Assembly: GCA_973895155.1 (NCBI GenBank)
Contig: OZ316898.1
Coordinates: 808,751 to 872,750, forward strand
Reading direction: 5' to 3'
DNA: 64,000 nt
Source: Marsupella aquatica
Taxonomy: Eukaryota > Plantae > Marchantiophyta
The translations under genes were made by a program, and so were the position numbers. Under the pieces are notes generated by a model. It saw only the letters and a list, made by a program, of their open reading frames with translations. It had not been told where the DNA came from and made no database searches. Shown here piece after piece: positions 1 through 64,000 of the stretch; within the stretch, counting starts at the first letter, position 1; every line of letters begins with the position of its first letter.

Positions 1-1029
1 ATGTCACCCTCCTCCTTGGTTCTACTCAAATGGCAGCGTAAGGCAGCGAAGATCAACAGCATGCCGTCAACTGAGGAAGAATGATCTCCACGAGTTCTGA
101 AGGAATGGTTATCTTTCCAGGAAGGAAATCTGGCCTTAGATATGAAGAATATTGACTTTTGCCCACGTGCAGACGCAATCAATATGGCAATTCGGTCCAC
201 TTATGGTGTGTTTGAGGATTTGTAGGGCCCAGAGTTGCAGACCAGGTAAATTTGATTCTGGGTTGGGATACTTCTCAAGTATGGTCGTGCATTCCCTCAT
301 CATCAGTGTAAAAAGACACCCACTCGGGAATCGACATGTAATTTGCATCGTCATAACGTGTCAGAGAAAAGTTCTTCATTACGGGATAGTAGAAATTGGA
401 ACATCCTGTCTGGGTCATCGTGGCAACGGATTCACCGATTCAGAATGATTACAGGATGCCGTGGTGAAGACGAGACACATTGGAGAAGTTGTGATCCAAA
501 TCAAAGCAAAAAATGTATGCCACTATAGCACTACTGGGGTGGGGAGTGTCTAAAGTGTCCTTCCTCACTTCCTTTCCTCACTTTCTTTCAAGAGAAAAAA
601 CAATTAAACAAAGCAAACAACCTTGAATGTCTCGTCCACTCAGCGTCATCTCTCTCGTCAAGGGTCAAGCTGTGGGCCCGCTAGAAAGAGACGGGGGCCT
701 GCGAAGTCGCTGTCGCAGCTTGACCAATTTGCCGTTGGTATCGGAACGAGTGAACGACCCTTCGACGAGATCACTCACAGCAGGTACAGTCAAGTCTGGT
801 CCCTTACTGTCCCGACTACTACTGTAGATAGTATTAATCACGGGAGTTCGTTTCCTGTACAGCTTTTGGGCAACGAAAGAAAGAAAAAGTAACTCCAATG
901 CGGTTCCTAGTTATTAGTCTTAAACAAATGTGTTCGTGTTGAGCGTCAGTCAAATTCCTCTCCCAGACCTCCCCGGAGCTCTATCAGACAAACCTCAGGT
1001 AGGCTTTTACAGTTGTTTCTAATTGCTAT

Positions 1030-1530
1030 TATGGGGTCTTTATTTGGGAATCTTGGGCTCTTTGGTACTCTTGGGCTCTTGGCTCTCTTAGGGTTTTCCC
1101 TTGTGGTCTTCCCGTTATTGGGTCTCTTTGCCCGTGCAAAGGTGTCGTGATAGTGTCTCCCCGATGGACGCCTTTTGGTTTTTGGCAGTGTGTGTAATGA
1201 TATGTACTGGACAGGAAGAATGGAAAAGATAGTCCATGTAGCTCGTCCCGCGGTGGTCCTCTACATGAATGGAAAAGGGATGCCAACAGGCCTTCAGCGA
1301 CACATTTTCCACTATGGACGTTGTATAGACATTCTTTTGAGTGCCGAGGTGGTTTTTGGGTCCCCGGACTCCAATGACCCTCCTCTGTGTTCACTCCAAA
1401 GCTTTACCAGACATTTCAGATTACGGCTCAGATAGGGCTTCAGCAGTAATGGAGGACTCTTGGTCTTTTTGAAGGTTTTCCCCTGCTTACCCCCTTTAAC
1501 TGGTCTCTATCCTTTGGGATCCTATGGCAC
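1030..1530 (+). mobile_element. Possible decayed LINE 3' fragment
   Basis: Frameshifted AVVLY..WKR/GCQQAF resembles the C-terminal IWKxRCxxxF motif of plant L1 ORF2, with low-complexity GGCTCTT flanks. Confidence 0.3.
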
Positions 1531-4500
1531 AAACCCCCATCCCAAAGTAGGGTTAGGGTGGCTTTACAAGTTGGTCTCCAAGATCTGATCAGGGCCAGCC
1601 ATTAGGGAGAAGCTGCTGCTGCTTTTAGTCCTGAGACACTATATTTAGTGTGTGAATGGCCCTACAGTTTGCTTTGGTGGAAAAACCTCACAAGTTTTGG
1701 TGGAAAAACCTCACAAGTGCCCTCAACTGTTTGAAGCCCTTTGCACACAAAAACCATTACAATAGAAATTGGATTTTACATGCGCAACCCTCATCCCAAA
1801 GTGGGGTTCAATAAAACCCTGTGCACAGAAACACTACCCTTAAGCGTGATAGAGCAGATGGACGACAGAACTTTTCCCAAACCGGCCTATAAGGAGTATC
1901 TATGAGCGGGGCCTCTTATCACCTAAATGGACGAGAGGAGGATCTAAGAGGGGGACCTACCTGTACATGAAAATATTTTAAGGCAGAAATTCAATTGCAA
2001 TGCAAGGGGATATGACTAATGCCACCAGCAAGCACAGGCAGTCAGTCTGATGACGAAATCTTCAAATATAGACGCTGTATACTTTTCGGAGGAGTAGCGC
2101 CGTAGCGGGGTGTGTGTGTGGGAAAGGGTGCACGGACAAGCACAGTGGCAGAGTTGTACCTAAGAATGGCAGCGAGACTGTTGGGGGAACTAACCTGGAT
2201 TCCGTAGGAGAGGCGCAGGTTTGCAAAGGGACGGTCACTGCTAAAGTGCAACGACCAACGACGCAGCACTGTACCGCAGCCAGCGAAGAACGAGATCGAG
2301 AATAGACCTGGAAACGGACACGCAGAATCGGCCCACGTCTGCTCTCGATCCCTACAGCCGTGTGTCATCGAGGTTTGGGACTGTCAATGCCGAAAAGGAT
2401 ACTCAGCACGTGGACCGCGGCGATCGACCTTGGCCAACCTGTTCTGTTCGCTTTTGGGCGAGCCGCGAGAAAGAGGGTTGCAGACTCGCAGCTTTCTTTG
2501 CTTTCCTTTGTGGTGGGATCACTGTATTCGCTAATTACGGACCTAGTCACTTTGCCGCAACAGAAGCGACACGCCTAGAATGGAATTTGCTTTCCTGTAA
2601 TCCTTTTCCTCAGCAAAAGAGCGTTCCGGTGTTGGCTTGGAGGTCATAGCAATGTTTTTAGCAAATCACCACTTGTTTTAGCACTCTTGATCAACTTTTG
2701 CTATGTAGGTTAGTTGTTCGTTCACGAAGTGGTTGTTAAAATTGTGACGTTAGTCATTCCACTTTCGAATTCAAAAGGTATTGTCGGACTTCAGACCAAA
2801 CCTGGAGACGGATATATATAGTTTCAGGAATGATCGAAGTTGTCACAACTGGTTTAAACATGGGAAACCAAAGACCATATTGTGACAAAGGGTTAGTCTA
2901 TTTGACGTAGGACAATCCAAAACTGAATTTTGTTCAACAATAATGTAGTTATATAGTAAAAAGTTTTCCAACTCAATTCTGTCTTGTAAGTTTCCCCTTC
3001 AATTTGTTTTTTAAAAAGTACGTTGGTACGTTTCCAATAAAGAAGAATAGCCAGATACATTGAATTTACATGATAGAACTTTGCACAAGATGGTGACCGA
3101 TATGTAAAGGATGATGAATTTAGTTGACCTGTTATCATTCCCACCATTAATGCGTTGGAAGTTTACATCTGGCCAGAAATTCTTCGTGAGAGTTTCTTCT
3201 GTACGTTACTGTTTGCAAACTACGTACTCCAGCGTGTCGCCGTTGTCTTGTAGTGGCCCTGGTAGTCTGGTACACTTCCTCTCAATAAACCCACAGAAAA
3301 ACGAGTGCCGCCTAATCAGGTGTATCATCTTAATTCATGGAGCTATGAATGCTGTGAGGATGCCAGGGTACAGTCCGTTTTTTCATTGAAGAGCTTCCTG
3401 GAAGTGTTGTGGAAACCGGAAAGTAGGGATGGAGACAACTGTCCCAGCTGTCGTGGGACATCTGATTGAGGCTGATTTGCAGGAATGCCGATGGGAGCAA
3501 GCTGTACTCGATCACTGGGTCCAATACAGGAACCAACTAATGGTTAGAGCAAGCAACTAATGGTAAGTGCGGTGGAAGAAGTCATGTCAGACTCTCTCTT
3601 CGATGTTTCAATGTCAGGTCCTGTAGGCAAACGGATGCGAAGCAATGGAGCATCACGAAAGTAGACAGTCAATCCCACTGTGTCACTGTGAGCTACAGGC
3701 CTCACCCCTGTAAACTATGCCTCTTCATATAATTTTAAGTTGAGGATTTTCGAGGAAAAATAGAAAAAAACAAAGAAGACAGTCAACGTCTACGAAGGCC
3801 GATATGGTCAGACTACGGTGAAGTGGTCTTCATCTATGACTACCGTGTCTTCTGTGCCTCTGTGGTGCATGGACTTCCTTTTGAGCGCTTCGCGAGACTT
3901 ATCATTTGACTGTACGGTGAGCAGCAAAACGATGTGAAACTCCACATCAAGTCTAATCATCGCTTTGTGTCGCTTCAATCGATGTCCCTGGTGTCATAGT
4001 AGGAGTACAGTGAATGAGTTTTTCGAGAGAGAAATTTGCATTGGGAGACGTCTTGTCGAGACAACGATCGAGCGCACATACTGACGGCGCATCATTTTGT
4101 AAAATTTCCATCTGAAATGTTCTAGAAAAGGCAGACCATCACGTCCCATCATCATCAATCTGGGTCCATCTCCGTTTAAACAAAGCTTTCGACGTCAGTC
4201 GCTGTAAGAAAACCTGTACTGTAGTTCACAGTGCAAGTTTAATCACGGGGCTTGGTTCCTAAATACCGTATCCATCACTTCTTCCTGAAGTTATGACCGT
4301 TACGGTGGGACCATATTCTCGCAGCCTCGCACCCAAGACCAGACCAATTTTGCGTTTGCGCTTTGAACGTCTGGATTTGGACCGCGTCATGTTACGCAGT
4401 CCCGTAACTCATGACATTAATACAGACAGTGGGGTTACATAGCTGCAGACAGGTTAGCTCAGATGAGGCAGTTACGTAGGTGAGCAGATGACGACGAGTT

Positions 4501-7342
4501 CTCTCACTCTCAGCTCGTCACAGCGATATAACGAGAGGCGTCATATCGCTCGTATCAAATTAGCCAACTTTGCTGCTATAGGCTCGATCTAGTGACAACA
4601 CTTCAATGGGATTCAAATTATTTTGTAGATAAGACACATCAGAAGACACTGTAGTTATTGGTTGCAATTTAATACGCTAATCATCATGCTTTTCAATATT
4701 TCCACAGTCGGACCAGATCTGCAATGCTAAATATTTGATAGGTAGTGATTAATACAAGCGTTGTAAATTGCGTAGTACAGACTGAAATGGGTAGGGTACT
4801 AGTTGTTATTGCCCAAGACGAGCCATGTAAGTGAATGCCAAACGAACATTATTTTGGTGGCTGTCGGCTTGTAGATTCGTGTAATGAAACCAGGAAGCTC
4901 TCCGAACATTCTCGCAGCCATGTATTCCAATAACAAAAGCAAAGTTTTCCCTTCCCAGTACATCTTGCTGTATCTATTTTTGGTAGCTGGACCAAATGTC
5001 CGCCATTGAAGCCAACTCATTTCAAGGCTTCTTTTACAATCGTCATTCAGGGCCCGCAGTTTTTTTCGTGGTCTCGGATGTGGTACACGTATATTGGGGA
5101 AAAGCCGAGTCGACGAGGTTCCACAACAGAACTAATTATTTACGAACCACGTAAGGGTGGGCGAGGAGCTGCTGGACGCAATCTCTGCTGTTCACTTGTT
5201 ATAGTTTGCGCCTCATTGGAGAATTATTAAACTGTGGTTAGACTATGTATGTTGAGGCCAAGCCCTCCACGACATGTGGTTGAGAGTAAACAACAGATGG
5301 AAGAAGATGACGACATGTGACTGCCGTGGATCCAGCCATTTGTTCGATTGTGGGGAGAAGGTCAAAATCAGCAGTCTGCTCTCCATCCTTAAAGTTACTC
5401 TACTCAAATATATATGACCTGTTACGCAACTGCGAATTGGCCGGGACAAGGACGCCCAACTGGATTCCGGAAAGAGCTACCTAGCCAGTGGCCGATCCGT
5501 GCCAAGCAGCCCCTCTGGATAGGAAAGTCATGACAATTACAGTATTCTTTTTAATTTTCTTCCAGGGACCCACATTCAGTAAGAATACTGTGCGTGCATA
5601 TGAATAATTCCATTGGCCGGGATACAGATGGCAAGGAACTACATCGCATGGCCAAATGATGCGCATAGAGATATATAGGCTAATTCGACTTGTGTGCAAT
5701 GTAAGTATTGTAGAATGAGAGAGTGAAAAATGACGAGATTAAAGCTTGTGTCACGTAGTTATTACCCTCCTAGCCAACCATGAACCCTGACATGACTGGA
5801 TCCAACCGCTCTGAAATTGAAGGCCTTGCTTAATATACCGTACTGTATATATACATCCTTTAACATTGCCGGACGGTATGAAAGCAGCCGACGAGCATTG
5901 TCCCACTCTTGACAGCCCTTCCAGATTCATGACCAACAGCGCAGGTTACTCTATTTTTATCTATCTTCTCTCTGTCCATGAGAACTGAATTCGTAGGGGA
6001 GCCGAGAAAGTCGTTACCGATTAATGCCTTTTTGCTGCTACTGCTTGCTTGCAGCACTGACCATAGAAGTTGATGTACTCCTGGTCTTTCGGCCTCAAAA
6101 AGCCACGATTTCCGTTGACGTTGCACCTCACCGTGCCTGCCCTCTATTCAACGAGCAAGCGGTTACTTTAGTACAGCCTACTGGAAAGCTCAGGCGCTCG
6201 AGAACATCTGCATAATACAGGAAGGGCTGCGATACGGTCGGAGCAGTCAATGGTTGCCTTGCAGCAACCTTGTTTTCTTTGCACTCATGGATCCACATGC
6301 AAGCTATGTCTGGCAGATCGTGGCCACCCTCAATGTTTTGATGGGATTGAAAAGAGTGAGAGAAGCTAGTACACCAATGAGTCAGATATAGACGTCTCTG
6401 TACTCTCCCTTCAACTCTTTTCAATTCAAACAAAAGCTACGCCAATTCTTCGGCACAGGGGCCAGGCAACCTCTAACGCAAATTACACGTGACGATAAAT
6501 TTTTGAGAAATGGGACGTGACAATAAGGTACTGCCCACAGACCTCAGCGTAAGTGCAGCCTATTATTATTATTTTAGTATTATTATATCGAAGTGTGAAT
6601 CACGCGCATGCGAAAGGAACGAGTTAGCATTGAGCTGTTTCTCAGATTTGCGAAGAGGACAAACAGGTCTACTCATTCGTCTTATCGGCGTCCAATCCAT
6701 CTCCACTCTGCCTTTAGCTAGTTTTTTACTCGAACCTTCTGATTCTCCCCTTTCAGGCTCTACTGTGTACGTTTCGAATCATTCCATTTGCACTATTCGT
6801 TTGTTTATAATCTTTTGGTCCGCAAGTGTTAATTGCCGGCGATATATTCTTTAGGTCATCATTGTCGTGCGAGCTCTATCAACTCCTATTTGACAGTAGT
6901 CAAAGCCCACGTTTACCCGGATTTATTACTCTGGAATCCGACGACTGCATACTATACTCACGATCATCTTCTTGCAGCCCATCGACCACTTCTCTACGTT
7001 GTGTGCTCGCTCCAATATCCTCCCTTCTTCGTCGACTCATCCTCCACTACTCTTTACGCTGTAGTCTACCCCGAAATTTCGAGTAGTGTAGCTCCCGGGA
7101 ATACTAAAGTGAACGTTTCCATCAGACATAATTTCACCAGTTGAAGACAGGAGTTTGCTGAGTTTGCTCATTATGACTAAAAATACTCAGCCTGGCTAAC
7201 ATAAAGAGTAGCTCGACTAGCCTTGAACCCTAAGAGCTTTTCGAGCTTACAATCATGGTACAGGCGGCTCTTTAGTCCCCACCTGAGAATTCACAAGGGA
7301 AGGCAGCTCAGTTTACAGTTCAACTTTATAAATATTAACCTT

Positions 7343-7572
7343 AAACCAATCTATTAGTCCATAACTCCTTTATAAATAAAGTAAGTATTTAAAAGATAAC
7401 TCAATTTATTGTAAGCATTTGAAATGCCAGTTCAACCATGCTCCAAACCATGAGTACAAACCAATATATTAGTCCATAATTCCTTCATAAATAAAATAAG
7501 TATTTAAAAGACAATTCAGTTTATTGTAAGCATTTGAAATGCCAGCTGAACCATGCTCTAAACCATGAGTAG
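7343..7572. repeat. Tandem direct duplication, 2 x ~115 bp
   Basis: AAACCAAT(C/A)TATTAGTCCATAA...AAACCATGAGTA is repeated at 7343 and 7458. Confidence 0.9.
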
Positions 7573-7905
7573 AGTTATCTCAACACATCATGACTTCTAT
7601 GGGCAATCTTACAATGGAGCCCCAAACTATGAGTTAAGTTTTTTGAGATATCATGACATATGTCAACAATCCTAAAATTCAAAATTTGAAATCACTTTTT
7701 ATGTCATTTTGGTGATACAATATTACATATATATTTTAGATTTAATTCATTAATAATATTTATATAATATTACATATATATTTATATTTACATATTTTAG
7801 AGTAATATTTAATACAATACAATGTTATATATAAATATAAATTATTAAATTTTTTTTACAAATAAAACATAATTAAGACGAGAATAAAATTCTAAACAGA
7901 AAATA

Positions 7906-8089
7906 TCTATAATCTGATTGTATATTGAATAAACTCGTGCATTTAATTTGTTCAAGTTTTTTATCAAAATATTATTTATATTAATTTAAATTTAATATTA
8001 TTTATATATACATTTAAATATTATATTTTATAAAAAAACTTGAACTTATCAAATGCACGAGTCTATTTAATATACTATCAGATAATAGA
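7906..8089. repeat. AT-rich inverted repeat (~70-bp arms) inside an extremely AT-rich island (7680-8230)
   Basis: TCTATAATCTGATTGTATATTGAATAAACTCGTGCATTT...TTCAAGTTTTTT matches the reverse complement of 8016-8089 with scattered mismatches. Confidence 0.8.
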
Positions 8090-10146
8090 TAAATTCAAAA
8101 TAAAATATTAAATAATAAATAAATAATTTTTTAATTTAATTTTTTAAATTTTAAGTTAAAATATATTTAATATTTATAACACTAATTAAATATAGTCTAG
8201 TTAAATATAATCATTGAATTTAATTGACAAAAATGATCTACTTTACATAAGAAGGGAGCAAACTTAGTAAGCGAGTGAAACTTTGGAGTAAGGGGATTCA
8301 TACTGGCAAAACAAAACTCCATCAAGGAAAAATTCAGCAAATGATTCGGAAGAGCAAATTGTTTCCATTTTTTTTACAGGGATAGACAATGCAATTGAAC
8401 GCCATTTGAGGAGAAGAGAACTGTTAATCAGATGATGAGATCACATTCCCGATCACATTTTTGGCATTCCGACTCCCCCTCGAGAGTAAAATCATTCGAA
8501 CGAGTATTTTCTTTATGACCATGTCTAACTACATTGACTACTGTAATCGCCAGAAGTCGATCTGCTCCTTGGTCATACCTTCACTTCTGCAGCTCTAGAA
8601 ACTGTGCTACAGGAAGAAATCCCTCTACTATCAGACGACCGCCGATCTGTCTATAGACTCTTGCAGTCTACTGCGCGCTCGGATCCAAGCGAGACGATTC
8701 CTCGATAAATCCTAAGCCAGATTTCCATGCTAATGGTAGGGACCCAGTCAAGGCAAGATCTCGGCCTTAGAATTCAATTCTGTGAGCTCTGAGCCATCAA
8801 TCCTACTACAATATCAAACGCAGCGGTCAATGAACTGGTCTGGCATTCATCCATCTAACACAAACCCTCTACAGAAGTGGCCTCTGTAGCAGTGACCTAA
8901 CCACGCAGGGCCGGATCCATACCCAAAACCTGCTGACCTCCACGTAACAGCAACAGTAAAGTCTTGCATCCAGCCGTATGACTGGCCCGATGATCGGACG
9001 GCAAATAATCTCACCGTTAGTCCAATCTTCGGGCAACAACTGCAGAACATGAACAACCAAATGACAAGCACCGTGCAGCTATGTCGGGACGAAAGACCAA
9101 ATCCGCAGTCAATGCCAGGGGCAACCTTGTTAGCGCTGCTGCCTGACTATTCGAAGCTGCCGCAATGTCATACAGCTCTTCTTATCTAGGTTAGCTGTCA
9201 CGGAAGTGCATGAGAAATTACTGCGAAAATTCTTTCGAGACGAATGGAGAGTGACAAAGGATTCTCGAAAGCAAACGTGAATTATGAGCATCTCTGCTAT
9301 TGAAAGGACTGACTTCTTTGAGACTGACTTCTTTGAATGAAAACCCTAGGCAGCTAGGCACAAACACGCACATTGACGCGACACAAACTTCCGGAACGTT
9401 GGAAAAGCCCAATTAATAGGGTCTCTCCCATCTTTGTCCGCTTCATGAGACATCAAAAACCTAGCGGTTGCGAGGAACGAGTTCTGCACTACCACAGCGA
9501 CGAAACGTTGGGAATAAAAGCGTGGGGGAGAACAACGAGGTGCACCGTGTGCCACCAAGATAACAGTTTATCACACTTGCGCAAGTGGGAATGTGTCACA
9601 AGCTTGAAAAACAGTCTCGAAGACAGCTAATCTCTCGAAAACAGCATAATCTGCAGGACTGATCACAGGAGACAGTTTTCCAAACTTGTGACTCAATCCC
9701 AAATTCACATATCAGAATCACGGACATCTCCAAAATCTGGTCGCACTGGTTGTGCCAAGGAGATTACTAAGTAGTTTACAAACTCGCAAGCAACATCTTA
9801 ACGACGGAAGCAAGCTTTCGCAGCGACGTGGTTAATGACACTGGTCCGGTGCCGGACGGCCTTGAAGGAAATCTCCAGATCACAAGCTTTCTCAATCTGA
9901 GTAGCTTGCTTGGTGGCGACCTCGCGAGATGTGAAGAATTAAGCCTTGGGACAACTTCAGCCTCACGAGATTGAGAACATCCCAAAGTAACGATGACAAC
10001 CTTCGCAAACCTGCAGTGCCTACAGATCTCGTGCGCCAACACAGAGCTGCCTACACTTCGCCCCGGCGGCTGTTCCACCTCCTCCCTCTCTCGCAACCCT
10101 GCAAGACGCCACCCACCATATTCAACTTAAAGCTCAAGGAACGCCA

Positions 10147-10153
10147 ATATATA
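10147..10153 (-). promoter_or_regulatory. Possible TATA box of a second minus-strand transcript with a GA/GU-rich leader from ~10120
   Basis: CCTATATATT on the minus strand is followed by a GAGAGAGGGAGGAGG leader, a telo-box at ~9341 and minus-strand U-rich composition down to ~8800. Confidence 0.3.
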
Positions 10154-11799
10154 GGCTTTGTATGACTCGAATTCAGCACGCTCAAAGGAGTCTACCGATC
10201 GGCAAGCCTATTTCGTAGGTTCCACGAGTTTATTTCTCCGTATTCGATTACAGCAGGTTTCTTGGGTTAACAGATAAATTCAACTCTAAGTACAGTCCAG
10301 TAGAGGATTACAGTTGCACCAGTCTTTTCTTTCGTTACAACAAATCGAGACTCCTGCTCATCTTTTCCGAGTTATATAATTCTACACCTGAAAAGATGGT
10401 CGTCACTTGTTGGACATCAACACAACACCGCTGTTCAACATATTGATCCATCACCATTCTACGCTTGAATTCCGTACATACAGCTGTGTTGGTCACCCTA
10501 ACTATAAGGGTGGCATTGCTCTGGCTGGAGGTGGGAGTACTCTTGGATCTCACTATGGAGGCATTTTCATCACCTCCTAGGTCTTTAGCCATTGGACCCC
10601 AGATTTCAAAATTTAAAATTTGATTAAAAAGGCCTTCCTATAAGTCTCCAAATTGGATTTGAAATACCTAATTGTTCTTTTGAGAAAATTTTAAAGTCTT
10701 CGTTAAAATCAATAATTAAAATGACTTTATCCTTTGTAGCATGTGATGTGCCATTTTACAGAAGTGGATACTTGTCACTTAATTTTGTTGGTATGGACTC
10801 CTTTAGATGAACTCCATACCAAGTTTCATTTCTGGTTCAATAATGCAACACTGCACCACTCTTGAATGAAGGACCCAATGGAAGTTTGGACCACCTTTGG
10901 AAGGTCTAATATTCTAGACCAAATAAGCACTTCACATCATCATTAACTTGGGCCCACGTACTCTAAGTTGAGATGTAGGATTGGAGACACCATATCTGAA
11001 TAGGCCCTTCTAAACCCAAATGTAGTTGTTTCCACCCTTTGTACTGTCCAGATTTAATCTCAAAGAGAATAAAAAGAAACAATGGGCCACCATGTCTTTG
11101 GGCCCCCATGTCTTTGTGACCTCACTCTGAGAAACACCCCCCAAAGCAAGGGTGACATTCCTAAAGGCCTACTGAAATTCAGATTGACATTCATTTATGT
11201 AGCACCAAATTTTCATTTCATGTCAAGTTTGAATCTCTCCATAGAGGCTATAACGGCAGAATGCATTGGTGGCCCCCTTTATGGATTCTTTTGCACGGTA
11301 CAGGGCTATCAAAATGCAGAAGAACTCATATTAACATGATAGCATCTGTGTTGTTTTTCCACTTCCTAACACCTAAGAAAAAGTAAGTACCAATCACATA
11401 TTGAAATAATATATTAAGGGTGGACCAATCACGTGATGATGTACCCTGGTGATGACTTGCTACATTTTAACTTGTTACCCTTTCTTCCAAGTAGTATTCT
11501 CAGGGATTTACTTACAAGTATTACCAATTGTTTTTGTAAAACACGCCTTAGTTCTGGTTTCAGTTGGAAGTAACGACTGAGTGCATGTCCAACCTTCAAC
11601 CCAGCCTTCAACTGGGAATTAAAACAATACCCAATTTTCATGCTAAGGCACCAATCCTATGGAGGGATTGAGCCCAGACTCTTTCTTCAGGAGGGAAGGG
11701 CACAGGGGGTTCACTTCAGGCCAATATATCCAATCATTTCTCCTACGAGGATGTAATTATTCCGAGGAGTTATTGACAGCCATACCTCCTGGCGTCAAT

Positions 11800-12680
11800 C
11801 TTTGAATGGAGTTAACACAGTCAACCATTTTGTGTGGGCGTACCTACTCCCTATTCCCGTTGGTAGCCTTGGGATGAATTGCAGTCAGTGTAATCTATGC
11901 TAACAGAACACTACTGCCTGGGTACTCTCTGAGACCTTATGCTAACAGACCATAGTTGTTCATGATGTCATGAGGAACACTAACACTACTGCCTGGGTAC
12001 TCTCTGCCTGGGTACTCTCTGAGACCTTGGTACAGGTGAGTCTGCATGTGCCTGGTCCTCCACTCCAGACTGATTATGCACATTTAACCATTGTACATAC
12101 AAGATTGTTGGCGTAGCCACTGGCTGATGTTCTGTTAGCCAACTCTGTCCATCAAGACACCATTGCAACAGCGGCATCACAGGCAGGGGCAGCAATGACA
12201 AAGGCAGAAACAGCAAACAAAGAGAGATATGCAACATGGCTCATTAGATTGCTTCCTTTCCTGTGTTAGTGGACTCCATCATCCATTTGATGAGCAGCTT
12301 GGGAGTTTTACGAACGGGTTGGTATGTTCCACACAATCACCACCGTCCATGTAATTGACAATGCACATCAGTCAACAGCAGATTTTGGTTAAATTACAAT
12401 GTGCTCAAGCTTGAACAAGCCATCATAGGTATCAAGCAGTAGGGACTATTGCATCTCGGCAAAGACTAGAACTGCAAATGGACCATGCACTGACCTACTA
12501 CCGTGTTACTACACTAGATGGGGACCATTATATCACTATTGAGAGTGATAGATCTTTATTTATCATAATTTATTCTTTCCAGGTTTTTGGGTTTTGCGTT
12601 TTGCCCTCGTTTGTTGAATTTTGTGTTTGTCATGTATGTAGCTCTTTTTGTTTGACTCGTTTAAGCAAATTGTTACTGTT
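11800..12680 (+). mobile_element. Degenerate 3' part of a restriction-like-endonuclease (RLE; R2/CRE-type) non-LTR retrotransposon
   Basis: Fragments VVHDVMRN, PLADVLLANSVHQDTIATAASQAGAAMTKAETANKERY and a LQCAQA-like motif resemble the RLE C-terminus. A T-rich tail follows, and there are internal duplications of ACACTACTGCCTGGGTACTCTCTG. Confidence 0.5.
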
Positions 12681-15600
12681 TCTCTAATGCTTTTTAGGTT
12701 TGTTGTGGAAAGAGTTATAGAACACCCCTCTTTTGTATTTACTTCAATGCACTTTGTTTGGTTCTTTTTAGTAAATTGGTACTTTTTCTCCGCTACCTCT
12801 GAAGTTGATTGTGAAAAGTGTTATAGAACACCCAGAAAGGTGCATCCGTCTAAAGCTTTTGCCATTGGAAAGTATTAATTTTGCTTTTCGTTTTTTGGAA
12901 ATTGAAAGCTTACTCAATGAGATTGATGCTTGGATGGAACATAACATTTGAGGTAAGGACTACGATGGACCAAGCACTTTTGATAGACCTCCAAGAAGAT
13001 GAGCATTAATAAAAAAGGTAAAAGTGCTATCTGACTATATCTAACATTTCAAAATAGTCATGCAAGTTTTGAAGTCCATGTACTCTGTCTTTTCAAAAGG
13101 TAGTACCTTACAAGACCTTTCTTTTGTGGTGTGTCGTGTCGGAAGCTGGGAGATGGGGAAAAAAAGCCAGATGGAGTGTTTTCAATTGTCACTTTGAACT
13201 CAAGAGCATACTCATTTGTTTGAATGGTCACATTTTTGGGTCTCAAAAGCTACTAGTCCATCTAACTAGCATGGTTAAATATCACAGTCCCTCCAAGCAT
13301 CATTTCACTAAGAGGCAGAGACAAAACTTTGAAATAAATGCTAAACAAGGCTGGTCCACACAAAGATTGAGGATAACATGTAGTTTATTTCTTCTACCAT
13401 CCTTGTTTTTTTGCATAGTCAGAAATATGGTCATATTAGTTTGCCATTGGATACTAAGCAACTTGTGCTATCCCGGGTGTACAGAGAATTGCACATCAAA
13501 ATGTGATAATAGATAATGTATTGTGTCAGTCCATACCATAATAAACCCCGTATATTTTGTTTAAATCAATGAGTGTAATTTTGAGTATTTAATAGGTATC
13601 TAGTTGAGATGTGCAATTAATTGGACCTGTATCCCACTACGGTAGGATTACTTCACTTAATTCACAGTTACAGTCACATCCCATTGACCCATTTGGGCCA
13701 TTTGGCTGCATGGAATGGTCTTGTCTAGTTTTCTGTGAGTCCCTAGTCTAAGGTCTACGGCTACAGCCTCATAATTATGGCCCTCAGCACAGACTTCTTA
13801 TGGGCGAGCTTTATACAGTGCCTAATCTACTCAGCACCTTATGTAATGTACAGGACAGCGCCAACTCGTCCGTACATACTTATTATATTCTTCTGATTCT
13901 CTCGAAACGCGCGCTCGCCGCTCAAGAATCTGTGGTGAGATTGGGAACACATCAACCAGAAACATTCTCTCGAGATCTGCACCGCAGGATCTTTGACACC
14001 ATGGTGAAGTACAGTTTGCAGGAATTGCAGGAGCAGCACTGTATGTAACGGTTCTTCGTCACCGCGGTAATTTTCCCAGTCAACTTGCAGGTAACGGAGT
14101 GGCCGGAGTACAGCCAACTTATAATTATTTATTTTACGTTGTGGCCTCAGTACATTTGGCCATCGTGTGATTTCATGCAACCAAAGCCCTCCTCCCATCA
14201 AAAGGTTAGGGGTCTCAAAACTTCCAATTTAATGGACTTTAATTTAGTAGTAAAAATTTTAGGCACAAATTTTGGACTACCAAATTTGTAGTCCATAATT
14301 TTTGCCATAAAGATTGATTACACACCATTAGTCACAGTAGAGCCTAGTGACCAACCTTATGGCCAAAAGCCATCCTCTGCAACTTTGAAGCTTTCATACA
14401 CCCTAGTGCAACTAATTTTTAATCAAAGGATTTCTAATTGGAGAGAAATGTCACCCACAGGGTCCAAAATCGAATTGAATTTCTCTACGTGATGGCGTCT
14501 TGCTAACAATGTCCTAGACATTTGGAAAGCTTGAGTAAGCTCACCAATAGGGTCTGCCCCACCATATCACCCCCATTTAGAATTTACTGGACACAAAAGC
14601 TTGATTCCCAATTCATATGATGGGGTTCTATATTGTTCATTTGAGTCTTAAACAAATGGAATGTACTCTAGTAACAAACTTGAAACCCCTGATCTGAAAC
14701 CTGGTAAAATGATTGGCCAACAGATGGAAAACAAGATTAGAAGACTCTTTATTTTCTCATTTGCGTCACATACAGAGAGGATATAGGGAAATACACCATA
14801 ACCCAGAAACGGATATATTCCCTCACTCAACTGTGCCATATGGAGCGCGAGTACCATACGAGATCATTTCAGAGTTTTCTCACAAACAACCTTTAGTCAA
14901 ATACACACTGCATCCATCCATGCAAGTCAGCCAAATATGCCTTTTATTGCCTACCCACAGCCACTAACTGTGGCAGCAAAATGACGTGAGAGCTTTCAGG
15001 GCCACGCAATCGATTCTCACTCCCTCCATAGAGGACATGCCACAATTGCATTCCAAGGAACATACCAAGAAGGGAAGGAACATACCAAGAAGAAACTCTT
15101 AGAGAGAGAGGGACCCTATAACCTAGAGCTGGTGTCTAACATAGCGCCAACAAGTAGAGACAAGACCACGTGAGCTTCTGTCTTGTCCCGTTGCAGGATT
15201 TACTGTCGCTGGAAGGAAAAATGATTACACATTAAATTAAGGTATATTTGTTTCAGTGTTGAATATGAATGCTTTTGGATCTTAGTGAGAAACTGATGAG
15301 ACAATAAACTGCCCAATATGTGTAAGTTACGTTATGTAAGGACAAATGTACTTCAGTGGCGAATAAAGAAAGCTGAAAAAAGTGGAAGAGTAAGGTGAAA
15401 AGTAAGTTCCATCTTGTCCACTGATCATCAATTAGAACTTAGAAAGCTGTACATCCTGAAATTACTGTCAAGGGTAATAATCTATGTGTTTGGTTCACAA
15501 TCGTTTTGTTTCCTAAACCAGGGGAAAGCCCCACTCGAGAATTCCTGCACGACAATCGGCAGTAATTTGATTCATAAGTTTGCTGTTATCCACACTCTCC

Positions 15601-18600
15601 GAGTCAGCAGCTAAAGTATTATTTGTATAAAAATAAGTAAGAACATTTCCTACCTTAAAGTCTCATATCGAACAATCTTTTTGTTGTTGTTGCAAGATTC
15701 TTTGGTGTCTTCATAATTATCTATTTAATCTGAAGTACTTAAGGGATAATCAGGCTAGTCATTTTAATCATGACACTCTTCTGTCATAGGTTTGGAAGGA
15801 TCCTCGGGTTTAGGGATCTGAATTCTTGCGCAAGGTTCCTTCCTTTGTTTTCCAACAAAAGAATGGAGGAGTTTAGGGCTAGCAAAACTACCTGCCTGCG
15901 TGCATCACACAATATATACCTTACTCCATGGAATGGGCTAATTTACTGATTGAAGGGAACTTCTCACTGAAGCACACAAATGTCCTCTTGTCCATGCAGT
16001 ATGGGTACTACAACATGAAATAAAGCACCGTTGAACCCAGCCAAAGGGATGAAGCTTTGTGACAACCCAATAATCTACAAAACAAATTATGTAGAGAAGT
16101 GAGACCAGAAGTGAGATGATTGAATGGAAAGTCTAAACTAAGTACTTAAATAATGAGCAGGCTTTTCTGTACCATGCTGATACCTTGTATATTTTCAAAC
16201 ACAACAAACAGACTATATGCACAGAAATAGGGATTGTCGCAGCTTTCCCAGTCCTCTTGAGATACTGTGTCTAGGGCATAATGGAGAAACTGCAATGGTG
16301 GAACTATGAAAATTGAATGGGAGGGATTTTGGCCAATAATTGCTTCTGTCCCTCTGGAAAATTCTCTCCGTCACAAGGAATACATTTTGCTGGTACCAAA
16401 CCAGTGAAATTCACCCAGCTTGGATTAAGAGAGATTGTAAGCAATCAAGCTCAGGATTACTGTTTCTTACGTCAGGCTTGTAACATTTGCAATCTCTATC
16501 TTTCAATGAATGACATTTCAATAAAGTACCATAATGGACTAGAGAAATAAGCTAAAGACCAGAATATATAATAAAGGATGCTCACTGCTATTACCCAAAA
16601 AATAAGTGACCAAAAAGTGAGTAACCATAACTTCTAGCATTGAGGAGGCAGATTGACTCATCAAACTGTGGTTAACGTGCTATGAACTCAAAGATCAACA
16701 ACAACTGCCAGTGCCTTAGAGCAAAGCATATAATCCCAAAGCTCTTCTGGTAGTTTCAGTCCTATTCAAATCCTGAGTGCAGTCAACCGTGCATAAGTGC
16801 AACATGTATAAGTACAGGCTAGCCACATAGTCCCCTCAGGACTTCCTTAATGTTATAACATTTCCCCTTTTTATAATATTAACAAAGTAGTGCACCAAAA
16901 AATGCAGTTTGCACAAGTGAAGGTTAAAATTTCACTACTGAACATTCAACAAATACCAGCACTAACAATAAATACTTAAGTGCATGCCTGTCTATAAGTG
17001 TGCACACATATTTATCAGTAACTACAACACAATGTAAAAAGTACTTATTGATATTAAGGGCAAACAGACAATTATATGAGGTACTTTCATGGACGTATTT
17101 ATCCAGATGGATTATGCACTAGGAGGGCTTGGGGTATGAGGAATTTGATATATGTGACCAAGCAGCACATTATATGAGCAAGTGCATAAGCTGTTTCCTA
17201 TGCACTTAATGGATAGTGCAACCATGTACATATAAAGAAGTGCACAAATGGTATTTTCTGCACTTATAAAATGTGTGAAATGAATTTTGTATGTGAACAC
17301 CTGTATGTAATAAAGTAACCATGTGTTTGATATGTTGATTGAACTAGTATTGCTTGGACTTTTTGTAACCAAAGAGGGCCGGAGTATCACACCATCTTTG
17401 CATAGAAGCAAACTGTGGGGGTAAACATTTGTCCATCAGCAAATATATAGTCTTAGTCTGACTTGCAAATTGGAGGTACTGAAAAGATATCCATTTTCTC
17501 CTCAAAATGTACATGTGCATGCAAGGACTCATTCTAAAAAACATAAAAGAGTGAACCACATGTTACATGGGATGGTTACCATTGTTTGGTTGAGATTGAA
17601 GGTTAGATCTTGCATGCCAAGTCTTTACAAATGTGTCCATACTTTTTGGAAGTCTCAATCTTCTTGGAAGTGTGCAAAACATTTTTGAAAGTGTGTCCAT
17701 TCTTTTTGGAAGTGGAAATTAGTCCTTTCTCTATCCTTTTGCGGTTGTCCATTTTGCGTCCTTTGACTGTACCTTTAAATCTTGCCATCCACCTGTACAG
17801 GAGTTTCTTGAAATGATCAGAAAAATTCAGCTTGCCATTCTATGCGCTCACGGGTGCGCACATGAACCTAGTTCATAGATGTAGATTGGAGTACTGTAAG
17901 TTGGTTCCCAATTGCTGGGATATTGCCTAAGTTTCCAACACCCACCCTCTCCCCAGGTGAACCTCCCTAAAACCTCCCCCAAGAGTATGACTATTTTGGA
18001 CTTTTCCTGTTTAGGTTCCAAGATTTTCATTGAATTCAGTCCATTGACAGACTGACTTTTACTTTTAATTGCTTGTTTTGAGTCTTGTTGCTGATTCAGC
18101 CTCTGGTTCACACTTTTGCGTGTGAATTAATCATGGTTTGTCACGGTAGTCTTGTGCGGGAAGAAGATCAACTTTCTAAAGGGAATGGATCATTTAGGGC
18201 TCCAAGAGAAAAGAGCTAGTCAATAAGATGGAAATTATTTTAACCATATAGTAGGCGCTGGAAAATTTTCACCCAATACAGACGTAAATTGGATTTTTCA
18301 ATGGTCAACGTATGAACTTGGGGGTGAACTTAGTGCATATTTTGGGGTACTATATGCAATCATACTAGCTTAACATATAGAGCAAAGACAACATTCACAA
18401 TGGCAAGCCCATTTATTTATCATCCGGACCGGACCAACGCACCAAGTAGTCAACACCAATAGATATGTGGTTCATCTCAATTGAGGCTATATCCACGGGA
18501 ACACACAAGAGTTGTACTCCACTCTAGGCCCGTCAACCATCCTAGTCTCTGCAATACAAGTTCTCTCTATCTCTCAATTGGCTCCCCCATTGGCTCCATA

Positions 18601-21600
18601 ACAATGAGCCTTAGTGGGGCCTTAGTTCCTCCTATCCAAGGAAACATTGCTTTTGGATATTAATAGTGAGCAACATGACTAACCTAATCAAGTCCATGAC
18701 TAAGTTTAGCCCTAGTAACTATGGTTACAGTTGTAATCCTAGACCTAAGAGTGAATATCTAACATAATATAAATACTCTTATTTTTAATAGAATACTCTA
18801 AGAAAATTCTCCATTCTCAAAAATAATTAACTATTTTCATTTACAAAAGGTATATATTGGAGAATTCTTTAAATTTGGATTTAGAATTGTCTTCTTTTAT
18901 CTCATAACTTCCATAAAAAATACCTAAATTTTTGAATTGTACATGGTATCTATAATGTTTTGGTAATCAATCCCCTGAGCATGTGGACATATATATTTTT
19001 AGCCTAGGGGGGGTGAGGGGACTATATGGACGACCATCATGTGATGACACGTCCTGTGACACGTATGCATCTTGACAACCCCCATATTTCCAATGAAGAC
19101 TTAATAAGTCTTCTGACCGCCAAAACCATTTAAATGACCCTATACATACTTTGTCACACAAGATATGTCACTTCCATGAAAGTTACCATGAGTCTTTCTC
19201 CTCACTGATCAAAGTTGCTTGTACAGATTTCTAGCAATGACAAATTGGTGTCAAACAAAAGTTTGTCATTTAAACAACTGGATACCAGAATCTCTAACTA
19301 TGGCCCACTAGCTCTAAGATTAAATTGTAAGGTTTGGCTCTCCACCCTTTCTTTCATCGTGGTAACCAGGCTCCCAACCAGGATTTTGTATTTTTTGTGT
19401 AAATTAGAGGCTTGACCTCCCAATTCAATGGTCCTCACTTTGGTCAACAGGGGATTCTAATTTGTGCACGATTGTAGTTGCACAAGCATTCACTATGCTC
19501 TTTAGGGGTGCTAAGGCTGTTGTTTTTTTGGGTCTCTTGTCAAATTCCTCCTCGCGACCTCAATCATATCATGTAGTTTACTTTTTAGTTTGGGGTTGCA
19601 TCTGGTTTTCAGTTTGTTGCTAAACAAGGCTTTAGTTGTTTTGTGTTTTAGGGTTTGGGTCTCTTTGGGTTTGAATGTCGCTCTTACTAGCTTAAATAGT
19701 CTTAATGGGTTACCCTTTATACTGGTTTCTCCCCTTTACTAGGACTTCTGCCTTAGGGATCCTATCTCCCAGCGGGGCTGTTTTCTTTTGGCAGTTTTTC
19801 TTATATATGTTTTTATTTAAACACTCATAAATGCTTAATCTTTCCTTTTCAATCACTCCTTACTGAATTCTATCTTTTCCCATGAGAGTAAGATAAATGA
19901 TTTTGAACAATGTGCACAATCATCTGGTCTAGTGTTAACTTCCCATCATGGTTTCCTTTCCAAAATTTATGTTTTTAATAGAGTTGACTGTCATTATCTA
20001 CAAGCAAGTGAAAATCTATACCTTATCTATACATTATACAAATCTGTACCTTTGTAGTTTTCATGTTATTATGTGTTTTTCTTTGCATATGTACTTATGA
20101 TTTTGTGTATTATCTTCCACTCACTCTTAATCAAGAGATACTATTCTTGGCATGTACTTTAGATCTACTCTCTTCTCTTATCATAAATAAATTAGATGAA
20201 TTATATATCATTACAAGACCAAGAAAAAAAAAAGGGCATCTTCCAGGATGAACATACCATATAGCAAAAATTTATGTAAATGTGAGCTACATATCAAATG
20301 TGCGATGCACTTATGTATGTTTGTGACATTCCCTACCAGTATATATAGATATGAGGCAATGAAACATCATCGAAGTCATGATTGAAGTGAACCCAATGGG
20401 CCACCATTGTAAGAGCCAATAGTGGCCACAAGACTTTGAAAGCTCTTATGAACCATGGATTGAATCCCACTCAGTCTACGTGGTCCCCATAAACAGAAAG
20501 CTAGTCCACAATATTAATTAATGAATGTTATATCTTCCCAGGTTCAGTCACGTGAAGAACCTGAAGATCTTGCTATTGTTAATTAAGAATATAAACTCAT
20601 TGACAATTCTAATTGAGATCTTCTGTAAATATGGTTTTGTCAATCTGCACGCGAATCTAGAACAGATTCGTTTACAATCATCCGGAAATGGTCCCATGTG
20701 AGACGTGAGACAATGTCGTCGGCAATTATTAGATCGTTCGTTCTCCCGTTCGTTCTATAGCTACAGCTATAAATGCAGTGTTAGAAGCACTAATTTATGC
20801 AACCCATTGATACCAATGAATATACTTCACAATTATGGTCAAACATTGAAATTCCCTCAAGGTAGGCACTTGGTGAACATCAACCATAGACCTTGTTCAA
20901 TTCCAATGCAAATTCTTGAGCTAAATCTATTTCTACACTGAAGCTGACTAAGTTTAGCTCCTCCAACAAGGCAAGTGTGTCTGCTCTTAGATTCTCCTGT
21001 TTCACGTAATGATCTCTTTCACCGGTATTTCCGGATATCGGAACCTGTTGAACATGGGACCATGCCGGATCGAGCAGAATTCTCGATCAGGCACATGGTA
21101 CTCTATGCAGATTCCTGGACTTGCGAAGAGATAAGGTCCGCACACGTTTACTAGTTTTGTACGCTTTGGATAACGCACAAGCGCTTGCTGCACACGGTGG
21201 AAGCTTGAGCTTAGATCTCTCAACTGCTGAATTGTCCAGCAGCTGAATTTCCATGATATGCTCTACATCACCAACACTTGCAGGACAGGCGAGCCAAACT
21301 TCATTAAGTGCTGGCCGAAACTTCTCTAGAGCAGAACGATGCCAAAATCTCTGCAGAGAGGAGAATATGACATCTCGTTGAACAGCAACACAGACTATTA
21401 TCCTAAAGCATGACACCACTGGTTCTTGCAAACGTCCTAACCTCCGAGACTCCACCTTGCAAGAACTCTTGCAAGAATCAGTGGAGTCATGCGGGTTCGC
21501 ACACTGCTTGTGGTCTTCTGGATTCTTGGAGGTTAGGACGTTCTTAATAGTCTCACTAGAGTCTCTTGTCAACCACAGTCAATACCCTGAACTAAACTTT

Positions 21601-24600
21601 TACTGGATGACTTTCTATGCAGAAGTAATTAAACGTGGGATCAAGTTTACTCAACAAGGACCACCACAATTAATACAAGAAAAACTGGAGAAAAAAGTTG
21701 AACCTTACGTAGAAAAGCTAGGCAGAGTTCGAACATCTCCTGTAGTACTGGACAGATCCATAGTTTACATACATTTAGGCCCCCAAAGTAAGGCAAGATT
21801 ATTCATTTGTTTCTCTGTAATATTCTTGTCTATTCTAGAAAAGCAGTCATTCCTTTCTACAAGGCCAATTTAGGGAAGAATCCCACTTGTCACCATTACG
21901 TGGACAAACACAATTCGGTCACAACTCTTTAGAAGTCATTTGCCTTTTCAGTCACCAGACAGTGTCCTCAATTACTTTCCTCTCCGGGTTGCTTTGGAAA
22001 TACCACTTTAATTGAAAAGACAAACACCCCGGAAAAATATGCTAATAATTATTGCTGATCCATAGAACCCCGAAAAGTGGACGCCATCATTGCGAGGACT
22101 TCAAAATGGATTTTGGCTACTCTTTTGTGTCAGTGGTGACGACCTAGATTTGCATGTTCGTATAAAGTTTAGAGTTGCCAAGGAGCGTGCGAAATCTGAC
22201 AGGAGAAAACTATTCTAAATTATGTGTAGACGATGAGAACCTGAAATCAAGATTAATGTATGACCACTTCTTTTAACCGCTATCGCAATGAAGAGAACAC
22301 GAAATCCCGGTACTAATCCAACAAATTCGAGCTACAGGAAAACCTACATAGATCATTGTGGTAAGACCTTGCTCCCGTGGGCCGTGTTCTGATCGTAGGC
22401 TTAAATAGGAACTTAAGGAAATACATTCACATAGAACAAGACTAGACATGGCTTGATAACTCTAATTTCAGGTTCTTGGGTTCTCAGCATTGAGAATTAA
22501 ATTTTAATCTTGATCTCATTTGTTTCATTCGACAGTTTACAATATTTGGTAGATAAAAAACTGTTTGTTCTGAATTCTCTTCAGCACGTGTCATGTTGAC
22601 CGTACAACGCCAGATTTTAAAGTGATACCCTGCTTGTGATGCCAAATCATTGGGGATTAGAACTGAGCTGTAAGTGTTTTTGATGTCCTTGTCATGTGAA
22701 GCACTTTCATTTCTTCACGTCAATGAAAATAGGGAGGACGTTCATGGCCAGCTAATTCCGAGTAGCTCCAAATTTGAGAGGATACGTTTGCTACGATGAG
22801 AATGTATGAAAACTCACAAACTGTTTATAAGATTATTCTAATGAACCAACAGTGCACACATTAGAATAATCTTTTAAACAACGATGAGCGCAGTCTCCTA
22901 CGAGTAAGTTCTTCATGGCTCCGGCCAGTACACAAATTAAAGCTCTTTAAACCTTCAAATTGAATAGACTTTGTGATTGTAGTAGGTTTGTTTCAATCTC
23001 TTTCCAGTACAGCCGTTGTGGTAGTTTGATAAAGTAACACTGATGGAGCTTCATTCTGATCACGTAGTTTGCAATATGTGTAGGGGGATAGTTTGCAGCA
23101 TGATGCTGGTGATGAGCTGGACGTGAAATACTTTCGTAGCTCCATTTGGTGTCACTACATACCCGTTCAGTACCGGTCACATAATGGCACTCTCCAGCGC
23201 CCAGCGACTTCAAAAAGTTTGACGATCAATATATATCTGCAAGCTTTTTGCCTCGGCTGTTGAAAAGAAATTATCACCTGATCTTGTCGCACTCGCTCAT
23301 AAACTTCACACATGCTGCACTAGATTGCTGCAGATTTTTTTATTGTAGGTTGGTCGTGCATAGAATTGTTCCACGGCCAGATGAAGTATATCACAAGGAG
23401 GTGTTTCCTTGGTGCATTCTGGATTCCCTGCTACTAGCTAGGATTGAAGGCCAACGTTCTGGATCAGTTTGTAAGTCACATAAGTCCTGAACGTTCCGAT
23501 GAAAGTAGTGCAGTTCTGAATTAGAATTTCGTTCTTAAACCCACGTTGAGCCCGGACTTTGAGTGACTTGTTTATTGTTGTTGGTGACACCTAACCTTCT
23601 AGTGTACCACGGGCCCAACCAATACCAATTGGGAAGAGGGCCGACAACAGGAGTCTGTAAGCACGGACATTAATTCTGCAGAGGGTTATGCTGATCAAAT
23701 CCGGTGCGACTGTAGACACAGACATAAGACTGACATCAGATATTCTCGGCCACGTACGCAATGAAATTTCCACCCTTTAAGATATCACATCGAGGTTGAA
23801 CGAGGTTCTCGTACGAGCTACTGCAACCAAGGGACGAGAAACTCTGAAAATTCCTTAACTGGGTCTGCTAATCCTCTCCGACATCCTTGTCGATCGCTTC
23901 CAGGGAGGTAATTTTCTATATACCAAACATCAGAATCAAATAAATGACTAGCTAGTCATGAACTTCTCTGGCGATCATGATATTGTCGTTTCCTTAGAGA
24001 ACCTGAGGCTAAAAATTAATTATGAGCGTCGAGCCTACTTTTCTATGTAAATTGTTAAGGACGAGGATACGTAGCGATATATTCAGGTCAGTGAATGCGA
24101 ACTGTCTCCTCAATCGCTTGTCACAGCTCTCTGGACAGGCTTCAATTTAACCAACAGGCAAAGGAGACCTCCAGTACTCTATCTGGCCAGCTTGCAGATT
24201 GGACTCACGCTTGGATTTCCCGACCTTCCGGCCAATTCCACAACCTTCAAACTTACATCGGACCTCTGTGAAGCACTGTATCCTGCTTCAGGAGGGTTTT
24301 TCAATTTTGTTCGCTAATGTGTAATCCGCATTTCTTCCTAGCAGAACGGGGTCGGATGAAAGTATCAATTTCTTCTTTGTTTCTCGTAGTACTGGTTTCG
24401 TGCCGGGAACGAGTTTTCAGAACCTCTTTCCCCAATTTGAAAGGGCAGGCTATCTTTCCACTTTACTGTGTTGCTCCAGCGCGCTAATGTCGATCATTGT
24501 TATCTCGTCTAGCTTGAAATAAGGGTCTCACTTTGCAGTGATGTCGTGGAGTAGATTGTTTGTGGGTTTCGATGGTAGGATGTAAGTCTCTTTTCTGCGC

Positions 24601-27600
24601 GAAGTCTGTTGTAGCACTATTACGTACTGTGGCAATGTTCTTCGCTACGACCCGAAAATGATTGCTGGAAGAGTTCTAACCTAATATTTCAGTAGATTTC
24701 CAGCAATTCATTTTCGTACCATTTAGGAGTTGCAGTCATGTCGCAATTATTATACCCTGCAGCCAGCTAGAATTTTTAAGAATACTGATTAGAGCTGTAT
24801 CCGAGTGCAATAACTCTTGAAGTCAGTGACGAATTAAATTTGAGGCTCTTCGAAAACAGGAAGCTCGACATCAATCTTTACACGCAGTTCATTGTAGATC
24901 AAAATTTGGTGCAGTCGACGGAATTCTGTCCACAACATATTCTCTTCTCCCACATTTGTTTGCTTTTCATGCTGCAAGTTGATCAGAAATTCTATGTATT
25001 TTTTCAAAGGTAGACACTTAAGTAAGGAATAAGTACCATGTTCCTTAAGACTTCCACAGTGCTCTGTGAGAAGTTTGCTTTCCCCTTGTTTACTTTGTCA
25101 TGTACTGTCTATTATCATTGTTTCCCAGACCCTGTGGTATATGACGCATTTGCCCATTGGACTCCAGGGGCATATCGTTCTTGATTCTCGATCAGTCATT
25201 CAAGACCTATTTATCTGACTATATCATCCACAGAATCATCAAAGAAGCAAGTACTATATTATTTTGTGACTAGCAGAAATTATACTCACCTGATGCATGA
25301 AATTGGAAAGAATTGCAGTAGCAACACCAGCATAACTTGAAGGCTTTGGCTGGGCCTGCCCGAAAGCCAGTTGTTATATCTGACTGGCTGGAATGTTTTC
25401 CTCTTCAACACTCTCGATTCCCGTTCACAATCATGTTCTGAACTGAGAAGTGGAAGTCAACCCACCAAGCGACATTATTGTTAGACAACTCAGGAAAAAT
25501 CAGACCCGCACATCTGCGGTTGCATGTATTGGAGAAAGTTCGAGACTGATACAAACAGTAAAATAAAATCCAAGTTACTAATAGAAAACTGGAAAAAATG
25601 AAATGAAAAAACGGAATCCAGCTCTATTAATGATCGGGCATATCGATAAAAGGTAGCGCAGCTTTTCGAAGATCCTGGAAAAAAATGTGAAAAGTTACAG
25701 ACACATGGGTAGGGACGGTGGGGTGTGCTCGGGCCATGTGGGTTGCTGTCTAACGATTCGTCCAAGGAGCTTTATCTGAGACCAGAAACACTTTGCAAGA
25801 ATATTAAACCCCCAAAAAGCGCAGATGGCCCGAAGACTTTGGAAGCTTTTCTACGCCAGTCAGCGAAAGGTGAGGCTGGGTCCCAACATGAGAACTCACC
25901 TTGATGATTAGTTTGCATCAGTTTCCATCATTCCAGAGCTTAAAAAAATTGCTCGTCCGTCAAGGCGCACCCAATCAACCAACCGACATGCCAACAAACT
26001 GCCTGGTGCCTCAGTTTCCTTAGTTTGCGGAGGGACCAAATAATTAAAACCATATGTTTGTGGATTGTTGAGAACAGAGTGCCATTGGTCCGTGTTCGTG
26101 CCCTCGAGCGCCATGTGTGCTCTTCACCTTTTTTATTCCCGACACGGGATACCAAGAATTTTAATAAACGAGTTGTACTTCATCTTTTCGGTGTCTCGCA
26201 ATAACTTGACCGAGATTTCCGTTTCAAGGAAAAGAAAGGAAAGGAAAACCAAAAAAGCAAAACATGCAGTGTCCTACTTTTTTAATAAAGGGAGTCACCT
26301 TTTGAACAAGCCGCCCAAAACAATCCATTTCTTGAGCCTCCCGTTGCGAGTCCCCTGACGCATCCAGTATGTTCACTTTAGTTGTAGATATAGTATATAA
26401 AGAAACACGATCCAACATAACATGCATGAGGTTGGGACGATGGGGACAATTGTCTGAAGGTCATTTGTTTTCAACTGGCAACTTCTCATCATTCAGCTTC
26501 AAGGTTAGAATACAGTTTGGGATACAGACACCCCTTTGAGTTCCTGCTAGTCAAGACTGAAAATAGGGTCCTTGTGCCCACTGTAGCGTCCCTTCTTGTC
26601 TTTGTTTAGGGAACACGGTCCAAGAAGAACTGCTGTAGATTTGCTTATTAGAAATTGAGTGGTAGTCGCAGGTCATAGCAAGAAGTCCAGGTGGAAAAAC
26701 AATTCTTCCTTTGTTGTTAATTTTCCTCAGCAGTAACGCATGAATTAATTCAAAAGTGCATATCCCAGCTTATACGAAGCATATAATAAATTGGGATTAG
26801 ACTAGGTTTAGACTAGATTACTTATTACTGGGTTGTCAGGTCAAGGATGCCGATTTGGGAACCCACTAAACCTTGTATCTAATTTTTAAACCACTATGTA
26901 TTCCTGTATTGTGTCTAACAGTGAAAATGTGGGTCCCACTAGCTGGAACTGTTTCCATCCTGAAAACCTTCGTTAAGGTTCCGTGTTTCCTATGTCGGCG
27001 ATGCAAGCCTTCACTATTCTGGGAGGCAACCGTACGAAGTCTTAAGCAAAAACTTTTAGAAAAAGGACACAGAGCTAGTGCATTCTTCTTAGTGAAGCTT
27101 GTGTTTGCTGTAGTTCACTTCATGAGCCAAAAACTACTGAATTTTCAAAAAAGGGCCAGGGGACTCACCATGTCGATGTTTCAGCAGTTGAGTGTCTGTA
27201 CCGCCCACCAGCTGTTACATTCAATTGAAGAGCTTAGACAGGTTCTAAGGCCAATCCTAAACCGACTCAAACCTGCTGAATTACACTGGGTCAGTTCAGC
27301 CCGTGGAAAATCATATACGTCAGCTCACGATCAAGTGAAGCATGTCCACATTTCTTTCCAGATGATAACAAGCTCATAGTCAGGACCAAATCTTCTCAAC
27401 CCCAGGAGTTGAACCTGGCAAGACGTCCTCATACGTGGTTTGACACAACCAGCAACCAGCAAGCAAAGATGAAAGATCACGCAGCAAGCAAACCATGAAC
27501 GAATCACATCCCGATATTCAGTTACACACTCAAAACAAAGGACGAAGTAGGAAGACAGCGAGAATCAACCCATATCAGCTTCCCCAATCCATGACCTAAC

Positions 27601-30408
27601 CACTTGTAGCAGCAGCAAGCAAAGAAAGAACCGACATAACCTCTTGTGTAAATACTACATACAAACCAACAACCCACAAAACATCGGCTACTATATCTAG
27701 GTATAATATATTTGCGTAAAGGAGCCTTGAAAATAAAATAAAAACATCGGCCACAATTGGAAATCTATTGTAACTTGAACGAAGTAGTGGTTATACAGAT
27801 AAAAGTGCTGCCCAAAGCAACAACATAGAACTCTGAATGTAAAAACTTTATCGTGCTAAACACATCAAGCGCACCAGAATGAGACAAGGAAACAGATTCA
27901 AGGAAAATTCACAATCGTATCAAAATGGAAGGTTCAAGAACAAACATCCACATTCAAAAGAGGAATGAAACTTTGAAGAGAAGTTTAGCTAGTCTATAAG
28001 TGAACACAACATTCAGCATACCTTTATCGTGAGTTACTATTTAAACCAGGTTGATAGTTTGGCCTTCCTCTTAAGTCCATCTGCAAAATTCTGAAGAATG
28101 TTGTATAAGAGTTTTAGAACAAAGACCCTCTGTTCTATATCTTAACCTTGACTGAGGTAAAGGTGATCACCAAAACTAGACGGGGCACTCTAAAGGTCCG
28201 GCGAGTACTAAAGTAACATTTTCTAGCCGTTGGAATACCTCACTAATCCTACGAGCTACAAAGTATTGACGAAGAGGATCGATAGATTACCAGTATAGAA
28301 ATTCCTAATGTACACTAGGAAATTCCAGTGTACATTAGAAGTGTACAATTCGCAAATTCAAAACAAACCGCATGACAAGCAACGATGAACCACCATTATT
28401 ACAAGGAGTAGGACAAAACAGGATCCAATTCACCATCCTCAAACAATGACATTGCGTTCTCCTTTGCACAATGGGTCGTCTCTCCAATAACAGATGTGCT
28501 TCAGGAATGTGGTCCGTACCAAATAGCACCTTCCTACCAAAATGTCAAGTGCTGGAAAAGAGTCATTGGTGAATACATCGGCTGCTATACCGAAGGAAAT
28601 CACAGATCAGTTCTGCACAGGGACGCTTTGAGGGAATATTTCAGTTGATTTGAGTTGCGAGCTGTATTAATAGAATTCATGTTAATAAAGAGCTTATGAT
28701 ATCTCAATAACGAAGTATTATCACATCATAGTGGAAACGAACATGGAATTTCGACAATCAAGTGAAAGGCAAAGAACACTTCTTGAGATGCCAGGAGCTA
28801 TTGCTGCATTGCTTCCCTCGGAAGGACGGAAATCGAATCCTATGGGGGCGAGGCCTGTAACCATAAGATCACCAAAAAGCCTGCAACGTCACCAAAAAGC
28901 AGCACATGTCGACGACATACGCATCAAGCTATACAAAAAGCCACGAGACAAGGGACATGCACCGACCAAGAGTTGATTGTAGCCCACACCAGTAAACTTG
29001 AAAGGGATGGAAGATACTGGCAGGAAGGTAGAGGGACACGGGTGTCAACGTAAAGAGCCGATTCTTGATGTCATAATCTGTAAGAAAATCTGTACCAGCC
29101 ACAGACAAGTCGCACCATATCCACCACCATGCTTAAGAACTGTTCGTATTAGTACATCTGTATGGTAGAGACCTCATCTCAGGTGGTAGATCGAAAAGAA
29201 GAAATGTTAACCAGTAAGCCCTCAACAGTATAAACTAACAAACAAATGTATCGTAAAACAAACAAAACTGCCAGGTGCAAAAGCTTGAATTGCAGACAAG
29301 TAGAACAAATTGCAGAACTACGCCAAAGCAACAACGATAGTCGCAACTCGATCAGTTCTGGAAAAACATTGGCTACAAGAGTAGAAGAGCAACCACTTAA
29401 TGAGTGGATCGCATTCGTACAAAGCAAACACTACAAAAAGCTCAAAAATTGACCCAGACTTGAGAAAAAGGACCACAACCCTTAACTGTTCAAATTGAAC
29501 TTGAATTTTCATCGAGTTGTGCTCTGAGGAGACTGGTAGAACTACGTCTTCTTACTTCCGAAGTTTTCGTTATGACAAAACTAGACAATCCCACATCTAT
29601 GCAGAAATGTTCAACAGAAGATTAACAACAAGTTGCTCCTGTTCTTCTAGGTTTCGGAAATATTGCAAAATTGATTGACACATACATACTCCAGAATGCC
29701 GATTCGTGGGCTTTCACTTCCGCCTTAGGAGGCACACTCCAAGTAAGAGAACTTGATCACATTCGTTCGACTTCCATGTTACCGGTTGAAAACCATCAAA
29801 ATTAAACATGAGACCAAGATAAGAATATTTTAAAGAATTTGAAAAACGGAAAGTGCCAGACCTTTAATTTATAGTTTAATCAGGTCAATCAACCTTACAA
29901 CCAGCAAGAGTACCAATCAAGTCCAACGAACCTTTCTTGAAGGTACCTAAAACCTGTGTACGACAATAGCCACTGTACTCAAAACAGATATGCTGCAACC
30001 AATATACTCAACTGCATCTGTACCTTATGACTCCAAGTGGTGAAGAGACACAAGATCAATATCAGATCTAATTACATTTCAAACTGAAGTCCCATGCTAG
30101 AGAACTCAAATGAACTCGAACCAGAGTGCTAAAAAGTTGAACAGATTCGATCTTGGGAATATTCCTCCACATTCTCGGAACAGTCACGTAAGGCTCATGC
30201 TGTAGATGTTTGCTTTGTATCGCCTGCAGTTACCAGTCCGCGAGACAATACGTATCTGATCAAGGCGCAGTAGCATAACTAAATCACATCAGCAGGGAGA
30301 CGCTACGAATAGTTGAACGACCCCAACATTTCACAAGATACAAGATCCCAATGTCTGAAAATTATAGCAAATTTCTGAAACACATACCGTCTCGAATCCA
30401 GCTAGAAA

Positions 30409-30516
30409 GGGTACAGACAAACCGTTTCACTCATGTGGGGTGCACTAGCAATCCCCACCCATGGGTACAGACAAACCGTTTCACTCATATGGGGTGCACT
30501 AGCAATCCCCACCCAT
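30409..30516. repeat. Tandem duplication, 2 x 54 bp with one mismatch, each copy containing a small hairpin
   Basis: GGGTACAGACAAACCGTTTCACTCAT(G/A)TGGGGTGCACTAGCAATCCCCACCCAT occurs twice, with an internal TGGGG/CCCCA stem. Confidence 0.95.
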
Positions 30517-31189
30517 CCACGCGCACTGGCAACAATAATGTACAAACTATCATTAGACAGCAGACCACACCACTGCACAGGCAGATCATATGAATGAAAC
30601 CGTCAAATTAAATAGTAACCTACTTATCGTTCCCCACGAAATCAGAAATAAGTAAAGATAAATTGGTCGAAGGGTCAGAGGAGGAGAGGATGCTAGGAGC
30701 AACACGAGACTTCTACTCTTGACGTCCTCATAGTGCGTCCCTAAAGTCCCAGAAAGGCATTTAGATGACGTATTGAACTACGATCACAACTCAGGGAGAC
30801 GTGTGAAGTTCAAAAAAAATTCTTTAAAAAACCAGATTAGATGAGCAAGGGTCTAGGTAATCCCAAGATAATCCCAAGTTGTTATGCTGCTCCGTTTCGA
30901 AATAATTTCCAATTGCTTGTTCGATCGGGGTGAGGAGAATAGCATCGGGGACGAAGTGTCCACCTCCCCACACAACACCAACCCTGTGGCAACAGTCTAC
31001 GGAAGAGAAAACGAAGTGCACTCGGCTGGCTGTGTCAAGATATAAACTCCAACAAGAACATGGGTAAAGAAAGTAAATAGCTTTAGGGTCAAAAACAGGA
31101 TTATTAAAACACTAGATTGGGGATAAAAACCATTCCCCAAGAGTTGATCCTTATCTCCAAAGCGAGTTGTGGTGAGTTTCTTCCATAGT

Positions 31190-33550
31190 CTACAGCTGCA
31201 CAACAGTAGAGAAAGGCGGATAAAACTGTTCTTAGCTAGCTACTTAGAGGGCTCCATTCCCACGACAAACGAACCGACCGTGACAAGTTTACAACTCTGA
31301 ACAATGGAATACAATAAGGTACAAGTACCGAGGGTACTTAGGGGTTCGACGAGAGTAAGATGGCCGTCGTGTCCTGTAGTAAATCAGGTGTTTGAAGAGC
31401 AACACTCAATCTTGCCACCTGCAACGTAGAAAAGAGGAAGTACTGTTCTTAGCTCCAAAAGCTACTCGAAGGCTTCATGACCACGACGAACGAATGCAGC
31501 TTGTCAAGTAAACTCTAAATAACAGAAAGAAGCTAGTTCCAGTACGAGGGCACTTAGGGTTTGGCGAAACTAAGAAGGTCGTCGTTTCCTGTTGTGAATC
31601 AGGTGTCTGAAGAGCAAAACTCCAGCGTTCCACCTGTAACAACGTTGAGAAGAGGAACTATGCTCAGCTAGCTACTTGAAGGGTTTCATCGCCACGGCAC
31701 TTAGGGTGTGGCAGACTAAGAAGGCCGTCGTTTGCTGCTGTGGTTCAGGTGTTTGACGAGCAGAACTCCAGCTTTCCACCTGGAACAACGTGGAGAAGAT
31801 GACGAACTGTTCTTAGTTTGCTATTTGAAAGGCTTCACGACGAACCAATTCACTGTGTCATGTAAACATTCAACAACAGAATGCAATTAGATACAGTATA
31901 GAGGGCATTTGGGGTTTGGCGAAACTAAGAAGGTCGTCGTTTCCTGTTGTGGTTCAGGTGTTTGAAGAGCATGACTTCAACTCTCAACCTGCGACAACGA
32001 CGAGAAGCGGAAGAACTGTTCTTAGCGAGCTACTTGAAGGGCTTCGTGAACACGACGAACAACTCAGCCTGTCGAGTAACTTTGAACAATAAAGAGCAAG
32101 TAGTTATTGTATGAAGGGAACTCAGAGTTTTGACGAGACTGAGAAGATCGCCGTTTCCTACTGTGGTTCAGATATTCGAAGGGCCCAGCTGTGCACCTGC
32201 AACAACGTAGAGAAGAGCAAGAACTGTTTTTAGCTAGCTACTTATATGCTTCGTCACCACGACGAACCACCTCACCATGTAAGTCATCTTTTGAACCACA
32301 GAATGCAAATATATAGTGTCTAGGTATGAAGGCGCGCTTAGGGATGGACGAGACTGAAGATCGCCGGTTCAAATGTCCGCAAGGCGCACTCCAACTTTCC
32401 ACCTGCGCCGTGAGGACAAAAAACACTTACCTCAGCTGACTACGAAAGACCAAGTTCCTTGTCAAGAAGCTTCAAGAAGAAAGTAAACGATAAGAGAACC
32501 CAAAATGTGGACAAAATAAGTAGTGGAGGGTCCTCGTCAAAGTCGACAACACATGAAAGCTCTTGCGAATTACAATTCGAAGCCATGACAAGTTTCAAGA
32601 ACCACTTCAACTCTACACCTGCGCCAACATTCAGAGAGCAACATGACATTGTTCGCAACTGGCTTCAAATCTGAAATCGCGATAACCGGGAGAAATTTGA
32701 AAAATGGAAGAATGCGAGGTTCCCAAAGTGTAAATTCAACTCTATGAAGAGTCGAAAGCCTCCAGGGGCGTGGAGCACCAAATCGATTATCCTCCTGCGT
32801 CAACCGCAGATGGAAAGAAATCCCATGGTTCTTAGCTGGCTGCATAAGCAAACCTTCGTGCCAACAAGAAAAGAGGATTGCCCGTGCAAAGAACGTTCTT
32901 AACTAAGAACGAATTTTAGAACTAGTTGAAAATTCGTGACTAGTAGATTCATCAAGAGCAGAACGCCCCAGTGGTTACTTCACCACACTGACTTTCATGA
33001 GCTTCAAGCATGACTCCAATTTTCGACCTGCATCACCGTTAATGGAGGAAAATCACTTTGACCTTAAGCTCGCTGCAGAAGGAAACATTCGTGACTACGA
33101 AGAAAGAGGTTTGCCCACCTAACAAAAGACTTCAAATCAGGAGAAAAGCGAGATAACTACACGAGAAATGAGTTGAAATGAGTTTCGATATATAAAACAG
33201 TATAAAACTTATGATGAAACTTCCCAGTGCAGAAGGATCTTCCCAGAGCAGCCGCGAAATGGTTCTATAATCACACCAAGGTTTACACCTGCACCAACAT
33301 CGAGAGGGGAAGAAGACAACCCACTCTTAGCTGCCTGAACGGAGATTGTGCCCGGCACATGAACGTAACAAATGAGTAAGGCAGGGCTGAATGGACACTC
33401 GTCATTCGACGAAAAAAATTCTCACGGTTGCCATGTGCAAATTCGATCATCATAAAAGCATTCAGTCCTACCAATAAGAGTTCACCACCCAGACTACAGT
33501 TCTGCGTCTTAGTCGATGAAAGATAAAGAACCTTTCTCAGCTGACGGCCA
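31190..33550 (-). repeat. Diverged tandem array of ~12 units (146-261 bp, mostly ~210), each carrying a minus-strand branch point, pyrimidine tract and CAG 3' splice-site module
   Basis: The plus-strand anchor (C)CTGC-like motif occurs at 31196, 31419, 31634, 31780, 31989, 32197, 32403, 32619, 32795, 33028, 33289 and 33502. Each is followed by a purine-rich tract and TT/TC-AGC. The units at 31196-32400 align over their full length; the distal units retain mainly the splice module. Confidence 0.85.
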
Positions 33551-34772
33551 TGCTCATACCCATAAGCATGACGTAAAAATTCATACAAAAGCTAGTCTCG
33601 AAGTCACATGTACTGAGATGCACAATTTGGGCACTGGAGAATAAAAAAAGGAAGACAGACGGCTTGGATGCTGATCTTCGACAACAATACTCCTCAGGAT
33701 ATTATACCCTTGCAAATAAATTGAAAGAGGTAGAACCGGTGAGAGCAAGAACGTAAGATCACGTATTGTGGTGGACACTGACGACGCTCGCTGATGCCTA
33801 CGAATACAATGCCTGCTCAGCAGTTTGCTTCCCTCCATCACAAGTTTCAGCACCCAGATGCGAATTCGTCGCTGTCGTGATTAACCAACACCATGTCATT
33901 ACCAAATAAATCATCTTGGACCCACGAGAGTGAAATCACAATCATATCATGCAAAACAAGTCTCGATACGTCCTGACACCATTTAAATCAAACATCGAAC
34001 TACTCCTGGACGGTTGGAAAGAATAGACGAAAGATGAACGGGCTGTTAGGAGGGGTGTTGCCCTGATATGATAAGCGCTGAACGTTCTCGAGAAATATAG
34101 CAGAACACGGCCACGGACTCTGTGGTATGGCAAAAACGGGCAGAGGTAGTCTCAGAAAGAACAAACGACCTCCCAATCAATCGTTTGCGAGGAGAAAATT
34201 TGGAAGAATGACGAACATATGATGACAAATATCAAATTCAAATTTTCAACATTCGGCGGACAAGGAATCCCCCTGTACTTTTGGAGTCACGCATAAGTCA
34301 GCTGGCACTCCTGAACACCACGGCTGAAAATCTTGTCCACGTTGCACGAGAAATGACAAGTTCACGACAGGCGCAGTTGTGCGACATGGGGTAGGGTGTT
34401 TAACCAGCGTACTCTACAACCATGTTAGACACCGGAAAACGGCTCAGAAAGCCACAAAGATTGTGATCACTAAGTTGCATATCAAGTTGCAACAGAAGGA
34501 AAAGGCAAGCCTGCTACTCTAGTAAGAAAGGAAAAGCGAGCCCGCTATGTCATTGAAACATTTTTTCTGAAATCTCCGCCAGCCGACTTCAACTTAGATC
34601 ACTCCTGTACATGCAATTTGGCAGGCAGAAAATGTCAAGGAGCGAAACAAGCTTGGAGTGATGTGACGCTTTTCTTTCTTATAAAATCGGGGTTACTGGA
34701 ATTATACTAAGGGAGATCTATACCATATCACCACTTATAGCTATAATAGTACGCAAAGAATGAAGCTGAAGC

Positions 34773-35086
34773 TATCAGGCAACAACTAAGTGCTAGACCC
34801 ACAATACATCTGTAAATCCAGAAAATGTCGTGTCTTTAACTCCCTGATGAAGAAGTGTTCACTCAAAGACTCTTTGCATCAAGATGTATCCCACTTTGCT
34901 AGCGATCATCCTCCCCGTTTTACTCAGTATCAGGCAACAACTAAGTGCTAGACCCACTATACATCTGTAAATCCAGAAAATGTCGTGTCTTTAACTCCCT
35001 GATGAAGAAGTGTTCACTCAAAGACTCTTTGCATCAAGATGTATCCCACTTTGCTAGCGATCATCCTCCCCGTTTTACTCAGTATC
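34773..35086. repeat. Near-perfect tandem duplication, 2 x 155 bp
   Basis: TATCAGGCAACAACTAAGTGC...CCCCGTTTTACTCAG starts at 34773 and 34928, with one visible mismatch. Confidence 0.95.
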
Positions 35087-38000
35087 TACATAAGGAACAC
35101 GGTTTCAGCAGCTCGCAGGCAAAGACGCCTAAGCAAACGGCATAATAACATATTCAAAGCACACGCAAGAGTTATCCCGAGTAACAAGATGAAACAATGC
35201 TGAGATTAAATTAACAACAACATTTCACAACAGCGTCTCCCTCATATGTGCAGAGAACTCTCTGATGGGCCGACAAAGCCAGTCGCTCAGGTTCAACAGC
35301 TTCACAACTCCTCTATCATTTGATAACGTGTACAACAATTTGGTCTTTGGATCTCTCAAGCCGTTTCGTCTCCAAACGCTCTACATAAGGAACACAAACA
35401 TGGAAGGACCACAAATCTGAGAAGATGAGGCAAATGCCTGAACAGACGCCTAGATAGTTGCAACCGTCAAGAACGAAATGACCATTACATAAGGTCTCTC
35501 TAAGCGCTCATAAAGGCCAAGGCTCAAAAACATCAGCAATTTGATACTAAACCCGATCACCGTGCTAACTTCAATTCTGACGTTAAAAAAATGTACTCCT
35601 GGCGCGCGGTGCTTCTTAATCAGCTGACGTCTACACAGATCATCCCAACTGCACTCTCGTCGACACAAGGAGCACAGACTTTGAGCAGCTAGCAAGCTGA
35701 TATGAAGAGGTAGACGCTGGACACAAAGGAGACAGTAGGAAATATCTCAACGACTCTGCAAGCATAGTGCACGAAGGCTCCTCCTATTATTTAGAATAAA
35801 TCGGTTCCGGATGTAGAGAGTTGTGAATCTTCGCTCGAAAGCCAGTAGATGGTAGAATCAACTGCATATGACAAATTCGCGCCGCATATATTTCCGGCCT
35901 CCGAGATCTGTGCATGACCACAGTACTCAGCAGCACGAATTTAAACGTTCTTCCAAGCAGTGTCCAAATGGATCCTTTCAGAAACTTCTCTGTGAACTGA
36001 AGAAAAGTTGACTGATACTTATCCAACCTTAAGATTGAAAGGCTCCTCAACTTCCAAGTTGCAAAGGCGGCTATTGTACATGGATTCCCAAGCGACGCTA
36101 ATGATTCATCGTCCAATCCCGGCAACAGCCAAGGCACAAGAGCCCAGCCGCCCAGAAGAACGAAGAAAACAAATCCCCGTAAGAGCAGAAGAGATGGCAA
36201 TGTAAGCATCCTCAACAGAATTCTTTCAAACACTGAGCAGAAAAGTCCACATAGTTCTCGCAGGTTGCGAACCTCAAACGGAGCTACTGCCCACCTTCCA
36301 GTCCCACCGAAATCTACATGACGGCAAAGTAATTCAGCTGATAAGCGCCACAGCAGAGAGACAAACGCCAACAGGATGGAGAGATGACAGTTCAGCAGTT
36401 CAAGAAACATAGCGAAGAGCTCTTCTATTCCCGCATATGAGAACTCCCCAACGGAAGCAACAGATCAATCCGGGTTCGAAAAGAGTTCCTGCTGACGATG
36501 TTATAGTGCATCTGACAGCGCTGGTAACTTCAGAACAAATCCAAGCATTCAGCTATCTGCAAGCTGAGATAAAAAAACGGCTACGTCCAGATTCTCGCAG
36601 ATGCACTGCAGTGCCGCATGAACATTCAGTGGTATACGAAGGAATTCGCTGTCGGCTTCCATCCTGATGAGTACTCCTCGCGGATTAGTCAAGCAGCAGT
36701 GTCGTGCTTGCTCCGTGGCTCCCATCGTCATCATAGACCTAGGTAGCACCAAATTGAAGAGCCAGTAACCGGACGCTTCAAAATCAAACTTCGTGCCGAA
36801 AGGGTAAACATTATCAAGATAAAACCATCTGTACCCTGGAAGAGAACTGAAGTTCGGCCGCTTCTTGATGACATTAATGCTGGAAGAGTCGGGTACAATA
36901 CACGCAGCCTCACATCCTCGGCAACTCTCATCTCCTCAACAATTCAAATAGACAAGAACTTAGACAACCCCGAGCCGGCCCGACCGTCACAAGTAAACAT
37001 GACAGAAGTTTTGAAGCGGTATCACCAAGAAAACTAGTTTTCCATGAAAACACTAGCAGAACCAAACGATAGCAACCATGACCGGCTCGTTGAGCAGCTC
37101 CTTGACTCCGAGACGCATCTCCCGTACACCCACGAACCTCAAGTCGAAAACATTCGGCTTACCACTTTCCTGCTACTATCAACATCCCAGTCAACTCCTT
37201 CAGTAGCCCACAGTTTGGGCCAACTTTTCCGTCGCCCAAACGTCTCCCTCACATGCTAGCTCCCACCTTTGAATCTGATGACAAAAATTGCTGAAGGAAA
37301 ATTGCGTCCGACCCAAAATAGTGGACACCGACATTGGTTGAATATGAGCACAAAGAAAGGAATTTAACCCATCTCAACTATCTCGGTGAAGCGCGTGGTC
37401 AACAGGGAGAGTGGACTTCACGCTGTGAGTTTCAGCATTATCTTGCGCTTGAAGTAAAACGCTCGCCTCTGTTTCACCACCACTCACAACCTTTCATACT
37501 ACGCCAGCACAGTCCTGCATCGAGCCTGTTCACATGACAGGCGGGTCTAGCAGTTGAAAGTCCCCAGTGCTAAAAGAGTTTCAGCGAGATTATTCACCTC
37601 CTGCCAAGAACTGGATCTATGGCCTAAGTGAGGTACCGCTCTGACAGACTGGCTTCGACGGGCTCCCTGCACAACGACCCAGACATTCCAACTATCCAGA
37701 AAAAGTAGTCCTCGAGAAAAACTATTACAGGTTTTCCTCGAGTCTAGTGTGTTCCCATCCATTTCAACATCTGACGTCTAAAGTGGATCTAAGATTCATC
37801 ATCTTAACAGACACTGAAACTAGTGAAAAGTACATCACCACCGAATCAGTCGATCGTATCCCGCATTCTCTCAACGACGACAAGCTGCACCTACGCCGCT
37901 CCCATCAGAGAATTAAAGATTCCCTGCACATGGACCGACGCATTCCAAACAATCCCCGGAAACAATCCCTGTCCTCAACGAGTTCATCCATAACTGCTAC

Positions 38001-38665
38001 CAGCAAACTTCAATCCACAACTTGGCCAAAATCAACCGGAGCGCTTGGAGCTCAGGATGTACACTATCAGGCGCTCGTCAGGAGAAATCTCCAACTGTTC
38101 AAGGTCACCTGCATCCTCGAGGACATTCCGGAGTAGTCCTGCACAAATACCGACATCTGATACCAGTTTGGAAAGAAACTTCGCAGACATACTCGGAGAA
38201 CCAACTCGACGACCCAAGCTATAAAGCTTAATAACATGGCGAGTCGCAATGAACGAGACATAGCGAGAAAACTTCCCCGCCCAACAGAGATCTCATCCAC
38301 CGCCTCCCACATCGTCATTCCAACGCTTCCTCCTCAGGAAAAGCAGTCCCATCCACCAACCAACCCCGGAAGGCAGTGCATCTGACGGGGCAAAATCAAC
38401 ATGCCCAAATCCTTCTAACATTCCAGATTGAAAACCCAGACACCGCCGCTGCGCAACAGGAAAACCCATCGCATCAAACTGACCCGTGAAGGTCAAACAT
38501 CAATCTCAAAACAAAACAACCATCCTCCACTAGTCCGGGACTGCCTCGGCGCCTCGCAGACTGAGAACTCTACCGACGCCAGAAAAAAACCTCCCGCATC
38601 TTGGCACGCCAACATTCTCAACAAAGACAAACTACACAACACTTTTCCAGACCGTGGCGCTTCTC

Positions 38666-38673
38666 TTTATATA
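38666..38673 (-). promoter_or_regulatory. TATA box (TATATAAA) of the putative minus-strand transcript
   Basis: Consensus TATA motif lying between a GC-rich proximal-promoter-like segment (38900-39250) and a GU-rich leader. Confidence 0.5.
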
Positions 38674-39331
38674 TTGTCTTGAACCAGCCATCAAGAAGCC
38701 ATCTCTACCCGAGCTGGAAGCTTTGAGTACAAGCCAAGTAGCCAACAGAACCCACGCATCCCATCCGACCTTTGCTCCGTTGCTGCCGCAACCGCAGCAG
38801 CTCGAGAACGAGAACGAGAACGATGAACTGACAGCGCACCATTGGGACCATAATAACTACACGGTAGAGACTAGAGAGTTCGTCTAGTCCAGAAGAAGCT
38901 GCCCAAGCCACGCGACGGGGTGGGTCCCGTGGACGACACGTCTAGTGGGGGGGCGTCCCACTCCTCGAGGAGGGAGGAGGGAGGAGGGGGATAGGGCCCA
39001 CCGAGGAACGAACCGATCAACATCTCAACACGACAGTGCCGGGTGGCGACTCCGTCAACGAAACGTGTTTGGGCGGTGCCGACTCGCCCCACCCACCACA
39101 TCACCGATCGATCTGCGCCGTATATCGTGGGGGATCGATACGACACGTTACGAGGAAGTTATTTCGCTCTAACTGTATTTGGAGGGTCGATCGCGCAGTC
39201 GTTGCCATCGGTATCCACTGAAGCGCTTGTGAGGGCGTCGTTACAAAAAAAACTCCGTTTCAGGTTGCATTAGCCCTCAAAGCGGTTTCAGGTTGCACCA
39301 CTTACAAGTTCACTCAATCAATTGCATTACT

Positions 39332-39490
39332 TGAAGGATTTGCTTGATGGGAGCTCAAAATGAATTGCACTCCTTCAAGGACCCCTAAGTTTTGGGTTCA
39401 TTGATTCAAAGTAGATCAATGGCCTAGATCACTCAGGGGTCCTATCAAGTAACAAGTTTCATTTTGGGGTCCCATCAAGCAAATCCCTCA
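39332..39490. mobile_element. MITE-like foldback element (159 bp) with ~33-bp TIRs and a probable 3-bp TSD (ACT)
   Basis: TGAAGGATTTGCTTGATGGGAGCTCAAAATGAA pairs with TTCATTTTGGGGTCCCATCAAGCAAATCCCTCA. An inner IR AGGACCCCTAAGT/ACTCAGGGGTCCT is present, and ACT flanks both sides (39329-39331, 39491-39493). Confidence 0.7.
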
Positions 39491-42400
39491 ACTTCACTCT
39501 GGTTCCGTGAGGCTCAAAGAGGTCACCGCTAAGAATCTCGAACAATATTTACGGACCCCATTAGAGGTCCCTTCCAAAATTCAAGACTCCATAACGTGCA
39601 AACAGGAACGGATTGGTTTCCAAATTAAAATTTCTCCATCTTTCGTGTTTGTTGCAAGTTTTTGGTAAAATTGAGGACACCATGCCATAAAACATGATGT
39701 AAAATTATTTCAAATAACCCATTTTAATTACCCTGAGTAATCGACTGTGCATTTAGTAATAGGTCCACCCTCATTCTGAATTCTAATTCAATTGAAAAGA
39801 GGATAGCAAAAGAAACGTTTATCCAGAAGCGCGGTGATGGTGGGGGCATTGCTAAGCAACGAAGGGCCGCCAATGATGAGGATGTTGAAATGAAAAGTGA
39901 GGATCATGAGATTAAAATTCACCATGAGAAGAAACATACAAGGACAATAAGAAAAACTATGTTGATAATAGATGAGTGAGACAACCATCAACCACATGAG
40001 GTCTTGCACTGTCTGGCACTCTTAATTAATTTGCAGAAGAAAGATCGACTGGCACCCTGCAAGATCAACAAGCTAATCAAGATCGAATTCATGAGAATCA
40101 CAAAACAGATAGGGGTCCACGAACTAATTGAGCGTGAGGGTAATCTTCAAGTTAGGATGAAATGGGCAAGGGAGGATATGTATGGTTCATGGACGCCTAT
40201 CAATATAAGTTTATACAATAGATTCCCACTACTCTCTTTATTTCGTTGCAAATTGGCTTCCCTAAACTATCTGAATAAGATATTTTTGTAGGGGTTCTTC
40301 TAAAGTGAGATATTTTGGATACTTGGGCCAAATTAGGTCAACCATGATTACAGGTTTTGAACCACTGACCCAGCTTGGTTGAATCGTGAGTCGGATTTCA
40401 ACCACAAACTGTGTGCGATCAAACTGTAGGCGTTGATTGGTCAGGGATGGCCCTCTCACTACCAGAATGACAGACCTGCGAGATTAGGACCATTAAAAAC
40501 TGAAGACATTCATGTGAATGCCTTACTTTTGGTAACCTTCATTCCATGTTTAGGCATTTGCTGTAGGACGGTAGTTGAGGCTCAAGGTTTTAGGAGTTCA
40601 AACAAGTTTTTTACCAGGCCATCACGGGTTGTGTGGGTTTTGCTAAGAGTTATGTTGCATTTGAATGTACAATAAAGTGAGGTGCTGACCTAAATGGTGC
40701 ATGGATTCTGTAACTTGAGAGAGGTGATTTCAACTGTTTTTGGCAATTTTTGCGATTCAGTAGTTGTTTTACAGATTTTCCTTGAGCACGTAAAAAGCAA
40801 AAATGGTGTCATAAAGGCACTGAAGGGTTTTTTGGACCATGTACAACTTGGAGCTTGATATGGAGATTATCTTAAGGTGACACAACATTTTGCCTTGGCT
40901 AATGTACTTTTTGCTCACTCATGCTGTCCAGGGCAAGACAAATGGGGTCCAATTTGCAAAAACCATTTCTGGGGGTCCATCAAGTAAGAATTTCTGGGGG
41001 TTGCAAGCTAGAATAGCATGTTCTACCCAAAGTTTCCCACTAAAATTGCATGTAGTTTATTCAAGTGTGAGCCCTGCTTAATAGATGACAAGTTGATAGT
41101 TATTGCAAAACATGGATATACCCTAAAAAATATATCAAGGACATTTTACACTTATGAGCCCTTACCGTGGAGAGACTAATATTAGAATTGGAAACCAAGC
41201 TAGCCCATACCTGTGCCAAAATCTTAAAATAGGGCAAATTTCAAGCCAAAATTAGAGGGAGAATACCAACAGGGACAGTAAAAATAACCTCCCCTCAAGA
41301 ACAACCACAGTCATTTATGTTTCTCCTTGACCACTCTCTTAAACAAAATATAGTCTTGCAACCCCACCTCCAACCCAGAGACAAAGGGATGAGCAAGTGC
41401 CCTCTTGAAAGCAAGTACCATAAGATGTTCAGCCTTCTCAGATTACTGTCTTATAGCAACATTTTATTTATATGCAGTTTTATTTCAATTTACCTCAGAC
41501 AAGGTGCATTTCCTGTATTATTGGACTTTGAAATTTCTTTTGTCCCCCACTTAGTTTATCTTAATTTCCTTTTTCTAGACCACTTATGTTGCCACTCTTT
41601 TTTCAATGTTGCGAACGCTTTGGGAAAATATGTTACATTTATCCTTGTATTTAATTATGCAGTGCAGTGTCTCCATCCAACACAAAGTTGCTGGCCAGTT
41701 CCATACACTAAACTTTAAATGTCTGCACCCCAATGTGTCAAGGAGATAATAAATGCAATAGCCTGAGTATAAGGTGCCCGCTTGCTCCAGTCTTTTAGAC
41801 CACCTCAAGAGGAGGTCCAAATTTTGAGAAAAAGGCATGTACACATCAACCAAAAACAAGAGCCCAATGGAAGATTACTAGGATAAGTAAAGATGATAAC
41901 TAGGATAATTAATTTGAGGACCCCTTGGTTATTTAAGTTTGATGTTATTCAACAACTAAGTTAAAGCACCTGAAAAGTTGTGTATTGGAATAGCTTTGAA
42001 TATGGAGATGAGGGGGGGGGGGGGGGGAGTGTAGATTTTTCATGGTAGTAGTCCATGCACAACGTTCCCTTGGTACGATTCCCCTTGGTACTATTTCCCT
42101 TGGTACTGTTCCCTTGGTCCACAAAGGCCATGTAAAATGTGTTATAGAAGCCGAAGGGTTTGTTACATTCTTTTGGTATTCTTTTATCCATAGTATTTGA
42201 AGGGTTTTTTTATGTTCCCTTGGTATTCTTTTGTCCATAGTAGTCGAAGGGTTTTTGAGGTTACCTTGGTAAATGTTAGAGTAGTTAAAGTATTTCTTAT
42301 TACCCATGGTTATTTCAAAAATTGATAATTAAGTAAAAAAACTCATACAATCTACTCAAAAACACTGATATATCAATCAGAATCCATCCAAGGGTTATTT

Positions 42401-43523
42401 TATTTTTCACCCATTTCTTTGTTTATTTGTGTAATTGTGTAATTGTATAATTGGGTAATTGTGTAATTTCACCCATTTCTTTGTTTATTGAAATTTCAGG
42501 TCTAATTGTGTTTTTTTTACTTGTCTCAAACACACTTAGTGTTGTTTGGTACTTTTTGTATAATAAACCGGTCTTGTTTGTGACCAATGTGGTAAGACTT
42601 GCTTCCAGATTTTGAAAGGAGATTCCCATGAGGGTCTCAATGAGTTTGCCTGATTGTGCCCCCAATTTCATGTAAAGTGTGACAAGTTCACACTTTTGAA
42701 CAGCTAGTATCGCATCTCCCACATAGAACAATTTATTGAAGTGAAGTGTGTACCAGTTCACAATTTTTGAATGGTAGGATTGTATCTCACACACAGAGAA
42801 TAAAAGGAACTGCTGCCCAAGTCTTTGTACAGGCCAGGGTTTCCACTTTGGCAAAAAAAATCCAATCACCACGCAAAGACTACCTTCGGCGCGACTGGGC
42901 TAGACACCGAACTAGGATTAGAACAGGGAAATCCACCTTGGGCGAGGCCTACAATGGCTTCTCTTTTGACTATGGTACCTGGGCTTGACTTTGGAAGCTA
43001 CATGAGGAGGTCTTGCAGATCCCACTGGTTCCCACGCCCCCCCCCCCCACCTTGAACGTCTAGTTTACAACAGGTGGTAGCTACACTACAGATTAGACTG
43101 ATAGAACTTACCTTCTCTCACAGACCCACTAGATGGAACCTTGCCGGGACCTGATCACTGGCCGGTCTTAGGAGTGTGCTGCTTGTGCTGCTCCCGTTGT
43201 AGTACCTAAATTACTTGTTTAATTGCCCCTTTATGAGGCTCAGCTTCTCCCCCTGGCACCGGCTCCACAAGTCTTTTAGCACATCTACCCTAGGTCCTCT
43301 TGGGTGTGGCCCTTTTTGGTGCCCCTTCTTTTTTGTACGTTGACTATTTGAATGAAATTCACTTGGTTTTTTTGAGGGAAAAAAGAAAAAACTCTCAATT
43401 CCATGTACAGTAGGCTTTGTTTGTGTGTCAAGTGCTATCACCTTGCAGGAAGGAGGCGATCAATCCCCTGTCGATTCTCTGGGATTTGGAATAGGCTCAG
43501 CTCGGCTCATGTAGCTCTGGCTC

Positions 43524-43908
43524 AGTCCACGTCATTTCCAACTGACATAATTCTCGAGGTTTATGATTGGAATTCTAGCAGCAGATGAGGGTTTAACACT
43601 GCCAAGTCCACCTCAATTCCAATTGACATAATTCTCGAGGTTTATGAGAGGGAATTTGAGCGGCACGTCAGGGTTTAACACTGCCAAGTCCACCTCAATT
43701 CCAACTGACATAATTCTCGAGGTTTATGAGAGGGAATTCGAGCGGCAGATCAGGGTTTAACACTGCCAAGTCCACCTCAATTCCAATTGACATAATTCTC
43801 GAGGTTTATGAGAGGGAATGCGAGCGGCACATCAGGGTTTAACACTGCCAAGTCCACCTGACATAATTCTCGAGGGTTTATGAGAGGGAATTCGAGCGGC
43901 AGATCAGG
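43524..43908. repeat. ~82-bp minisatellite (~4.6 copies) immediately upstream of the PPR-DYW gene
   Basis: The unit is CCAA(C/T)TGACATAATTCTCGAGGTTTATGAGAGGGAATTCGAGCGGCA(G/C)ATCAGGGTTTAACACTGCCAAGTCCACCTCAATT. Confidence 0.95.
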
Positions 43909-44151
43909 ATTTTACAATGCCGCTTTCGCAAAGCTCCTCCTCCTCCTCCTCACCACCACAGTCACCGCAATCACTTTGGTGGACATTCACGCAGAGTAGG
44001 AGCAGTAGCGTAGCTGAAACGATGAGGACGAAGGGGAAGAGATTAAATATCATCGCAATGTCTGAGAGGAATACGCGGCTCAGTGTTTTGACGGTCTGAC
44101 TAACGAAGGAGAGCGGGTCCATTGAGAGCGGCGTGGAGGGAAGGGGTTGCT

Positions 44152-47100
44152 ATGACTGAAGTGATGAAAGGGAGCAGCCCAATCCTGCCGGGGTTCGGGC
44201 CGCCGCCACAGCACCAGGCCCGGCACCTCTCCTCTGCGTCCACCTCTGCCTCCAAAGTCCTCTCGTCCCACTTCCAGCCCTGTCGACGGGTTCGACAGCA
44301 TTCCTCGCACACCATCAGGTCCATCCCAAGGTTCTTTCCTACATTTCGTTTGGTCCGTAGTTGTTCAGTTTCTGCAATTCTTGACGTAACTACACATTAC
44401 TTCCTGCTTGTTGTGATCGTCATTTAGATTTCATGTCGCATTCTTCTGTTTTCCGCACATGTTGAACCCTGGAACCTATAAATGGGCCTCTGCATTAATC
44501 CCTCACTCATTGCTGTTGACTGGAAGGTACTCTAAATAGGTTCGACATAGGCATCAATCTATGAGGTTGGGTCCTGTGAATTCTAAGGAGGATTGCTTCC
44601 CTTCCCTTCCCTTCCCTTCCCTTCCCTTCCGAAAAAGTGTCTCCAATGCACACATTCCTTGGTCGCTTCTTTACAATGTAGAGCAATGTCCACCATTTTC
44701 CATTTTTCTAACTTGTAAACTGCGTTTTATTCACTTTCTTCAGGCATCAGCGACAGCAGGTGCTTCTCCTGGATAATGAATTGCAAAATGAAAGTTTTTG
44801 TGTGAAGCATCTCCCATCTTCTTTACGTGGAGATGCCAGAGCGCTGAACCACCAGAGGCCGTTCGACTCGTATCCCACCAGGGAACCGAAGAGAACTGTG
44901 GATGTGCAGGCTTTCAATAGAATGTTTGACGAATCTCATCGATCCTCAGGGAATTATCCCACCCAGCTCCCCACTGCACTGGAGCTTCAATTCCCTTCTG
45001 CTAGCGTAGATAAGAGCAAGAGCCGGGACTTGAATGCTCCTGGGACTTTGGACCAAAATACTTTATCGTCAACGCTCGTAGCTGTCCAGCCCGGTTCGAA
45101 AGCAAGCCACAAGTCAGTACGCACAGTCAACGCTATCTCAGAGCATAGAAGGTCACGCCGAGAGGAAAAGATTACATCTGATCAGCGAGCCCCAAGTCCA
45201 AATAATGGGCGACCTGGTCCAAGGTCCGAATCGACCTACGTGCCCCATAAACAACCTCTCCCAAGAAGCTCATACAGAATTGCTTCTAGGTATTCAAATC
45301 CGAATTGGTCTCGAGACACTGCACAAGGGTATAACAGAATGCACATGCATAGCGCTGGTAGCACGAGTGAAGCAATTGCTATTTTGAAGAATCGCCTACA
45401 ACGAGGTATTACTGTCGACTCGTACATGTATGTTGATGTCCTGAGAAGGTGTTCGAAGCAGAAAGACATTTTAATGGCCAAGCAGGTTCATGACTGCATC
45501 ATTCAGAGTGGAATGGATAAAAATCCATATGTGGCGAGCTCCCTCGTGAATGTGTACATCGAATGCGGGGAATTGTTGAATGCACGCAGAGTTTTTGATG
45601 AACATGAGAATAAGACTGTTGTTACATGGACCAGGATGATTGCAGGATATGCAAAGTATGATCATGCTGAATCTGCATATGAAATTTTCAATCAAATGCG
45701 CCAAGAAGGTTGGCGGCCCGATGAGATCACATATTTGAGCATCCTGAAGGCATGTGCCAGCCCATTAGCTCTCAGATGGGGAAAAGAAGTTCATGTGTGT
45801 ATTCGACATGCCGGTTTTGAATCGGATGTTCGTATAGGGACTGCCCTTCTTAAGATGTATGTAAATTGTGGGTGCATAACGGAGGCAAGACGAGTTTTTG
45901 ATAATTTGACAAATCGAGATGTCATCACATGGACTGTAATGATCGGTGGACTCGCACAACATGGATATGGACATGAAGCATATCGACTGTTTCTCCAAAT
46001 GCGACGGGAAGGCTTCGAACCAAATGCTATCACCTATATGAGCATCCTGAATGCATCTGCAAGTGCGGGGGCTTTGGAGTGGGTGAAGAAGGTTGATGGC
46101 CATGCTAGCAAAGCGGGAATGGAGTCAGATTTGCGTGTGGCCAATGCACTGGTTCACATGTATGCAGAGAGTGGCAGTATAGATGATGCGCGACGAGTGT
46201 TTGACAGAATGGAGAAACGCGATGTAGTCTCATGGAATGTAATGATCGGTGGACTTGCACAACATGGATGTGGCCATGAAGCATATCAATTATTTCTCCA
46301 AATGCGACGGGGAGGGTTTGAACCAGATGCATTCACTTTTGCAAGTATTCTCAATGCATCTGCAAGTGTGGAGGCTTTGGAGTGGGTGAAGGAGGTTCAT
46401 GGCCATGCTAGCAAAGCAGGGCTGGAGTCAGATTTGCGTGTGGTCAATGCACTAGTTCACATGTATGCAGAGAGTGGCAGTATAGATGATGCGCGACGAG
46501 TGTTTGACAGAATGGAGAAACGCGATGTAGTCACATGGAATGTAATGATTGGGGGACTTGCAAAACATGGATGTGGGCATGAAGCATATCGACTGTTTCT
46601 CCAAATGCGACGGGAAAACTTGGAACCAGATGCATTCACTTTTGCGAGTATTCTCAATGCATCTGCAAGTACGGAGACTTTGGAGTGGGTGAAGGAGGTT
46701 CATGGCCATGCTAGTAAAGCAGGACTGGAGTCGGATTTGCATGTGGGCACTGCACTGGTTCACATCTATGCAGAGAGTGGCAGTATAGATGATGCCCGAG
46801 TAGTTTTTGACAGAATGGAGAAACGTAATGTAGTCACATGGACTACTATGATCTTTGGACTTGCACACCATGGATGCGCGCATGAGGCCCTAGCTCTCTT
46901 CAGGGAAATGACTGCGGACCTTGTGAAACCCAACGGGACTACATTTGTAGCAGTGTTGTCTGCTTGTTGTCATGGAGGCCTTGTTGATGACGGCCGTAGA
47001 CTCTTTTCAGCTATGACGCAAGCTTATGGCATCGAGCGTACTGTTGTGCATTATAACTGCATGGTGGATCTTCTTGGGCGCGCTGGACACTTGGAGGAAG

Positions 47101-47753
47101 CAAAGCTCTTCATTGGTGACATGCCAACTGAACCAAATGGGGTAACTTGGAGAGCCTTGCTTGGGGCTTGTAGAACTTACGGTAATGTGGAGTTGGGCGA
47201 ACTTGCTGCTAAAGAGCTTTTCAAGTTGGAACCGAATAAGGACTCTACATATGTGCTTCTTTCCAACATCTATGCTGCAGCTGGCAAGTGGGAAAACGTG
47301 TCTTTGGTGCGCACTATGATGCAAACGAGAGGTGTTCGGAAGGAGCCAGGGCGTAGCTGGATTGAAGTTGATTCGAAGATCCATGAATTTGTCGTAGGGG
47401 ATACATCCCACCCAGAAGCAAAGGCTATATATACCGAGCTCAATAAGTTGAATGAAAAACTGAAGGCTGAAGGGTATATTCCGGATACCCGGCTTGTGTT
47501 GCATGATATCAACGAGGAAGATAAAGAACTAGCTCTTTGCTCTCATAGTGAGAAGTTGGCTATTGCTTACGGACTAATTCACATACCTCAGGAACAGCCA
47601 ATTCGTGTATATAAAAACCTTCGGGTGTGTGCAGATTGCCACACAGCAACCAAGTTTATCTCTAAGGTGACTGGACGCGAGATTATAGCGAGGGATTCAA
47701 ATCGCTTTCACCATTTTAAAGATGGCGTGTGTTCTTGTGGTGATTACTGGTGA
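44152..47753 (+). CDS. PLS-class pentatricopeptide repeat protein with E1/E2/DYW cytidine-deaminase domain (organellar C-to-U RNA editing factor). Proposed exons are 44152-44318 and 44744-47753.
   Basis: The 997-aa ORF has 17 L/S/P motifs, a PG box (PGRSWIEV), HSEKLA, CADCH and a terminal DYW. The ORF-track start (GTG 44760) is preceded by a pyrimidine tract and CAG| acceptor at 44743. Joining CAG|GT at 44318/44319 to 44744 (phase 2) puts ATG 44152 (or 44164) in frame. This adds a Ser/Arg/Pro-rich transit-peptide-like N-terminus (MTEVMKGSSPILPGFGPPPQHQARHLSSASTSASK...). Confidence 0.95.
44319..44743 (+). other. Predicted GT-AG intron of the PPR-DYW gene, containing a (CCCTT)n microsatellite at ~44596-44629
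   Basis: CAG|GTCCAT donor, T-rich body and TTCACTTTCTTCAG|G acceptor. Splicing preserves the reading frame. Confidence 0.7.
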
Positions 47754-48689
47754 CCAGGTTGAAAGCTGTGTTGCGGTGGCGGGAAAGTGACTGTAAACTG
47801 TACTCACTGGCAGCCCAGATATAATCTGGTTTTCGTTGTTTGCCTGATGAGCGGGCACATTCAAATATAATTATTTCGAGAGGCATCTCTGTGACAGGAA
47901 ACTAGCCTTCAGGCTGTGACCGTTCACGAATTTTGTGAGCAACTGGCTGTAAAAGCCATTCCCAATCCTTCAGGAACTCTCACTAACAAACAATGGGGAA
48001 GACATCGTTGGTCACATTGCGTGTTGACAAACATTCAATTCCTAGGTTCACTGGATAACATGTAATGCTATGTGAGTTGTTTCTTGGCAGTCCAAATCAC
48101 AAATATGCGGAATATGTGAGTTGCTTCTTATCAGTGCAAATCACAGATGTGCGTAATGAAGGTCTTGGCTTGATGTGTACGAAAAATGAGAATTTCGGTA
48201 CCTCCAAATTTCTTCGTAAGATTAGGAGACAATTCTTTGCATAAGCGCTCCACTAGCTGCCTTGTCGTGGACATGGGCTTGAAGGAATGATCATACTATC
48301 AATGAAGCCAGGTGAAAACATCAGCAGTGAAATTTTTTTGTTCATGGTTTTTAATTCATCCTGAATGAAAGTATTCCCTGAAAGCAAAGGAGTGAACATT
48401 TAGTTCAGTTGTTCGAGTACCAGCTCCAATTTTCTGTTTTAGTGTGGCTTGAAGGCTTGCTCATCCGAATATTGGCTCAGTTCAATCTGCCGGCCAATTC
48501 CTTCATTTGCTTGCCAGGGTTTAGTTGCGTGTCTCAGACTGAATTTCTCGTTGCAATTGTGGAGGAGAGTTGTGAAGTACTGTAGTAGTTTTAGTTACTT
48601 TCGTTCTCGAGCTGGGAGCATCCAACGTGTCTGCTAGCTCGTAGTTAGCTGTTACTCCCGTAGACTCAGCTGACGACTTGAGAGATAGA

Positions 48690-50960
48690 CGACTAGGATG
48701 TGGGCCCTGCATTCCCCCCTCGGAAAAATCCAAAGAAACAACCAATCGAAATGATTCTTGGAAAGCAATGGAAAATGTAGAGCTGAACATTGGCTGTTTG
48801 GTTGGGGTATGACAGCATAATGAAGCCTCAAAGCAAATTCACAAAATAGAGGACCGGGCAACTAATACATGAAGTCATAGATTTGTCCAGAAGTCATACT
48901 AAGGGAGCCGCATCTGGGACTTTCCTCGTACATGTAAACAGCCCAAGTTGGTGCATTTAAAATTGCTTAATGGTAGAATGCAGCTGGAGAGTGGGAGACA
49001 GTTTTCCCTTGCTCTTTGGGGATGGTACTGGCTTCTTTATTAAACCACCACTATCAATAAAAAAAGGGAACCTGAAGCTGCTGCTGTTGGGAAGGATGGT
49101 TCACGTTTGTGAAGGACCCGTACCAACTGTTAACTGCTGGTTTTGGAAAGACTTGTCTATTTATTCAGACAACTTCTGGATCTCTACTCGAGCACAAATT
49201 CTGCATGCATGTTCTTTGATGTCCAACCTACACTTGGAAAATGTGATCACTTTTATGCGATCACTGGTTCCAACTCCAAAGAAAGACTGTCAAATATCTA
49301 AAAAACGTTTCACTTTTGTGGGGGACACCCTGAGTCCATGAGCAGCTACTCACCATTGGGTAAACTAACTGCAACAAGCTGCAAACGGTCAAGAGAGCAT
49401 GAACAAACAAACGGTCAAGAGACCATTTACAGTTTGTTCACAGGTCAAAGTTTGCTCAAAACTATACAAAGTGATATCTGGGTCTTTTTCAAAATTCTGC
49501 CAAAATGCATCCCAGATTTGCTGGTCCATCCTCGCTTAATTTTCCTACAAAAGGGGAGAGCCAAACCTTCCTTCTTTGTCACATTTCCTTGTATATGAGG
49601 CCACCATGCTTCACAATTTTAGGAATAAATGTTAATGACAGGGAGAGTGCTGGTTTAAGGGTCTACGGAAATTAGACCTCGAGGCTACTTCAATGGTGAT
49701 TAGATAGTATGAGAATACGAGCCCTATGCCAGTGCGTTGCACAGCGCAAGGAGGGTTGGGCCCATAGGGAGTAGGCTGGGGCATTTATGGGACAGCATGG
49801 GGAAACACATATGTGCTAGGGGTGTCCATTTCCTCCAGCAATGGTCAGGGAAAATAGCCAATCGAATCCAATGGTTGTGGATTTTTCCAGCCCATGAGCT
49901 TTTTGTATCGGGACAAAGGACGAAAAAGACAGGATCCCTTATTATAGTTGTAGATCAGGAGGTTTACTCTTTCAACTGGATAATTTGGAGTTCCCAGAGT
50001 GGGTCTCACAGGTGGAAGTGTGTATCTCGATGCCCTATTGGCAAATTGTTGTTTTTTGCTGTTGAAGATGTAGGTTGAACAATTTTTGAAATGTCGGAAT
50101 TGTATACTGAGGTGCATTTTTTCCGCAAACTGCTAAGGTGGGGGTTCCATTATTTCAAAATCCTCCCGTCAGATCTCCCTATATTTGGGGACAATAATTG
50201 GATCTACTTACAAGAAGTGATTGGAGGAAGTAGTTTGGCTAACTAGAGTTCTTTTCTGGCAAATTTAGCCATATACAGCAAAACAATTGGTGGAATGTCA
50301 ATGACAACTTTTGCCACTAAAAGCTCCACCACAACCCATAACACAGTTACTGTTGTTTTTCTAGACAAGGTTCCTTCTTTCCTCTCTCTGTAGATAAGAA
50401 GATGGGTGCCCGCAATGCCAGATGGGTAACCTTACAGCCATCATGGTTCATAGTTGCCAAGAAATTGAGCCTAGTCACCCCCAGTAGATGGAAAGAGGTA
50501 GTTATACTAGGGTCATTGGGTCAAAGTGGGCCAGTTGATGATTGAAAATGAAATGTTATTTATTGCGAGCTGTGCCACAGAAGTATGGAGATGCAATTCT
50601 TGAAAAAGGAGCATGTGGAGAGGAGAGGGTGTTTGTGGAGACTTTTGAGTGTAGTAAGCATCCTACCAAGGGGTTATAGCTTGCAACACCCTAAGGACAG
50701 TCAGCCCAATGGAGTTATAGCCTGTGGTCCTCAAAGAGAGGATGAATTACTGAGCATAAAACCTGACTCGTGAATTTTGAAAACTTTCTCATTCGGTTGA
50801 GCACTGGGCTGCAATGCCACTCATGGGGAGTTACTTCCAGAATCCCTAGAAGCGCGTGCAGCTACATCAGCACTGCTGATCACAAACAAGAATGGTCAGT
50901 TGTGCAAGAAGTATGTGACTACTTGTGTTTAAGGCAAGGCAGAGAAAACAGTTGGACCCT
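48690..50960 (+). mobile_element. Degenerate L1-type LINE ORF2 remnant (RT to zinc knuckle), with many stops and frameshifts
   Basis: Decayed motifs appear in the expected order: LSRSHTKGAASGTFL (~LSRSIRQGCPLAPYLF), LFGDGTGFFI (~LFADDT), DNFWISTRAQI (~FCxASGAKIN), CPQCQ zinc knuckle (~50407) and a C-terminal W-containing motif. Confidence 0.6.
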
Positions 50961-51584
50961 TAGCTGTTAGTAAAAACTGTTAGTAAACTGAAAGTAACAC
51001 TTTAAATAAACAACTAAATGGCTAGAACAAGGGTAAAAGAAAACAACCTTTGAATGGAGTGTGATTGATATATCAGTGTTTTCCCATAAATTATCAGGAT
51101 TTTCTATGTAATTGGCTATTTTTAAAAATAACCATGGGTAATGTAAGAAACCTTCAGCTACCATGTCCAGGGGAATACCAGCTAAGGGAAGATTTTGGCA
51201 ACGAGTTGTACTACATTGGACAAGCTACAAAACCTTAATCACATTTATTTTTGCCATGAAACTGAACGGAGACCCATCCAACAGAGGATAGATGATCTAC
51301 TTTGTAGCATGCACCTCTATAGGGTAGGCACAATGGACAATACCCAGGCATCCAATAGGGACACATACCAGGAGGGAGAGAGAGTTGAACCAAATCCAAA
51401 CAACAAGGTACCAAAGAGAAACCAGTACTCCCAACACTACACCTCACCCACATATACAGTCACTTGTACCGTCCACACCACGGAGAGAGTGTTGAACTAG
51501 GGCCCCAAAGCAACCAGATATGGGCCAAGGAGAAACCAGTACTCCCACCAGTCTCCCCACTCACACATATCCTCCACACACAAG

Positions 51585-51645
51585 GTGTGTGGAGGATTGA
51601 ACTTGCGACCTCTCACTTCTTGGGCCAAAGCATCTAGCTAAGGGC
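51585..51645 (-). mobile_element. tRNA-derived SINE-like head fragment, with a related fragment at ~54040-54070
   Basis: Minus-strand GGTCGCAAGTTCAATCCTCC and GGTCCCAGGTTCAATCTCC resemble a tRNA T-arm/B-box, but no complete cloverleaf is present. Confidence 0.35.
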
Positions 51646-52179
51646 CAAATAGAAACCATTACTCCCACCACTTGGGATCTCTCACTTCTAGGCATTATCC
51701 CTAGCAAGTGACCTAAGCCAGTCGCTTAAACCTGATCAATTTCTCCCCCCATTTGGGACCTCTCACTTCTAGACTAGTCCCTGGCCAAGTGACCAAAGGC
51801 AGTCGCTTAACCTGAATCAATTATTATATTTGGTCTTGAATTGAAATGTGGAAGAACATTTTGTACTTGTCGCTCCCCACCCCTATAGGGACATACTTTC
51901 ATTGTAGGGAACCCATTTTAGGGTAAGGCCCCACAGATCTAACAATATGGACTCACACAAGGAGGGAGAGAGGATTAAATCAGAACTGCAAGGTTGACAA
52001 CCAGGGGCCAAGTAGATAACCAGAATTTCCATCCACTACCATAACCCTATTCATTAAAAGTGTATTTTATTTTGTTCACTTTTTGGTCTCTAAATGTACA
52101 CTTTTAAAACCCAAAAAGTACACTATGGTATAATACTCTACACCTAATACTAGTACATAATTCACCCTTAATCCAATTC

Positions 52180-53760
52180 TCCTCAAATCGGACCCCTTCG
52201 GCGGATTGTTGCAGTTTTTACCGATGTTCCGATTTAAGTCGCATCGTATCATCCAATCCCCAAACAATCGGGTTAGCGTTATCGGACCGAGATCGGACTT
52301 GTCCAATTAAACTAGTATCGGAAAGACGCATTCAATTCAAAAGAAATGGCAAACAATTGTCCAATTATGTGAGAATGGCATGACCATTTCCAAGTACTTC
52401 GCAATCGGAAACTATTGTGCTATTGTACTACAATGGGACAATGGTCCCAATTAGAATCAAATCAAAAATTGAAGTGTGATTACCCCAATCGAGGGCCCTA
52501 GCACTGCCCCGGCCTGGTCCTACTCCTCCACAGGAGACATATCACTAGCTAACTGGTGTATTCTTTTGTGTGAGGCTGTGAGGCTTCAAGTCTTAGCAAG
52601 AAGACTGTGGGCTACTAGAGAAGTCAGGTCACCCATCCCAAACACTATTCCTCTCAATAGGTGCTTAACTTCCTAGTTCTTAGCTCTTGCATTGTACATG
52701 CAACCTTAGGCACATTTGATGTTTCTTATAGAGTGCCTGGGGTTTTTATACACCTCTAAGTTCATTTAGATCCACAATTTGGGCCAATTCTTGATGAATT
52801 CTTGCGTATCATGACATTGGGTTGCGTGGTCAATTATGAAAGCTCTATGTTGACCATATGGGAACCAATTTACCTATCAATGTTAGATCGCCAAACAAAC
52901 CTATGTCCTCCTCAAATTGCTACAATTCCTTTTGGGGCGTGGTTAAGTTCATTTAGGGATACAATATATATAGAATTTTGACCTAGATGACAATGAAGAC
53001 AACTGTTTTTGTTGACCGCAAGAATTTTTTTTCATCGAGTCAAAAGGCTTTGACTTACAATTTAACGAAAACTTTTGGTAACCATTATAGGGTAGTGCAT
53101 TGTAAAGATAGGAATGGCCATTGGCATACGATTTCTCATCCTAGGAACACAGACTACAAAGGCTATGCTACACATGATTCAGGACCGGTCAATACTTTCC
53201 ATGAGCAGATGAGGGATGACCCTGGCCTTGCCAAAGGTTCCAATTCTAAATGAATCGTAGACACACTTCCAATTCCCAAAGAGTTGGACCACAAAGTCCA
53301 TTGCACCAACAATTGGACCAAGATCTCATTGTATTTGTATTGCAAATATGAATCCCATTGCCTACCACTTGGAAACAATTGTCCAATCGAAAACCTTGGA
53401 ATATCCAATTCCATGTGCATCGAAAACTTCCAATTTGTATTGAATGGCAACTTCCAATTCTAATTTGATCGGAAAATGTGCTTACGTTTTTCTTTGGAAA
53501 GGGGTTCCAATTCATCTAGCATTGGAGAAGAATTGGACCAAGCGGTCCAATTGTTTCTGGCTTGGACAAACAATCCAACTTTTCCTACATCGTAGTGACG
53601 GCCCATTTGTGATTGGGTTGGAATGGTGATAGTCCGATTCTAGTTTAATGGCAAGGTCCGATACGCGTTTTCTTGGACGGTTGGATTGTACATCCAATTA
53701 GAATAGAATCAGAAACCTTGGCATCATTGGAAGGTGAGAATTGGACTAGGCCCCAAAATG
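52180..53760. mobile_element. Probable non-autonomous DNA transposon remnant with CCAATT-rich and inverted subterminal repeats
   Basis: ATCGGACTTGTCCAATTAAACTAGTATCGGA (~52292-52322) matches the reverse complement of TCCGATTCTAGTTTAATGGCAAGGTCCGAT (~53633-53662). CCAATT/AATTGG motifs are dense at both ends. Confidence 0.4.
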
Positions 53761-54082
53761 TACTAGTATAAATGATCAGTTGTAAACTTGAGGTGACAAA
53801 AATAATCTTGACTAGAAGGAGTCTCATCCTAGTTCATTTACAAAGGATGAACATGGTGGTACATCTGATAGCCATCAATTTTATTTCTTGCCTAATTGTA
53901 CACTTTTTGAAGGCCAAATGTACAATTTCTATTGTCCAAATGTTCATAAATTGAATAATAATTCACTTTTAATGAATAGATTGATTACGTACCCACAAAA
54001 CCCATCGCACCTACACACATATAACCTCCACATCCTTGTGTGTGGAAGGGAGATTGAACCTGGGACCCTTCAATAGGTACAT

Positions 54083-54668
54083 TGGCCAAGTGACCCAAGC
54101 CAGTGACTTGAACCGGAATCAATTTTCAATATTAATCTTACTGGCCAATTGACCTAAGCTGCAAATTGACCTAAGCCAGTTGCTTAAACCACACCTACCC
54201 CTATAAAAGGCTACGGGTTACATCCATAGCTCTCATTCTAAAGAGTAGCTCTCATTCTAAAGAGCACAAATGCTTTGAGCTCCACAAAAGGTGCTGATTG
54301 CAAAACTTTTTTTTGGCAAATATTCTATAAAGGTGTTAGTGTTACACCTTTTATGGTGAGTAGTGAGACATGGAATGAGTATTTTATAGTGACAGGTGTT
54401 TGTGATTTAAACCTGAATCAATTTTCACTAGCTGCACTCGCAAAGTGACCTAAGAATCATCAATTTTCACTTTCACTAGTGTAGGTGCGTGACCTATGCC
54501 AGTCGGTTAAACCCGAATCAATTTTCAATAGCTGCACATTTTCAATAGCTGCACTGGCAAAGTGACCTAAGCCAGTCGCTTAAACCCTGAGTCAATATTC
54601 AATAGCTGCACTGGCGCAGTGACCTAAGCCAGTCGCTTAAACCCTGAGTCAATATTCAATAGCTGCAC
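54083..54668. repeat. 57-bp repeat cluster upstream of PES (2.2 near-perfect copies at 54541-54668 plus degenerate copies), with related copies at ~51700-51820
   Basis: TTCAATAGCTGCAC recurs at 54541, 54598 and 54655. The core AAGTGACCTAAGCCAGTCGCTTAAACC also occurs at ~51707, ~51787, ~54088 and ~54490. Confidence 0.85.
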
Positions 54669-54809
54669 CGCCGTCGGCTGCTCGCTCTGTACTCCGGTCC
54701 CAAGACGACGAAGTGGAGCACCTGCACACATCGAGCATCAGAGGGACGCCCGAGAGAGGTCCGGCCACAAGGAGACGGAGTGGAGCACCAGCACTTCAGC
54801 AGAAACAGC

Positions 54810-55285
54810 GTATGTGTTTCGTCAATTCGTTGGCAACAATACTAGCTCGAAAGCATTTTGGAAAAGCTCCGCGCAGCAATCTTCTTAGCTCATTTGATCG
54901 ACTCTCTGTTCGTTCTTTCGAGTCGTTCGTAACTAGGTCTAAAGCATTTTCTGTGTAGCTCCCGCAATGGAATCGTAGCTGCACTCGCACTCTGACCCGT
55001 TTTCGTTCCCTACTACGATACAACGTTTTCGTTTGAGCGGTTCGTCAACGCGGAGCAGAGAATCTGCGCTTTATAGACCCTCTCTGGGCACGCGATTTTC
55101 GAGCATTCAGTGATCTTGAATTTGACGTACTGAAATTTCTGTGATATGGCCCCGCAGTTCACTGGAACGTCTCTGCGGCAATTGGGACTGCCGATTACCA
55201 TTGTTCAACACGCACCTGAAAACAATTAGGGTTTATTTCCTTGCCCTAAACCCTAAACCCTGTCCCGTGCCATTTTTCCCTGCAG
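54810..55285 (+). other. Predicted 5'-UTR intron of PES
   Basis: CAGC|GTATGT donor at 54810 and ATTTTTCCCTGCAG|A acceptor at 55285, 87 nt before the ATG. Confidence 0.55.
55227..55261. promoter_or_regulatory. Telo-box cluster (TAGGGTTT and CCCTAAACCCTAAACCCT) upstream of the PES CDS
   Basis: Exact AAACCCTA motifs occur in both orientations. Telo-boxes are an established feature of plant ribosome-biogenesis and translation gene 5' regions. Confidence 0.7.
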
Positions 55286-55372
55286 ACGGGACCGACTGCA
55301 ATTTTGTGAGGGAGAGCGAACTCCGGAATACTCAGCTAGCTGGTGTGGTGCGGGTAAAGGAAACACGAAAAG

Positions 55373-56974
55373 ATGGTGAAGCCGAACAGGGGTGGGAAAT
55401 CGGTGGGGAAGTCCAAAAAGGGTGGGAAATCCAAAGGGAAGAATGGCGTCAGGAAGGAAGGAAATGCATCGAGGTACATGACTCGAAGCGAAGTGCTGAC
55501 TCATCTGCAGCTGAAACTGCCAGAATTCAGGCGTTTGTGCATATTGAAGGGAATTCATCCAAGGGAGCCGAAGAAGAAGTTCGCAGGACACAACAAGACC
55601 TACTACCATGTGAAGGATGTGAAGTTTTTAGCCCATGAGCCGCTTTTGGAGAAGAGCAGGGAAATCAAAGCCTTCGAGAAGAAGATTAAGAAAGCCAGAG
55701 CCAAGAAGAATGAGGATGGCGCGCAAAGACTCGATAAGCTGAGACCTGTTTACCGACTGGATCACCTTCTCAAGGAGCGGTACCCGTCCTTCGTGGATGC
55801 TCTTCGTGACATGGATGATGCACTCACCATGATGCATTTGTTTTCAACCCTACCAGCAGATAGCACCCTCAAGATACCGGCTGAACGTGTTCACTCAGCC
55901 CGAAGGTTGATTTTGGAGTGGCAGGCTTATATCACCCAAACACATGCCTTGCGAAAGGTCTTCGTTTCCGTCAAGGGCATCTACTACCAGGCAACCGTGT
56001 CTGGCCAGGAAATCACTTGGCTCTGTCCCCATGTTGTAAGTCAAATTTTGCCAAACGACGTCGACTACCGTGTGATGCTAACCTTCGTGGAGTTTTATGA
56101 AACTCTTGTGGGTTTTGTTAACTTCAAACTCTATCACTCTCTTGGCCTTGCATATCCTCCGATCGTAAGTCAGAGTTCTGAACAGGCTACAGGATCCTTA
56201 GGAGAACTTATTGAGGTTGTTTTGACGGCGGGGAATGATGTAGGACAAGAAGATGCAGAGACTCTCCAGTGTAGAGATCTGTTCAAAGGCTTGACGTTTT
56301 TCTTAGCTCGGGAGGTACCGCTTGAGTCTTTGCTCTTTGTCGTCCGTTGTTTTGGAGGGACCGTGTCTTGGGATGGAGAAGGGTCACCACTTGAGGAGAC
56401 TGACGAAAGCATCACCCATCAGATTGTGGACAGACCAAACATTGGCCACGAGAGTTTGACTAGGGAGTACGTGCAACCCCAGTGGGTGTACGATTCTTTG
56501 AATGCTCGAGTTTTACTTCCCGTGGGTGCATACTTGTATGGAAAGATTCCACCCCCTCACTTGTCACCCTTCGTAGACAACGAGGCAGAGGGTTATATTC
56601 CTGATCAGGCTCTGCCTGTGGCCGGTAAGAAATCGGCAAATTTGTGGGAGACTGAGAACCGGACCAATCTTGCCGTCAAGGATGTGGATGTGCAACAGGA
56701 ACCCGTAGAGCTGGTTTATGCAGAACAGTTGCATAAGGAAATTGAAGGTGTTTCTTATTCTTCTTCGCTTCATAAGAAAGATCAAAAGCAAAGTTTACAG
56801 TCCGAACAATCTAAAGTAGTCGACGATGATCATACTGGACTTGAAATGATGATGCCCCGTAAGCAAAGAAAGTTGTATGAGGCTATACAAATGGGAAAGT
56901 CAAAAAAGAAAGCGAGTGTGGAGCTTCTGCAGAAAAGGAAAAAGAGGATTGAAGAGGCCAAACGTCTCAAGTAG
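55373..56974 (+). CDS. PES: Pescadillo/NOP7 homolog (PeBoW complex, 60S ribosome biogenesis), 533 aa, with BRCT domain
   Basis: The N-terminal Pescadillo domain has YMTRSEVL..LQLKLPEFRRLCILKGIHPREPKK, TYYHVKD, ERYPSFVDALRDMDDAL and VFVSVKGIYYQA. The BRCT region has FLAREVP..ITHQIVDRP..YVQPQWVYDSLN and PPPHLSPFVD, followed by a basic C-terminal tail. Confidence 0.97.
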   Translation: MVKPNRGGKSVGKSKKGGKSKGKNGVRKEGNASRYMTRSEVLTHLQLKLPEFRRLCILKGIHPREPKKKFAGHNKTYYHVKDVKFLAHEPLLEKSREIKAFEKKIKKARAKKNEDGAQRLDKLRPVYRLDHLLKERYPSFVDALRDMDDALTMMHLFSTLPADSTLKIPAERVHSARRLILEWQAYITQTHALRKVFVSVKGIYYQATVSGQEITWLCPHVVSQILPNDVDYRVMLTFVEFYETLVGFVNFKLYHSLGLAYPPIVSQSSEQATGSLGELIEVVLTAGNDVGQEDAETLQCRDLFKGLTFFLAREVPLESLLFVVRCFGGTVSWDGEGSPLEETDESITHQIVDRPNIGHESLTREYVQPQWVYDSLNARVLLPVGAYLYGKIPPPHLSPFVDNEAEGYIPDQALPVAGKKSANLWETENRTNLAVKDVDVQQEPVELVYAEQLHKEIEGVSYSSSLHKKDQKQSLQSEQSKVVDDDHTGLEMMMPRKQRKLYEAIQMGKSKKKASVELLQKRKKRIEEAKRLK

Positions 56975-58258
56975 GGCAAGGGGGAGTATGAGAAATACTG
57001 TTCAAACTTAGAAATGGCAAGACCGACCATTCGAAGATGGAGACTTCCCATATGTAGAGCTTATGAACGCCTTAGGGGTCTACTTCCTTGGTATTGGGTC
57101 GAACCAGGCCGTGATACAGTGTCGACGTCCCACTTGAGTCAGATACGAGAGTTATCTCACAGATTGGGGATGTATGTCTGAAGGACATTGTTGAGCCATT
57201 GAATGTCTCAGCATTGGTACGAGCGCAGGGCTTGTTCAAGATGACTGCGAGAGAACATGCCGCAGAGGTCGTGGGTGAGGTTTCTGATGTGACTCCATTG
57301 ACATATCTCTGGAACGACTTGTAATCAATGCATTGTTGTTGAGCAGAGTGGAGAATGGTTTTAAGTTTCTGATATTTCAATTGTTGCTGGAAGTGTTGGA
57401 GTTGCCACAACTTGTAGGACCTCGAAACGTCTCAGGAGTAGAGTGACAAACAGACGACGGCAGCGTCTTGATTGCTCCGTGAGGCACAAGAAGTTTAGAT
57501 CAGCAGAGTTCAGTTACCAGCAAGTTATTTATTTTTTGGAAGCGAGAGGGAAGCTATGGGTGCGATCTTAGAAGGGAGATGCAGTAATTAGGTGTTCCGT
57601 GTGCTGCAGCATTTCATATGGATAGCGAGCTTGAATGTGATGTTCGCTTTGTACTGTGAAACTCTGTCGTTGAAGTAAAGGGTACTTACCTCGTTTACAA
57701 CTGAAGCCAAACTCTGTCGAAATTGATGTGATGTGATGGACACGATGGATCAGGATGCATCATTAGCGAGCTGAGAGTATCTGGAGTCTTATTCAATGGT
57801 GTATTGTGTATGGAAACGTCCAGCAGAGAACTTAATTCAACAGCCTTCAACATCAGTGAACAACCAGTCTGCATAACGAAGGTTCTTTGATGTCCAAGTG
57901 TAAGTTTCGTTTCATAACTTAATGAATGAATTAGACCCCAGTTTGGGTTTCCTTTCAAAACTCAATGAATTTCATCGACACAGACCATCCGATAATATCA
58001 TGCAAAGCTGATTGGTACCTAGTTTCCATTCACCACCTCTGCTTCCTAACAAACTGCCATCGTCGACACACATCCATCCCCAAAAGATACCACTAACGCA
58101 GTTAAACGGCCATAGTAGCCAAATTTCATACGTTGACAAACAGAGTGGTCGCTCCATTTTAAAAGTTCGAAAAAACATGGCTGCATGTGGCTAGGGATCC
58201 TTAAATTCAAAATATCTAATGATTAGAAATTTAGTGAATGCCGTGGAGTTTTCACACA

Positions 58259-58354
58259 AACTCTACATTTACGACCCTCTCTAACTGGACCTGCACTAAA
58301 TGACACCGAATTTTCACCTAACTCTACATTTACGAACCTCTCTAACTGGACCTG
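58259..58354. repeat. Short direct duplication (~35 bp) in the BRR2 3' UTR
   Basis: AACTCTACATTTACGA(C/A)CCTCTCTAACTGGACCTG occurs at 58259 and 58321. Confidence 0.85.
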
Positions 58355-58367
58355 TAACAAGAACAAG

Positions 58368-61300
58368 TTATTGTTCCATCGCCCCCTCTTCCTCTTCATC
58401 ATCAACTGCCTCCTTCACATCAATTGTGAACTCATACTCCTGGTCACAACCCAAATATGCGTCACACATGAAAAACAGGGTGTACGTCTTCTTTCCTACT
58501 TCTGCCGGAGCTGTAAAGTCTAGTTTCACCTTGGCCCTTCGTTGTAAAGAAACTCGTTTTATTGCGAGGAGCTGATTACTGCTAGGTTCCCCTACGACAA
58601 GCCACCAACCTTCCTCCTTGGATTTTGGAAAGCGTGGTGCATCCACTGGCCCTAGCTCCTGTCTGCCATCCAACTCTCTTTCAAGTGTCACTTGTAGTGT
58701 TACCGTGTCCCCAGCAGAAATGTCGTCTTCATCAATGACTTCTTTGCCCAAGTCAATATTAGGAAACCGATTGCAGACTCTAGCAATGTCAAGGAGCTGT
58801 TCATTCGCCATCTGCAACAAATCCCGTCTCTCCCCATCCTCCATCTCTACGAGATCAAACACAGTCTCAATAGGCTTCCCTGGGTTCTCCTGACACCTCT
58901 TTGCCAACTCCTTCGTAAAATGAGGTAGTTGCAAGAGCACCGAATCTCGCTCCCAAAGCCCTTGAGTCACCATCTGGCTTAGCTCCATAGCTGCCAGAGC
59001 AGGATTCAACCATCCACTACTGGAAATCACATCCACCATTGCCTGCAGCAAACGGCTGGCATCAATCAACACCTCACGTTGGTCTGAGGCCAAATTGCCG
59101 TACACTTCATGTCGAGCAAAATGAGCTTGCAGAAGGGAGTTGGCCTTCACATGAGGATCAGTAGTCTTAGGCTTATCTACTGAGAACCTTTGGTGGTTGA
59201 TTAGTTTTCGGATCAACTCTTCTTCACCTGGTCTCATAGGTAATCTTGAGTACTCTGATGCTGACGCAAGAATTTCCAGTAACCCTTTCAGCTTGGTCTT
59301 GGCAGTCAAAGATGAGCTGAACAACTCTATTGTCGTGTAATTGATGTAGTAGTATGCCGCAATCATGCCCAGGTTCAATGGGGACAGATCCATATCATCT
59401 TCAATTGTAACACACTTGCTGGCTTCTAGCTCACTTAATGTCACCTCAACAAGTTCCGAGAGGTGATCTGAAAGATGGCGGTGACTAACTCCTTGCAGAT
59501 TGTAGTAGTTGGGATTTTGAGTCAATCTCCGGTACATAAATGTCCAAGTCAGATAGTCCACTGCATCCTGCTTGTTCTCAATTGTGCGAACCACAACTTC
59601 CGCATTCAAATGATCATGCAAGAAATGATCCAAATGGCTTTCAACCGGAAATGGTTCATACAAAAACTTCTTGTAGTATTCCTTTCTGGGTGCATGACAA
59701 AGAATGACACATTTGCCCGATGAATCAATTTGTGGCCGGCTTGCACGACCCATCATCTGCAGGAGATCTGTGATTGGGTAGTCAGTATGCGCATTTTCTC
59801 GACCATCATAGTATTGAGTTCCCATCACCACAACCAAGTGACCTGTCAGAGTCATGCCCCAACACATGCTGCTGCTGGCCACACAAACGTGAATTGCCCC
59901 GACATTAAACAGTTCAGCTGTTACCTCCTGCTCAAGAGGACTCAAACCCTCGTGCAAATAGCCCACCCCATGACTCAATGCATGAATCAAAGTGGGATCC
60001 TTGATTTTAGCCAAAAACGGGACCAAATCATTTTTGGTGCACTGTAGAAACTGAGACCTCTCTCCACCATCTGCCATTGAGTATGTAACTAAGTCCACGG
60101 CTGTGAGACGAGCATGCTTCCTCGTAGGGACAAAAACTAAAGCTGGTTTCCCAACTTTGGCGTGCTGAACAATTGCCGTGTAAGTAGGCTTAGTCATAGC
60201 CTGCATCCGAGCTTCAAAATTCGCAATGTCTACACCCTGTATGTGGATTTCAAGAGGCACAGGCCGAACTCCCGGAGGAAAGTTAAAGAGTCCATGAGAG
60301 CTTGCTCCAATCCACTCTCCAAGGTCCTTGGCATTTGCAAGAGATGTTGAAAGAGCCACAATCCGAATCTTGGATTCGGGCTGGCTACTAATATACCGCA
60401 TCCTCGACACAATCACCTCGAGAACAGGACCTCCTTCACCTCCAATCAAATGTAGCTCATCCACGAGGAAGAGACTGACTTGCTGCACATGCTTGCGTTG
60501 TTTCCAGCGTCGAGACAATACGTCCCACCTTTCAGGTGTGCTGATGATAATCTGGCCTCTCTCAAGAAGTTTCATATCTGTGGCAGTCTCACCCGTGAGC
60601 TCCACAACAGAGACCCCCAAGCCTTTACCGAATTTGTTCTCCCAATCTCGATAACGCTCCTTCGCCAGTGCCTCCACTGGAGCAATGTAAACACAACGCA
60701 TAGCACTATCAGAGTTCTGACTCTTGTGCAGCATACGTAACACTGCAAACTCTGCACAGATTGTCTTTCCACTTCCGGTTGGAGCTGCCACGAGAACATT
60801 GTCATCTGTGTTGTATAGAACAGTGAACACCTGTGTTTGAACAGGGTTGAAATGCCTGAACTGGTGGTAAAGTGCCTCGTACTCGGGTTTTCGTAATGCA
60901 GAGACTGGAAGCGGCTGCAGATCAAGGAGTTCAGTTGGAGGCGGATACTTCTCGGGTAGAATCAAATGACGGAATGACACAGGCAAAACAGTTTCAGCAC
61001 CAAGCCATTTATCTGACACTACCCTGATGAAATATTGAGGAGGCAACGGCTCGTGAATTGGAACTGAAAAGTTGAGCTTATGATCCTCCTCCACGTACTG
61101 CATCTTCAGCACGAAGTACTCATGATGAAGGATATTTTCTCCGTCATTGTCCTCAACAATTACCCAGAAAGGCTCAACATAACCGTGAATCTTCTCATCC
61201 CACTTGAAATCAGGAGTGATTGTCAGATCCACCTTCAATATAGATCTGGTGATAGGTTGGACGTGGGCAACTAACTCTAGTTTTGGAAACCGATGTATGA

Positions 61301-64000
61301 AATTGTGAATTGACTTACCCATCTTTGGAAACCGGATCAGTTCTCCAATCTCCTGAGAGGATAGGTCATAGTACCGGTCCCAGGCCAGATCCTTCTTCTC
61401 TACTTTGCTCAAGATGTCATTAGGAATCCCTCTAAACTGACGTAGAGGCGTTTGGCTACTCCACATACGCCGCTGAACCATTTTGCACAAAGCTAAAGCT
61501 TTCTCAGCCAACTGTGCCCAGCCTCGCTTGAGCACAATTTCGAACAAGGCTCGCATTAAACGCCCTGCACTCTGCGTTATGAAAACCATGTCCGACGTGA
61601 GGGACAGTCCTTCAAGCTTCAGCTGCGAAATGTAAGCCTGCAGGAGAACATTGATCTTGGCACTTGGCTCCTCTAAGCTCTCCTTCACAGGAATAGGAAC
61701 ACGGTCCAGCAACTTAGCCAACTCCATTTTCTCCTCTTCTCGAACAGTGACGAACTTGAACTCTTCACTCAAAGAGAACAGGCGGCACAACTCGATGTCG
61801 CCCATGGTTGGCTTCAAATGCTCATTATAAGTTGCCATGGTACCGTGGGTGATATAGTAGTAACTTGCAATCCTTCCCAAATCCGTTACTTGGAAGTAGC
61901 CACTCTTGCGATCATACTTGACTAGATTGTTTTTGTCTAGCGTACTCGCAGCGGAATGTACCAGATCTGCTCGACGTTCTTCAAGCGTTTGATCCTTCTC
62001 CAAAGCTTCAAGGCTAACACCATAGAGAGTTGGATTACGCAGCATTCTGATGTATAGGTATGTGTAACCCAACCATGTGCAAGCTTCCCGAGCATTTTGA
62101 ACACTCCCAAGCACAATCTCTGCATTAAGGTTATCGGCCAGCCTTGAAATATACTGGCTCTCGATTGGCAGTTGTTGGTTCATCAATGACAGATAGTACT
62201 GCAGTTCACTGTGACCAGTAATGATAATCCCCTCTCCATACGTATCAAACTGTGGCCTTCCAGCACGACCGAGCATCTGCATCACGTCTAGTGGGCTCAG
62301 CTCCGTCCAGGATCCTTTCTCAGGATTGTATATCTGCGTCCCCTTGATGATGACAGTGTGGGCCGGAAGATTCACACCCCACGCCAAAGTGGCAGTGGAC
62401 ACCAAAACCTGAATATGACCATCCGCAAATAGATCCTCAACCAGGGTACGATCAGTCCTAGCCATGCCTGCATGATGAATTGCAAAACCATAAGGAAGAA
62501 GTTCCCTCAAGTCATTGCTCTTCACTGATTCGGTTTCCGTCTGCAAGATTTCACGGCTGGCACTATCCTCTTTGAGAAATCGTCCGAGGGTGTCATTCGC
62601 CAGAGCCACATCTCTGATGGCGCGCGCGGTCTTTGCAGTCTCCTTCCTTGAGTGCACAAATATCAAAACCTGATGCTTACCTGCGACCTCCATCACTTTC
62701 TCATAACAAATCTCATTCATCAACTGGAACCGCTGCAATGGCTTACGGACCGTAATTCCAATGTACTGCTGAGCCAAGGGGCATGGCCTATAACTGTTGT
62801 CAAAATGAAACAACCCTTTATGTTTGTCCACCCTCAGGAAGATTGCAACATCATCATAATTTGGCAGCGTCGCAGAGAGACCCACCAGCCTGATCATTTC
62901 CTGAGTTGTCTCGATCTGCCTCACAGTTCTTGCGACTATGCTCTCAAGCACAGGACCACGATTGTCATGCAAGAGGTGGATCTCGTCAATGATGAGAAGT
63001 TTAACCATTTGAGTGTAGGTCCTATCACCCGACTTCCTGGTGATGATATCCCACTTTTCAGGAGTTGTCACGATGATCTGAGTCTCTTCTATCTGCTGCC
63101 TAGAGAGAGTCTGATCTCCGGTCAATTCCTTGACTGAGACTCCATAATCCTTCAACCGATTGGACAAATTCCCCACCATTTCAGCTACAAGGGCCTTCAT
63201 TGGTGCCACGTACACAATCTTAAAGCCACTCAGGTTAATACTGCCATCATCGTTGCGATTGAGCCCAATCTCATGAAGAATAGTTAACATGGCCACATTC
63301 GTTTTCCCAGCTCCAGTTGGAGCACAAAGGAGCAGATTTTCTGGAGTAAAAAGGGCAGTTTCATACACCTTGCTCTGAACTCTGTTGAGCGTTTTCATTC
63401 CTGCGTAAGCTGGCTGCGCCCAGTCAGGCATGTCGGCAATCTTCACAAGCTCTTCACCCTCTGCGAATGGCTTCGGCTTCAAGGCTGGCACGTGCACTTC
63501 CTCGTAGCCCTTCTTCGCTGTCCTGAAAGATCCCTGAGGTAGCTCACATCTCTTGTTGGCCATAAGAAAGCCTCCTTGATGGAAGGAGAGCTGTTCCAGG
63601 TCTAAGAGTTGCCGCTGTCCCTTCAGCCAACCACCATCTCCACCTCCAACGGTCTCATACCTCTGACTCTTACCACCCTGCCCACCTCCTTCATCCCTAA
63701 GCTTTCTAGCTTCCTCCCTGATATTCCTTTCCAACATTTTCTGCCTTTCTTTCGCCGTCGCTCTCGTGGCATGAAGTTGCTCTAAGATAGCTGACAAAGC
63801 AGGTCCCCCCTCGCTCATTTCCTCCTCAATCATTTTCTTAGCTTCATCGTCCTCAGCCCTTGCCAAACGAGTACACCAGACTACCTTCAGCCGGTTTCTC
63901 AGCAGTAACTTGATGAGGTCGAACTTGTCATAATCTAAGAGCATCACTAACCTATTCTCCACATCCCGGTCATCTCCTTCTGCTAGATACTTCAACACTT
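58368..64000 (-). CDS. BRR2: BRR2 / U5 snRNP 200-kDa Ski2-like DExH helicase. It is 5'-truncated by the window edge, so GTG 63998 is not the true start.
   Basis: At least 1876 uninterrupted codons encode two helicase cassettes (APTGAGKT...DEIH...SATLPN...QMLGRAGRP and APTGSGKT...DELH...QMMGRASRP), each followed by a Sec63 unit. The protein ends [15 protein letters not shown]. Confidence 0.98.

Follow-up and report, generated by a model that had tools for sequence, protein, structure and literature searches.

In the 64-kb stretch of Marsupella aquatica DNA analysed here (the window), a minus-strand sequence that resembles a plant 3' splice site recurs at intervals of about 210 bp. U2-type 3' splice sites of plants have the form UGYAG/GU (the slash marks the junction), with a U-rich tract and a CURAY branch site. 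The first-pass annotation of the locus interpreted the series as splice signals under selection, and the question raised is whether such upkeep or some other process accounts for the repeated motif. The reading that we favour, with a probability of roughly 0.4, is an ancient, decaying tandem duplication, the founder of which by chance resembled a plant 3' splice site.

All 12 candidate sites of the first-pass annotation were confirmed on the minus strand at their original positions. Each is named here by the first base after the AG, and from 31195 upward they are spaced by 223, 215, 146, 209, 208, 206, 216, 176, 233, 261 and 213 bp. Eleven of the units are significant and lie on one strand, forming a tandem array of ~210-bp units (146–261 bp) at 31168–33400, minus strand, defined by profile searches, alignments and direct-repeat families D1–D9. 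A profile built from four proximal units recovered 10 of them (E = 6e-63 to 8e-3), and unit 32794 was joined to the array through unit 33027, to which it is 69% identical over -89 to +31. Support does not extend to the doubtful twelfth unit, 33501 (33486–33542, minus strand, CAG/AA), for which E = 2.1 with the four-unit profile and 0.13 with a core profile, neither of them significant, and for which identity to the consensus falls below the null. The copies are too diverged for the array to be reported by Tandem Repeats Finder. Further copies elsewhere, the mark of a dispersed transposable element or satellite family, were not found in the rest of the window or at two loci of Calypogeia fissa, and scanning metagenomes with a degenerate pattern of the core yielded single chance matches only, among the matches listed. 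All copies derive from one founder, and they are therefore not 12 independent occurrences of the module.

The array has a two-part structure, and all of its cores are read on the minus strand. At the proximal end, the core of unit 31195, the last unit, which reads CAG/CT, occupies 31168–31256 (core model, E = 9.5e-13; full-unit model positions 18–111, E = 1.2e-12). It is followed by cores of proximal type in units 31418 (31390–31476), 31633 (31606–31688), 31988 (31960–32044) and 32196 (32181–32252), all recovered by full-unit and core profile searches, and in the short 146-bp unit 31779 (31751–31838), recovered by alignment and profile searches. Unit 32402 (32376–32445) is transitional and was again found by both full-unit and core profiles, as were the distal-type units 33027 (32999–33085) and 33288 (33271–33343). 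The other distal-type cores are those of unit 32618 (32592–32674), which lacks a CTRA at -30 to -40 and was identified by profile searches and sequence reading, and of unit 32794 (32767–32852), which reads CAG/GA and was placed by its likeness to unit 33027 and by the core model.

The array is non-coding. As had been annotated, the would-be exons share no open frame, and no frame is open in all units. Neither 10 ORFs of the array nor the 136 stop-free segments (45 aa or longer) between 27.0 and 39.1 kb matched Pfam, which also gave nothing beyond chance for the flanking ORFs and the window's other long ORFs. A homologue search with a 93-aa array ORF was empty, 3-base periodicity of substitutions is absent (p = 0.55–0.75), and a codon-usage scan detected no exon-like segment in the surrounding domain or in 1–27 kb. 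Given these results, an array of repeat-protein exons, live or decayed, is disfavoured and very improbable, even with some frames open for 50–100 codons. Equally improbable is a polycistronic small-RNA cluster (C/D snoRNA, miRNA or tRNA-derived). In the proximal units, strings resembling a C box (GTGACGA, GCGATGA) and a D box (CTGA) do occur, separated by ~100 nt and bordered by short complementary stretches, but the distal units lose these strings and keep the middle, the opposite of what is expected of snoRNAs. In addition, Rfam returned no match, whether at gathering thresholds or with E relaxed to 10, folds of single units from either strand were no better than shuffles (z = -0.2 to +1.7) with no hairpin, the consensus fold of 10 cores had 0 pairs, and a tRNA search found none. 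A C/D snoRNA or miRNA cluster was accordingly rejected. Two further candidates were set aside: the telobox, of which there is a single exact AACCCTAA within the array, and target sites of miR156/529, 166, 319 and 1030, which appear to match poorly.

The array is contained in a strand-asymmetric, non-coding domain of 11.8 kb (27250–39000, minus strand), recognized by its base composition and by Pfam and codon-usage nulls. On the minus strand of this domain T exceeds A (3986 vs 2688) and G exceeds C (2926 vs 2500); the flanks are symmetric. Near the upstream end of the domain is a TATA-like TATATAAAG (38665–38673, minus strand), read directly, which may function as a promoter, and close to it is a CT-rich patch at 38967–38990. 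The T- and G-rich minus strand and the TATA-like box together fit minus-strand transcription, and a non-coding transcription unit of that strand probably includes the array. The module is oriented as annotated, on the strand that composition suggests is transcribed. The nearest recognizable gene is 11 kb from the array.

The resemblance to a 3' splice site is genuine in several respects. CAG is present at the junction in 12/12 sites and is followed by GT in nine, as described in the first-pass annotation; the exceptions are the two supported units 31195 and 32794 and the doubtful 33501, so that CAG/GT occupies the equivalent position in 9/11 supported units. Amongst these 11, the plant consensus is matched by a pyrimidine at -5 in 10, G at -4 in nine, CAG in 11, G at +1 in 10 and T at +2 in 10. 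A CTAA or CTGA, reported in about 10 units, occurs 33–42 nt upstream in 10/12 and is absent from 32618 and 33027. The pyrimidine-rich tract of ~30 nt was only partly borne out. There is a pyrimidine run of 7–15 nt at about -27 to -13, and seven columns at -20 to -14 are pyrimidine in at least 10/11 units, with C and T interchanging, but the interval from -35 to -5 as a whole is only 55–71% pyrimidine, compared with 54% across the entire domain. The supposed tract also retains a conserved G at -10 and at -7. Whereas the junction CAG is kept in distal units, a second one, near -28, has decayed there. When an acceptor-like site was defined as YAG/G with at least 10/12 upstream pyrimidines and a CTRA, the minus strand of the whole window contained 25 sites, of which 10 are in the 2.4-kb array and two in the other 9.2 kb of the T-rich domain. 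Such sites are therefore ~20 times denser in the array than across the remaining domain.

These features could mean that the modules are genuine 3' splice sites in a non-coding transcript of the minus strand. They would then serve as alternative acceptors, as a platform that loads or decoys U2AF, SF1 or SR-type proteins, or as dual AG/GT sites by which repeats are spliced out in register, and the purine-rich GGAAAG-CT-GGAG immediately downstream would be an enhancer. Judged from the sequence, this is a possible but not a likely explanation. It is favoured by the consensus match across 11 units, the pyrimidine columns at -20 to -14, the upstream CTRA, the local density of such sites and the facing of the module towards the T- and G-rich strand of a domain that starts near a TATA-like box. 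The C/T interchange in the run is also expected from transition-biased neutral change, and the tract as a whole is only 55–71% pyrimidine against a background of 54%. Compared with a standard U2-type site, the array has YGCAG/GT, a pyrimidine run and a CTRA 33–42 nt upstream in the right order and on one strand, but it lacks a partner donor, has Gs in the tract and shows conservation 12–21 nt into the 'exon'.

Conservation along the unit bears on this directly. In the six proximal units it is uniform from -71 to +87 and peaks in the would-be exon: mean pairwise identity is 0.62–0.76 in the module and 0.71–0.83 at +29 to +87, and top-base frequency is 0.81 in -12 to +12 as against 0.87 in -50 to -13. 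The proximal module is no better conserved than the would-be exon, and a uniform profile is the outcome named beforehand in the first-pass annotation as counting against selection on splice signals. The invariant columns are three of ~80 core columns, all within the CAG that anchored the units; at about 20–30% change per copy, ~3 would be expected by our own estimate.

The five distal units retain, from -12 to +12, a block of 24 nt, GTTG-NY-GCAG/GTG-GANAG-NTGG (p about 0.01), with a top-base frequency of 0.78 vs 0.58–0.62 in its flanks. This block reaches equally far into 'exon' and 'intron', and more conserved positions extend to +21. Columns conserved in at least 9/11 units make up 13/24 of the block vs 10/56 elsewhere, and a permutation test with the CAG anchor fixed gave p = 0.011 for the block and p = 0.014 for the seven-column run GCAGGTG; these tests were post hoc and concern units selected for containing the motif. 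The distal cores are mutually similar (z = 2.5–10), whereas the linkers mostly are not (z = -1.2 to 2.5, apart from a single value of 5.5). The retention of the block, the contrast between cores and linkers and the decay of the CAG at about -28 suggest constraint on a short sequence-specific element, and pure neutrality fails to explain the distal retention. Something around the junction does, then, outlast the rest of the distal unit, as had been proposed, and the keeping of a block favours the splice interpretation to that extent. What is retained, however, is sequence-specific and symmetric, unlike degenerate splice signals, and the conserved positions -10 to -7 (GTTG), +3, +5, +7, +10 to +12, +15, +18 and +20 to +21 are not splice signals.

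Donor sites are a further difficulty for splicing. The donor-like strings named in the first-pass annotation are present, but between 26.5 and 39 kb of the minus strand scores of 5 bits or more are confined to two sites, on a rough donor matrix that gives approximate scores. In the alignment the units are without any conserved donor. Unit 32402 carries GAG/GTAAGT at 32430, 28 nt upstream of its AG. The AG/GT junctions themselves, scored as donors, reach -2.5 to +1.0 bits, and position +5 is A or C, never G. The near-absence of donors and the weak scores of the junctions favour neither cassette exons nor the recursive AG/GT ratchet points that had been put forward, and 11 redundant acceptors without donors would be hard for selection to keep. 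Nothing shows that the acceptor-like copies are used or selected as splice sites. In view of the uniform proximal conservation, the symmetric distal block and the scarcity of donors, selection on splice signals is not established.

A precedent for tandem AG/GT sites exists in human UBC, in which an array of dual-specific AG/GT sites lies at repeat boundaries; introns of this kind are enriched in tandem-repeat genes (PMC10809524). In both cases AG/GT occupies a fixed position in the unit, every 228 nt in UBC and every ~210 nt here, and in principle the position would allow removal of whole units in register, as in UBC. The UBC units, however, are coding ubiquitin monomers in which use of the sites was shown by RT-PCR (PMC10809524), whereas the present units are non-coding, have poor donors and are known from sequence. 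Among the regulatory RNAs of animals, NORAD is a repeat-built non-coding RNA with ~12 degenerate units, each keeping short protein-binding motifs. The array is NORAD-like in its dozen or so degenerate units, with a short motif that has outlasted the rest of each, but it is known from DNA sequence. The array might comprise 11 working pseudo-3' splice sites or dual AG/GT sites on a non-coding minus-strand RNA of ~11 kb, serving as a factor-loading platform or for in-register unit removal, with the 24-nt block kept at mutation-selection balance. We consider this specific proposal improbable. If it were true, plants too would have regulatory RNAs built from repeats, and the splice-site array of UBC would have a non-coding equivalent.

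The conserved Gs in the supposed tract, which splicing cannot account for, are accommodated if the block is read on the opposite strand as DNA. The array could be a homotypic cluster of putative binding sites, plus-strand CACCTG-C-NN-CAAC every ~210 bp, with a role in cis-regulation or chromatin. RAV1 contacts CACCTG through its B3 domain and CAACA through its AP2 domain (PMC6315318), and class I RAV (AP2+B3) genes are present in bryophytes, with one in Marchantia (PMC12526721). The hexamer CACCTG is also an E-box. The best-conserved sub-blocks are exactly the two half-sites, GCAGGTG at -4 to +3 (9, 11, 11, 11, 10, 10 and 9 of 11 per column) and GTTG at -10 to -7 (9, 8, 10 and 9), and the two positions that separate them are the least conserved of the block. 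CACCTG-N3-CAAC has five exact matches in the window, all within the array, and two of the three window matches with one mismatch are also there. The array thus shares with the RAV1 bipartite site (PMC6315318) CACCTG and CAAC 3 nt apart, on one strand and at its best-conserved positions. It differs in having mostly CAACG, canonical CAACA being found in only three units, and in a conserved block that exceeds the bipartite site; the conserved positions from +5 to +21 are left unexplained. The 11 kb to the nearest recognizable gene also argues against a regulatory role, and the logic of motif reading is like that of the splice hypothesis and carries an equal post hoc risk. On the sequence evidence, a cluster of binding sites would be an unlikely explanation, though not a far-fetched one. 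If the 24-nt block is functional, the locus would be a rare bryophyte example in which one short recognition element is the reason for keeping an old, non-coding tandem repeat, and one could test there directly whether splicing factors read that element on RNA or a RAV- or E-box-type factor reads it on DNA.

Under the favoured explanation of a decaying duplication, a non-coding unit of ~210 bp would have been duplicated in tandem to 11 copies, probably by unequal crossing-over or replication slippage, in a region of the genome prone to such events. The founder would have contained a pyrimidine run followed by GTTG-YGCAG/GTG, inherited by every copy, and the acceptor-like appearance would reflect this inheritance and not upkeep as splice signals. 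Six to seven proximal units are still alignable along the entire unit. The four to five distal ones have only ~75 nt around the junction in common, and insertions and deletions have reshaped their linkers. Proximal pairs are 67–81% identical over ~200 nt, and the array is therefore old and not being homogenized. Lengths of the distal linkers vary by as much as 85 nt, and micro-duplications occur in them, one being at 33165–33184. If the array is neutral, it offers a caution that one acceptor-like founder copied in tandem can mimic a selected bank of acceptors.

The closest counterparts on this explanation are the degenerate, minisatellite-like non-coding tandem repeats of plant introns or intergenic regions, with which the array shares head-to-tail units of ~200 bp in one orientation, hierarchical divergence, variable linkers and a lack of coding function. 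It differs from them in its age (67–81% identity or lower), which places it beyond the reach of Tandem Repeats Finder, and in that its oldest units keep one 24-nt block better than the flanks. As with degenerate tandem repeats of plants, other local duplications lie nearby. Four are present in the window, of 54 bp (two copies), 155 bp (two copies), 47 bp (two copies) and 82 bp (five copies). Calypogeia fissa has one copy of the 82-bp unit at the orthologous site, and local duplication is therefore an active neutral process in this region. At the orthologous PPR locus of C. fissa (contig CBCUJL010000044.1), the non-coding flanks that can be aligned are 69–79% identical. Homology extends no further than ~1.3 kb upstream of the PPR reading frame (window position 43452), so that the comparison does not reach the array; any orthologue of it would lie upstream of 3,697,727 on this contig. 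A second C. fissa PPR is located on the same contig, 3.5 Mb away.

On the minus strand, alignments reveal a unit of about 210 bp repeated head to tail between 31168 and 33400. Each unit comprises (C)AGCT(A/G)AG, a short pyrimidine run and then ACGTTG-NY-GCAG|GTG-GAAAG-NTGGAGT, where the bar marks the AG| junction; units are named here by the window coordinate of the first base after this AG. Re-reading of the strand confirmed the twelve junction coordinates proposed in the first-pass annotation and their spacings of 146–261 bp, together with the counts of CAG|GT (9/12 units) and of CTRA 33–42 nt upstream of the junction (10/12). Four proximal units served to build a profile, which recovered ten units (E = 6e-63 to 8e-3), and unit 32794 joins the array through its similarity to unit 33027. 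Eleven of the proposed twelve are thereby supported, while unit 33501 was not significant by profile. No further copies were found within the 64-kb window, and a metagenome scan with a degenerate core pattern gave chance matches only, among the matches listed.

The array was also described as non-coding, and this holds: there is no frame open in all units and no Pfam match. With no homologue found for a 93-aa array ORF and no three-base periodicity of substitutions among units, a protein-coding array was rejected. The array lacks a match to RNA families, which rules out a known family; no tRNA was found in it, and fold tests ruled out a hairpin or snoRNA-like cluster. A coding or small-RNA cluster is very improbable.

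The array has two parts, with proximal units alignable along the whole unit and distal units only around the junction. In the proximal units (31195–32196, partly 32402), identity is 67–81% over the whole unit. Selective conservation of a 3' splice-site module had been proposed, but the per-column test in these units was negative, the module not standing above the rest. Mean pairwise identity is 0.71–0.78 at -71..-42, 0.72–0.76 at -31..-2 and 0.62–0.68 at -1..+28, and peaks at +29..+73 (0.74–0.83), in the would-be exon; the hypervariable part is only an AT-rich linker of about 50 nt. From 32402/32618 to 33288, in the distal units, similarity above a null of unrelated stretches from the same domain is confined to about -50..+24, and the cores are alike (z = 2.5–10) while the linkers mostly are not. 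Top-base frequency in a 24-nt block at -12..+12 is 0.78 in distal versus 0.81 in proximal units; in the block flanks it drops from 0.87 (proximal) to 0.58–0.62 (distal). With the CAG anchor fixed, permutation p values were 0.011 (this block) and 0.014 (the seven consecutive columns GCAGGTG). A short element around the junction has probably been retained, on modest, post hoc evidence from units picked for having the motif.

The array may be a decaying old tandem duplication (probability about 0.4). The founder unit would have looked like a 3' splice site, and the linkers would be prone to indels. This is supported by four other local tandem duplications in the window, one of them single-copy in the leafy liverwort Calypogeia fissa. 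An 82-bp unit is present five times at 43524–43921, directly upstream of a PPR-DYW gene; the orthologous C. fissa site (L001:9473-9551) has a single copy, indicating a lineage-specific tandem expansion. Two-copy duplications of 155 bp (34773–35086, 99% identity) and 54 bp (30409–30516, 98% identity) lie inside the strand-asymmetric domain enclosing the array; both are far more recent than the 210-bp array. Of the observations, only the retained 24-nt block is left unexplained by an old duplication.

Within this block, the eleven units share G at -10 (9/11), T at -9 (8/11) and -8 (10/11) and G at -7 (9/11); position -6 is free to vary, followed by Y at -5 (10/11), G at -4 (9/11) and an invariant CAG at -3, -2 and -1 (each 11/11). 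Just past the junction are G at +1 (10/11), T at +2 (10/11) and G at +3 (9/11), and farther into the would-be exon A at +5 and +7 (10/11 each), T at +10 (9/11) and G at +11 and +12 (8/11 each). Positions +15, +18 and +20–21 and an AGCT box at -43..-40 are also conserved. The plant acceptor consensus explains -5..+2 only. Two further features are not splice signals: the G conserved at both -10 and -7, within what was taken for a pyrimidine tract, and the sequence-specific conservation 12–21 nt into the supposed exon. Conservation as splice signals is not borne out. The proposed 30-nt pyrimidine tract reduces to a true run of 7–15 nt, with only 55–71% pyrimidine over -35..-5 versus 54% in the domain.

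A rough donor matrix applied to the minus strand of 26.5–39 kb found only two donor-like sites of at least 5 bits. One, GAG|GTAAGT at 32430, lies within unit 32402, 28 nt upstream of its CAG|GT, and the AGCTGAG box runs into GTAAGT. Donor scores at the AG|GT junctions range from -2.5 to +1.0 bits. With so few donors and such low scores, the units do not qualify as cassette exons and would serve poorly as recursive or dual-specific sites, contrary to the suggestion of recursive AG|GT ratchet points. A role at the RNA level, as acceptors, a decoy platform or UBC-like dual sites, has a precedent in the dual splice sites of UBC (PMC10809524), but is doubtful, as selection would have difficulty maintaining eleven acceptors that are redundant and lack donors.

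The two sub-blocks with the strongest conservation spell CACCTG-C-NN-CAAC when read on the plus strand, and CACCTG-N3-CAAC occurs exactly five times in the 64 kb, each time within the array. The array is a candidate cluster of DNA-binding sites, a rival rather than a finding, which would account for the conserved G's. The bipartite RAV1 site consists of CAACA and CACCTG (PMC6315318), and AP2+B3 RAV genes are present in bryophytes, with one in Marchantia (PMC12526721). However, most units carry CAACG, not CAACA, and conservation at +5..+21 is left unaccounted for; such a cluster is unlikely. In four proximal units (31385–31960, plus strand), CAGGTG lies 31 nt upstream of CACCTG, so that the hexamer occurs there in both orientations; this second copy is gone from the distal units.

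The enclosing 11.8-kb domain (27250–39000) is T- and G-rich on the minus strand (T 3986 vs A 2688, T/A = 1.48; G 2926 vs C 2500, G/C = 1.17). Its edges are sharp, and the non-genic DNA around it is symmetric in composition. No Pfam-recognisable coding remnant was found in it on either strand, and no codon-usage signal. The sense strand of long non-coding transcribed sequence is typically T- and G-rich, which makes a minus-strand transcription unit plausible, and we infer from composition that the domain may be a long non-coding one. On the minus strand, its upstream end has a CT-rich patch (38967–38990) and, read directly, a TATA-like box TATATAAAG (38665–38673), and its downstream edge has a good donor-like site, ATG|GTGAGT (27163–27171).

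The PPR-DYW gene (44760–47753, plus strand), Pescadillo (55373–56974, plus strand) and BRR2 (58368–63998, minus strand) each appear as a single long intronless ORF in the window. The presence of a DYW-type PPR gene is consistent with a liverwort outside the marchantiids that edits its organelle RNA. The nearest relatives of this PPR are in C. fissa, where the orthologous locus shows 85% identity over the coding sequence and 69–79% in alignable flanks; this homology stops at window position 43452. Two telomere-repeat-like boxes (AACCCTAA), one per strand, lie at 55226–55256, about 120–150 bp upstream of the Pescadillo start codon; such boxes are usual in promoters of plant ribosome-biogenesis genes.
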